In this document: piece by piece, positions 1 through 32,000 of the stretch
Numbering within the stretch: the first letter of the stretch is position 1
Layout: each line of letters starts with the position of its first letter
Source of the DNA: Fibrobacter succinogenes subsp. succinogenes S85
GTDB taxonomy: Bacteria; Fibrobacterota; Fibrobacteria; Fibrobacterales; Fibrobacteraceae
Length of the DNA stretch: 32,000 bases
Assembly (NCBI RefSeq): GCF_000146505.1
Contig: NC_017448.1
Coordinates: 930,001-962,000, forward strand
Reading direction: 5' to 3'
The notes under the pieces: generated by a model
Told to the model about the DNA's origin: nothing
What the model saw: only the letters and a program-made list of their open reading frames with translations
Databases searched by the model: none
Made by a program: the position numbers and the translations under genes

Positions 1-1277
1 TGGAAATCCTTGTCTGCACCGGCACTGAGCGTCGTATGCGTTTGGCTATAACCGTCAATAAATGTTCTTGCAGATTCATCCGAGAGCTTTCCCGAACGGA
101 ATCCGGTCGTATCACGCAACGTATCGCTCAAGCTTTCGCGAACAAGTCCTGCATGGAAGCTAGCCCCAAACTTCGAAGCGTACTCAGCGCCAATAACCAA
201 ATAGCTTTGGCTACCATCAATAATATCAATTGAATTGATAGCACCGTAAGTGGACGAAGTATCTTGGCTAATCGTATATTCGTCGGAACTGTACAAGGCA
301 CGCAAAGCCCAAGTCTTGTTACCAAGCGAATCAGAGCCGTTCAACTGGGCATAAATATCAAATGCCGAAAGGTCAAACGGGTCCGAAGACTTCACCTTGC
401 AGTCGCCAGAGCAATCGTCACCTCGCTTGCGGAATTCCGTAAAGAACTTTTCGCCAAGGTTCTTGAGCATATCGCCATCAAGGCGGCGGAACGCAAAGCG
501 GAAGCTATCCCAGATAAAGAACGGAGCATCAAGCACAACTTCCTGGAGCGTAAGACCGGCAGAGCCTCTCAGCCCCCACTCGCCCTTCGTCTGTTCCGGA
601 ATGTATTGGATAGATGTCGCCAAGCCCTGACCAACAGGTCCCTGTCCATAATGGTCATGCACTTCAATCCCGCTCAACGTATGCGGATTGATGATAGACA
701 AGTTGCCCGGGAAACCCACGTCCAGGTGGCGCATGTTCGGGATGCGGAGGCGGCCCAAATGATAGGCAACATCGCTTGCACGAGATCCATCGTAATAAAG
801 GGCGCTACTAAAATCCTTCTGTCCAGAAACACCAGGCATCTGGCTCAAGTGTTCCGTCAAGTCAAAACGCATGCCCGCTGCATCTTCGAGCTTTTCGAGT
901 TTCACTGTACGTTCAACTTCCCACTTGATCGGTTCGCCATCGCCAATAATCGTGCTTGCACCGAGATTCGTGACATTCGTGCTGAGCGTAATCACCATGT
1001 CCAGGAGGTCAGCATAATCCTGCAAATCCACAAAGACGCTATCGAAGCCCTCTTTCTTGAACACGAGCGATGCATTCTTGGAATCCACCGTGAGTTCAAA
1101 ACGACCTCGGGAATCCGTCTCCCCGATTCGCTTGCCAGACTGATACGTAATAGCCACATCCTTGACTGGCAAATCCGATTCTGCTTCAAGGACGACACCG
1201 ATAACCGTTGTAGGCGAAGCCGCAAAGACCCCAACCACAATAAACAGGACAAAACTGAAAAATAAGCGGAAATTCAT
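1..1277 (-). CDS. Outer-membrane TonB-dependent-receptor-like protein with an N-terminal carboxypeptidase-regulatory-like domain (N-terminal part only; the 3' end lies beyond the window start)
   Basis: It is absent from the ORF track because it is open at the window edge. My reverse-strand translation from the ATG (complement of 1275-1277) is stop-free down to base 3. It reads MNFRLFFSFVLFIVVGVFAASPTTVIGVVLEAESDLPVKDVAITYQSGKRIGETDSRGRFELTV..., i.e. a signal peptide followed by a CarboxypepD_reg-like module. A plug-like segment follows (...MPGVSGQKDFSSALYYDGSRASDV...). The listed + ORF 264..1265 is its antisense shadow. Confidence 0.6.
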   Translation of the reverse strand, partial: MNFRLFFSFVLFIVVGVFAASPTTVIGVVLEAESDLPVKDVAITYQSGKRIGETDSRGRFELTVDSKNASLVFKKEGFDSVFVDLQDYADLLDMVITLSTNVTNLGASTIIGDGEPIKWEVERTVKLEKLEDAAGMRFDLTEHLSQMPGVSGQKDFSSALYYDGSRASDVAYHLGRLRIPNMRHLDVGFPGNLSIINPHTLSGIEVHDHYGQGPVGQGLATSIQYIPEQTKGEWGLRGSAGLTLQEVVLDAPFFIWDSFRFAFRRLDGDMLKNLGEKFFTEFRKRGDDCSGDCKVKSSDPFDLSAFDIYAQLNGSDSLGNKTWALRALYSSDEYTISQDTSSTYGAINSIDIIDGSQSYLVIGAEYASKFGASFHAGLVRESLSDTLRDTTGFRSGKLSDESARTFIDGYSQTHTTLSAGADKDF

Positions 1278-1331
1278 ACTTTCAAAATAGATATTTTATG
1301 CAAGAAAAATTCATGTGGTTCCTCAACATCT

Positions 1332-1340
1332 TATATTATA
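1332..1340 (+). promoter_or_regulatory. TATATTATA box (-10/-7-like) ending 3 nt before the ATG at 1344; possible leaderless transcript
   Basis: The same 9-mer occurs at 2997-3005 and 12780-12788. There is no Shine-Dalgarno sequence between the box and the ATG. Confidence 0.3.
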
Positions 1341-1343
1341 CGC

Positions 1344-2141
1344 ATGCTTAAAGTTTATTTAGTCCAATTTGACAGCGCCAAAGGCAACAAAACCGAAAAT
1401 CTCGCCCGTGCAAAGAAGATGATTCTCGATGCAAAGCCCAATGCGGGGAGTCTCGTGCTCCTTCCCGAGATGTTCGCCACAGGGTATGTCCCCGCAGACC
1501 TCGACAAAGCCGCTGAAGACTTCAGCTCAAATTGTACTGGTGAAACAGCACGCACCCTCTCCGAAATTGCAGACGAAACGAACTGTACCATCATGGGTGC
1601 AGGCATTACCCGCGCAAGCACCGGATTTTATAACCACGTAAGCATCTACAAGCCCAACGAAGCCCAGGAATTCCGCGGCTACAACAAAATGAACTTGTTC
1701 TTCCCCGAAAAAGAAAGCTTCAAGGCGGGTAGTGAAATTAATTTATTTAAGTTTAACAATTGGTCCATTGCTTCGTTTATCTGCTACGACCTGCGATTCC
1801 CCGAAATTTTCCGCGAAGTAACCAAAAAAGGCGCAAACCTCATCACGATCCAGGCTGCGTGGCCCGCCAAGAGACGAGCCCATTGGGAAACGCTCCTCAG
1901 AGCCCGCGCCATTGAAAACCAGGTCTATATCGCCGCCGTAAACGCCGTCAGCGAAAGCAACGCCCAAAAGCTCCCGCTTGCAGGGACTTCCCTCATTATT
2001 TCGCCAAACGGAGACATTCTTGCCGAAGGACCGACCCAAAGCGAAACGGTCATTTCTGCCGAACTGGACCTCCAAGCTGAACGTGATTATCGTAAATCCT
2101 TCCCCGTTCTCGAAGGCATCGTCCCTCCAGAATTTTTATAG
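1344..2141 (+). CDS. Carbon-nitrogen hydrolase family protein (nitrilase/omega-amidase-like)
   Basis: 265 aa. It has the family layout: an N-terminal beta strand VYLVQFD, the LPEMF glutamate motif, and the catalytic-Cys motif SFICYDLRFPE. Confidence 0.85.
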   Translation: MLKVYLVQFDSAKGNKTENLARAKKMILDAKPNAGSLVLLPEMFATGYVPADLDKAAEDFSSNCTGETARTLSEIADETNCTIMGAGITRASTGFYNHVSIYKPNEAQEFRGYNKMNLFFPEKESFKAGSEINLFKFNNWSIASFICYDLRFPEIFREVTKKGANLITIQAAWPAKRRAHWETLLRARAIENQVYIAAVNAVSESNAQKLPLAGTSLIISPNGDILAEGPTQSETVISAELDLQAERDYRKSFPVLEGIVPPEFL

Positions 2142-2372
2142 AACTGGCGCAAATCATAGACCCATCCGTACGAATCAAGTGAACTGAATCACACTATAAA
2201 TGGATGTGGTTCAAAGGCTCTTGGACAATCAGTCAAGCTTAATTCATTGACTATCAACGTGTTACAGAACACAAATTTTATATATTTGCCAAAAAATTTT
2301 CTTTCCAGTATTGACATTTTCGTCACAGAAAGATTATTTTTATATTACGTCTTTTAAGAAAAGAGGCTTAAT

Positions 2373-2510
2373 ATGGCAACAACAAGTAAAATTGACGAAG
2401 CAAAAGAGCTCATCAAAGCAGGGCTCAAGCGCGAGCTGATTTTAAAAATCACCTCTATTTCGGAATACGAGTACAGCCTTCTCCAGCGTGAACTCCTCGC
2501 TACGGCATAG
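2373..2510 (+). CDS. Small hypothetical protein (45 aa, helical)
   Basis: An ATG is preceded by AAGAGG 6 nt upstream. The product is MATTSKIDEAKELIKAGLKRELILKITSISEYEYSLLQRELLATA. It is below the 60-aa cutoff of the track, and the antisense ORF 2354..2542 overlaps it. Confidence 0.35.
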   Translation: MATTSKIDEAKELIKAGLKRELILKITSISEYEYSLLQRELLATA

Positions 2511-2512
2511 GC

Positions 2513-2875
2513 TTGCAGCTCATTCTGAACATACCCGCCCAAAAAGCAACCGACGGTGCTTCACGCAAGGCCGCCGTTATTGCTTGTTATAAAGACGGGA
2601 GTCTCCTGCTCGATGCGAGGGATAACCTCAAGCCCGCAAGATTTACAATGTATCCGTCCGACAACTTTCCATGGACGGAATTCATTGAAAAACTGCTTGC
2701 CGCATGGCAGCTCTGCGATTACAGCGATGTTCCAGAAGCATTCAAGCCTATCAAGCAGATTCCCCCGTTCGTGATTGAAGGTCTACCGCGTGAACCCGTC
2801 CCGCAACAGCTCAAGGTTCTAGCTTCATTGCGCACGCAAGGCTATTTCGCCCCTCTCCAAAATCCGGGAAAATAA
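2513..2875 (+). CDS. Hypothetical protein (120 aa from TTG; 76 aa if the internal ATG is used)
   Basis: The frame opens at 2492, and the first start is TTG at 2513, 2 nt after the stop of the 45-aa ORF. Composition is coding-like. I recognise no family. Confidence 0.5.
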   Translation: MQLILNIPAQKATDGASRKAAVIACYKDGSLLLDARDNLKPARFTMYPSDNFPWTEFIEKLLAAWQLCDYSDVPEAFKPIKQIPPFVIEGLPREPVPQQLKVLASLRTQGYFAPLQNPGK

Positions 2876-2891
2876 TTTAGGGCAAAAAAGA

Positions 2892-2962
2892 AAAGAAAGT
2901 GTCCTCTCCTAATCCGTATCGACCAAACATCGACCATAATCGAAGACACTTTCTTTGTTTTT
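2892..2962 (+). terminator. 12-bp perfect inverted repeat with a 41-nt loop and a T-run; candidate terminator or structured element
   Basis: AAAGAAAGTGTC (2892-2903) pairs with GACACTTTCTTT (2945-2956), followed by GTTTTT. The loop carries ATCGACCA at 2918-2925 and 2929-2936, and ATCGA at 2939-2943. Confidence 0.35.
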
Positions 2963-3060
2963 CCAAGGAGAATCCACCCTTCCATCTCCTACGTTTTATA
3001 TTATACATTATTTTGGTCAAATAGATTATTATTAAAAAAATATTTTCTAATCAAAAATTA

Positions 3061-3068
3061 TATATTCG
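3061..3068 (+). promoter_or_regulatory. TATATTCG box 4 nt upstream of the ATG at 3073 (TAnnTTTG-like -7 element); possible leaderless mRNA
   Basis: TATATTCGGACTATG has the same spacing as TATATTATACGCATG at 1332-1346. No SD is present. Confidence 0.3.
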
Positions 3069-3072
3069 GACT

Positions 3073-4257
3073 ATGAACCTTATCAAGTATTTTAGCAAGC
3101 AACGTTGGTTCATGGGAAAAAACAGAACCATCTTACGCGCGGACACGCTTGACTCCACAGAAGCCGGCAACACGCGCATCAGGCTTATCAAAGTTTCGTT
3201 TGACGATGGCGAAAGCGACATTTACACCATCATCGATGACGAAAATGCGGTCGGTAAAATTCTCGAAGACGCATTCCTCGATGGTTCTCAACAGTCTGTT
3301 TTCGCAGGCGACTCCGGATTTTTCTCGTTTAGAATTACATCGCCATTTTCTAGGGCTGCGCTCACTAGCATCAAGCCCGTTTCAAAGGAACAGAGCAACT
3401 CCGCATTTTGCACACCCGGCAAGTTTTTCTTCAAGCTATACCGCAGGCTAGAACCGGGTTTACACCCCGAAGCCGAAATCCTTGAAGCGATGAACAAGGC
3501 CGACAGCAGCCGAGTTCCAAGGCTTTACGCCGTCTGCAATTACAAGGCCAAAGGCGGTGAAGTTTACACGTGGGGAATCCTCGAAGAGCATTTCCCAAAC
3601 GCACTTGACGCCTGGAGCGAATTCTGCAAAAACATGGATAGCACGGACGCTTTCCAGCTCGGGATGTCCACCGCGCAGATGCACGAAAGCCTCAAGCGTT
3701 TAAGCGGGCCCAAGTACAGCGGCATCGAACCGCCATTTGACCGACTGACGCAACTTTTGAAAAACTCCACGGATACCGAGTACGCTCCGAAATTGCGCGA
3801 AAAGCTCCCGGAATTGCGCATCCGCTATAGCGACTTGCTCCGCGAAACGTTCAGCGACAAGACCATCAAAAAGCAGCGCATCCATGGGGATTACCATCTC
3901 GGGCAAGTGCTGATTACGCAAAGTGCAAATGGCACAAAGCATTTCGAGATTATTGACTTTGAAGGGGAACCCACGCGCAGCCTCGACTACAGACGCACCA
4001 TCCGCTCCCCCGCTGTCGATATCGCCGGGATGTTGCGCAGCTTTGCCTATGCAGGCGCCGTCGCCAAGACCGACCCGACCGAAGCTCAAAAGGCTTTTGT
4101 CACAGGATATTCCAAGGTCTCTGGGATTTCTACCGAAGAAATCGAGAAGGAATCCAAGCCCTACATTCTCGCAAAAGCCATCTACGAAGCATGCTACGAG
4201 CTAGAATTCCGCCCCGACTGGTTCTGGATTCCCGCCAAAGCATTGCTAGAGTTATAA
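3073..4257 (+). CDS. Maltokinase-like kinase (Mak/Pep2 family, aminoglycoside-phosphotransferase fold)
   Basis: The N-terminal cap motif is KQRWFMGKNR. The catalytic loop is IHGDYHLGQVL. IIDFEGEPTRSL...AVDIAGMLRSFAYA matches the maltokinase signature DFEGEP...AGMLRSF. Confidence 0.75.
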   Translation: MNLIKYFSKQRWFMGKNRTILRADTLDSTEAGNTRIRLIKVSFDDGESDIYTIIDDENAVGKILEDAFLDGSQQSVFAGDSGFFSFRITSPFSRAALTSIKPVSKEQSNSAFCTPGKFFFKLYRRLEPGLHPEAEILEAMNKADSSRVPRLYAVCNYKAKGGEVYTWGILEEHFPNALDAWSEFCKNMDSTDAFQLGMSTAQMHESLKRLSGPKYSGIEPPFDRLTQLLKNSTDTEYAPKLREKLPELRIRYSDLLRETFSDKTIKKQRIHGDYHLGQVLITQSANGTKHFEIIDFEGEPTRSLDYRRTIRSPAVDIAGMLRSFAYAGAVAKTDPTEAQKAFVTGYSKVSGISTEEIEKESKPYILAKAIYEACYELEFRPDWFWIPAKALLEL

Positions 4258-4295
4258 GAAAAGCAAATAGGAACGCGCCGCGGTCACATATTTTT

Positions 4296-4303
4296 TATAT
4301 TTG
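4296..4303 (+). promoter_or_regulatory. TATATTTG (TAnnTTTG-type -7 box) 8 nt upstream of the cysE ATG
   Basis: It is an exact match to the Bacteroidetes-type -7 consensus TAnnTTTG. There is no SD before 4312. Confidence 0.35.
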
Positions 4304-4311
4304 GCGTCATC

Positions 4312-5100
4312 ATGACACCAGAAGAAATGGAACAGTTACTCCGCAAGGACGCAGCAGAGCTCGTCAAGACCGAGCCGTTTTCGAAGTTGATGCTCGAAGA
4401 GCAAATCCTTAACCGCAAGAATTTTGCGGATATGCTTGGAGTAACCCTCGCTTGTCAGCTCGCCGGCGAAGTCATTGACCGCGCTGAACTCGAGAAGATG
4501 TTCCGAGTCATGTACGAAAAGTATCCCCAATTGCTCATTTGCGCGACAAAGGACTTGCACGCAACAGTCCTCCGCGACCCCGCTTGCACGGGTCCCCTCG
4601 AACCACTACTGTTCTTCAAGGGATTCCAAGGACTGCAAGCCTACCGCGTAGCCCACGTCCTTTATGAAGAAGGCCGCCACTTCCCCGCCAAGATGCTCCA
4701 GAGCATCATCAGCCGCAAGTTCGGCATGGACATCCACCCGGCAGCAAAAATTGGCCACGGACTTTTGGTGGACCACGCCACAAATATCGTCATCGGTGAA
4801 ACTGCGACCGTCGGGAACAACGTGAGCTTTTTGCACGGCGTGACCTTGGGCGGTACCGGTAACGAAATCGGCGACCGTCATCCGAAAATCGGAAACGGCG
4901 TGATGCTCGGTGCGCACGCTCAGTTGCTCGGCAACATCCACATTGGCGATGGCGCAAAAATTGGCGCAGGCGCCGTGGTGCTTTGCGATGTTCCAGCGCA
5001 CACGACTTATGCAGGCGTCCCTGCCGTTCAGGTGGGTCACCCGCACGACGACATGCCGAGCTTCAACATGCAGCAAGATTTCACGCGCGACAAGAATTAA
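4312..5100 (+). CDS. cysE: Serine O-acetyltransferase
   Basis: An SATase N-terminal helical domain is followed by left-handed beta-helix hexapeptide repeats (DIHPAAKIGHGLLVDHATNIVIGETATVGNNVSFLHGVTLGGTG...DRHPKIGNGVMLGAHAQLLGNIHIGDGAKIGAGAVV). Confidence 0.9.
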   Translation: MTPEEMEQLLRKDAAELVKTEPFSKLMLEEQILNRKNFADMLGVTLACQLAGEVIDRAELEKMFRVMYEKYPQLLICATKDLHATVLRDPACTGPLEPLLFFKGFQGLQAYRVAHVLYEEGRHFPAKMLQSIISRKFGMDIHPAAKIGHGLLVDHATNIVIGETATVGNNVSFLHGVTLGGTGNEIGDRHPKIGNGVMLGAHAQLLGNIHIGDGAKIGAGAVVLCDVPAHTTYAGVPAVQVGHPHDDMPSFNMQQDFTRDKN

Positions 5101-5132
5101 ACGGAAGAACGTCCAAAGCGAGAATCGCGCAA

Positions 5133-5765
5133 ATGAACAAGGCCACGAAAATCAAATTCATTAGCGATAAGCTAGACGAACTATACCCTAGTCCACCCAT
5201 CCCGCTAGATTTTACAAGCCCATTCACGCTCCTCGTGGCCGTTGTTTTAAGCGCTCAATGTACAGACATTCGCGTGAACCAGGTGACAGCAGTCCTCTTC
5301 AAGGAAGCGAACACCCCCGCCAAGATGATCAAGCTCGGCGTCGACCGCATTGCCGAAATCATCAAGCCCTGCGGTTTCTTTAACACCAAAAGCGTGAACA
5401 TTTTCAAGCTCTCGCAAGCACTCGTCGAAAAGTTCAAAGGCGAAGTTCCACACACGTTCGAGGAACTCGAAAGCCTCCCTGGAGTCGGACATAAGACGGC
5501 AAGCGTCATCATGAGCCACATCTTTAAACTCCCTGCATTCCCGGTCGATACGCACATTCATCGACTCGCCGAACGCTGGGGCTTGAGCGACGGTTCAAGC
5601 GTTGAAAAGACCGAAGCGGATTTAAAAAAAGCTTTTCCCAAAGAAGAATGGGAAAAGCGTCATTTGCAAATCATTTATTTTGGGCGCAACTACTGTAAAG
5701 CGCGCGGGCATAAAGATGAAGAATGCCCAATTTGCAGCACAATAAGACGAAAGACGAGAGACTAG
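5133..5765 (+). CDS. nth: Endonuclease III (DNA-(apurinic or apyrimidinic site) lyase)
   Basis: It starts at the in-frame ATG at 5133 (MNKATKIKFISDKLDELYP...). It has FTLLVAVVLSAQCTD, the HhH-GPD motif LPGVGHKTASVIM, VDTHIHR, and a Cys-rich C-terminus. The track's start at 4983 would overlap cysE. Confidence 0.9.
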   Translation: MNKATKIKFISDKLDELYPSPPIPLDFTSPFTLLVAVVLSAQCTDIRVNQVTAVLFKEANTPAKMIKLGVDRIAEIIKPCGFFNTKSVNIFKLSQALVEKFKGEVPHTFEELESLPGVGHKTASVIMSHIFKLPAFPVDTHIHRLAERWGLSDGSSVEKTEADLKKAFPKEEWEKRHLQIIYFGRNYCKARGHKDEECPICSTIRRKTRD

Positions 5766-5780
5766 AGACGAAAGAATAGA
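5746..5780 (+). repeat. Heptanucleotide tandem array GACGAAA GACGAGA GACTAGA GACGAAA GAATAGA
   Basis: There are five units with an exact 7-nt period. The nth stop codon TAG (5763-5765) lies inside unit 3. The same word family occurs at 9791-9835. Confidence 0.8.
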
Positions 5781-5796
5781 TTCAACGTCTTTGACC

Positions 5797-6834
5797 TTAC
5801 CTTCTACGCGATGGTGGCGGAGGTGGCACACTATGCGAGCCATGATGACGTTCTGAACGGCGCGATTGCCAACGATCCTCATCGTCATTTGAGCTAGAAG
5901 CCTGCGGCGGAGGTGGTGCCGGGCGCTTGTAATTCGGCGGTGGCGGAGGCGCCGGTCGAGAATTGTTCGAAGAAGCCTGAGCTGAAAGCGCCGATTTTTT
6001 CAAGACATTTGACGAAGGCGACGGAGGAGGTGCCGATGGACGCCAGCCATTGGAATGCGGGCGCGGCGGCGGCGGCGGATTGTCAAAACGCCTAGGCGCA
6101 GGCCTATCATAACGAGGCCTGTCATTTCGCGGCCTTACATGGCGGCGCGGAGGCGGTGCATAGCGGTGTGGACGGCGATAATGCGGGCGGCGATGCACCC
6201 AATCGTAATAGAACGGATCCCAGCCCCAATAAACGAGACCAGCTCCAGTCCAAACTCCATTCACATAACGGAGACGAATATTCCCGTCCGAAACAACGTA
6301 ATAGACAACACGCGGGTCGTATTCCGGAACGTACACATATTCTTCGCGGACCGGTTGGATTGAAACATTTTCATCAACGGTCACCGCAATCTTGTCATCG
6401 CTATGCAAATAACCATTCTTGTGGGCAACCTTGCGCATTCTCTGTACAGCGTCCATCACATCGGCTTTCTGCATTTCAACTGCTTCACCAAGCTGATTCG
6501 CCCATGTGGCGTATTTTGCAAGCTTGCGAAGAACATCCGGAAACGGGATAAGCGCAATCACCGACTCGTCGTAATCGAGTTCGGCTCGTTCAATTGCGGC
6601 TGCCAAATCATCACCCTTCAAATGGCGATTTGCAGTTGCAAACGCAGATGCACTCGGAAGGTCATCGCCATGCGTTGACGCATCCAAAACGTGCACCAAG
6701 AGCGGGTCCGGATAAAGCGCAATCGTCGAAACAAGCGTATCTAGTTCCGAAGGCGTATAGCGCGTCTGGGCGTTCGCCAATCCTGCCAAAAGAAACACCA
6801 ATGGCAGAACGTATTTTAACGTCTTTTTAAACAT
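5797..6834 (-). CDS. Secreted DUF3300-like protein with an Arg/Pro-rich C-terminal tail
   Basis: It starts at MFKKTLKYVLPLVFLLAGLANAQ (ATG complement 6832-6834, with GGAGG 5 nt upstream). LVSTIALYPDPLL...ALIPFPDVL is typical of DUF3300. The C-terminal ~130 aa are PPPP/RP repeats. Confidence 0.7.
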   Translation of the reverse strand: MFKKTLKYVLPLVFLLAGLANAQTRYTPSELDTLVSTIALYPDPLLVHVLDASTHGDDLPSASAFATANRHLKGDDLAAAIERAELDYDESVIALIPFPDVLRKLAKYATWANQLGEAVEMQKADVMDAVQRMRKVAHKNGYLHSDDKIAVTVDENVSIQPVREEYVYVPEYDPRVVYYVVSDGNIRLRYVNGVWTGAGLVYWGWDPFYYDWVHRRPHYRRPHRYAPPPRRHVRPRNDRPRYDRPAPRRFDNPPPPPRPHSNGWRPSAPPPSPSSNVLKKSALSAQASSNNSRPAPPPPPNYKRPAPPPPQASSSNDDEDRWQSRRSERHHGSHSVPPPPPSRRR

Positions 6835-6909
6835 AGGAACCTCCTTATCCTTAAAATACATCTTATTAGATGCCGCCGACCACCTCTTGGTTTCAAGATT
6901 ATCCAAAAA

Positions 6910-7902
6910 CTACTTTTGATTAGCCCAAATCAAGTAATCCTTGAGGCCCTCGATTTGCTTTTTATCCAACTGGAACGATGCCGTCGGATAATCCAGAAGG
7001 AGTATTTCATAGAATACAAATTCGCTCAATTTATCCGCATTGAGAGCTTTATCAAGCCGTCGAAGCACTTCAACTGATTCCTTAAGGGATTTATTTTCCA
7101 TAAAGGGCAGTAAGCCCATCAGGCATTCACGGTACATGGTTTGCGGCATTAGCACTTTTTTCGCCTTTTCTTTATAATAGGGTTCATATAGCCATGCCGC
7201 CTGAACAAACGCATAATACGTCCAAATGGAATCGGACTGCATATTCACATTCCCAGTCGCAGAGTCACGAGCAATACTCACCTGCGGGTTAAAAGTCCAG
7301 TTCTTGATATTCAATCCATTTAATCCGTAAATTTCCTTGCGCAACGCTTCCAGTCGCGGGTTATTGCGGTTCAGGACTTTCGCGATAGAAATTTCTTCAA
7401 GAGCTTTTTCCTTTTGCCCCTTAACTTTATAGACATCGGCTAGCAACCAGTGAGCGAGAAAATCCACGTAGTTTGCTTCAATCGCCTTTTTATACCAAAG
7501 CTCAGCCTTGTCCCAATTTCGTTCGATACCGTAAGTCTGTCCAATATAAGTTATCGCGCTATACAGTTTCGGGTCTTCTTGCAAAGCGAGAGTGTAAGCA
7601 TCGCGAGCCTTAGCATACTGATGCGAACCAAAATAATTTTCAGCCTTGTCAAGCAACTTTTTAGCCTCGCCCGTAGCCTTAATCGCCTTCACATCATAGC
7701 TATCGCCCTTTTTCTCGCGATAGACCGGGAAGTTGATCAACTGGCTTCGATCTGGTACCGGAAACGGTTTATCCACAATTTTCAGCGAATAAAGAGTTTT
7801 GGATTCATTCACAAGATCCATAGCCGTTTTTAGCGGGTTCTCAACTTCGGCAAAAGAAAGCGAGACAAACACGCAAAGCCACACTAGGATTTTATTTTTC
7901 AT
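6910..7902 (-). CDS. Secreted TPR-repeat protein
   Basis: It starts at MKNKILVWLCVFVSLSFAEV (signal peptide). TPR-like repeats include AKARDAYTLALQEDPKLYSAITYIGQTY and KAELWYKKAIEANYVDFLAHWLLADVYKVKGQKEKALEE. It is more AT-rich than its neighbours. Confidence 0.7.
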   Translation of the reverse strand: MKNKILVWLCVFVSLSFAEVENPLKTAMDLVNESKTLYSLKIVDKPFPVPDRSQLINFPVYREKKGDSYDVKAIKATGEAKKLLDKAENYFGSHQYAKARDAYTLALQEDPKLYSAITYIGQTYGIERNWDKAELWYKKAIEANYVDFLAHWLLADVYKVKGQKEKALEEISIAKVLNRNNPRLEALRKEIYGLNGLNIKNWTFNPQVSIARDSATGNVNMQSDSIWTYYAFVQAAWLYEPYYKEKAKKVLMPQTMYRECLMGLLPFMENKSLKESVEVLRRLDKALNADKLSEFVFYEILLLDYPTASFQLDKKQIEGLKDYLIWANQK

Positions 7903-7951
7903 AAGCCCATTCCTTCTTAGTTTAGTCTGCAAAACAAAATACAAAATAATC

Positions 7952-7986
7952 ACAATAAAACAAAAGACCCCGGCGGTTAAGCCGAG
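7952..7986 (-). terminator. Candidate rho-independent terminator downstream of glnS
   Basis: On the minus strand the stem is CTCGGC-TTAACC-GCCGGG (6 bp including one G-U pair), followed by GTCTTTTGTTTTATTG. Confidence 0.4.
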
Positions 7987-8004
7987 GTAATATGATTCAG
8001 TAAT

Positions 8005-8083
8005 AAGTGGTTAGTGATTAGGAATGTAATAGAAATGTTCTAATTACAATTCCTTCCTACCGCCTACTGTCTACTTCCTACTA
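8005..8083. repeat. Composite heptad-repeat block immediately downstream of the glnS stop
   Basis: On the + strand, CTACCGC CTACTGT CTACTTC CTA CTA spans 8057-8083, which reads as TAG every 7 nt on the glnS-sense strand. GTGGTTA GTGATTA spans 8007-8020. Both word families recur at 12676-12773. Confidence 0.75.
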
Positions 8084-8088
8084 TTTAA

Positions 8089-9756
8089 TTACTTTGTCGG
8101 GTTGAAAGAATCCTTCAAGCCAACAGTTCTGTTGAACACGAGGTGACCCGGCTTGGAGTCTTCGCTATCAAGGCAGAAGTAGCCCTGACGCATGAACTGG
8201 AAGCGGTCTTCGAGCTTCGCGTCGGCGAGTGCGGGTTCCACCTTGGCCTGCTTAATAACCATGGAGTTCGGGTTCAGGTAATCGTGCCAGTCTTCGCCTT
8301 CCGGGACCTGAGCAGGATCTTCGAGCGTGAACAAGTTATCAATGAGGCGCACTTCGGCATCCACAGCGTGTGCGGCAGAAACCCAGTGGATCGTGCCCTT
8401 GACCTTGCGGCCATCCGGAGATTCGCCACCCTTGCTAAGCGGGTCGTAGACGCAGTGAATGACCTTGACCTTGCCGTCATCATCCTTTTCAACGCTCTTG
8501 CAAGTGACAAAGTAAGCACCCTTGAGACGGACTTCGCCTTCCGGCTTCAAGCGGAAGTACTTCTTCGGCGGTTCTTCCATGAAGTCGTCTGCTTCGATGT
8601 AGAGTTCACCGCTGAACGGCACCTTACGCGTACCAGCGTTCGGGTCGTTCGGGTTGTTCTCGACTTCGATCATTTCGACCTTGCCTGCTTCCCAGTTGTC
8701 AATCACGAGCTTGACCGGATCAATCACGGCCATCACGCGGTTAGCGGTCTGGTTCAATTCTTCACGGATGCAGAAGTAAAGGAGGTTCACATCGACCATG
8801 GAGTCGGCCTTGGAAACACCGATGCGGCTGCAGAACTCGCGAATGGAGCTCGGGGTAAAGCCACGGCGGCGGAAACCGCAAACAGTCGGCATACGCGGGT
8901 CGTTCCAGCCAAGCACAGCCTTTGTCTGCACAAGTTCGAGGAGTTTGCGCTTACTCATCATCGTGTACGTGAGGTTCAAGCGGGCAAATTCAATCTGCTG
9001 CGGACGGTTCTGCAAACCAAGTTCAATGAGGAACCAGTCATAAAGCGGACGGTGGGCTTCGAACTCGAGCGTGCAGATGGAGTGCGTGATGCCTTCGATC
9101 CAGTCGCTAATCGGGTGGGCAAAGTCGTACATCGGGTAGATGCACCACTTGTCGCCAGTGCGATGGTGCGTGCAATGCTTGATGCGGTAGATGACCGGAT
9201 CGCGCATGTTCATGTTCGGGCTTGCGAGGTCGACCTTGGCACGGAGGCACTTTTCACCATCGGCGTACTTGCCGTCGCGCATTTCGTGGAAGAGCTTCAT
9301 GTTCTCTTCGACGCTGCGGTCGCGATAGGGGCTCGGGCGGGAGGGCTTGCCGGCATCGTTGCCGCGATATTCCTGCATTTCGTCGCGAGTCAAATCTTCG
9401 ACGTATGCCTTGCCCATTTCAATCATCTTTTCGGCAAAGGCGTAAATCTGGTCGTAGTAGTCGCTTGCGAAAAATTCTTCTTTCCATTCAAAGCCGAGCC
9501 ACTTCACGTCTTCGCGGATGGAATCGACGTATTCCACATCTTCCTTGGTCGGGTTCGTGTCGTCGAAGCGGAGGTTCGTAAAGCCGCCGAACTTTTTGGC
9601 GGTGCCGAAGTTCAAGCAGATGGACTTGGCATGGCCAATGTGAATATAGCCGTTCGGTTCGGGCGGGAAACGCGTCAGCACGTGATCGCGCTTGCCGGTC
9701 TGGAGGTCATTAACTATAATGTCCTGAATAAAATTCGAAGATTCGGGGATTTCCAT
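8089..9756 (-). CDS. glnS: Glutamine--tRNA ligase
   Basis: 555 aa. It has the class I HIGH motif ([17 protein letters not shown]), a KMSKS-like motif (VMSKRKL region: [10 protein letters not shown]), and full-length GlnRS-like sequence. Confidence 0.95.
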
Positions 9757-9790
9757 AACAGGGTCCTTTTAAAATTTTACGAGGGAAATT

Positions 9791-9835
9791 TAGAAAATAG
9801 ACGAGAGACTTGAGACTAGAGACGAGAGGAAATAG
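9791..9835 (+). repeat. Heptanucleotide tandem array TAGAAAA TAGACGA GAGACTT GAGACTA GAGACGA GAGGAAA TAG
   Basis: About 6.4 units with an exact 7-nt period, lying in the divergent glnS/eamA-like intergenic region. It shares GACGAGAGACT...AGAGACGA with 5746-5780. Confidence 0.8.
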
Positions 9836-9909
9836 TGGCAATATAAGGTTATTGAACTTAGGGCTTAGACTGAACAATCTTTGACAAGCATTTCTATTTT
9901 TACACTAGA

Positions 9910-10824
9910 ATGGCAAATATTGGATATAGTTTTTTAATGGTACTGGCGGCATTTCTGTGGGGTTCCACATTTGTCGCCCAAATCGAAGGCAACGACGTCG
10001 GTCCGTTCGCTTTCGTGTGCATGCGAAATTTCATCGCCACAGGTGTCCTTTTCGGACTGGCGAAGGTATTGGACAAATTCAACAAAAGCCCTAGAAAGCC
10101 GAAAACAAAAGAAGAAAACAGGGCGCTCTGGATAGCAGGCTTATTCTGCGGGCTTACGCTTTTCTTTGCCATGAACTTGCAACAGACGGGGCTTTTTCTC
10201 GGATGTTCCGCCGGAAAGGCGGGGTTCCTCACCGCGTGCTACATCATTTTTGTCCCAATTCTAAGCACATTTTTTGGCAAGAAGATTTCCCCTAAGATTT
10301 GGCTTTGCGTTGCCATTACGCTTGAAGGGCTTTACTTGCTCTGCATCAAGGAAGATTTTACCATCCAGCCATCTGATATTATCCTATTGCTTTGCGCACT
10401 CGCCTTCGCGGCACACATTCTCGTCGTTGGGAAATACGGCCCTTACATGGACAATGTGAGACTTTCGGCAATACAGTTTCTCGTGGTCGCAACACTTTCC
10501 ATTTTTCCGATGTTTTTCGTGGACTTGAAAGGGAGTTTTGCGGGTTTTGGCACTGTCATTGAGGTCTATTCGCATTTCAAGCCGTGGATTCCGCTTTTGT
10601 ACGCGGCCATCCTTTCGAGCGGTGTCGCATTCACGTTGCAAATTGTCGCGCAAAATAAATTAAGGCCCACCATAGCATCGCTATTGATGAGCCTTGAATC
10701 TGTGTTTTCCGTGATTTCTGGATGGGTGATGCTCGGTGAGCGATTCACCCTTCAAGAAGCAATCGGTTGCGTGCTAATGTTCACCGCCGTCATCCTTGCG
10801 CAAGTCAAAATCAGACGCCGATAG
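9910..10824 (+). CDS. EamA/DMT-family transporter
   Basis: 304 aa with about 10 predicted TM helices arranged as two EamA-like halves. The N-terminus LMVLAAFLWGSTFVA is typical of the family. Confidence 0.8.
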   Translation: MANIGYSFLMVLAAFLWGSTFVAQIEGNDVGPFAFVCMRNFIATGVLFGLAKVLDKFNKSPRKPKTKEENRALWIAGLFCGLTLFFAMNLQQTGLFLGCSAGKAGFLTACYIIFVPILSTFFGKKISPKIWLCVAITLEGLYLLCIKEDFTIQPSDIILLLCALAFAAHILVVGKYGPYMDNVRLSAIQFLVVATLSIFPMFFVDLKGSFAGFGTVIEVYSHFKPWIPLLYAAILSSGVAFTLQIVAQNKLRPTIASLLMSLESVFSVISGWVMLGERFTLQEAIGCVLMFTAVILAQVKIRRR

Positions 10825-10831
10825 TGCGGAG

Positions 10832-12352
10832 TTATTCGCCTTTTTTCTTGGAACGCTTTTTAATCAACACAAGCGTACCAAAAGTAAGCACAAGGCCGAA
10901 CAACAACGAAAGCACTGCGCTACGGGTGAAACCTGCGACAATGTAGGTGACAAATGAAATTGCGGCTACGACAAGCACGTACGGGATTTGCGTATTGACG
11001 TGATTCACGTGATTGCATTCTGCACCGGCACTTGCCATAATCGTCGTATCCGAAATCGGAGAGCTGTGGTCTCCGCAAACGGCACCCGCCATGCAAGCAG
11101 AAATCGAGATGACCATGAGGCTGTAATCCACACCGCCAAACGCCGCTACGACAATCGGGATGAGGATGCCGAACGTACCCCAGGAAGTACCCGTTGCAAA
11201 AGCGAGGAACGCCGCAATCACAAAGATAATCGCAGGCATGAAGTTCATGAAGCCAGCGGCACCGCCCTTCACAAGACCTGCCACAAATTCCTTTGCGCCA
11301 AGCGCATCCGTCGTACCCTTGAGTGTCCATGCCAAAGTCAAAATCAAAATTGCAGGTACCATCGCCTTGAAGCCATCCGGTAAGCAAGCCATGCTGTGAC
11401 TGAAACGCAACACACGGCGGCTCATATAGAAACAAACGGTAAAGACAAAAGCGCCAAACGAGCCAATCGCAAGACCGACAGACGCATCGCTAGAGGCAAA
11501 CGCATCGACAAAGCCTTTCGCCGCATCGCCCGATGCAAAATAACCGCCCGTATAAATCATGCCAAGCACGCAAAACACAATCAAAGAGGCAATTGGCATT
11601 ACAAGATCAAGGACACCGCCTTTCGTCGATGTAAAATTCAAGTCTTCCATATTTCCACCAACAGCATTTGTATGCATTTCATGCTTTTTCATCGGACCGA
11701 TATTCACATTCCAAACGACAACCAAGAACAACGTAAGAATTGTCAATAACGCATAAAAATTAAACGGAATCGCCTTGATAAAGAGCGTGAGGCCATCCTC
11801 GCCTTCCACGAATCCCGAAACAGCAGCCGCCCAAGAACTGATAGGGGCGATAATGCAAATCGGTGCCGCCGTAGAATCAATCAGGTACGCAAGTTTTTCA
11901 TGGCTCACCTTGAAGCGGTCTGTTACCGGACGCATCACGCTACCCACCGTAAGGCAGTTGAAATAGTCGTCAATAAAAATCAAGATGCCAAAGCAGATCG
12001 TCGCAATCTGCGCACCGACTTTTGACTTGATATGAGCCTTGGCCCAGTTGCCAAAAGCGGCAGAGCCCCCCGCCCTATTCATGAGAGCGACCATTGCACC
12101 CAACATAACAAGGAACACGAGAATACCCACGTTATAAGGGTCTGCGACTTTTGCAATCAAGCCATTCTTGAAAACGGCATCAAAGAATCCCGAGCCAGTC
12201 CCTTGGCAAAGAAGAAGCCCACCGACAATGACGCCCACAAAAAGCGATGAATAAACTTCTTTACTCACAAGGGCAAGAATAATTGCGACAAGAGCAGGCA
12301 CGAGAGCCCAGAAAGTTCCATAAGCCATTATTGTATTTGTGGCCTGTTCCAT
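10832..12352 (-). CDS. Na+/H+ antiporter, NhaC family
   Basis: 506 aa and polytopic. It has NhaC-like segments (ALVPALVAIILALVSKEVYSSLFVGVIVG; FIDDYFNCLTVGSVMRPVTD; GDHSSPISDTTIMAS). Confidence 0.8.
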   Translation of the reverse strand: MEQATNTIMAYGTFWALVPALVAIILALVSKEVYSSLFVGVIVGGLLLCQGTGSGFFDAVFKNGLIAKVADPYNVGILVFLVMLGAMVALMNRAGGSAAFGNWAKAHIKSKVGAQIATICFGILIFIDDYFNCLTVGSVMRPVTDRFKVSHEKLAYLIDSTAAPICIIAPISSWAAAVSGFVEGEDGLTLFIKAIPFNFYALLTILTLFLVVVWNVNIGPMKKHEMHTNAVGGNMEDLNFTSTKGGVLDLVMPIASLIVFCVLGMIYTGGYFASGDAAKGFVDAFASSDASVGLAIGSFGAFVFTVCFYMSRRVLRFSHSMACLPDGFKAMVPAILILTLAWTLKGTTDALGAKEFVAGLVKGGAAGFMNFMPAIIFVIAAFLAFATGTSWGTFGILIPIVVAAFGGVDYSLMVISISACMAGAVCGDHSSPISDTTIMASAGAECNHVNHVNTQIPYVLVVAAISFVTYIVAGFTRSAVLSLLFGLVLTFGTLVLIKKRSKKKGE

Positions 12353-12355
12353 AAA

Positions 12356-12529
12356 TTACTTTTCCTCTGATTTTAAGGATTCAAGCGGATTTTTAATTCC
12401 TGCATTTTCCAATTTTTGCAAAACTTCAATAGCGTAATCAATCGCATCCAAGGAATGCGAACTCGCATACATCCTCAGGTCAGAAAGCGCATAGATCGCC
12501 CTTTGGTTGTTCATCTCTTTTTCCGACAT
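12356..12529 (-). CDS. Small hypothetical protein (57 aa) 3 nt upstream of the NhaC-family gene
   Basis: The product is MSEKEMNNQRAIYALSDLRMYASSHSLDAIDYAIEVLQKLENAGIKNPLESLKSEEK. An AAGGAGAG SD sits 5 nt upstream of the ATG (complement 12527-12529). The track's 80-aa version begins at an upstream alternative start. Confidence 0.45.
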   Translation of the reverse strand: MSEKEMNNQRAIYALSDLRMYASSHSLDAIDYAIEVLQKLENAGIKNPLESLKSEEK

Positions 12530-12675
12530 AATCTCTCCTTTGCATTTTTCAAAAAAATACCTAAAAAATCTAATTATTGCACGAAAATAAAATTGCATTT
12601 TTCGTCAAAAAAAAGTCTCTAACTACAACAAGACCCTGTAAGGCTCCTCCTAATGGAGGATGACAGCTTTCCTCC

Positions 12676-12773
12676 CTAACCACTAGCCACTAACCACTTC
12701 CTACTGCCATCCTTCCTACCGTCTACCGCCTACTCCCCCTAACCACTAATCACTAACCACTACCCACTATTTT
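12676..12773. repeat. Three adjacent heptad arrays, nearly G-free on the + strand
   Basis: The arrays are CTAACCA CTAGCCA CTAACCA (12676-12696), CTACCGT CTACCGC CTACTCC (12716-12736), and CTAACCA CTAATCA CTAACCA CTACCCA CTATTTT (12739-12773). Only 4 G occur in 12671-12773. Confidence 0.85.
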
Positions 12774-12779
12774 ATTATC

Positions 12780-12787
12780 TATATTAT

Positions 12788-12788
<1 letters not shown>
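12780..12788 (+). promoter_or_regulatory. TATATTATA -10-like box directly upstream of the TPP riboswitch
   Basis: Its position a few nt before the first conserved riboswitch nucleotides (CTGGGGTGC at 12790) fits a transcription start at the aptamer 5' end. Confidence 0.4.
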
Positions 12789-14484
<1,696 letters not shown>

Positions 14485-14525
14485 ACTGAAACTAGCCAAA
14501 CCATCCGAGAGAATTGGAGGTGTCC

Positions 14526-16307
14526 ATGGAAAACGGAAAGAAAATTCTTAACAACTTCGTAAAGAGCAAATTCGCCGACCAGAATGAACTAAAGAAGGCT
14601 TTGTTCCAAGCCGGCGTTGCCGCGCTTGACGAAGGCTGGACGTTCATGGATGCCACATTCCAGCTCGGCGGCAAGGCTCGCGACGAGGGGCTCTCGGCAG
14701 ACGATGTCGAGAAGATTTTGCGCAACGCCTTCTCCGAAGAAAAGCGCCGTACCGAACGCGAAGCCGAACAAAAGGCAGCCGCACAAGCCGCTCAAGCAGC
14801 AGCGCAACCCGCACAAGCTCCACAGGCTCAAGCCGCCCAAGCCCAGCCGGGCATGGCTTCAGGCTATGCCGCCATGGGCCCAACCGTCATCTCGCCCATT
14901 TCAGCAACGATGATGCAGCAGATGATTGCGCTCGGTCTCGACAACCAGTCTCTTGAGCTGTTGCAGAACTTCAAGATTGACCCCGAAGCGCTCTCGATTC
15001 CATGGCCCGCCCCTGACTGGCGCAAAGACTTTGCAAAGCTCTTGGCGGCAACGTTCAAGCCCGACGAAACCGTTGAATTCAAGATTTCGAACACACCATC
15101 CGGTTCTCGCGAAATCGTCTCGAAGATTATCGCGCAAGACGAAGCGCTCAAGAAAATCATGAAGCAGCTCGACGGTCCGGACGGAGCGCTCCTCACGATT
15201 AATGCAGTGAAAGGCGGCGCCGACGCCACCGACGAAAGCTGGCATTACCGTTACGTTGTCGTAGACAACCCGAAGATGACGCTTGCGAAGCAGCTCGCTT
15301 ACTACAAGGCATTGAACCTCCCCTGCGCCGCCCTTGTGAACACGGGCGCAAACTCCGTGCAGGCCTGGATCAAGATTGAAGCGCATGACCAGGAAGAATA
15401 CAAGGAACGCGTAGACTTCCTTTTCCAGACGCTTGAATCGCAAGGCTTTAAAGTCGATGACGGCAACCGCAACCCAAACCAGATGGTCCGCATGCCAGGC
15501 GTGCTCCGCAACGGCAAGCAGCAGTATCTCATCGCATTGGAACAAGGCGCCAAGAATTTCACGGAATGGCGCGAATGGGCGGAATACTCGCTCGATGGAA
15601 AGCCGCTCGTAGAACTTGCAAGCGATAGCGAAGAAGCTCCGAAAAAAGACGTTACCATTATCGAGAACGTACTCCGCGCTGGTGAATTTTTCTTGTTCAC
15701 AGCCCCGCCGAAAAGCGGAAAGTCGCTTGCGCTCATGGACATGGCGCTTTCCATTTGCCACGGCGAAGACTGGCTCGGCAACACAACAAATGCAAACGAC
15801 GTTCTGTACATCAACTTGGAACTCACCAAGTCCGTGTTCTTGAACCGTCTCTTTTTACTTGGCGAAAAGCGTAACCTCCAGCCGAACACGCCCAAATTCG
15901 GTTTCTTGAATCTCCGCGGCACAGCGCTTACACCGCTTGAAATCGCACAGCTCATCGCAAAGCGCATTCAAGGCGCCAAGAAGCTTGAAAATCACGATTA
16001 CAAGGTCGTCGTGATTGACCCGATATCTGCCGTTTTGCACAACCCGAAGTCTTCAAGACTCAGCGGCTCCCCGCACCAGATTCTGATGCAAATGGTCGAT
16101 TCGATTATCGCCCTCACAGGTTGCGCCGTCGTGACTTCCACGAACATAGGCGAATACCCCTACCTCGAATCCCGCGCCGACAGCGTCATTTCGCTCACGC
16201 CGGTTGAAGGTAGCCTGAACACGTACCAGATTAAAGGCTCGTTCCGCGAATTCCCGAAGACTCTCGCCCGCGAATGCTCCTGGATTTATCCTAGATTTAT
16301 AGTTTAA
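14526..16307 (+). CDS. Primase-helicase-like fusion: RepB-prime/AEP-like primase core plus a RecA-type (AAA_25/RepA-like) ATPase
   Basis: The ATG at 14526 follows a GGAGG SD (14516-14520). The primase-like core spans aa ~222-335 (INAVKGG...YRYVVVDNP...LVNTGANSVQAWIKI...DDGNRNPNQMVRMPGVLRNGKQQ). Walker A is APPKSGKS (15702-15725) and Walker B is KVVVIDP (16002-16022). An Ala/Gln linker lies near 14770-14850. Confidence 0.65.
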   Translation: MENGKKILNNFVKSKFADQNELKKALFQAGVAALDEGWTFMDATFQLGGKARDEGLSADDVEKILRNAFSEEKRRTEREAEQKAAAQAAQAAAQPAQAPQAQAAQAQPGMASGYAAMGPTVISPISATMMQQMIALGLDNQSLELLQNFKIDPEALSIPWPAPDWRKDFAKLLAATFKPDETVEFKISNTPSGSREIVSKIIAQDEALKKIMKQLDGPDGALLTINAVKGGADATDESWHYRYVVVDNPKMTLAKQLAYYKALNLPCAALVNTGANSVQAWIKIEAHDQEEYKERVDFLFQTLESQGFKVDDGNRNPNQMVRMPGVLRNGKQQYLIALEQGAKNFTEWREWAEYSLDGKPLVELASDSEEAPKKDVTIIENVLRAGEFFLFTAPPKSGKSLALMDMALSICHGEDWLGNTTNANDVLYINLELTKSVFLNRLFLLGEKRNLQPNTPKFGFLNLRGTALTPLEIAQLIAKRIQGAKKLENHDYKVVVIDPISAVLHNPKSSRLSGSPHQILMQMVDSIIALTGCAVVTSTNIGEYPYLESRADSVISLTPVEGSLNTYQIKGSFREFPKTLARECSWIYPRFIV

Positions 16308-16328
16308 ACATTCAACACGATTATAAAG

Positions 16329-17723
16329 ATGTACAAACAGAACAATCGTTTTTCACGCCGCTCCGAAGGGAGCATTGCCCGTAACACCATGGGCAACAGA
16401 ATCGGCAAACCCCTCGCCGGAGGCAAGTTCCACGCTTCCAGAAAATCCGATGTCCGCAAGGACGATGAACTCGAAGAAAAGAAGGCAAAGGCCGAAAAGC
16501 CTGTTGTCCGCAAAATTCTTTCGTTCGACGACATCAAGACCCAAGTTGCCGCATGGATGGAAAACGACCGCATTCCGGGAAAGTTGCAAGCCTGGTTTAC
16601 CGCCGAAGCCACTCCCGAAAACTCCGACTGGAGAATCATCAAGGAATACCACGGTGTCCAGGAAAACCTGGTCATTGACGCTCCGTCCCGCGACATGAAG
16701 CCGCTTGAGCTCGTGAAGCGCATCTTGGAACAGCTCCACAAGGAACATTTGCGCATCTTCAAAAAAGCATTGCGCCAAATCTGGTTCCGCGCCACAGGCG
16801 ACGGCCGCTTTGCTCTCCTCGTACAAGTGAATGTCAAAGGCAAAATTTCGGCACACGGCTACAAGACGTTCGTCGACTTTATCGAACGCAGCTGCCCCGA
16901 AGTCATCAGCTGCCACCAGATCCAGTGCTTGCCGGACCGTCTCTTTGACCCTGCCGATGCTCAGGGCATGAAGGTCGAATCCAAATGCTCCTTCGGCAGC
17001 AGCTTTATGCCGATTGCCTCGACCGGCTTTAGCATGCATGTTTTAGACTGGACGCCGCGCATCAAGGATGCATGGCTCAACCTCCCCGTGCGCATCAAGG
17101 ACGCCATCCACCCGAACCGCGAAGACCGTTTCTTCGAATTCTGCTCTGGCCCGTCTTACGTTTCTGCATCGCTCGCCCCGTTCTTCAAGCAGGTCGAAGC
17201 ACTTGACTGCCGCGAATCCGCCATGCAGTCTTCCAAGCTGAACATCCGTAACCTCGCCACGCAGAACATGCGTTTCCACCGCAGCCATCTGGACGCAAAC
17301 TTCGTCTCGAAATTCTTCTCGAAGAGCGATAACGCTGAAGGCCGCTGGACGTTCTACCTCAACCTGGGCATCAACGACACCATCAATTCCGAAATGGTGC
17401 AGACGCTCGCCGGTTCGCGCCCTGAACGCATTCTTTTGCAGACCGGGAACCTCGAAACCGCCTCTAAGGCGATCAAGGCTTTCCGTAACGAAGGCTACAT
17501 GCTCCGCAAGAACATTCCACTCTACATGGAACCGGGTCGTGGAACTTTCGAAATTCTCTTCTTGTTTGTACCGGATAGAGTTGGCATTTTGGGCCAGAAC
17601 CCGGCCCTTGCACACCGTTCACGCAATATCCAGCGCCCGAAAGAACGCCCCACGCGCTCAAATTCGTCGGATATTCCTCATTTTGTGCAAAAAACGCCCA
17701 CTTTTAAGCAAAGAAAAGATTAA
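16329..17723 (+). CDS. TrmA/RumA-like (uracil-5) methyltransferase-fold protein with substituted catalytic motifs; basic N- and C-terminal tails
   Basis: 464 aa. The C-terminal ~230 aa run collinear with TrmA/RlmD. FFEFCSGPSYVSASLA stands where LDLYCGxGxFSLxLA is expected, SKLNIRNLATQNMRF where A..NA..N...N..F is expected, TFYLNLGIND where DPPRxG is expected, ERILLQTGNLETASKAIKAF where IVYVSCNPxTLARD is expected, and GRGTFEILFLF where T.HVE is expected. Confidence 0.6.
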   Translation: MYKQNNRFSRRSEGSIARNTMGNRIGKPLAGGKFHASRKSDVRKDDELEEKKAKAEKPVVRKILSFDDIKTQVAAWMENDRIPGKLQAWFTAEATPENSDWRIIKEYHGVQENLVIDAPSRDMKPLELVKRILEQLHKEHLRIFKKALRQIWFRATGDGRFALLVQVNVKGKISAHGYKTFVDFIERSCPEVISCHQIQCLPDRLFDPADAQGMKVESKCSFGSSFMPIASTGFSMHVLDWTPRIKDAWLNLPVRIKDAIHPNREDRFFEFCSGPSYVSASLAPFFKQVEALDCRESAMQSSKLNIRNLATQNMRFHRSHLDANFVSKFFSKSDNAEGRWTFYLNLGINDTINSEMVQTLAGSRPERILLQTGNLETASKAIKAFRNEGYMLRKNIPLYMEPGRGTFEILFLFVPDRVGILGQNPALAHRSRNIQRPKERPTRSNSSDIPHFVQKTPTFKQRKD

Positions 17724-17762
17724 ATTATTTAACAAATACCAAATTTTTGCTTAGGGAAACGT

Positions 17763-18920
17763 ATGCGATTTTTAAAATGTGCTTCGATCTGTCTTGGTCT
17801 TTCGGCTCTGATTGCATCTGCCTACGTGGTAAAAAAAGGCGATACCCTCTGGGATTTGAGCGCCGAATTTTTAAACGATCCGTTCGCATGGCCGGATTTG
17901 TGGGAAAATAATAGGCACATTGAAGACCCGCACTGGATTTATCCGGGCGACTCCATCTATCTAGGCGAAGGCATCAAGGATGACGGTTACCGTCTCCCGA
18001 AGACAAAACCGTGCGAAGGTGCGGTTGCCGATTCCAACTTGCCAAAGGGCATCAAGTCCGTCGGTTGCGATGAACGCGACGCCCGTAACGGAGACTTCGA
18101 GAACATGCTCGGAAACCTCCGCGACAAGGATAAGAAGCACAAGAAGAAAAAAGCAGCGGACACCTACCTCTATCAGAAGCGCCCTGCTCCAAAGATTTTC
18201 AACGGCTATTACCAGATTTTGGCTCCAGAAATCTATTCGCTCGATTCCATCAAGAAGGACCAGCGTTTCTTCTCCATCCGCACTGGCGAAAAGAAGGAAC
18301 CGATTATCCACATTCCTGAATCTGAAGTCATCGTTGGCATCGGTCGCAAGACAAACGCAAGCCTCAAGAAGGGTGACCTTGTCGAAATCCTGGATGCTCG
18401 CGCCATTGAAGTTCCTTCTCAAAAGGGAAAGAGCTATGACAACTACGCACTAGTAAGGCTTACCGGTTATGCAAAAATTACCGCTATCGGTGATACACTT
18501 TCAAGAGCAAAGATTGTCCAGAGCTTTAGGGAAATCAAGCTTGACCACGCCAAGGCACGTCTAAAGCAGCCGCTCAATATATTGAACGTCTCCGGCTACA
18601 CCGCCGTCCCCGAAGCAAAAATCGAAGACATGGCGATGATCCGTTATACGATGGACCCGATGCTCATCATCGGTGCTTATGCCTACATCCTGGTCGACAA
18701 GGGCGCAAAGCAAGGGTTCAATACCGGAGACGCCATTGCCATCTGGGAAGAAGACACGTCTGACGCAGGTCTCCCACCGAGACTCCTTGGACGCGGCATC
18801 ATCGCTAGAGCCACCGAAAACGAATCGACGGTACTCGTTCGTGAAGTCTATTCGAACAGCCGCCGCATTGAAATCGGACACAAGGTTTCTATAACCCATC
18901 AAGCGAACTTGGCCCAGTGA
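17763..18920 (+). CDS. Secreted LysM-domain protein
   Basis: A signal peptide ([20 protein letters not shown]) is followed by a LysM module ([47 protein letters not shown]) and a Lys-rich linker ([10 protein letters not shown]). Confidence 0.8.
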
Positions 18921-19033
18921 CAAAGAACTTATTGATTTTCATCGGCATCGCGATTTCGATTCTAGCCATTTTGATGGCCGGAAGTGTCATTATACTCAAT
19001 TATCCTGAATTGTTGGCACATATTCCATTTTAA
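18917..19033 (+). CDS. Possible 38-aa single-pass membrane peptide
   Basis: A GTG overlaps the LysM stop (GTGA). The product is [38 protein letters not shown]. It ends 14 nt before the kinase ATG and is too short for the track. Confidence 0.35.
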
Positions 19034-19047
19034 GGAAGTGGGCTCCA

Positions 19048-21096
19048 ATGCGGATATCTCGTAGCAATCTTCTCTTTCTATCCTTTTTTGCAGGGGGAAT
19101 TGTCTTACCGACGGCAATTCTCTCGTTCTTGAGTGTACGGAACATCCAGAACGAAGCCTACCTTGCACAAAAGAACTATAGCGAGAGCACAGCGACATTC
19201 CGCGAACAATGCGAATCAACCATCAGCAAGGAACAGAACAAGATTTTCCAGGAAATCAAGTCCGCCTCGCTGTACCTTTACGAACAGCCGCACAGCCTCT
19301 TGGACTTCGGAAACGCCACACAATTCAAAACGGTGAACGGCATCGAGGCCATGTTCCTGTACAACAACGGAACACTCATCTACCCCGACATTTCATCGAA
19401 GCACTTTTCAAAGACTTCGGACTATTCAAACAGCATCGCAAGCCAGATCGAAAAAATGCTGTTCCGCGAAGAAGTCACGTCGGCCATGCCGCAGCCCGCA
19501 AGCCTGTCGCGTTCGGCACGCCAATTGCGTTTTTCGTTTGAATCCATTGACGACCACATCCAGAACATTCTTGGACTTGTGCGTATCGCATACAAAACCA
19601 AGGACTATGACGAAGCGCTCCGACTCTTAAACATTCTCGAAGAGCACCCACACCAGCAGGGCTACCTCCATTCGGACCTGACGCGTTCCGTCAACCTGCT
19701 GCACTTTGAAATTCTCGTTGCCCAAAAGAAACACAAAGAAGCTGAAGATTACACGATCGCCGTTTTAAACCAGTTCTTGCAAAGCGAGAACATCGAGAAC
19801 CTGCCCTCGGCAAGATTTTTCTTCGAAACAGCCTTCACCCAAATTCTTTCTTTTGAAAACCTGAGTCAAGAAAAACGCGAAGCTTTCTGGAACTTGCGCG
19901 AGAACTTCAACCGCCAGCTTGGCTACATGGACATATTCTTCAACAACAAAGATATCGTCCAGGCTCTCCTGAACAAGGAGACAACATCCAAGAGCGGCAT
20001 CGACATCATGAGTGACAACAAGTCCACGTTCATCAAGATGAGCTACCCCATCCTTTCAGGGGACCAGGTCGTGCTCGCCAAGGTGAACATCGATGAATAC
20101 CGCGAGCTCATGCGCTCCAAACTCAAGACCTCGTCACAAGGCTGGAAAAGTATCCCCTTCTCCATTACGGAAGGTCCCGACAAGACTCTCATTCTCGGAC
20201 ACGTTTCGGACAGTTCCGCAGTCATGACTCAAGTTGTTCTAGACAAAGTCATTTCCTGGAATCTAACCTTGTACGAAAAAGGCTTAAGCGAAATCAAGCG
20301 TGAAACGCGCAAGCGCATGTTCCTCATGTACGGGCTTTTGTCGTTCTCGCTCATTACCGTATTGCTCGGCTCCATTGTAATGTTCCGCTTCCTCACACAG
20401 GAACACAAGCTTCTGGCCATGAAGGCGAACTTCCTTTCGAGCGTTTCGCATGAACTGAAGACTCCACTCACATCCATCAAGATGTTTGCCGAGATGATGG
20501 CCCGCGGACGCGTGCAGAAAGTCGAGAAAGTGCAAGAATATTCAGGCCTTATTGGCAAAGAAGCGACCCGCCTTGAAAACTTGATAGGCGCTATTTTGAA
20601 CTACACTCGCATGGAACATGGCAAGGGCGGTTTCCATTGGGAAAAGCTTGATTTTTCGGCCTGCGTCCAGAAGGTTTTTGATAACGTAGAAGACATCGGT
20701 GTCGAGAAAGGGCTCATGTTCAATACAAAGATTGAGCCGAGTATGTTTGTGGTTGGCGACTACACGGCTCTTTATAGCTTGGTGCAGAACCTTATCGAAA
20801 ACGCCATCAAGTATACAAACGCTCCGGGCGACATCACTATAACGGTAGCCCCCGACGAAGACAGAGTCGTTTTCTCCGTGGCCGATACCGGTATAGGCAT
20901 CCCGTCTTCGGAACAAAAAAATATATTTAATGATTTTTATAGAGTCGGTGACGAAATGACTCGCAGTACAAAGGGCTCTGGGCTTGGCCTAGCCATCGTA
21001 AAGCGCGTAGCCGAAACGCACAAGGCGACCATTTCACTCACCAGCAAACCCGGCAAGGGCTCCACATTCACCGTAAGATTCAAAAAGGCAGAATGA
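19048..21096 (+). CDS. Sensor histidine kinase with a large (~400 aa) extracytoplasmic domain
   Basis: Two TM segments sit near aa ~7-30 and ~425-450. The H-box is FLSSVSHELKTPLTSI, the N-box LIENAIKYT, G1 DTGIGI and G2 GSGLGLAIV. Confidence 0.9.
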   Translation: MRISRSNLLFLSFFAGGIVLPTAILSFLSVRNIQNEAYLAQKNYSESTATFREQCESTISKEQNKIFQEIKSASLYLYEQPHSLLDFGNATQFKTVNGIEAMFLYNNGTLIYPDISSKHFSKTSDYSNSIASQIEKMLFREEVTSAMPQPASLSRSARQLRFSFESIDDHIQNILGLVRIAYKTKDYDEALRLLNILEEHPHQQGYLHSDLTRSVNLLHFEILVAQKKHKEAEDYTIAVLNQFLQSENIENLPSARFFFETAFTQILSFENLSQEKREAFWNLRENFNRQLGYMDIFFNNKDIVQALLNKETTSKSGIDIMSDNKSTFIKMSYPILSGDQVVLAKVNIDEYRELMRSKLKTSSQGWKSIPFSITEGPDKTLILGHVSDSSAVMTQVVLDKVISWNLTLYEKGLSEIKRETRKRMFLMYGLLSFSLITVLLGSIVMFRFLTQEHKLLAMKANFLSSVSHELKTPLTSIKMFAEMMARGRVQKVEKVQEYSGLIGKEATRLENLIGAILNYTRMEHGKGGFHWEKLDFSACVQKVFDNVEDIGVEKGLMFNTKIEPSMFVVGDYTALYSLVQNLIENAIKYTNAPGDITITVAPDEDRVVFSVADTGIGIPSSEQKNIFNDFYRVGDEMTRSTKGSGLGLAIVKRVAETHKATISLTSKPGKGSTFTVRFKKAE

Positions 21097-21815
21097 TTAT
21101 GCAACAACACAGAATTCTCATTGTTGAAGACGAAGAAATCATCCGGCTTGGGCTCCAGGACAACTTTGAGCTCGAAAACTACGAAGTCGAGACGGCATGC
21201 GATGGCGAAGAAGCCATTGCCAAGACGGATTCATTCCAGCCGCACCTCATCTTGCTAGACGTGATGCTCCCCAAGAAGAGCGGTTTTGAAGTCTGCCGAA
21301 TTATCCGCAAAAAGCACCCGGAATGCATCATCATTATGCTTACCGCAAAGACCGAAGAAACGAGTAAAGTCGCAGGCCTTGACATGGGCGCAGATGACTA
21401 CGTAACAAAGCCGTTCTCTATTCTAGAACTTCTAGCACGCGTGAAGGCGTTCCTCCGCCGAATTGACTTGCAGACTCAAGCAAATCCGACAAAGCAGCTT
21501 GCCTCAGTCGATGCCATTGACTTTGCCGACATCCACCTGGATTTCAAGAAGTTCATCGCCACCAAGGGCGGCGTTCCGCTGGAACTTTCCACAAGGGAAT
21601 TCCAGATTCTCAAGTACTTCTGGCAGCGCCGTGGCGAAGTTGTCTTACGCGAAGACCTGTTGCAAGATCTCTGGGGCTACACTCCCGAAAACATGCCCTC
21701 CACCCGCACGATTGACAACCATATCGTGAACCTGAGGCGCAAACTTGAAGACGACCAGGCCAACCCGAAAATCATCCTTTCTATCCGTGGAGCAGGCTAC
21801 AAGTTTGATGCGTAA
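21093..21815 (+). CDS. OmpR/PhoB-family response regulator
   Basis: The receiver domain shows ILIVEDEE...LILLDVMLPKKSG...MLTAK. The winged-helix output domain shows LSTREFQILKYFWQRRGEVVLREDLL...RTIDNHIVNLRRKL. Its start overlaps the kinase stop (ATGA). Confidence 0.9.
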   Translation: MIMQQHRILIVEDEEIIRLGLQDNFELENYEVETACDGEEAIAKTDSFQPHLILLDVMLPKKSGFEVCRIIRKKHPECIIIMLTAKTEETSKVAGLDMGADDYVTKPFSILELLARVKAFLRRIDLQTQANPTKQLASVDAIDFADIHLDFKKFIATKGGVPLELSTREFQILKYFWQRRGEVVLREDLLQDLWGYTPENMPSTRTIDNHIVNLRRKLEDDQANPKIILSIRGAGYKFDA

Positions 21816-24339
21816 TATTTGGCAAAAAGAAAACGTTTTCAAGGCGTGGGTTTTCGCAATCCTCGCCCTCTGTTCGCTGTTTTCTAGCCAAGCACTCGCA
21901 AGCAAGATGGCATCGCAACTCCAGGAAGCCATCTACCTCTTCGAAATGAAAGGCGAAGTTGACGAATCTATCCGCCTTCTAGAAAAAATTTCCCGTCAGG
22001 GAGATGCCGACGACAAGGAATCCGCATTCTTTTACCTCGGCAAAATCTACGACTTGGCAAACAACAAGGCCCAGGCCAACCACTTTTACAGCCGCAGCCA
22101 GGCGTTTACCAAAAATACAAGCAAATCCTACTGGCTTGCAAGCCGAGACGCCGCTACCAGTTTTGCACCCGTAAGGCTCCTGCAAAAGACAATCCCCCTC
22201 CGCAGCCCCATCCGCAAGTTCTTTGAAGGTAAAAAAGCGAACATCCTTTTTGAAAACGGACACATCGCCAAAATAGAAAGCGGGATGGTTATCGAAATTG
22301 CATCAAAGCTCAATGAAAACGATCACCTGCTGCATATCGATTCCGAAGGAATGTGGTACCAGAATTCCACTCGAGATTCTGTCTTTTACAGGCCGCACAA
22401 TTCGCCCAATCAGGAAACACCTTACAACATCAAAGACTTAAGCCAATTTACCGCCGCAAACGGCTATGCTATCGCCATCACCGACAAGGGCTTCTATATA
22501 TTAGACCGCAAGGGGACAATCACAAAAGGTAGCGTTGACTACACCTCTTGCCAAATCCAGAACGACTTGTTCATTAGCGACAACTTCATTGTCAACTGTC
22601 CCGACAACGCCCTCCACTTTATTTCAGCAAATTCGGCAGCAGAAGCGTTTATCATCGCACAATACGACATCATCCAGCAGACATTTGTCCTCAAGGACAA
22701 AATATATCTCATTTCAGGGAACGAGCTTTTCTGCTACACATTGCAAAATCCAAAGACTCCGCTTTGGAAAGCAGCCGTCGGGAACATCGAAACACTTCAG
22801 GCATTCGAAAAGAATATCGTCACGCTAGAAGCTTCCGGTAAAGTCACCTTGTACGACCAACAGACCGGAAACATCAACGCAAGCATCCGCGTCAACGCCT
22901 CGAACGTGTACCAGCTAGCCCAGGGAACGCTAGGACTTTTCTCGAACGAAGGATCCGTCATTACAGTTGATACGTTACTCCGACCGCTGTGGAATTTCAA
23001 CTTTGCAAAGTCCCCGATGACAGCCCCGATTGTCAAAAGGCGCTTTATCTACATTCCCTACGAAGACAAGAAAATCTACGCCATCGATTCCCATTATTAC
23101 GGTCAGCGTCCACTATATACGAGTAAACTTGCCGCCCAGGCAATTTTACAAGCCAAGCAAGACCATTGGGAAAACATCCCTCCGCTCCTGGATACAATCA
23201 TCAAGAATGAACCAGGCAATGCCGAAGCTCATTTTCTCAAGGCCTTAAATCTGGAGAAGCAGGAGGCGCCCGAAAAGAACCGCCAAAGAGCATGGGCCGA
23301 AGCGGTAAGGCTTTCTGTCGGCGGTAGCCCGCAAATTGCAAGTACAATATTGAGCCATTACAGCGATGTCATCGGTGCAAGTTTTGCAAGCCCGTTAAAC
23401 ATATCGCCCAAGACGATGTACCCGCAATTCCTGGGGGCCAAAAAGAATCTCTACACCGTTGACCCGGCTACAGAACAACTTATCTGCATCAATGCCGAAA
23501 ATGGCGAACAGCGCTGGAGCAAGTACATCGGCAAAATCGGGAACGCCCCAGTCATACAGTCCGATGAAAATGCCATCGTCATTTCAACAGGCTACCAGAT
23601 GAACGTTTACGACATGAACAAGGATGCGTTCAACAAGCCGTTGCAACTCCCAGGAAAAGCATTCAACTTCACAATGACTAGCGATTATATTTACGCCTCG
23701 ACGTGGAATGGTTTTTTGCTCAAGATTTCACGAGCAAACAACAGCATCGTCTGGTCGCGTAAAGTTTATTCCATGCCATTCCATGTCGTAAAGCTCCCTA
23801 AATTCTTGCAGCTTTGCAACCTTGATGGAGCGCTGATGCGCCTCAATGACGATAACGGCTCTACGCAAGAAAAATCATCAAATAGAGTTCCGGTCAACAT
23901 CACGGCCATGGAAGGAATCGACTCGACCCTCGTCCTCGTTTCAAACACAAATAAACTTTTCCTACAGAATACGAAAAAGAAGGATTACAGTCCCACACAA
24001 GTTCTCATGGAATACCCCATTATTTCGATGCAAGTGTTCCGCGACCAGAATGAAGACAAAATCATCATTTCACTTTCGGACCAGTCCATCCTTCTTTATT
24101 CCAACATCGGCACCCCGCTCTGGAAATATCAAGGCAAAAAGTCCATATTCTCCAAGCCTTTCATTTACGATGGCAAAGCATGGATCGACCAAGGGAATGA
24201 AATCATCGCACTTTCTATCAAAACCGGCAAAGTGGTCAAGACTTTCAATACCCCAGGTGGCGCAGGAACACCGTTCATTCTGAACCACACCCTGTTTAGC
24301 GCCTCCCCAAAACGCGTTCTTTACGCATTTCCGCTATAA
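21808..24339 (+). CDS. Secreted PQQ-like/BamB-like beta-propeller repeat protein with TPR-like segments
   Basis: The ATG at 21808 overlaps the regulator's end by 8 nt. It has a signal peptide (VFAILALCSLFSSQALAS) and repeated propeller blades (e.g. INAENGEQRWSKYIG, IVWSRKVY, PLWKYQG). Confidence 0.7.
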   Translation: MRNIWQKENVFKAWVFAILALCSLFSSQALASKMASQLQEAIYLFEMKGEVDESIRLLEKISRQGDADDKESAFFYLGKIYDLANNKAQANHFYSRSQAFTKNTSKSYWLASRDAATSFAPVRLLQKTIPLRSPIRKFFEGKKANILFENGHIAKIESGMVIEIASKLNENDHLLHIDSEGMWYQNSTRDSVFYRPHNSPNQETPYNIKDLSQFTAANGYAIAITDKGFYILDRKGTITKGSVDYTSCQIQNDLFISDNFIVNCPDNALHFISANSAAEAFIIAQYDIIQQTFVLKDKIYLISGNELFCYTLQNPKTPLWKAAVGNIETLQAFEKNIVTLEASGKVTLYDQQTGNINASIRVNASNVYQLAQGTLGLFSNEGSVITVDTLLRPLWNFNFAKSPMTAPIVKRRFIYIPYEDKKIYAIDSHYYGQRPLYTSKLAAQAILQAKQDHWENIPPLLDTIIKNEPGNAEAHFLKALNLEKQEAPEKNRQRAWAEAVRLSVGGSPQIASTILSHYSDVIGASFASPLNISPKTMYPQFLGAKKNLYTVDPATEQLICINAENGEQRWSKYIGKIGNAPVIQSDENAIVISTGYQMNVYDMNKDAFNKPLQLPGKAFNFTMTSDYIYASTWNGFLLKISRANNSIVWSRKVYSMPFHVVKLPKFLQLCNLDGALMRLNDDNGSTQEKSSNRVPVNITAMEGIDSTLVLVSNTNKLFLQNTKKKDYSPTQVLMEYPIISMQVFRDQNEDKIIISLSDQSILLYSNIGTPLWKYQGKKSIFSKPFIYDGKAWIDQGNEIIALSIKTGKVVKTFNTPGGAGTPFILNHTLFSASPKRVLYAFPL

Positions 24340-24362
24340 ATTAGCACTATAGGTCATAGTAA

Positions 24363-24410
24363 ACTAAATTTTAGTGGTCATTTTTGCAAAATCTCACTAC
24401 ATTTTGCAAA
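24363..24410 (+). promoter_or_regulatory. Cluster of A/T-rich palindromes upstream of the solute-binding-protein gene
   Basis: ACTAAAtTTTAGT lies at 24363-24375. The self-complementary 8-mer TTTGCAAA lies at 24383-24390 and 24403-24410, exactly 20 nt apart. Confidence 0.25.
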
Positions 24411-24431
24411 GCTTGTTTTTCAAGGAAATCC

Positions 24432-26213
24432 ATGAGCGTCCACATTAAAAGAATCGTCTCCTTGAGCTACCTCTCCATAGCGGTGGCATTCATGCTCACA
24501 GGCTGCAAGGAAGATGTTTCAAAGACGCCCAAAACCGCGGTTTCTGATTACCCGCGAAACGAAACCCTTTACGTAGGTGGTTTCGACTGGTCTCCGCCCG
24601 CAACATTTAACCCGCTGGACCCGGATCCAAATTTCCCGGCAGACGGAAACATCCGCCTCATGTACGAGTCTTTACTCGCCTATAACCAGCTGACAGGCGG
24701 ACTCGACCCCATGCTTGCAGATTCCTACAGCCAGACGGATTCGACCATTACCGTCCACCTGAACCCGCGAGCCAAATGGAACAACGGTGAAACGCTCACC
24801 ACCGAAGATGTGTTATTCACCTTCAAGCTGGATTCCATCCTCCCGACAGCCCATCATAACAACTGGAAGTATATCAAGGCGATATCCGCTGACAGCGACA
24901 ACTTTATTTCTTTCTACATGGCAGCAAACAGGAACCCGCTCATGGTTCTGAATGCCATTGCCGAGACATCGATTCTCCCCAAGTCTGTATTCGAGCCTTT
25001 GCTTAAGTCTGCAAAGACCGGCAAAAGCTACAACATGGAGAAGATTCTCGAATTCAAGAACGACGCTCAACCAGTCGCTTCGGGGCCTTATACCTTAGCC
25101 AACTATTCTCCAGACCAAATTGTGCTAAAACGCAGTGAAAACTACTGGAGATCTAGCAATTACGGTGGCAGAAAGCCTGCTCCCAAATACATCATACACC
25201 CCATTTACGACAAGAATGACAATTTTAACAATGCCATGAGTCGAGGAAACCTGGACGTTTCTTCCATTTACTTGCCTAGAATTTGGGAAAAGGCCAAAGA
25301 CAGCATCCGCTCCTGGAGCCGCGAAGAACCATACCAGCTCCCCGCCACCATTACGGCCTTGGTCGTTGCAACCACAAAAGAACCGTTCAACAACGTAAGC
25401 TTTAGACGCGCATTAGCCCACTCAATTGACTTCGATAAAATCAAAGCTCGCGCCCTTTCGAACTACACCCCCGCCGTGCAGCCCGGGTTCATCCTCCCGT
25501 TTGGCCTCGAAAAGAAGTATTTCAACAAGGAAGACGCCGACGAGTTCGGCTACAGCTACAACACTGAAAAAGCACGTGAAATTCTCCAGGAAGCAGGCTA
25601 TTCCTGGAACGCAGACGGAAAACTTCTCGACAAGAAGAAAAAGCTTGTCCGCAGCATTTCCATCGAGTGTCCGCAAGGCTGGAACGACTGGATTGAAGCC
25701 ATCAATGTTGTCGTGGAATCGTTTGCCGAAATCGGAATTACCGCAACACCTAAGATTGTCGACTACGCCATGTGGGACTCGGACCTGCGCCGGGGTACTT
25801 TTGACCTCGCCATGAAGACTCCGCCGACAGAGCACTCAGTCGCCAATCCATGGAACAGGTTCTACCAAATGCTAAGCACTTTATCTTATAAGCCTGTCGG
25901 TGAAGAGACATTTGTAAACCAGGGACGTTTCCAGAATCCCGAAATAAATGATATCTTGGCCAACATACCGACCATCGCAAATGAAGATTCGCTCGTTCTA
26001 GCGTACCGGGAACTCAACAAACTGTTCATGGAAACAGTCCCTGTACTCCCCCTCATGTACAGGCCATCGACATTCTACCAGTTCTCAACTAAACACTGGA
26101 CAAACTTCCCTACGGCAGAAAACCCGTATGCACCCCCTAGCAACCTTATTGTTGCTGCTGGAGTAAGCGCACTTTGGGAAATTGTACCCGTTGATAAAGC
26201 CGATAATCAATAA
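24432..26213 (+). CDS. ABC-transporter substrate-binding lipoprotein, family 5 (peptide/oligosaccharide type)
   Basis: The ATG at 24432 gives MSVHIKRIVSLSYLSIAVAFMLTGC (lipobox LTGC). The length and motifs are SBP_bac_5-like. No permease or ATPase genes are adjacent. Confidence 0.8.
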   Translation: MSVHIKRIVSLSYLSIAVAFMLTGCKEDVSKTPKTAVSDYPRNETLYVGGFDWSPPATFNPLDPDPNFPADGNIRLMYESLLAYNQLTGGLDPMLADSYSQTDSTITVHLNPRAKWNNGETLTTEDVLFTFKLDSILPTAHHNNWKYIKAISADSDNFISFYMAANRNPLMVLNAIAETSILPKSVFEPLLKSAKTGKSYNMEKILEFKNDAQPVASGPYTLANYSPDQIVLKRSENYWRSSNYGGRKPAPKYIIHPIYDKNDNFNNAMSRGNLDVSSIYLPRIWEKAKDSIRSWSREEPYQLPATITALVVATTKEPFNNVSFRRALAHSIDFDKIKARALSNYTPAVQPGFILPFGLEKKYFNKEDADEFGYSYNTEKAREILQEAGYSWNADGKLLDKKKKLVRSISIECPQGWNDWIEAINVVVESFAEIGITATPKIVDYAMWDSDLRRGTFDLAMKTPPTEHSVANPWNRFYQMLSTLSYKPVGEETFVNQGRFQNPEINDILANIPTIANEDSLVLAYRELNKLFMETVPVLPLMYRPSTFYQFSTKHWTNFPTAENPYAPPSNLIVAAGVSALWEIVPVDKADNQ

Positions 26214-26273
26214 AAAAGTTTCTCTTTCACCGTAAAAAAATTATCTTTAGCAAACCATTTAAAGGAGTATATC

Positions 26274-27071
26274 GTGGGAAAATTACGCTTTGTTTTGCCT
26301 AATACTTTCACAAGCCTGAACTTTTTGCTTGGCGTGTTCTCCATTTGCTGGACAACCGGAGCATTTGGTTCGTTTAGTACGGCAGACCAAATCCGCATGG
26401 GTGCCTATTTCGTCATGTTGTGCGCCCTTTTTGATAAGCTTGATGGCTTTGCCGCCCGCCTCGTGAACGCCAGTTCCGAATTCGGCGCTCAGTTCGATAG
26501 CCTTGCCGACTTGGTGGCTTTCGGTCTCGCCCCTGCATTCTGCGTTTTCTTCACCTACAAGATTTACGCACCGGAATGGTTCCAGAACCATGGGCTCCTG
26601 ATGACGGTTGCACTTGCCGTTTACGTGCTCTGTGCCGCCATGCGCCTCGCCAAGTACAATGCTTGCGATTCTGACACTTACCACCACCATTTCTCCGGCC
26701 TCCCTTCCACCTTTGCGGGCATGGTCAATGCAACACTCATCGTGTTCCTCATGACCAAGGGCGTTTTCGCAGACTCCAGCACGTTCCTCTTCTGGCTCCC
26801 GATTATCGTGTTTGTCATTACAGGATTCTTGATGGTAAGCCCGTTGTTCCTCCCGAAACTCCAGCCGCGCAAGAACAAGGCTTTCAACATTTTCCAGATC
26901 GTGCTGATCCTGCTCACCTACGTTGCAGGCATCCTCTTCTACAACCCGAAGGTACCGTTCATTCTTGAATACCTGCTCATTCTCGGTTCAAGCTACATGG
27001 TGATTGGTTTTGCAGTAGGCCTCATCTACCGCAAGCAGATTATCAAAGAAGCTAAAGCAGCCAAAAAGTAG
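26274..27071 (+). CDS. pssA: CDP-diacylglycerol--serine O-phosphatidyltransferase (CDP-alcohol phosphatidyltransferase family)
   Basis: A GTG start follows an AAGGAG SD. It has the motif DKLDGFAARLVNASSEFGAQFDSLADLVAFGLAP (D-G-x2-A-R-x8-G-x3-D-x3-D) and multiple TM helices. Confidence 0.85.
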   Translation: MGKLRFVLPNTFTSLNFLLGVFSICWTTGAFGSFSTADQIRMGAYFVMLCALFDKLDGFAARLVNASSEFGAQFDSLADLVAFGLAPAFCVFFTYKIYAPEWFQNHGLLMTVALAVYVLCAAMRLAKYNACDSDTYHHHFSGLPSTFAGMVNATLIVFLMTKGVFADSSTFLFWLPIIVFVITGFLMVSPLFLPKLQPRKNKAFNIFQIVLILLTYVAGILFYNPKVPFILEYLLILGSSYMVIGFAVGLIYRKQIIKEAKAAKK

Positions 27072-27103
27072 GAAGTAGACGGTAGACAGTAGACAGTGGA
27101 TAG
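27069..27103 (+). repeat. Heptad array TAGGAAG TAGACGG TAGACAG TAGACAG TGGA TAG starting at the pssA stop codon
   Basis: TAG occurs at 27069 (the real stop), 27076, 27083 and 27090, with an exact 7-nt period. A further TAG is at 27101. Confidence 0.85.
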
Positions 27104-27126
27104 CCGTCAGTCGCTAATTTGAAGTT

Positions 27127-27155
27127 ATGCCCGCTGCAAGCGGGCATTTCTTTTT
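27127..27155 (+). terminator. Rho-independent terminator after pssA
   Basis: A perfect hairpin ATGCCCGC-TGCA-AGCGGGCAT (27127-27147) is followed by TTCTTTTT. Confidence 0.75.
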
Positions 27156-27175
27156 ATGGAGATTATTGGCGCGTT

Positions 27176-27874
27176 CTAGCGCGACACAAAGCGTTCCAAG
27201 AATTCCGCGAACGCACGACCATAGCGGTCAAACAAATGTTCTAGCGACATGCGCGGGAGTTCAAGCGTCACGCATTCCAAGTTACGTTCACCACACCACG
27301 TCCCGAAGCTCCCCGGCGTTTTATACCCAATATCCGGCAACCAAGGCAAGTTGAACGCATTCATCACGCCCTCAACAAGCGATGTTTTTTGCGGGGCATC
27401 GACGCATGCTATCGGGGCATGCATCGCAAGCACGCTCGCAGGCTTCAGCTTTTCAATTAACGCGACAAGCGCTTGCGTTTCCGGTTCGCTCCCTGCAAAT
27501 GCTCCCGGCAATAAAAGCGTATCGCGAGGCGCTTCAAGAATTGAGCGTGAACCGACCTTTTCCGTTGAGAAGTTCTGCGTCTTGAAATTGCGGTTCAAGT
27601 CCACGCCGTTCGCGTTTCCGCGCGTTCCAAGAGCAGCTCCGTCCGGATTGGCGCACAGAATAAAAGCAATAGAATCAAAAGGCTCGTCAAAAGCACGAAG
27701 CACACGGCTCAAGAGGAACGTCGTCTCCGGCTCTTCGCCGTGAATCCCAGCCATTACAAGCAACTTGCATTCGCTCTTGCACGGGTAGTACAGCAGTGGA
27801 GCGCCCAGCACAGAGCGTCCATATTCAAGAGAAGGCAACCGGATAATACCGCGGGATTCGGGAGAATAGTTCAT
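27176..27874 (-). CDS. M14-family murein peptide amidase (MpaA-like gamma-D-Glu-Dap amidase)
   Basis: 232 aa. It has the zinc motif GIHGEEPET, CANPDG, RGNANGVDLNRNF, and the third ligand region LAMHAP. Confidence 0.75.
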   Translation of the reverse strand: MNYSPESRGIIRLPSLEYGRSVLGAPLLYYPCKSECKLLVMAGIHGEEPETTFLLSRVLRAFDEPFDSIAFILCANPDGAALGTRGNANGVDLNRNFKTQNFSTEKVGSRSILEAPRDTLLLPGAFAGSEPETQALVALIEKLKPASVLAMHAPIACVDAPQKTSLVEGVMNAFNLPWLPDIGYKTPGSFGTWCGERNLECVTLELPRMSLEHLFDRYGRAFAEFLERFVSR

Positions 27875-27971
27875 AGTAGATAGTTGGCAGAACTTAGTTG
27901 GCAGAGCTTAGAGAGAAGAGTTATGTTCTAAGATCTAAGTTCTAAGAGCGAAGCGAGCTAAGTTCTAAATA
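27874..27971. repeat. Stop-rich repeat block: a 14-mer x2 (TAGTTGGCAGAACT / TAGTTGGCAGAGCT) plus CTAAG-type heptads
   Basis: The 14-mers lie at 27881-27908. TTCTAAG ATCTAAG TTCTAAG lies at 27927-27947, with further units at 27958 and 27965. The stop of the M15 gene (complement of 27965-27967) is one unit of the array. Confidence 0.8.
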
Positions 27972-28645
27972 AAGTAAGGATAGATGTAATCCTCCGCGAG
28001 CTGCGGGAGATTCACCAGTACAGCGCGTTTGCATTCCATATCCGAGCGTTCATAGATGCTCCGCAGTGTGTCTAGCGAAAAATGCTCCAAGCGCTTACGC
28101 GATGTCGGCAAGTGCGCAATGTGCCAGCCTTCAGGCTTGATTTTCCCGCACCCGGGAATAAACACACGGCTAAAGCCAAACGATGTATCAGCCTCCATCC
28201 GGGACGTCAAAAAAGCATGGAACTTTGCAAACATGCCACTGCACTCCGCGGGCGTGAGCTCAACCTCATAGCCCTCCGGGCATGCAGCTCCATCGACCAC
28301 GTCGATGTCCGTCCCCAGATGGTGACGGCTCGCCCCCGGCAATGCCGACCATGTGAGAATCGCATACATCAGCTCTTCTTCGTCTTTCGGGCGTTCCATC
28401 GGCTCGCCCTTTTCATTCAAGAGCTTGAGTTCGCCACGCGCCTTGCGATTCCAAATTGAGAGTTGCTTTTCAAACGAACGGTACGCCGATTCAATACGCA
28501 GCACAAAACCATTCACCTTGACTTCGTTTGACAGAGCACGCAAATCATCCACAATTTCGCGATCTACAAAGTATCCCGGCTGGAATTCCACCAAGTCAGG
28601 CGTACCAAGGCCATAGGGCAACAAATCCTGAGACAAGTCCGTCAT
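27965..28645 (-). CDS. M15-family (VanY/LdcB-like) D,D- or L,D-carboxypeptidase
   Basis: It has the motifs SAYRSFEKQ, GASRHHLGTDIDV and EGWHIAH. Its start overlaps the ruvC stop by 4 nt (ATGA). Confidence 0.75.
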   Translation of the reverse strand: MTDLSQDLLPYGLGTPDLVEFQPGYFVDREIVDDLRALSNEVKVNGFVLRIESAYRSFEKQLSIWNRKARGELKLLNEKGEPMERPKDEEELMYAILTWSALPGASRHHLGTDIDVVDGAACPEGYEVELTPAECSGMFAKFHAFLTSRMEADTSFGFSRVFIPGCGKIKPEGWHIAHLPTSRKRLEHFSLDTLRSIYERSDMECKRAVLVNLPQLAEDYIYPYFI

Positions 28646-29211
28646 TGAATCGTCCCTCCCATTTTTTCAATCAAGTCTTTCCATTGCTGCACCGTCGTTT
28701 TCTTTTTGGGCTTCGACTTTTTACCCAAAAGCGACTGCGCCAACGGAGCCGGATTCGCATGAGTCCACGCAATCGCTAGCGCATCCGAAGCATCAAGCGG
28801 GAGATCCCCGCCAACAATTCCCAAATGCGCAAAAATCATGTTCGCCACATGTTCCTTCGAGGCGGCGCCATTGCCTGTCACGGCCTGCTTCACAACTTTC
28901 GGTGGGTATTCCTCGTACGTCATTCCGCGACGGTGGCACGCCACAAGAATCGCCCCGCGGATATGCCCAAGCACCAAGGCGCTCTTCACGTTCTTTGCAA
29001 AGAACACGCCTTCCATCGCAAGCGCATCCGGGTGGTAATGGTCCAGGCGTTTTTCGAGCTCCGTCACGATATGCACAAGCCTATCTTCGAGATTTTTGGT
29101 GGCATTCGCATGGAACGTGCCATATTCCAGCACCTGAATTTGGTTGCCAGTCTTTTTCAAGAACGCATATCCGGTCGTAATCGAGCCCGGGTCAATACCA
29201 AGAATAACCAT
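28642..29211 (-). CDS. ruvC: Crossover junction endodeoxyribonuclease RuvC
   Basis: It shows MVILGIDPGSITTGYAF...LAMEGVFFAKNVKSALVLGHIRG...VKQAVTGNGAASKEHV...ASDALAIAWTHA, plus a Lys-rich C-terminal extension. Confidence 0.9.
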   Translation of the reverse strand: MVILGIDPGSITTGYAFLKKTGNQIQVLEYGTFHANATKNLEDRLVHIVTELEKRLDHYHPDALAMEGVFFAKNVKSALVLGHIRGAILVACHRRGMTYEEYPPKVVKQAVTGNGAASKEHVANMIFAHLGIVGGDLPLDASDALAIAWTHANPAPLAQSLLGKKSKPKKKTTVQQWKDLIEKMGGTIQ

Positions 29212-29301
29212 ATTCCAAAAAATAGATAAAATTGCTTTTTTTTCAAAAAAAACGCATTTACGGGAGCGTACTTTATTAGATTTCTCTTATAGGAGGCCGC
29301 A

Positions 29302-31185
29302 ATGCTGATTGATCAAGAACATGCAGAGTATATGAGAACTAAAGCTCACCCGAGGCAGTTGGGAATTCCCCTGAGCCGTTGGGGGCGTAACCTTATCGCC
29401 TGCTGTCCGTTCCACGCTCCAGAAGAAACATCGCTGTTTTTCTACGACGCGCTAGGTTACTGGCGCTACCGCTGTCTCCAATGTGGTGCAGAAGGCGACT
29501 TGGTCGATTTTTTGATGAAGAGCCGTTTCAACGGCGTGGACGAACAGACCGCCCGTTCCGAAGCCTTTGAATTCCTCGGCGCACTCGACAAGGATCTCGT
29601 AAACAATCAGGATAGCGAACACCCGTGGGTCAAGGAAGTCGGTGGCGAAAAGTCCAAAGTGCTCGAATGCTTTGTACGTTACTGCCACTGGGCCGCCTGC
29701 AAGAGCCCCTCTTCGGCAAAGTTCCTCGAAGCCCGTGGCTGGAGCATTGGCCAAGCCCAACTTTACGGTCTCGGTTACTACAGCGGCGACCCGGAACCGT
29801 TCATCAGCTACTGCATGCTCTCCGGTATCGAACGCCACCAGATCAGTTTTTACCTCGACAACCTCGAAGCGTATCACGAACCGCGAATTACCATTCCGGC
29901 CCGCAATTCCAAGGGATTTATCCATTCCGTTTACGGTAGACTCATCGACGATAACGAAAAGAGCCATACCTACATCACGTATGCTTCCGGCCCGACCGTT
30001 ATTCCGTTCAACATCCAGGCAGATAGCGAAAACCCCATTATCGTGCAAGGTTTCTTTGATGCGCTCACGGCGGACCTCGCCGGCATCCCAGGCGTTGTCT
30101 CCACGATGTTCCAGGAACTGAACGTCAACCACCTGTACAAACTCAAGGCTTGCGGGGCCGAATCATTCACAGTTATTTTGCGCCGCGAAGAAGACCGTCG
30201 CAACCAGGAACTCAAGATTCAAAAATACTTGAAGCTCGCCGAACAGATGCACATGAGCCTCAAGTCCATTGTGCTCCCGAAGGACGAATCCGTTGATACG
30301 TTTGTCCGCAAGAACGGCGCCGACCAGCTCATCGACCTCATCGCCAATACCGAAGTCGATACCATTCATTCGCACCGCCGCTCCATGCTGTTGCAGGACA
30401 TCAAGGAAAACTTCGATACCGCAATGGCATGCCCGCCTGACCAGAGCGTGGGCTACAAGCTCAGCACATTCCCGAAGCTCACCAAGGAAATCGACGGTGT
30501 GCAGTCGGGATGTTTCTTTGTTTCGTCTCAGCCGTTCGGCCTCAAGACATTCTTGCTTTCAAGCCTCACGCTTGACCTCATCGAAAGCAATCCAAACCTC
30601 AAGGTCATTTACGTGGCCTATGAAACACCGCGCCGCCAAATCTTTGACCGCTTCGTTTCCATGCTCATCGGTGAATCGATTTTGAACGTCCGCAAGCAGA
30701 ATGCAGACAACGAAATCAACAAAAAGATTACGGAAGCTACACGCGACCTGATGGCTTACGTGCGCAACAACCGTCTCGAAATCTGGGACGACATGCCTTC
30801 GCTCGACTTTAACGACTTGCTCAAGACACTTAGCCAGGAACTCAAGGACCATCCGGACTTGATTCTCGTGATTGACGGTATCGACCACATGAAGATTACC
30901 GACCGCCCGGAACTCCCGGACATCCACGAGAAGCGTTCGTCCATCATGCTCGACTTGTACAAGGCTCTCGACATCCCGATATTCCTCGGTGGCGAACTCA
31001 TCGATTCCAACATGGGACTCCTTGGCCCGCGTGCATACCTCCGCGATTCTGACGCCATTTACTGGCTTACCGAAAAGGATGGCGCATTGAATCTCTCCGT
31101 AGATTCCAAGCGTATGGGCACAAGCCGCGTGTACGAAGACAAGATTTTGATTGACCCACAATCTAGCCGCATGAAAGAAGCTTAA
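29302..31185 (+). CDS. DnaG-like zinc-finger/primase-Toprim region fused to a DnaB/gp4-like RecA-fold domain, with non-canonical catalytic motifs
   Basis: An AGGAGG SD sits 5 nt upstream. The CHC2 zinc finger is CPFHAPEETSLFF...YRCLQCGAEGDLVDFLM (29401-29484). The Toprim-like region reads IIVQGFFD (Q codon at 30046-30048)...VILRREEDRR...LPKDESVDTFVRKNG. The DnaB_C-like region reads SSQPFGLKT (30523-30549)...VAYET...LILVIDGIDHM. Confidence 0.7.
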   Translation: MLIDQEHAEYMRTKAHPRQLGIPLSRWGRNLIACCPFHAPEETSLFFYDALGYWRYRCLQCGAEGDLVDFLMKSRFNGVDEQTARSEAFEFLGALDKDLVNNQDSEHPWVKEVGGEKSKVLECFVRYCHWAACKSPSSAKFLEARGWSIGQAQLYGLGYYSGDPEPFISYCMLSGIERHQISFYLDNLEAYHEPRITIPARNSKGFIHSVYGRLIDDNEKSHTYITYASGPTVIPFNIQADSENPIIVQGFFDALTADLAGIPGVVSTMFQELNVNHLYKLKACGAESFTVILRREEDRRNQELKIQKYLKLAEQMHMSLKSIVLPKDESVDTFVRKNGADQLIDLIANTEVDTIHSHRRSMLLQDIKENFDTAMACPPDQSVGYKLSTFPKLTKEIDGVQSGCFFVSSQPFGLKTFLLSSLTLDLIESNPNLKVIYVAYETPRRQIFDRFVSMLIGESILNVRKQNADNEINKKITEATRDLMAYVRNNRLEIWDDMPSLDFNDLLKTLSQELKDHPDLILVIDGIDHMKITDRPELPDIHEKRSSIMLDLYKALDIPIFLGGELIDSNMGLLGPRAYLRDSDAIYWLTEKDGALNLSVDSKRMGTSRVYEDKILIDPQSSRMKEA

Positions 31186-32000
31186 TGTTTACCATTGTCG
31201 ATTTTAACAACTTCTGGAGTCCGTCAGGAGGCGGAGTCCGCCGTTACCATTTGCAGAAAATGGCGTTTTATGAACGCCAAAACGAAGTCCGTTCCGTCTT
31301 CGTGATGCCATCAGCAAGCACTTATACCGAAACACGAAGCGATGGCTTGATTATCGAACATGTGGAAGCATTCCGATTCCCCGGCAACTGGGAATACCGC
31401 TTTATGTGGAAGTCCAAACAAATTCGCCCGATTCTCGAGAAGTACAAACCGGACGTGATTGAAGTGGGTTCACCCTACATTTTGCCCTCGGCCGTGCGCC
31501 GCATTGCAAAAAAAGTTGTCCCCAACGCTGCACTGTTCAGCTTTTGGCATGCCGACTTCCCCGTGACTTACGTGGGGCGCCCCATCGCCAAAAAATTCGG
31601 CACAAGCGTAGGCGTTCTTTCCCGCAGAATAGCATTCTGGTACGCCAAACAGGAATTTAAAAACTACGATTGCGTACAAGCGTCTTCGAAAGAAGCGATG
31701 GCTCGCCTCAAGAAGAACGGACTCCCCGACCCGCGTTGGATTCCGCTCGGTTGCGACATCGAAACTTTCTCGCCAAGCCGCCGTGACGAAGCACTCGTGA
31801 ACGAACTCAAGGATGGCGATCCGAACCGCCTCACGATATTCTTCCCGCACAGGCATTGCAATGAAAAAGGCATTGACCTTGTTCTTGGCGCTTACGACAT
31901 TTTGACGCAAAAACTCGGACACGAGCCCGCCATCATCTTTGCAGGCACGGGCCCAAGCCTCCCGCTCGTGCAAGAAGCAGCCGCAAAATACAAGCACGTA
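31185..32000 (+). CDS. GT-B fold glycosyltransferase (family 4-like), N-terminal 272 aa; continues past the window end
   Basis: Its ATG overlaps the preceding stop (TAATG). MFTIVDFNNFWSPSGGGVRRYHLQKM...KPDVIEVGSPYILP... is a typical GT4 N-terminal domain. It is not in the track because it is open-ended. Confidence 0.7.
   Translation, partial: MFTIVDFNNFWSPSGGGVRRYHLQKMAFYERQNEVRSVFVMPSASTYTETRSDGLIIEHVEAFRFPGNWEYRFMWKSKQIRPILEKYKPDVIEVGSPYILPSAVRRIAKKVVPNAALFSFWHADFPVTYVGRPIAKKFGTSVGVLSRRIAFWYAKQEFKNYDCVQASSKEAMARLKKNGLPDPRWIPLGCDIETFSPSRRDEALVNELKDGDPNRLTIFFPHRHCNEKGIDLVLGAYDILTQKLGHEPAIIFAGTGPSLPLVQEAAAKYKHV

Follow-up and report, generated by a model that had tools for sequence, protein, structure and literature searches.

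[quoted passage not shown] InversePrim members share the order of a PriCT-1-like domain, an archaeo-eukaryotic primase (AEP) domain and a RepA-family ATPase, an architecture whose normal home is the phage replication module; in published members the motif I ExD pair, the motif II His that is characteristic of the family, and the C-terminal HTH are intact (Kazlauskas et al. 2018, PMC5862659). A different arrangement is seen in RepB', a plasmid primase that stands alone, has both acids of motif I and carries a helix bundle for ssi recognition. The domestication of a phage replication ATPase has a precedent in DnaC and DnaI, working helicase-loader ATPases of the AAA+ fold that are distributed order-wide and are under purifying selection (Brezellec et al. 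2016, PMC5109545).

A 32,000-nucleotide window of the Fibrobacter succinogenes subsp. succinogenes S85 chromosome (NC_017448.1, positions 930,001 to 962,000) was analysed, in which a gene for a primase-helicase-like fusion had been predicted. The analysis identifies this target gene as a chromosomal descendant, passed on vertically, of a phage primase-helicase of the InversePrim type (PriCT-1, AEP, RepA-type SF4 ATPase, HTH). The target retains AEP motifs III and IV, but differs from published InversePrim members in having neither the second acid of motif I nor the Lys and His of motif II; it is a core chromosomal gene of the Fibrobacterales, and its C-terminal HTH and its helicase motifs H3 and H4 are missing. 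Unlike DnaC and DnaI, its ATPase is RecA-type. No publication on the target, or on the partner gene downstream of it, came up in literature searches for their locus tags, accessions or topic.

Domain architecture and family of the target

The target gene has the following features, numbered by position in the window.

14516..14520, + strand: GGAGG ribosome-binding site, with the ATG 6 nt further on
14526..16307, + strand: target open reading frame, 593 aa from ATG (F. succinogenes S85 ADL26568.1 / WP_014545329.1)
14526..14789, + strand: N-terminal helical domain, PriCT-1-like (aa 1-88), four helices, AlphaFold pLDDT ~85
14790..14903, + strand: Ala/Gln-rich disordered linker (aa 89-126), pLDDT <50, with 9- and 21-nt coding repeats
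14904..15596, + strand: AEP-fold domain (aa 127-357), extended by helices at its N-terminus; part of the active site is degenerate
15621..16304, + strand: RepA/RecA-type ATPase (aa 366-593), cut off after the core; Pfam AAA_25 E 7e-20, aa 366-536

The original prediction had read the product as a helical N-domain, an Ala/Gln low-complexity linker, an AEP/RepB-prime-like core and a RecA-type ATPase with intact Walker A and B motifs, preceded by its own GGAGG and a 41-nt gap free of terminators, and each of these elements is borne out by the analysis. The thiC stop lies at 14484, no terminator-like hairpin was found in the 41-nt spacer between thiC and the target, and the sequence GGAGGTGTC(C/T)ATG is kept throughout the F. 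succinogenes clade. Downstream, the partner ATG at 16329 follows after a gap of 21 nt. A sigma-70 promoter scan gave match counts equal to the shuffled expectation.

The target N-domain aligned with that of the P0131/P0189 subgroup at an hhalign probability of 97.8%, and P0189 matches PriCT_1 at 28.9 bits; PriCT_1 was not detected directly by Pfam in the query. Through this homology the target has a PriCT-1 domain ahead of the primase domain, as InversePrim members do. The possibility that the N-domain is a relic of the PriCT-2 domain of Firmicutes phage homologs was rejected (hhalign probability 3%), the domain being of the PriCT-1-like type instead. The Ala/Gln linker is the sole tandem repeat within the gene.

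Searches with NCBIfam profiles gave no informative match to the target, and phmmer with the query directly against PDB sequences returned nothing useful. The target matched PHROG 2597, which corresponds to the InversePrim family and is annotated 'DNA primase', at E 1.5e-73 (aa 195-536) and is 30-36% identical to replication proteins encoded within the replication modules of temperate Firmicutes phages, in agreement with the prediction that the architecture is typical of the replication modules of mobile elements. The gene had also been described as an orphan, which is incorrect: an exhaustive HMMER search recovered 2,465 relatives, and orthologs within the Fibrobacterales number in the hundreds. 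All 78 species loci analysed belong to the Fibrobacterales, and the gene is present in every Fibrobacterales genome recovered. The short forms were monophyletic in 60/60 bootstraps; neighbour-joining placed the PriCT-1 subgroup as sister to the Fibrobacterales clade in only 12/60. There appears to have been a single capture, in an ancestor of the Fibrobacterales.

A partly degenerate AEP active site

The AEP structure search used a model of aa 127-357 alone (pLDDT 90.2, pTM 0.86), because the Foldseek list of the full-length model was swamped by ATPase-domain matches to RAD51/RadA, which were its top hits. The best match of the domain model was S-2L PrimPol (6zp9_A; E 2.3e-5, TM 0.65), together with RepB' (3h20 and 3h25; E 1e-4 and 5e-4, TM up to 0.62), and these were followed by CAPP, LigD-Pol and PriS. 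RepB' and S-2L PrimPol have the same AEP fold as the target (Foldseek probability 1.00, TM 0.62-0.65), whereas sequence identity is only ~15%. Of the Pfam profiles proposed with the original prediction, AAA_25 was matched, whereas RepB_primase and Prim-Pol gave no match in the target at E up to 1; the likeness to RepB' is at the fold level only.

Conservation of the AEP motifs was assessed in two sets, a census of 132 relatives for the family residues and 78 Fibrobacterales orthologs for fixation.

15255..15272, + strand: AEP motif I, VVVDNP (aa 244-249); family (A/V)LVESD, with E247 replaced by D and D249 by P
15339..15368, + strand: AEP motif II, NTGANSVQAW (aa 272-281); family HSGGKSxHA(I/V), with K276 replaced by N and H279 by Q
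15447..15509, + strand: AEP motifs III and IV, FKVDDGNRNPNQMVRMPGVLR (aa 308-328); D311, R322 and R328 kept, R319 replaced by Q

Motif I is E-x-D in the family alignment, with E in 128/132 and D in 124/132 relatives. The target reads D247-N248-P249, confirming the degenerate D-N pair noted from the sequence at the outset, and D247 and P249 are fixed in 77/78 and 76/78 orthologs, respectively. The set of metal ligands formed by the motif I ExD pair and the motif III Asp is consequently incomplete, D311 being kept and the second acid being Pro. At motif II, the His that characterises InversePrim is present in 125/132 relatives, whereas all 78 orthologs have Q279. A motif II Gln is shared by the target and RepB', and is found in active RepB' and PolpTN2 enzymes (PMC5862659). 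The arginine of motif IV, 'Rh' as defined previously (PMC5862659), is present as R322-M323 in 78/78 orthologs, and the partner residue at +6, R328, has been retained. The target may have residual nucleotidyl-transfer activity, since D247, D311, R322 and R328 are kept and the motif II Gln fits active RepB'-type enzymes.

The ATPase core is retained and the helicase motifs are lost

The motifs of the ATPase domain are located as follows.

15702..15725, + strand: Walker A, APPKSGKS (aa 393-400), intact; K399 and S400 in 78/78 orthologs
16002..16022, + strand: Walker B, KVVVIDP (aa 493-499), intact
16134..16181, + strand: degenerate helicase H3/H4 region (aa 537-552), by a census of 125 phage-type relatives

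Like InversePrim members, the target has a fused RepA-family (AAA_25) helicase domain, and the closest solved ATPase is RSF1010 RepA (1g8y; E 2.6e-11 with the family profile). The RecA-type core is common to RepA, AAA_25 and the target, as are the SF4 core residues: the Walker A Lys (K399), catalytic Glu (E432) and Walker B Asp (D498) align with RepA K43, E77 and D140. Beyond this core the target differs from RepA and from its own family. The YK...GDEN motif that follows Walker B in the family is absent, the target reading SA...NPKS, so that the (D/E)EN element is lost. The H3 sensor His motif, HHHSKG in the family and LHHASKG in RepA (H179), reads STNIGE in the target, and position 540 is N in 75/78 orthologs. 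A 14-aa deletion takes out the H4 loop with its DRxSGSG motif, which is invariant in 116-125/125 relatives and whose Arg, from its likeness to DnaB motif H4, is a putative inter-subunit arginine finger. In SF4 helicases the H4 loop bears this finger together with residues that bind DNA. The C-terminal HTH region of the family is also absent from the target.

These residues bear directly on whether the target is an active primase-helicase with a chromosomal role (repriming or replication restart) and a RepB'-like variant active site. The AEP fold is intact, the four residues D247, D311, R322 and R328 are kept, the motif II Gln is normal in active RepB' and PolpTN2, and the ATPase has an intact Walker A, Walker B and catalytic Glu. 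However, a fixed Pro stands in place of the second acid of motif I, the motif I acids being 'nearly universally conserved' and their mutation inactivating PolpTN2. The equivalent of the RepA H179 motif, the DRxSGSG loop and the C-terminal HTH are missing as well, and a sister group that branches deep in the Fibrobacterales is also without AEP motifs III and IV; an active primase-helicase is thus quite improbable.

A conserved chromosomal neighbourhood without mobile elements

The target lies among the following genes.

12781..14484, + strand: divergent TPP riboswitch (12781-12878) and thiC (12868-14484), next upstream only within the F. succinogenes clade
16329..17723, + strand: partner FSU_0846, 464 aa, RNA m5U-methyltransferase-fold pseudoenzyme with basic disordered tails
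17763..18920, + strand: LysM-domain protein (Pfam LysM E 2.4e-8), third member of the most conserved triad
19048..24339, + strand: histidine kinase, OmpR-type response regulator and TPR/BamB-like beta-propeller, following the triad in conserved order in most Fibrobacteraceae

No tRNA, flanking repeats, iterons or composition break were found in the window and no integrase nearby, and the neighbouring genes carry housekeeping Pfam domains only. Further along the window, 29302-31185 encodes a DnaG-like protein. The absence of a mobile-element context was therefore correctly predicted, and the target, in contrast to prophage-encoded InversePrim members, sits in fixed housekeeping synteny across the 78 Fibrobacterales loci. 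In ~70 Fibrobacteraceae species the target, the partner, the LysM protein, the histidine kinase, the response regulator and the beta-propeller occur as a block in this order, which stays collinear down to 44% target identity; the divergent locus L007 keeps the target-partner-LysM triad without the kinase and regulator. The predicted linkage to thiC and its TPP riboswitch holds in the F. succinogenes clade and breaks down elsewhere, where different genes lie ahead of the target, which has an AT-rich upstream region of its own. The riboswitch scored 33.8 bits, under the Rfam threshold of 54.3, and three other species have the same match at 35-37 bits.

In 74 loci the partner is the next gene after the target, on the same strand throughout and mostly within ~65 nt, so that the pair is conserved and syntenic, as had been proposed as a check. 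The pairing is not universal, since in the deep Fibrobacterales group no partner was found within 8-10 kb of the target homolog. This group, which has lost AEP motifs III and IV, has a fixed, different housekeeping context of a ClpB-like gene followed by BamA, Skp and LpxD. The original prediction was to be abandoned if the core had no match to AEPs, if the region was an ordinary integrated element or if the pair was strain-specific; none of these holds, given the AEP fold match, the lack of a mobile element and the conserved pair.

The gene 21 nt downstream had been called a degenerate methyltransferase-fold gene, and the partner family profile matched RlmCD (5xj1; E 4e-14), RumA (7e-7) and TrmA (1.3e-4) in PDB. 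The catalytic domain of RlmCD, RumA/RlmD and TrmA aligns with the C-terminal 150 aa of the partner (E 4e-14 to 1e-4); these enzymes have the SCN nucleophile Cys, whereas in a profile alignment to RlmCD its place is taken by G, S, E or H in 20/20 aligned partner orthologs. The DPPR motif is degenerate, leaving the partner without the catalytic motifs of m5U methyltransferases, and within the F. succinogenes clade the GxG for SAM binding has degenerated too. No relatives of the N-terminal half of the partner were detectable.

The six-gene block could indicate that the target supplies the ATPase of an envelope or signalling module that also includes the LysM protein, the BamB-like propeller and the two-component system; its nucleic-acid ancestry would then not matter for its present role, and the deep-group neighbours again provide an envelope-biogenesis setting. 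We consider this unlikely: the target has neither a signal peptide nor a transmembrane segment, its closest linkage is to a cytoplasmic RNA-methyltransferase-fold protein, the triad of L007 occurs without the kinase and regulator, and gene order within one order may merely mirror common ancestry.

Pairing of a phage-origin AEP-like domain and P-loop NTPase with a nucleic-acid-modification fold would also suit a two-gene NTPase-based anti-phage or conflict system, as the original prediction had suggested. Weak PADLOC matches were obtained (mad8 E 0.009, mad2 E 0.0096), but these are insignificant and cover short, generic P-loop and methyltransferase stretches, and the PADLOC models gave no significant defence-system match to target or partner. 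Defence genes are typically patchy and located in variable islands. The target, however, occurs in all of the recovered Fibrobacterales genomes, at a fixed core-genome locus and under strong purifying selection, and a defence role is accordingly very improbable.

Strong purifying selection on the folded domains

The folded domains of the target are all under strong purifying selection, with dN/dS of ~0.04 (AEP domain 0.04, ATPase domain 0.04) and a relaxed value of 0.29 in the linker, these values being approximate because dS is ~1 and near saturation. Phage ancestry, the missing C-terminal region and several lost catalytic motifs might suggest that an ancient prophage left behind a decaying gene without function. 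This reading is effectively refuted by the selection analysis; moreover, the reading frame is intact in 78/78 orthologs across the order, the replacement residues are themselves fixed, and the ribosome-binding site and the partner are conserved.

Discussion

The target is a derivative of a primase-helicase, exapted long ago and probably without catalytic activity. The original proposal of a domesticated replication module stands with regard to domestication, on the grounds of core synteny and selection, whereas a working replication module is unlikely because the motif I acid, the His-sensor motif, the DRxSGSG loop and the C-terminal HTH are gone. Since the protein is strongly conserved although key parts of both activities have been lost, it probably has a new cellular job. 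A role as replacement helicase loader (DnaC-, DnaI- or DopE-like) was considered and is weakened by the presence of DciA in the S85 replication operon (PMC5109545); with DciA already in Fibrobacter, no loader vacancy is evident.

Taken as a whole, the explanation that we favour, with moderate confidence, is that of an exapted, disabled primase-helicase derivative acting as an ATP switch or adaptor with its partner. The target would have lost DNA priming and unwinding, and would most likely bind ATP and hydrolyse it slowly as such a switch or adaptor, while its AEP groove, though disabled, would remain able to bind nucleotide or single-stranded nucleic acid. In the Fibrobacteraceae the target would form a complex with FSU_0846, which is predicted to be co-transcribed and to contribute an RNA-binding fold without a nucleophile. 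In this the pair would be like degenerate RecA-fold paralogs and catalytically dead modification enzymes that act as mediators or chaperones. A further proposal, which is tentative and on balance doubtful, is that the two adjacent pseudoenzymes constitute a new ATP-dependent nucleic-acid-handling machine that is specific to the Fibrobacterales and possibly essential, and represent the first cellular exaptation of a PrimPol-PV1/InversePrim AEP.

The target is a clear counter-example to the near-exclusive association of PrimPol-PV1 and InversePrim proteins with mobile elements and prophages, and it is under selection as strong as that on housekeeping genes after the loss of signature residues and of its DNA-targeting tail. 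It adds a RecA-type/AEP case to the few domesticated phage replication proteins such as DnaC and DnaI. Should the AEP remnant still bind nucleotides or nucleic acid, this would illustrate how dead polymerase folds can be put to new use. For the Fibrobacterales, target and partner form a testable pair of conserved unknowns in agriculturally important cellulose degraders, which, if essential, would offer a lineage-specific marker or target.

Gene structure and predicted domains

The pair of genes analysed comprises:
14526-16307, + strand: primase-helicase-like gene, ATG to stop, 593 aa (ADL26568.1 / WP_014545329.1; database names 'conserved hypothetical protein' or 'AAA family ATPase'), with a GGAGG ribosome binding site six nt 5′ of the ATG
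16329-17723, + strand: FSU_0846, 464 aa (database name 'hypothetical protein'), starting 21 nt 3′ of the first gene

AAA_25 (aa 366-536, E 7e-20) was the only Pfam domain recognised in the 593-aa protein, and PHROG 2597 ('DNA primase') matched aa 195-536 (E 1.5e-73). A full-length AlphaFold model based on a 30-sequence alignment (mean pLDDT 80.7) predicted an N-domain of four helices (aa 1-88), a disordered Ala/Gln linker (aa 89-126), a mixed alpha/beta middle domain (aa 127-357) and a RecA-like C-domain (aa 366-593), and matched RAD51, RadA and DMC1 in a structure search (approximately E 1e-10). When modelled alone (pLDDT 90.2, pTM 0.86), the middle domain had the archaeo-eukaryotic primase (AEP) domain of cyanophage S-2L PrimPol as its top match (E 2.3e-5, TM 0.65); RSF1010 RepB′ was also matched (E 1e-4 and 5e-4, TM up to 0.62), and the next matches were CAPP Prim-Pol, LigD polymerase and eukaryotic/archaeal PriS. 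Due to the S-2L PrimPol and RepB′ matches, the original prediction of a RepB′-like AEP core at aa 222-335 is right at the level of the modelled fold. The closest solved sequence to the family profile was the RSF1010 RepA helicase (1g8y, E 2.6e-11).

Relatives and descent

When 1.84 billion representatives were scanned exhaustively with HMMER, 2,465 relatives were returned (E ≤ 1e-30 for 241), which fall into three tiers: Fibrobacter-type proteins, a small 'short' group (P0125-P0130; 519-556 aa, 33-39% identity) and a large intact set (620-800 aa). Full-length Fibrobacter orthologs formed more than 120 clusters (73-96% identity). In phage genomes, tblastn matched 56 records at 30-36% identity across aa 164-536 (Streptococcus Javan prophages, Faecalibacterium phages Lugh and Aster, Flavonifractor phage Castelnaud, Enterococcus phage EFC-1). 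These homologs are annotated as DNA primase, primase/helicase or replicative helicase, lie in typical replication modules alongside helicase, Sak4, RusA and terminase genes, and are ~760 aa long, with PriCT_2, a middle domain, AAA_25 and an extra C-terminal region of ~240 aa.

A PriCT-1 domain (28.9 bits in P0189, cutoff 21.1) is present at the N-terminus in a subgroup of the intact set (relatives P0131, P0135, P0189 and others; lengths 620-720 aa), and at least one PriCT-1-type relative (P0281) has a C-terminal HTH. The domain order of this subgroup is exactly that of InversePrim, a family found mostly in Firmicutes and prophage-borne in every analysed case (Kazlauskas et al. 2018, PMC5862659). 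The N-domain of the Fibrobacter protein is homologous to the PriCT-1-like domain of the subgroup (hhalign probability 97.8%); the PriCT-2 type was ruled out as its homolog (3%). Neighbour-joining analysis of the AEP and ATPase core recovered the short forms as monophyletic in 60/60 bootstraps, consistent with a single capture.

Motif losses and selection

The AEP domain was compared with 132 relatives and the ATPase domain with 125, and fixation was assessed in 78 Fibrobacteraceae orthologs.

Signature residues in relatives and in the Fibrobacter protein
AEP motif I, first acid: relatives E 128/132; D247 (77/78 orthologs)
AEP motif I, second acid: relatives D 124/132; P249 (76/78 orthologs)
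AEP motif II Lys: relatives K 115/132; N276
AEP motif II His: relatives H 125/132; Q279 (78/78 orthologs)
AEP motif III Asp: relatives D 124/132; D311, kept
R319: relatives R 122/132; Q in the window, M or Q among orthologs
AEP motif IV Arg and its +6 partner: relatives R 126/132 each; R322 and R328 kept (78/78)
Walker A: relatives GKS; K399 and S400, kept
Catalytic Glu: relatives E 125/125; E432, kept
Walker B: relatives D 125/125; D498, kept
Post-Walker-B motif: relatives YK...GDEN; SA...NPKS
H3 sensor motif: relatives HHHSKG; STNIGE
H4-like loop: relatives DRxSGSG; gone via a 14-aa deletion
C-terminal region: relatives ~60-250 aa, HTH-like; absent

K399, E432 and D498 align with RepA K43, E77 and D140, and the degenerate STNIGE aligns with RepA LHHASKG, which includes H179. 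DRxSGSG...D.DA, the motif removed by the deletion, appears similar to motif H4 of DnaB, the carrier of the arginine finger. Active RepB′ and PolpTN2 enzymes normally have Gln in motif II, so that H279Q alone would not be disabling; the acids of motifs I and III, by contrast, are 'nearly universally conserved', and activity is lost in a PolpTN2 motif I mutant and likewise in a motif IV Arg mutant (PMC5862659). Residual primase-helicase activity is an alternative of low probability.

The most divergent Fibrobacterales loci (L006 and L008-L011, the deep group) also show the H-to-Q change, a missing second acid in motif I, the deleted loop and a shortened C-terminus; motif IV is gone from them as well, and motif III from some members. 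These losses suggest that the common ancestor could already do without a working primase.

Across 12 F. succinogenes-clade orthologs (Nei-Gojobori), dN/dS was 0.096 in the N-domain, 0.29 in the linker, 0.039 in the pre-AEP helices, 0.042 in the AEP domain and 0.046 in the ATPase domain; the ratios are approximate due to dS being ~1, and the contrast with the linker is nevertheless clear. Constraint on the 'dead' AEP domain equals that on the ATPase. The selection analysis contradicts the alternative of a junk remnant: the gene is not a pseudogene, nor is it decaying. A ~35-aa insertion, MMQQMIALGLDNQSLELLQNFKIDPEAL (aa ~125-158, window 14898-15000), located 5′ of the AEP domain, is Fibrobacteraceae-specific, missing from the deep group and all phage relatives, and under strong purifying selection (dN/dS ~0.04); it may form a new interaction surface.

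Gene context and the partner FSU_0846

Scanning a single genome for each GTDB species gave 78 loci, all Fibrobacter, Fibrobacteraceae or Fibrobacterales. By tblastn of the window's proteins against these loci, the order primase-helicase-like gene, FSU_0846, LysM, histidine kinase, response regulator, beta-propeller was collinear in ~70, and it was kept in the most divergent Fibrobacteraceae too (44-47% identity for the first protein, ~30% for the second). In 74 loci FSU_0846 lies directly 3′; the strand is the same in all of them, and the gap is ≤ ~65 nt in most; some overlaps are probably only apparent, from miscalled start codons. The remaining genes of the window are housekeeping (glnS, thiC, cysE, nth-like, ruvC, a two-component system and an SBP_bac_5 protein), and the window contains no integrase or recombinase domain, tRNA, composition break or repeats bracketing the gene. 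Membership of a defence system is a further alternative of low probability.

In the deep group the homolog is 31-33% identical, the FSU_0846 and LysM genes are absent nearby, and a ClpB-like AAA+ gene is directly 3′ in 5/5 genomes, with BamA, Skp, LpxD, then LpxC/FabZ and LpxA where the contig is long enough (L006 10001-18850, L009). This context differs from that in Fibrobacteraceae, yet is equally fixed and housekeeping. A less probable alternative, that the gene serves the envelope or signalling alongside the LysM, kinase, regulator and BamB-like genes, would draw on the Fibrobacteraceae collinearity and on the envelope-biogenesis genes beside the deep-group homolog. A type II secretin gene lies 5′ of the homolog in L008.

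Three further observations concern the block and the window. The MAG RGIG6669 (loci L029, L080) has the complete six-gene block twice, the primase-helicase-like proteins being 69% and 76% identical to that of the window, most simply explained by a bin mixing two species rather than duplication. The other two concern these genes:
21745-24339, + strand: final gene of the block, 864 aa, with TPR and BamB-like (PQQ-type) beta-propeller regions; diverges much faster than its neighbours (~45% identity versus ~83% for the response regulator)
29302-31185, + strand: second primase/helicase-like gene, divergent from ruvC ('putative DNA primase' or 'CHC2 zinc finger domain-containing protein' in S85)

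The 29302-31185 product has an intact CHC2 zinc ribbon, a weak DnaG match (TIGR01391, 83.9 bits, cutoff 283.6), Gln at the Toprim Glu position (IIVQGFFDA, judged by eye) and a DnaB-like C-terminal domain with the non-canonical P-loop SSQPFGLKT; its sole phage relatives are weak DnaG matches (22-26% identity).

FSU_0846 has 174 homologs, none with a Pfam domain; the few with source names are Fibrobacter. A 20-sequence profile matched the catalytic domain of RNA m5U methyltransferases (RlmCD SP_1029, E 4e-14; RumA/RlmD, 7e-7; TrmA, 1.3e-4). The nucleophilic Cys of 'SCN' is G, S, E or H in every ortholog and the DPPR motif is degenerate. In the F. succinogenes clade the SAM-binding motif GxG is degenerate too, though distant orthologs keep it better. 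No relatives of the N-terminal half (~170 aa) were detectable. The protein (alignment A5) also has disordered, basic, lysine/arginine-rich N- and C-terminal tails, a conserved PHFxQK motif near the C-terminus and an invariant GYMLRK...PL...P...F...LF.FVPDR.G.L block.

thiC and the TPP riboswitch

The original prediction also linked the gene to thiC and its riboswitch. A TPP riboswitch is present 5′ of thiC (12781-12878) at 33.8 bits, below the Rfam gathering score of 54.3, and at the same position in three other species (35-37 bits; loci L042 6205-6299, L058 6209-6303 and L070 6177-6274). The Fibrobacter leader fits the model end to end, at 34-37 bits only, and overlaps the thiC start codon; it seems to be a variant particular to the lineage, so divergent that it would escape standard annotation. 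Since the thiC stop and the ATG are separated by 41 nt with no terminator-like hairpin within the gap, co-transcription in S85 is possible. However, thiC is upstream in the F. succinogenes clade only, and this derived, clade-specific arrangement therefore does not explain function.

Outside that clade, the upstream neighbour is glnS (either strand), SpoU methylase or others. In species without thiC upstream, the region is AT-rich with recurrent TAnnTTTG-like or CTACATT motifs; AAATAA(G/A)CTACATT or TTATCTTG / TATTTTGG (TAnnTTTG-like) recur 25-45 nt 5′ of the ATG in L001, L002 and ~50 other loci, and may be promoter -7 elements of Bacteroidota/FCB type. In the window, an intergenic array of ~ten CTAACCA-like heptamers (12674-12769), also with two 32-nt copies 63 nt apart, lies between an 80-aa ORF (12356-12598, minus strand) and the riboswitch.

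Proposed role

In the library searched, no paper on the gene, FSU_0846 or any cellular InversePrim derivative was found. A role as helicase loader is weakened, because S85 has DciA. The comparisons show that the gene, core to Fibrobacterales, derives from an InversePrim-type primase-helicase that was captured long ago and then inherited vertically. It has lost several residues characteristic of each ancestral activity, keeps the nucleotide-binding core and is under strong selection. We infer that the protein no longer primes or unwinds DNA; more likely it would serve as a switch or adaptor that depends on ATP, with an AEP groove that may still bind nucleotide or nucleic acid, and in Fibrobacteraceae would act together with the pseudo-methyltransferase FSU_0846. 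In our view it belongs by descent to a primase-helicase family of mobile elements, and has been domesticated and partly disabled.

Follow-up and report, generated by a model that had tools for sequence, protein, structure and literature searches.

A heptanucleotide array at the pssA gene end

The window analysed here is a 32,000-nt stretch of the Fibrobacter succinogenes S85 genome (CP001792.1), in which an ORF for a CDP-alcohol phosphatidyltransferase is followed by a short tandem array and an intrinsic terminator (Table 1). The ORF scored 89.6 bits against the TIGR00473 pssA model, under the model cut-off of 107, and is referred to as pssA-like (pssA for short). The array that opens with its stop codon consists of the units TAGGAAG (27069–27075), TAGACGG (27076–27082), TAGACAG (27083–27089 and again 27090–27096) and TGGATAG (27097–27103), and was reported by TRF as period 7 with 3.4 copies and 88% matches. 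An initial annotation of this DNA had described the stop codon as the first unit of the array and placed a hairpin at 27127–27147, and this anatomy was borne out by sequence reading and by a terminator scan, in which the hairpin was followed by TTCTTTTTAT. TAG occurs at positions 27069, 27076, 27083, 27090 and 27101. Because the first three of these lie at offsets 0, 7 and 14, a stretch of 17 nt counted from the pssA stop brings TAG into frames 0, 1 and 2, and the claim of the annotation that the array holds stops in all frames is thus correct by simple arithmetic.

Folding predictions for the pssA array yielded only a 5-bp GACGG/CCGUC pairing, with most of the folding energy being supplied by the separate terminator, and no partner array is present at pssA. 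The gene 3′ of pssA is convergent.

Table 1. Arrays and associated features in the S85 window (positions are those of the window).
Feature	Position	Strand	Context
AGACGAA AGACGAG AGACTAG AGACGAA AGAATAG array	5744–5780	+	nth 3′ end
GTGGTTAGTGATTAGGAATG	8007–8026	+	In glnS-sense RNA, C-rich CCTAATCACTAACCAC, predicted to pair with the GTAGRNN array (long hairpin)
GTAGRNN array TAGGAAG TAGACAG TAGGCGG TAGGAAG	8052–8083	–	glnS-sense, 9–12 nt past the glnS stop
AGACGAG AGACTTG AGACTAG AGACGAG array	9799–9831	+	Divergent glnS / EamA-transporter promoter region
Composite array, TTAGTGG-type units around GTAGGCG GTAGACG GTAGGAA	12676–12769	–	Minus strand G-rich
pssA-like ORF	26274–27071	+	CDP-alcohol phosphatidyltransferase, 265 aa; stop TAG (27069–27071) is the opening triplet of the array
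Heptanucleotide array	27069–27103	+	3′ untranslated, from the pssA stop to the terminator
Intrinsic terminator	27127–27157	+	9-bp stem ATGCCCGCT/AGCGGGCAT, loop GCA, then a T-run
14-nt (2 × 7) unit TAGTTGGCAGAACT, 2.2 copies	27881–27911	+	Just 5′ of the mpaA start codon (27874, minus strand)
TTAGAAC-type array	27916–27967	– (sense)	After a VanY-like gene; its TAG stop (27965–27967) is the first unit

Period-7 arrays elsewhere in the window

Several unit families were found in the window: GTAGRNN at three sites, together with AGACGAR, TTAGTGG, TTAGAAC and the 14-mer. The initial annotation had read recurrences of the GTAGRNN word after glnS and near 12716–12736, and both readings were correct, the glnS-sense strand of 8052–8083 being TAGTAGGAAGTAGACAGTAGGCGGTAGGAAGG and the reverse complement of 12711–12738 being GGGGAGTAGGCGGTAGACGGTAGGAAGG. 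However, the array at the glnS 3′ end is out of register with the glnS stop (TAA, 8089–8091). The 12676–12769 array is not located at a gene 3′ end, but in the divergent region that separates the thiC leader from a small minus-strand ORF, and the 9799–9831 array, which is C-rich on the glnS sense strand, lies 42 nt 5′ of the glnS start codon. At nth, the TAG stop (5763–5765) falls within the AGACTAG unit, and the array encodes the final Nth residues.

The motif TAG-N4-TAG-N4-TAG-N4-TAG was counted 4 times in the window, where 100 shuffles gave an expectation of 0.00, and GTAGRNNGTAGR was counted 8 times with 0.04 expected, so that the pattern is not due to chance. Strong local autocorrelation was seen in the window for period 7 alone among periods 4–12, at four sites that were each intergenic or at a gene end. 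A strict lag-7 test detected an array in 4 of the 18 intergenic regions of the window, and TRF added the nth and glnS 3′-end arrays to this set, yielding six. Rfam returned no match anywhere in the window at gathering threshold, and hence none at any array, and ARAGORN found no tRNA.

Two of these regions were predicted to fold. At the glnS 3′ region a long array-on-array hairpin precedes a terminator-like stem (z-score –3.5). In the VanY–mpaA spacer the TTAGAAC-type and 14-mer arrays complement each other, and a stem between both was predicted (z-score –2.3).

Intergenic enrichment and turnover among Fibrobacter relatives

Period-7 arrays were subsequently examined in 1.24 Mb of Fibrobacter DNA, of which 72 kb (5.8%) is intergenic. 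Genes were called with a simple codon-usage caller complemented by Pfam checks and a long-ORF fill-in; start positions are approximate, and because the sampled loci (labelled L001, L002 and so forth) are orthologous neighbourhoods, they represent only about 14 independent boundaries. TRF assigned 70 period-7 arrays to intergenic and 13 to coding DNA, which corresponds to an approximately 90-fold higher density in intergenic DNA. Period-14 arrays were distributed similarly (22 intergenic versus 7 coding), while arrays of every other period were mostly coding.

The initial annotation had proposed a comparison of unit number between strains, and variation by whole units was indeed observed. Alignments of the pssA site contained gaps of exactly 7 nt in three loci (L061, L013 and L014) and of 14 nt in a fourth (L005), and the adjoining terminator was conserved among relatives, whereas the array 5′ of it varied. 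In an S85-like strain (L066) with an identical PssA protein and 28 mismatches across the 3000 nt 5′ of pssA, TGGATAA replaces one TAGACAG in the pssA array, and the array just 5′ of mpaA is one 14-nt unit shorter than in S85. Other species carry TGGTTAG (five copies), TCATTGG (four copies), TTAGGAA or AGACGAA at the pssA site, and GTGAGTT is also among the units at orthologous Fibrobacter sites. No array was found at the pssA site in the closest relative (L001, 96% PssA identity) or in any species of at most 74% identity. In three loci (L006, L007 and L012), the array extends into the final three pssA codons. In the mpaA–VanY spacer, an array has been retained in nearly every species while its unit sequence changes, which could reflect selection for having an array there.

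Array copy number ranged from 2 to 6 with no preference for exactly three or for four, and the start-side arrays just 5′ of mpaA orthologues reached 12–18 copies. A crude scan detected a terminator-like hairpin after just 8 of 36 stop-side arrays, so that array plus terminator does not constitute a fixed module.

The 7- and 14-nt whole-unit indels, the unit swap within the species and the absence of the array in the closest relative favour the slippage-generated microsatellite, which was one of the roles offered in the initial annotation. From this pattern of variation we infer replication slippage, and polymerase slippage is likewise the proposal for 7-nt units that is cited in PMC4692102 and PMC4679880.

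A contingency (phase-variation) locus, at which unit number switches expression of a neighbouring gene, might also be expected to differ in unit number within and between species, and the 12–18 copies lie directly 5′ of the mpaA orthologues. Nevertheless, we regard this reading as very unlikely. The variants that are 7 or 14 nt shorter or have a swapped unit keep the pssA ORF end and the terminator intact, 7-nt indels sparing the pssA ORF and promoter because the array begins at the stop codon. Moreover, the neighbours are housekeeping genes (glnS, nth, pssA and thiC), the same ground on which Rehm et al. (PMC4692102) dismissed a contingency role for their repeats.

The spacing of TAG within the pssA array recalls a protein-binding site. 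HutP of the Bacillus subtilis hut operon binds UAG-N4-UAG-N4-UAG beside a terminator. In sequence pattern, the pssA array shares with this site a 7-nt UAG period near an intrinsic terminator, 24 nt separating its fourfold UAG-N4 from the terminator stem downstream. By analogy, an oligomeric RNA- or DNA-binding protein might read one triplet per 7 nt of the array; alternative candidate binders would be S1, Csp or CsrA, in line with the binding proteins that MacGregor proposed for TAACTGA repeats, and a recurring GTAGACR unit in contigs of 31–70% GC would be compatible with such a role. However, orthologous sites carry a wide range of units, their copy number fluctuates, and an array can disappear altogether. 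The Fibrobacter arrays also depart from the HutP site in that they vary, can be dispensed with and lie on either strand; in other species of the genus they consist of units without UAG. In addition, antitermination past pssA would yield antisense RNA only, because the next gene is convergent. A binding site consequently appears highly improbable.

Strand orientation of the arrays

Of the 50 Fibrobacter arrays that lie no more than 20 nt from a gene, 45 had their G-rich strand leading away from the nearest gene. Specifically, on the stop-codon side the G-rich, TAG-bearing strand was the sense strand at 8 of 8 orthologous boundaries, and on the start-codon side the arrays lie upstream with their G-rich strand antisense. 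One start-side family that seemed to break this rule, with the C-rich strand pointing away, proved to be an artefact of arrays at the cut end of a locus, the true left-hand neighbour of which lies outside. In metagenome contigs of 31–70% GC, a sample the breadth of which is judged from this GC range alone, GTAGACR arrays after a stop codon were sense in 49 cases versus 4, and in 38 versus 3 when the ORF was at least 200 aa. The stop codon of the ORF was itself an array TAG in 27 of these stop-side cases. The sense-strand bias predicted by the initial annotation therefore holds at both the Fibrobacter and the metagenome stop boundaries. Polarity on the metagenome start side was weakly resolved (16 versus 9); a further 15 cases were ambiguous, their longest ORF crossing the stop-free C-rich strand.

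At start-side boundaries, ATG, GTG and TTG were absent from the sense strand in 25 of 26 arrays and from the antisense strand in 10 of 26. On the stop side, G>C skew separated the strands 40 to 4, and at least one stop triplet was present in 37 of 45 versus 27 of 45. The polarity rule was also obeyed by units such as CTAGGGG, which has stops on both strands, and GATTTCG, which has none on either. Selection on stop triplets thus does not fully account for the polarity.

These data bear on the suggestion, made in the initial annotation, that the array may act as an all-frame translational stop pad, selected to catch read-through or frameshifted ribosomes at the pssA end. This is favoured by the TAG triplets in frames 0, 1 and 2, by the strong sense-strand bias past stop codons and by a gene count: 16 of the 34 genes followed by a stop-side array had stops in all frames within 30 nt, compared with 26 of 893 others. 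However, just some 4% of the genes in the Fibrobacter loci sampled carry such an array; it is dispensable at pssA, being absent there in the closest relative and in distant species; and its copy number shows no preferred three. The unit families moreover also occur in divergent promoter regions (9799–9831 and 12676–12769) and antisense before start codons, the stop-less GATTTCG units are equally polar, and G>C skew outpredicts stop content. The stop-pad role is therefore unsupported, and we consider it very improbable.

Inverted partner arrays

For the metagenome GTAGACR arrays, an inverted array of the same unit was found within 150 nt downstream in 54 of 116 cases, compared with 3 upstream. 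The Fibrobacter loci displayed the same tendency (10 downstream versus 2 upstream), and 63 of their 76 arrays had no partner at k=8. This downstream bias calls for an extra process, which could be either template switching or selection for pairing.

The second of these would fit a reading of the arrays as functional RNA or DNA structural elements. A G-rich array would base-pair with an inverted, C-rich array located downstream of it, much as REP elements do in E. coli, and the stem so formed would make the upstream mRNA more stable, assist or insulate termination, or adjust relative expression within operons. The predicted folds at the glnS 3′ end and the VanY–mpaA spacer, and the persistence of the spacer arrays across most species, are consistent with such elements, and hairpins of STRR between cyanobacterial genes have been suggested to increase the stability of transcripts or to couple translation (PMC2670836). 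However, most Fibrobacter arrays are partnerless, as is the pssA array with its predicted 5-bp pairing, and the latter array is missing from the closest relative, its unit and length being variable elsewhere; covariation, furthermore, is unscorable on such repeats. On balance, a structural role is a minority possibility that we rate as rather unlikely.

Comparison with known heptanucleotide repeats

Although the initial annotation knew of no description of such arrays, both their class and their polarity have been reported. Rehm et al. (2015; PMC4692102) described 7-nt repeats of Xanthomonas and Nostoc with a matching polarity and with length variation between species, and MacGregor (2015; PMC4679880) noted that the TAACTGA repeats of Beggiatoaceae, cyanobacteria and Bacteroidetes provide stops in all frames and can overlap the upstream stop codon. 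The heptanucleotide LSSR of prokaryotes, including the cyanobacterial STRR, trace back to Mrazek et al. (2007) as cited in these two papers. As far as they are portrayed there, LSSR and STRR resemble the Fibrobacter arrays in their head-to-tail 7-nt units, confinement to non-coding DNA, several dispersed families and variation between close relatives, and some form hairpins between genes, which in Fibrobacter are predicted. Arrays of the pssA type display each of the properties by which bacterial heptanucleotide SSR are recognised, namely tandem units, a non-coding excess of period 7, dispersed copies and whole-unit variation. The S85 pssA array hence belongs among the known fast-changing intergenic 7-nt tandem repeats of cyanobacteria, Xanthomonas and Beggiatoa.

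The units STRR1–3 of heterocystous cyanobacteria are CCCCAGT, TTGGTCA and CAACAGT. The pssA array does not qualify as a cyanobacterial STRR in the strict sense, as its host F. succinogenes S85 belongs to the phylum Fibrobacterota and its site carries TAGACAG and TAGGAAG instead of these units. In the Fibrobacter loci, a single (TTGGTCA)3 run was present, in L012, and TAACTGA-type arrays, (TAACTRR)n, were confined to L002 and L004.

The GGGAATC and GGGGAYT repeats of Rehm et al. share with the Fibrobacter arrays a variation in both length and sequence between related species, and neither are tied to gene function classes. The rule attached to them, with the G-rich strand being coding after a stop and non-coding before a start, also describes the Fibrobacter and metagenome arrays counted above (45/50 and 8/8; 49 versus 4). 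Tandems of at least two GGGAATC or GGGGAYT copies were absent from the window and the Fibrobacter loci, and a G-quadruplex was discarded for the pssA array, since 27069–27103 lacks any run of at least three G. As polar Fibrobacter units are unable to form a G-quadruplex, the polarity is independent of quadruplex potential.

Like the pssA array, TAACTGA repeats are built of 7-nt units that in forward orientation place stops in three frames and may overlap a stop codon, although none of the pssA units (TAGGAAG, TAGACGG, TAGACAG and TGGATAG) is TAACTGA. In Beggiatoa, however, one unit dominates and lies mostly directly 5′ of start codons in forward orientation (PMC4679880), whereas Fibrobacter has many unit families side by side, with the TAG-bearing strand usually being sense past stops and antisense ahead of starts. 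A literature search retrieved no paper tying Fibrobacter to heptanucleotide, heptamer or tandem repeats, nor was TAGACAG or GTAGACA found used as a repeat word.

The REP/BIME elements of enterobacteria are imperfect palindromes of about 35 nt after stop codons that can form stem-loops in the transcript, often within operons. They resemble the Fibrobacter arrays as short intergenic repeats just past stop codons, a likeness that is functional only, and differ from the pssA array in not being tandem heptamers, the pssA array having no palindromic partner.

Origin and significance of the arrays

The tandem structure, the specificity for period 7, the intergenic restriction, the whole-unit variation and the orientation bias of these arrays are probably best explained if the pssA array is a slippage-generated heptanucleotide repeat, the placement and orientation of which have been filtered by selection. 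Replication slippage or unequal exchange of 7-nt units would create and resize the array between the pssA stop and the terminator, where it is probably without a dedicated task. The sites and orientations in which arrays persist would then be decided by purifying selection acting at gene boundaries. Beside a stop codon, a G-rich, C-poor strand would be tolerated as sense: because this strand is rich in TAG, TGA and TAA, translation should still end within three units when the array expands, contracts or encroaches into the ORF. Beside a start codon, it would be the G-poor strand without ATG, GTG or TTG that is tolerated as sense. The all-frame stop property would in turn be a consequence that renders the array harmless at a gene 3′ end, rather than the cause of the array.

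The presence of these arrays in F. succinogenes S85 extends the list of bacteria with abundant intergenic heptanucleotide repeats to the Fibrobacterota, with a complete genome of a cultivable organism. Since units incapable of quadruplex formation also have their G-rich strand leading out of the ORF, the quadruplex explanation for the Xanthomonas and Nostoc repeats is weakened. The arrays could serve as hypervariable markers for Fibrobacter strain typing, and give rise to errors in assembly and annotation, among them altered C-termini where an array encroaches into an ORF, while their all-frame stop property cautions against inferring function from such a pattern.

Finally, we tentatively raise, with low confidence, that the arrays are members of a cross-phylum class of oriented heptamer cis-elements, the G-rich strand of which would always point out of the ORF, often with a same-unit inverted partner across a spacer, according to a rule that is independent of G-quadruplex potential and that start and stop triplets explain only in part. 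Candidates for a process that would generate or select this polarity are co-transcriptional hiding of the C-rich RNA, a REP-like insulator or stabiliser, and template switching that builds palindromic arrays. If such a class exists, S85, being cultivable and carrying many unit families, would provide a test system for the decades-old question of the role of STRR.

Anatomy of the pssA array and its variation among strains

The pssA-like ORF, whose product is a CDP-alcohol phosphatidyltransferase (89.6 bits against the pssA equivalog, slightly below the model cut-off), ends with the first TAG of an array that reads TAGGAAG TAGACGG TAGACAG TAGACAG TGGATAG. The TAG triplets at 27069, 27076 and 27083 fall in frames 0, 1 and 2, and a terminator-like hairpin follows downstream, both as described in the initial annotation, whose GTAGRNN recurrences after glnS and at 12711-12738 also proved exact on rereading. 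The hairpin is followed by a T-run. Four consecutive TAG-N4 units occurred four times in the window versus never in 100 shuffles, far beyond chance, and GTAGRNNGTAGR occurred eight times versus 0.04 expected. The array thus exists as described, and its statistical support is robust.

Among periods 4-12, period 7 alone gave strong local autocorrelation in the window, at four sites. By the strict lag-7 test, 4 of the 18 intergenic regions contained arrays (six once TRF arrays at the 3′ ends of nth and glnS were added), and none of the length-matched coding-sequence controls in the window passed. In both nth and the VanY-like gene, the stop codon is itself an array unit; the glnS array starts 9-12 nt past the glnS TAA and is out of register with it.

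Features of the window, with strand where assigned
Feature	Position	Strand	Remark
lag-7 autocorrelation site	5742-5775		
nth stop codon	5763-5765		
TRF period-7 or period-14 array	8056-8082		
glnS	8089-9756	-	
antisense ORF	8143-9813	+	556 aa
lag-7 autocorrelation site	9799-9828		divergent promoter region
small ORF	12356-12598	-	putative
GTCATCC...GGAT(C) hairpin	12640-12668	-	GCTGTCATCCTCCATTAGGAGGAGCC
TRF period-7 or period-14 array	12676-12733		
heptamer arrays	12676-12769		divergent promoter region
lag-7 autocorrelation site	12735-12771		
TPP-riboswitch-like element	12781-12878	+	
thiC	12868-14484		
ORF	14526-16307		
GCAGCAGCACAACCCGCACAA repeat	14775-14843	+	within ORF 14526-16307
pssA-like ORF	26274-27071		
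lag-7 autocorrelation site	27066-27104		pssA array
pssA array	27069-27103		
terminator-like hairpin	27127-27147		
mpaA-VanY spacer	27875-27964		
TRF period-7 or period-14 array	27881-27911		
TRF period-7 or period-14 array	27916-27953		
VanY-like stop codon	27965-27967		

Downstream of the pssA stop codon, the orthologous Fibrobacter loci (L-numbers) differed from S85 in both number and kind of units. One TAGACAG unit is missing from L061 and two from L005; TGGTTAG-type units carry on the array in L013 and L014, five TGGTTAG and then four TCATTGG units are present in L012, and L010 and L009 carry TTAGGAA and AGACGAA units, respectively. In L006, L007 and L012 the array (AGTAAGC AGTAAGC AGTAGGC ...) reaches into the last three pssA codons. 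No array was present at this position in the closest relative (L001, 96% protein identity) or in any species at 74% PssA identity or less. When the pssA 3′ regions were aligned, every gap adjoining the conserved terminator measured precisely 7 or 14 nt. A second S85-like strain, with an identical PssA and 28 mismatches across the 3000 nt upstream of pssA, has one TAGACAG of the array swapped for TGGATAA, and its mpaA-VanY spacer is one 14-nt unit shorter. These differences, which the initial annotation had proposed to look for between strains, indicate that the array is unstable and, at the pssA site, dispensable.

The pssA array is a heptanucleotide simple-sequence repeat. Its best account, and in our view a probable one, combines slippage, to which the variation points, with boundary selection: slippage would make the 7-nt array, and selection at gene boundaries would act on the arrays. 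The slippage-generated microsatellite of the initial annotation is thereby retained, with boundary selection added to it. Phase variation is a minor rival.

The operon-internal mpaA-VanY spacer (orthologues in L002-L061) carries heptamer arrays in nearly all Fibrobacter species examined, with 2 to 18 copies (up to 127 nt) of varying units (GTGAGTT, GTGAGGT, AGTTATG, GGGTGTG, TAGTTGGCAGAACT, CCCCTAG, TTCTAAG). Either arrays arise there persistently, as at a hot spot, or the site is selected to hold one.

Intergenic enrichment and polarity of heptamer arrays

All PssA relatives found were from Fibrobacter, and the exact PssA protein is encoded in F. succinogenes S85 (CP001792.1), at a locus that matches the window without a difference. 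A period-7 scan, which the initial annotation had proposed for the whole genome, was performed with TRF on the window and 64 Fibrobacter loci (1.24 Mb, of which 72 kb or 5.8% is intergenic), with genes called by a simple self-trained codon model checked against Pfam. This sample, whose loci are orthologous neighbourhoods with only about 14 independent boundaries, yielded 70 intergenic versus 13 coding arrays of period 7 and 22 versus 7 of period 14, arrays of all remaining periods being mostly coding; the intergenic density excess of approximately 90-fold was specific to period 7. Unit families were many, among them GTGAGTT, GTGAGGT, TAGGGGC, TTAGTGG, TTAGGAA, GATTTCG, AGACGAA, TTAGAAC, AGTTATG and GTAGACA. 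That the arrays serve as protein-binding sites is a minor rival to slippage with boundary selection.

The G-rich strand was the one leaving the nearest gene 5′ to 3′ in 45 of 50 arrays located at most 20 nt from a gene. Counted per orthologous boundary, this rule held at 8/8 stop codons, in agreement with the sense-strand bias for which the initial annotation had proposed a test, and at 4/5 start codons after removal of one locus-truncation artefact family. Within a single boundary, units differ among species and polarity stays. Metagenome contigs matching GTAGACRGTAGACRGTAG (at least 120, GC 31-70%, chosen by pattern and without taxonomy) provided an independent sample: among the matches listed, the TAG strand after a stop codon was sense in 49 and antisense in 4 arrays (38 versus 3 when counting was restricted to ORFs of 200 aa or more), the ORF stop codon was an array TAG in 27 cases, and start-side polarity was weak (16 versus 9, with 15 ambiguous).

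The all-frame stop property is genuine, all three frames being closed within 30 nt in 16/34 genes with a stop-side array versus 26/893 other genes, and it would be in keeping with the all-frame translational stop pad suggested in the initial annotation. However, G>C skew (40 versus 4) predicted orientation better than stop content (37/45 versus 27/45), stop-less units had the same polarity as stop-bearing units, and array families also occupy both divergent promoter regions. Together with the dispensability of the pssA array, this makes a dedicated stop pad unlikely and a minor rival. Polarity exceeds what stop content predicts and also holds without quadruplex potential. On the start side, ATG, GTG and TTG were absent from the gene's sense strand in 25/26 arrays versus 10/26 on the antisense strand, a pattern in keeping with spurious start codons being filtered out by selection.

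A same-unit partner array in inverted orientation lay within 150 nt downstream in 54/116 metagenome arrays versus 3 upstream among the matches listed, and in the Fibrobacter loci such partners were downstream in 10 cases versus 2 upstream. Predicted folds pair the glnS array with a C-rich array downstream (z-score -3.5) and both VanY-mpaA spacer arrays with each other (z-score -2.3); for the pssA array itself, the predicted pairing is 5 bp only. A structural hairpin role, of the REP type or of the type of STRRs (a cyanobacterial 7-nt repeat class, hairpins of which between genes are mentioned in PMC2670836), is the main rival to slippage with boundary selection, and we regard it as rather improbable.

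GTAGACR arrays were seen in at least 120 metagenome contigs (L069-L148 and others), about half of them with an inverted same-unit array across a 30-120 nt spacer; among the matches listed, the G-rich array of a pair almost always came first and the C-rich one second.

Neighbouring elements

The 12676-12769 arrays abut the 5′ side of a TPP-riboswitch-like element directly upstream of thiC, which scored 33.8 bits against RF00059 (E = 4e-5 in a 341-nt search), under the gathering score of 54.3, and was not picked up by a whole-window scan at that score. A second small intergenic element, the GTCATCC hairpin, also occurs downstream of pssA in L001-L004, L006, L007 and L011; in several species it lies in the stretch that separates the terminator from the pssA stop codon, where it replaces the heptamer array or stands beside it. 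With 43 intergenic versus 150 coding GTCATCC counts in a sample that is 5.8% intergenic, it may be a REP- or MITE-like Fibrobacter family.

The ORF antisense to glnS, nearly of full glnS length, is probably a shadow ORF; the codon model picks glnS over it (score 200). Coding repeats of GCAGCAGCACAACCCGCACAA (period 9/21, about 2-7 copies) stay in frame, specify a low-complexity stretch rich in Ala, Gln and Pro, and have no relation to the heptamer arrays. The putative small ORF (at most 80 aa, or 57 aa if it starts with the ATG at 12530), upstream of a Na+/H+ antiporter-family gene, had no NCBIfam match.

Relation to described heptameric repeats

The initial annotation knew of no description of such arrays. 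According to Rehm et al. 2015 (PMC4692102), however, heptameric repeats are over-represented in many bacterial genomes; their length varies extensively among related species, and no function is known for them. Among long SSRs, heptanucleotides form the most abundant class (Mrazek 2007), and polymerase slippage has been proposed as their origin, both as summarised in PMC4679880. TAACTGA repeats of Beggiatoaceae, cyanobacteria and Bacteroidetes were explicitly noted, in forward orientation, to place stops in all three frames and to overlap with upstream stop codons (MacGregor 2015, PMC4679880), as the pssA array does. Our literature search found no paper connecting Fibrobacter with heptanucleotide-type repeats and none on the GTAGACA unit.

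In the Fibrobacter loci, an 11-copy (TAACTRR)n array that includes TAACTGA was observed (L004 17170-17247 and L002 17212-17240), as was a (TTGGTCA)3 run (L012 10842-10862), TTGGTCA being the Calothrix STRR2 unit. Identical heptamers thus recur across phyla. The pssA array belongs to an already described kind of repeat, of which the Fibrobacter case is new.

What the first reader, a model, noticed from the sequence alone, without database searches (positions are those of the whole stretch)
29302..31185. T7 gp4-style DnaG-DnaB fusion with an eroded Toprim acidic cluster and a non-canonical P-loop, translationally coupled to a glycosyltransferase
The N-terminus is an unmistakable CHC2 primase zinc finger (CPFH...CLQCGAEGDLVDFLM). 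The following region is collinear with the bacterial DnaG RNA-polymerase/Toprim core, down to LPKDESVDTFVRKNG where canonical DnaG has LPxGxDPD..vRk.G. The canonical catalytic residues are changed, however. EGxxD reads QGFFD. DGDxAG reads RREEDRR. KYLNSPET reads HTYITYASGP.

The C-terminal 240 aa are DnaB_C/gp4-helicase-like (VAYET for SLEM; LILVIDGIDHM for the Walker B region). The Walker A reads SQPFGLKT, so both P-loop glycines are lost.

The stop overlaps the start of a GT4 glycosyltransferase (TAATG), and the gene diverges from ruvC. Together with 14526-16307, this is the second primase-helicase-type fusion with altered active-site residues in one 32-kb chromosomal window. They belong to different primase superfamilies (Toprim vs AEP). 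That pattern suggests repurposed, non-replicative roles, or an atypical replisome.
Basis: partly seen in the sequence, partly recalled or inferred. Interest (0 to 1): 0.7.

Follow-up and report, generated by a model that had tools for sequence, protein, structure and literature searches.

The report
Inactivated primase-helicase conserved in Fibrobacter
This Fibrobacter gene encodes a T7-gp4/Twinkle-shaped primase-helicase that has lost the key catalytic features of both halves yet is expressed and tightly conserved, so it is most likely a domesticated, non-enzymatic relic of a mobile-element replication protein rather than the cell's own primase.

Summary
ORF 29302-31185 (627 aa) has an intact CHC2 zinc ribbon, a DnaG-type RNA-polymerase/Toprim core and a RecA-like DnaB_C domain. 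The predicted fold matches T7 gp4 and Twinkle over its full length.

The Toprim DxD is replaced by R-R-x-x-x-R-R, the NTP-binding KYxNS motif is gone, and the glycine before the P-loop lysine is L/F/Y/H. The basic DNA-binding loop of the helicase domain is also shortened from 18-27 residues to 11.

It is E in 87 and Q in 34 of 121 genus clusters, and it toggles between close species.

One deep relative (P0124) keeps every canonical motif. The intact sister family includes a member inside an integrase/ParA element.

The family was found only in Fibrobacterota. dN/dS is 0.03-0.08. A lipid-type GT4 glycosyltransferase lies immediately downstream in 81 of 85 loci.

In F. succinogenes S85 the ortholog Fisuc_0442 is constitutively transcribed. 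A separate "DNA primase", a "replicative DNA helicase" and DciA are annotated or reported elsewhere in that genome.

Verdict: a domesticated primase-helicase inactivated in both domains, not the replicative primase. Its cellular role is unknown.

The parts
29302..31185 (+). Whole ORF, 627 aa: zinc ribbon, DnaG-type RPD/Toprim, linker helix and RecA-like domain (gp4/Twinkle architecture)
   Evidence: AF2 model with mean pLDDT 84.7. Foldseek hits to 2au3, 7t8c, 5ikn, 1q57 and 4esv.
29291..29296 (+). Shine-Dalgarno AGGAGG, 5 nt upstream of the ATG
   Evidence: Read directly from the sequence.
29365..29523 (+). CHC2 zinc ribbon (aa 22-74). The ligands C35, H38, C58 and C61 are invariant.
   Evidence: Pfam PF01807, E=1.9e-9, above the gathering score. 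Invariant columns. dN/dS 0.01-0.05.
29647..30021 (+). RPD N-subdomain (aa ~116-240). It includes the degenerate KYxNSPET motif, which reads HTYITYASGP at aa 222-231.
   Evidence: TIGR01391 alignment, 2au3 alignment, motif table. dN/dS 0.01-0.05.
30022..30351 (+). Toprim-like subdomain (aa 241-350) with degenerate acidic residues
   Evidence: DSSP strand 288-293 and helix 299-315 fix the register of the DxD-equivalent segment.
30046..30048 (+). Codon 249, CAA (Gln), at the Toprim catalytic Glu position
   Evidence: CAA here versus GAA in L055 and L069. E in 87 and Q in 34 of 121 clusters. The residue toggles within the 86-100% identity clade.
30181..30201 (+). R294-R295-E-E-D-R299-R300, replacing the Toprim Y-D-G-D-x-A-G segment
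   Evidence: HMM alignment to 2au3. R295, R299 and R300 are invariant and R294 is present in 118 of 121.
30352..30471 (+). Inter-domain linker with a long helix (aa 355-376, HRRSMLLQDIKENFD), the equivalent of the gp4/DnaB subunit-bridging linker
   Evidence: DSSP helix 355-376. Near-invariant. dN/dS 0.00-0.10. Short-linker form compared with the intact sisters.
30472..31182 (+). RecA-like DnaB_C-type domain (aa 391-627)
   Evidence: Pfam DnaB_C is weak. phrog_19 DnaB-like helicase, E=5e-8. The family profile hits intact fusions through this domain at E down to 1e-32.
30523..30549 (+). Degenerate Walker A, S-S-Q-P-F-G-L-K-T (aa 408-416), with Leu where the invariant Gly precedes Lys
   Evidence: The residue before Lys is L, F, Y or H in all but the two deepest branches.
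30991..31035 (+). Shortened loop (aa 564-578, GELIDSNMGLLGPRA) at the position of the basic H4-type DNA-binding loop. It has 11 residues and 1 basic residue, against 18-27 residues and 4-7 basic residues (one sister, P0140, has a single basic residue) in the intact relatives.
31183..31187 (+). TAATG stop/start overlap with the downstream gene
   Evidence: An overlap is present in 56 of 85 related loci. No terminator-like site lies between the genes on the + strand.
31185..32000 (+). GT4 glycosyltransferase, 5' part (runs off the window). It is the conserved downstream partner.
   Evidence: Pfam Glyco_transf_4. The full-length ortholog L077:7854-9032 best matches NF053787, GlcNAc-phosphatidylglycerol synthase, at 191.5 bits, below the cutoff of 480. 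Adjacent in 81 of 85 loci.
28642..29211 (-). ruvC, the divergent upstream neighbour. This is context, not part of the unit.
   Evidence: Pfam RuvC, E=1e-43. The adjacency is seen only in members with about 60% identity or more.

Best explanation
The gene is a domesticated descendant of a mobile-element gp4-type primase-helicase. It has been inactivated in both catalytic halves and is kept as a non-enzymatic protein.

Shown:
- The fold and domain order of T7 gp4/Twinkle are preserved.
- The zinc ribbon, the RPD N-subdomain and the inter-domain linker helix are the most constrained parts.
- The Toprim DxD, the NTP-binding KYxNS motif, the glycine before the P-loop lysine and the basic DNA-binding loop of the helicase domain are lost.
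- Catalytic positions drift or toggle between lineages while the protein as a whole is under strong purifying selection.
- A separate DNA primase and a separate replicative helicase are annotated in the same genome, and the DciA survey that included that strain reports the gene for the phylum.

Inferred:
- The protein still oligomerises through the linker helix and RecA-like domain, as gp4 and DnaB do.
- It still binds single-stranded nucleic acid, or a partner protein, through the zinc ribbon and RPD groove.
- The four invariant arginines that replaced the metal site may contribute to this binding.
- It neither makes primers nor translocates on DNA. It acts as a scaffold or regulator.

Its cellular partner is unknown. 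Candidates are the replisome or repair machinery, or the product of the co-translated GT4 gene.
For: Architecture:
- AF2 model with mean pLDDT 84.7.
- Foldseek full-length hits to Twinkle 7t8c (E=1.5e-16, 640 columns) and to T7 gp4 5ikn, 1q57 and 6n9x (about 1e-13, 530-655 columns). The N-terminal half matches Aquifex DnaG 2au3 (E=7e-17).

Inactivation:
- HMM alignment to 2au3 places Q at the Toprim Glu, R295 and E297 at the DxD, and S/T at one Asp of the DPD.
- The AF2 strand (288-293) and helix (299-315) fix that register.
- R295, R299 and R300 are invariant in 121 clusters and R294 is present in 118. Position 297 is Q, A, E, L or H, and 298 is D or N.
- The residue before the P-loop Lys is L, F, Y or H.
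- The basic loop is cut from 18-27 residues with 4-7 K/R (one sister, P0140, has a single K/R) to 11 residues with 1.

Relaxed constraint on catalysis only:
- The Toprim Glu is E, Q, D or P in different branches and toggles between E and Q within an 86-100% identity clade.
- The P-loop Lys becomes His in P0122.
- Overall dN/dS is 0.03-0.08 and is lowest in the zinc ribbon, RPD-N and linker.

Origin:
- P0124 is a full-length family member (414 bits) with all canonical motifs.
- The intact sister P0147 lies between an integrase/HTH_17 pair and ParA/Phage_CRI.

Not the replicative primase:
- In S85, Fisuc_0441 (ruvC), Fisuc_0442 (CHC2 protein) and Fisuc_0443 (GT group 1) form the syntenic ortholog.
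- Fisuc_0525 'DNA primase' and Fisuc_0745 'replicative DNA helicase' are separate genes.
- DciA is reported for Fibrobacteres.

Expressed:
- Fisuc_0442 has a mean expression value of 9.98 with a range of 9.75-10.25 across conditions. DnaB is 11.06 and DnaG 8.88.
Against: - I never saw the sequences of Fisuc_0525 and Fisuc_0745, so their canonical status rests on published annotation tables only.
- K415, S/T416, E441, D525, H529 and R577 are invariant across about 80 Fibrobacter species. A completely nucleotide-blind domain would not obviously require that.
- Position 296 is almost always acidic and 298 is D or N, so a weak or shifted metal site cannot be strictly excluded.
- Oligomerisation and nucleic-acid binding are inferred from homology and were not tested.
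- No protein-level detection was found in the two S85 proteomics supplements searched.
- The scaffold or regulator role has no direct evidence and no identified partner.
Confidence: 0.55

Rival explanations
1. A 'bacterial Twinkle'. The primase half is dead, but the RecA-like half is still a working NTP-driven translocase or helicase with an unusual P-loop. It would act in some DNA transaction such as repair or recombination next to ruvC.
For: - K415, S/T416, E441, D525, H529 and R577 are invariant across the genus.
- P0121 keeps a canonical A-H-P-F-G-G-K-T and S-L-E-M although its Toprim Glu is Pro.
- Twinkle is among the best structural matches.
- In Twinkle a dead primase-like domain still aids ssDNA binding (PMC2241861).
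- ruvC is adjacent in the genus.
Against: - The glycine directly before the P-loop Lys is replaced by L, F, Y or H. From general knowledge of P-loop NTPases, that Gly adopts a backbone conformation that other residues cannot easily take.
- The Lys/Arg-rich loop at the H4 DNA-binding position is deleted in the genus.
- The Lys becomes His in P0122 and the Thr becomes Ala or Gly in P0125 and L076.
- ruvC adjacency is absent in the deeper branches.
Confidence: 0.15
2. A dedicated partner or regulator of the downstream GT4 membrane glycolipid-type glycosyltransferase. In this reading the old primase-helicase fold is reused as a scaffold in envelope or lipid biogenesis with no DNA role.
For: - The GT4 ortholog is immediately downstream in 81 of 85 loci, with stop/start overlap in 56.
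- The pair persists in branches of only 33-41% identity where ruvC and the other neighbours have changed.
- In L004 the two genes are separated by just one inserted gene.
- No terminator lies between the genes.
- Both genes fall in the same constitutive expression cluster in S85.
- GT4 best matches GlcNAc-phosphatidylglycerol synthase, and a CDP-alcohol phosphatidyltransferase and an HAD phosphatase recur nearby.
Against: - Regional synteny is partly conserved in the deep branches too. L005 keeps the HK/RR/beta-propeller/CDP-OH block. Adjacency alone is therefore weak evidence.
- The most constrained parts are the nucleic-acid-type modules, namely the zinc ribbon and RPD.
- The intact relative P0124 is followed by a different, weak GT2-type gene.
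- The gene does not appear in the S85 membrane-proteome tables.
- No known precedent exists.
Confidence: 0.15
3. It is the real replicative primase of Fibrobacter, possibly fused to its helicase, and uses a divergent active site.
For: - Several sources name family members 'DNA primase' or 'replicative DNA helicase'.
- It is the best TIGR01391 hit in this window.
- It is universal in the genus and well expressed.
Against: - The score is 83.9 against a cutoff of 283.6.
- The DxD, KYxNS and one DPD Asp are lost family-wide, and the Toprim Glu toggles with Gln or is Pro or Asp.
- S85 has a separately annotated DNA primase and replicative helicase, and DciA is reported for the phylum.
Confidence: 0.03
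4. A decaying pseudogene, or a still-mobile selfish-element gene that happens to sit here.
For: - The catalytic motifs are eroded.
- The intact sister family is element-borne.
Against: - dN/dS is 0.03-0.08 in every domain, with intact reading frames in 86 species-level sequences.
- The chromosomal position between ruvC and GT4 is fixed across the genus, with no integrase nearby.
- It diverges at the same rate as GT4 and RuvC.
- It is constitutively transcribed.
Confidence: 0.02

Closest known systems
Bacteriophage T7 gp4 primase-helicase (SF4)
   Same: - The same single-chain order: CHC2 zinc ribbon, RPD (N-subdomain plus Toprim), short linker helix, RecA-like domain.
- Foldseek aligns 530-655 columns to 5ikn, 1q57 and 6n9x at about 1e-13.
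- There is no DnaB-type N-terminal domain.
   Different: - The Toprim DxD, one DPD Asp, the NTP-binding motif, the P-loop Gly and the basic DNA-binding loop are lost.
- It is a conserved chromosomal gene of a cellular lineage, not a phage gene.
Metazoan Twinkle (mitochondrial gp4-like helicase)
   Same: - A gp4-type protein whose primase-like N-domain has lost catalysis but is retained.
- It is the second-best structural match (7t8c, E=1.5e-16).
- The precedent is that the dead domain still contributes to ssDNA binding (PMC2241861).
   Different: - Twinkle keeps a canonical, active helicase domain and, from established knowledge, has lost the zinc-finger cysteines.
- Here the zinc ribbon is intact and highly constrained, while the helicase half is degenerate as well.
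Bacterial DnaG primase (TIGR01391)
   Same: - The zinc ribbon and RPD are collinear with DnaG over aa 22-361.
- The structural match to Aquifex DnaG ZBD+RPD has E=7e-17.
   Different: - It scores far below the equivalog cutoff.
- The catalytic acidic cluster is degenerate.
- The C-terminal DnaB-binding helical domain is replaced by a RecA-like domain.
Element-borne DnaG-DnaB_C fusions with TNxGKTA / FSLDDS / IDGLYNL motifs (unnamed; P0133-P0147)
   Same: - These are the closest intact relatives by profile search (E=1e-32 to 1e-20), matching best through the RecA-like domain.
- They share the GYxLxxFxxLxxxxDGxQxG, RLExxD and IDG signatures.
   Different: - They keep VEGxxD, DxDxAG, DPD and GKT, plus the long basic loop.
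- They carry an extra helical segment of about 110 residues between the Toprim and the linker.
- At least one sits in an integrase/ParA element.

Membership tests
Bacterial DnaG primase (TIGR01391 equivalog) | CHC2 zinc ribbon | tested here: met
   PF01807 at 37.7 bits against a gathering score of 24.9. C35, H38, C58 and C61 are invariant.
Bacterial DnaG primase (TIGR01391 equivalog) | Whole-protein score above the curated cutoff | tested here: not met
   83.9 bits against a cutoff of 283.6.
Bacterial DnaG primase (TIGR01391 equivalog) | Toprim acidic cluster: Glu of EGxxD, DxD, and both Asp of DPD | tested here: not met
   Q249 (E in other clades). D-G-D becomes R295-E296-E297, with position 297 variable. 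One DPD Asp becomes S or T. Only D253 and D332 are kept.
Bacterial DnaG primase (TIGR01391 equivalog) | KYxNSPET nucleotide-binding motif | tested here: not met
   It reads T-Y-I-T-Y-A-S-G. Only the Tyr is conserved.
Bacterial DnaG primase (TIGR01391 equivalog) | C-terminal helical DnaB-binding domain | tested here: not met
   The C-terminus is a RecA-like DnaB_C-type domain.
Bacterial DnaG primase (TIGR01391 equivalog) | Template-directed primer synthesis | not testable with these tools
   Needs a biochemical assay.
gp4/Twinkle-type primase-helicase (SF4) | Single chain with ZBD, RPD, linker helix and RecA-like domain, and no DnaB N-domain | tested here: met
   AF2 model. Full-length Foldseek matches to gp4 and Twinkle.
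gp4/Twinkle-type primase-helicase (SF4) | Canonical Walker A, [AG]xxxxGK[ST] | tested here: not met
   S-Q-P-F-G-L-K-T. The residue before Lys is L, F, Y or H across the genus.
gp4/Twinkle-type primase-helicase (SF4) | Walker B Asp and H1a catalytic Glu | tested here: met
   D525 and E441 are invariant in 121 clusters.
gp4/Twinkle-type primase-helicase (SF4) | Basic central-channel DNA-binding loop (H4 region) | tested here: not met
   11 residues with 1 K/R, against 18-27 residues with 4-7 K/R in the intact relatives, one of which (P0140) has a single K/R.
gp4/Twinkle-type primase-helicase (SF4) | Ring (hexamer or heptamer) assembly and NTP-driven unwinding | not testable with these tools
   Only a monomer could be modelled. 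The linker helix is conserved.
DnaB replicative helicase (PF00772 + PF03796) | N-terminal DnaB domain (PF00772) | tested here: not met
   No hit. The N-terminus is DnaG-like.
DnaB replicative helicase (PF00772 + PF03796) | DnaB_C above the gathering score | tested here: not met
   19.9 bits against 27.
Anti-phage defence systems (PADLOC) | Match to a defence-system protein model beyond a shared domain | tested here: not met
   Only the zinc ribbon matches DRT-associated DnaG-like models.

The most novel reading that the evidence does not exclude
The dead primase-helicase is an obligate non-catalytic partner of the co-translated GT4 membrane glycolipid synthase. It would physically couple nucleic acid, or the replisome or chromosome, to membrane-lipid head-group synthesis in Fibrobacterota. 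That would be a link between DNA transactions and envelope biogenesis with no described precedent.
Probability: 0.1. Interest if true: 0.8.

Novelty: new variant of a known kind. Interest (0 to 1): 0.55.

Why it matters
Pseudoenzymes that descend from replication proteins are known. Metazoan Twinkle's primase domain is one example, and the archaeal exosome-associated DnaG, known from the general literature, is another. A gp4-type primase-helicase inactivated in both halves, yet kept as a highly constrained, well-transcribed core gene of a whole bacterial lineage, was not found in the literature searched.

The family offers a natural erosion series that runs from fully intact (P0124), through half-intact (P0121), to doubly degenerate (the genus Fibrobacter). 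That series could be used to ask what non-catalytic function a primase-helicase scaffold can be selected for.

There is also a practical consequence. The family is currently annotated inconsistently as 'DNA primase', 'replicative DNA helicase' or 'CHC2 zinc finger protein'. Such labels could mislead replication-gene inventories and marker-gene analyses of Fibrobacterota.

Tried and rejected
1. Retrieving a canonical Fibrobacter DnaG sequence. The best stand-alone DnaG representatives from the profile search carried no Fibrobacter names. The promising P0254/P0279 cluster proved to be a dnaG-rpoD locus of an unrelated organism. The only paper mentioning both 'dnaG' and F. succinogenes was irrelevant. 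The point therefore rests on annotation tables.

2. The helicase-loader-replacement idea. It is weakened because DciA is reported for Fibrobacteres in the replication operon.

3. The defence-system idea. PADLOC matches only the zinc ribbon.

4. The phage or prophage idea for the target. PHROGs gives only generic primase and DnaB-like hits. There is no integrase or tRNA in the window. There are no close phage relatives of the sister family.

5. A shifted DxD. [ED]296-x-[DN]298 looks DxD-like at +1. However, the AF2 strand/helix register agrees with the HMM alignment, position 298 is Asn in about 40% of clusters, and one species has A-A-N. I consider it unlikely but not strictly excluded.

6. 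Protein-level evidence. There was no hit for Fisuc_0442 in two S85 proteomics supplements.

7. Promoter and terminator scans were uninformative. One promoter-like site was found against 2.0 expected.

8. Organism names for the intact sister proteins. None are on record.

9. The AEP identity of ORF 14514-16307. There was no PDB sequence match for its N-terminal 369 aa.
Full report
**Observation**

AGGAGG lies 5 nt upstream of the ATG.

- Pfam finds the DnaG CHC2 zinc ribbon at aa 22-74 above its gathering score. It finds DnaB_C at aa 389-560 only weakly (19.9 bits against 27).
- NCBIfam's dnaG equivalog TIGR01391 aligns aa 22-361 collinearly but scores 83.9 bits against a cutoff of 283.6.
- A phmmer alignment to Aquifex DnaG (2au3) places IVQGFFD on ILVEGYFD, ILRREEDRR on ILYDGDDAG, LPKDESVD on LPEGYDPD, and TYIT on KYIN.
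- TAA at 31183-31185 overlaps ATG at 31185-31187.
- The downstream ORF is a GT4, and ruvC is divergent upstream.

**Architecture**

I predicted the structure with AlphaFold2 from a 41-sequence alignment. The model is confident (mean pLDDT 84.7). It shows a zinc-ribbon module, an RPD with a Toprim-like subdomain, a long helix at aa 355-376 and a RecA-like domain.

Foldseek against the PDB gives Aquifex DnaG ZBD+RPD as the top hit (E=7e-17). Full-length matches follow to human and fish Twinkle (E=1.5e-16; 640 columns for the human 7t8c) and to T7 gp4 (about 1e-13, 530-655 columns). DnaB matches only the C-terminal half. The description 'gp4-style' is thus supported at fold level.

**Who has it**

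The 120 best of 245 protein-database hits are all the same length, 70-98% identical, and named from Fibrobacter or Fibrobacteraceae. Their labels are inconsistent: DNA primase, replicative DNA helicase, or CHC2 zinc finger protein.

A profile search of 1.84 billion representatives finds only 16 proteins below 1e-30. They comprise one cluster for the genus, four further full-length clusters (P0121-P0124), a truncated fifth (P0125), two intact fusion proteins and gene fragments.

A scan of one genome per 185,579 species used the family-specific zinc-ribbon peptide pattern. It matched 106 stretches, of which 96 encode a relative. All 80 kept loci are Fibrobacter, Fibrobacteraceae, Fibrobacterales, Fibrobacteria or 'Fibrobacteres' assemblies. 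L077, from a rumen 'F. succinogenes' MAG, is 98% identical to the window.

**Motif states across the family**

Among 121 genus-level clusters:

- The Toprim Glu position is E in 87 and Q in 34.
- R295, R299 and R300 are invariant, and R294 is present in 118.
- Position 296 is E or D, position 297 is Q, A, E, L or H, and position 298 is D or N.
- K415, T416, E441, D525 and D332 are invariant.
- Position 414, where the glycine should be, is L or H.

A distance tree of 86 species-level sequences shows the following:

- The outgroup P0124/L001 has every canonical motif: ILVEGIFD, LDND, LPPGFDPD and NPNLGKST.
- Three deep branches have D, P and P at the Toprim Glu.
- One of these, P0122, has His for the P-loop Lys.
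- Another, P0121, keeps a canonical GGKT.
- Inside the window's own 86-100% identity clade, three species have E (GAA) nested among eleven with Q (CAA or CAG).

The losses of the DxD and of the P-loop glycine are old.

**Could the DxD simply be shifted?**

[ED]296-x-[DN]298 resembles a DxD displaced by one residue. Several points argue against this:

- The AF2 strand (288-293) and the following helix (from 299) agree with the register of the HMM alignment.
- Position 298 is Asn in about 40% of clusters.
- One species reads A-A-N.

I regard a functional shifted metal site as unlikely but not formally excluded.

**The helicase half**

The loop between the P-loop strand and the Lys has the same length as in DnaB. 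The change is a substitution of the glycine directly before the Lys, not an insertion. From general knowledge of P-loop NTPases, that glycine has a backbone conformation that other residues do not easily adopt.

The segment between the GE[LI] strand and the Arg/Lys-finger region is 18-27 residues in intact relatives and DnaB-type fusions. It carries 4-7 Lys/Arg in all but one of them (P0140 has one). In the Fibrobacter genus it is 11 residues with one basic residue. This is the position of the SF4 H4 DNA-binding loop. Both features argue against a working translocase.

It remains unexplained why K415, S/T416, E441, D525, H529 and R577 stay invariant in the genus.

**Selection**

I calculated Nei-Gojobori dN/dS between the window and nine relatives, with dS between 0.38 and 1.08.

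| Region | dN/dS |
|---|---|
| Whole protein | 0.03-0.08 |
| Zinc ribbon | 0.01-0.05 |
| RPD N-subdomain | 0.01-0.05 |
| Linker helix | 0.00-0.10 |
| Toprim-like subdomain | 0.02-0.11 |
| RecA-like domain | 0.04-0.13 |

The target diverges at about the same rate as its neighbours GT4 and RuvC. It is a maintained protein, not a pseudogene.

**Origin**

The nearest intact relatives are fusions of about 660-840 aa (most about 750-800). They carry VEGxxD, DxDxAG, DPD and TNxGKTA, and they match best through the RecA-like domain. They are singletons on short metagenomic contigs without organism names.

The one on a long contig, P0147, lies between a tyrosine integrase/HTH_17 pair and ParA/Phage_CRI. 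These proteins have no close phage relatives. This points to domestication of an integrative-element primase-helicase, followed by loss of catalysis.

**Is it the cell's primase?**

Published gene tables for F. succinogenes S85 list this gene order: Fisuc_0439 amidase, 0440 VanY, 0441 RuvC, 0442 'zinc finger CHC2-family protein', 0443 'glycosyl transferase group 1', 0444 hypothetical, 0445 phosphoglycolate phosphatase, 0446 cysteine desulfurase. This is the same order as in the window and L003.

The same tables list Fisuc_0525 'DNA primase' and Fisuc_0745 '(primary) replicative DNA helicase' as separate genes. A survey of helicase operators reports dciA for Fibrobacteres within the replication operon.

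Fisuc_0442 is transcribed at a steady level across all conditions. Its mean is 9.98, compared with 11.06 for DnaB, 8.88 for DnaG and 5.92 for RuvC.

I could not obtain the sequence of Fisuc_0525 or Fisuc_0745, so their canonical nature is inferred from annotation.

**The GT4 link**

A GT4 ortholog is immediately downstream in 81 of 85 loci, and in 56 of them the stop and start overlap. The four exceptions are three contig ends and L001.

The pair persists in branches of 33-41% identity where ruvC is no longer adjacent. In one branch a single gene has been inserted between the two.

The GT4's best model is NF053787, GlcNAc-phosphatidylglycerol synthase. The match is full-length at 191.5 bits, below the cutoff of 480. 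A CDP-alcohol phosphatidyltransferase and an HAD phosphatase recur nearby.

Regional synteny is partly retained in those deep branches too, so the adjacency is suggestive rather than proof of a functional link.

**Conclusion**

The finding is real, and its core interpretation is right. The protein is a gp4/Twinkle-type primase-helicase that has lost key catalytic features of both enzymatic halves. It is restricted to Fibrobacterota, vertically inherited, strongly constrained and expressed. The same genome separately annotates a DNA primase and a replicative helicase, and DciA is reported for the phylum.

The most likely mode of action is non-enzymatic. It would oligomerise through the conserved linker and RecA-like domain, and bind nucleic acid or a partner through the zinc ribbon and RPD. 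The new arginine patch may contribute to that binding. The partner and the cellular role remain unknown.

Rival readings are a residual helicase and a dedicated partner of GT4. Neither is excluded.

The other 'primase-helicase' in the window (14514-16307) is an unrelated phage/mobile-type primase-ATPase with a canonical Walker A. It does not bear on this gene.

Noticed in passing
window 14514-16307 (+): This 597-aa ORF hits phrog_2597 'DNA primase' (E=1.5e-73, aa 199-540) and Pfam AAA_25 (aa 370-540). Its Walker A, APPKSGKS, is canonical, and it has a Gln/Ala-rich low-complexity stretch near aa 85-110. The N-terminal 369 aa have no PDB sequence match, so AEP membership is unverified. It looks like a mobile-element or phage-type primase-ATPase next to thiC, and it is unrelated to the target gene.
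   Followed up: partly
F. succinogenes S85 gene tables (PMC6204037 supplement): S85 carries further primase- and helicase-annotated genes. Fisuc_0292 is a second 'zinc finger CHC2-family protein' between gspE and murB. Fisuc_1153 is a 'DnaB helicase domain protein' with low, variable expression. Fisuc_1297 is a 'DNA primase small subunit' beside an XRE regulator and an adenine methyltransferase. Their relation to the target family is unknown.
   Followed up: no
L029 and L074 (both from MAG JAFXRC01, RGIG6669): One MAG holds two divergent full-length copies, each with its own ruvC and GT4 flanks, and they fall in different clades of the tree. This most likely reflects a mixed bin of two Fibrobacter species rather than a duplication.
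   Followed up: partly
window 26274-27071 and 31185-32000; L077 7854-9035 and 12169-12936; L005 13094-13876: The GT4 partner resembles GlcNAc-phosphatidylglycerol synthase. It recurs near a CDP-alcohol phosphatidyltransferase and an HAD 'phosphoglycolate phosphatase'-type hydrolase, sometimes with a Dabb protein. This may be a membrane-lipid head-group gene cluster in Fibrobacterota.
   Followed up: partly
L087 (contig of P0147), 6314-16841: An intact sister primase-helicase sits in an apparent integrative element: tyrosine integrase, HTH_17, a 606-aa unknown protein, the primase-helicase, ParA and a weak Phage_CRI hit. The host carries Por_Secre_tail (T9SS) proteins.
   Followed up: partly
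Alignment of the window protein with P0133-P0147 (window aa 350-360): Most intact sister proteins carry an extra helical segment of about 110 residues between the Toprim and the linker helix. The Fibrobacter family, P0124 and P0137 lack it, so the domesticated lineage derives from, or converged on, a short-linker gp4-like form.
   Followed up: no
L001 and L002 (same JGI metagenome, 3300048930): The intact member P0124 and the degenerate member P0122 come from two different contigs of one sample. Both have RelE/HTH toxin-antitoxin pairs a few kb upstream. P0124 is followed by a weak GT2-type gene rather than the GT4 ortholog.
   Followed up: no
window 8089-9756 (-) and 8143-9813 (+): A 556-aa antisense ORF almost fully overlaps the glutaminyl/glutamyl-tRNA synthetase gene. 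There is a similar long antisense ORF opposite thiC (12823-14376, - strand). These are probably compositional shadow ORFs.
   Followed up: no
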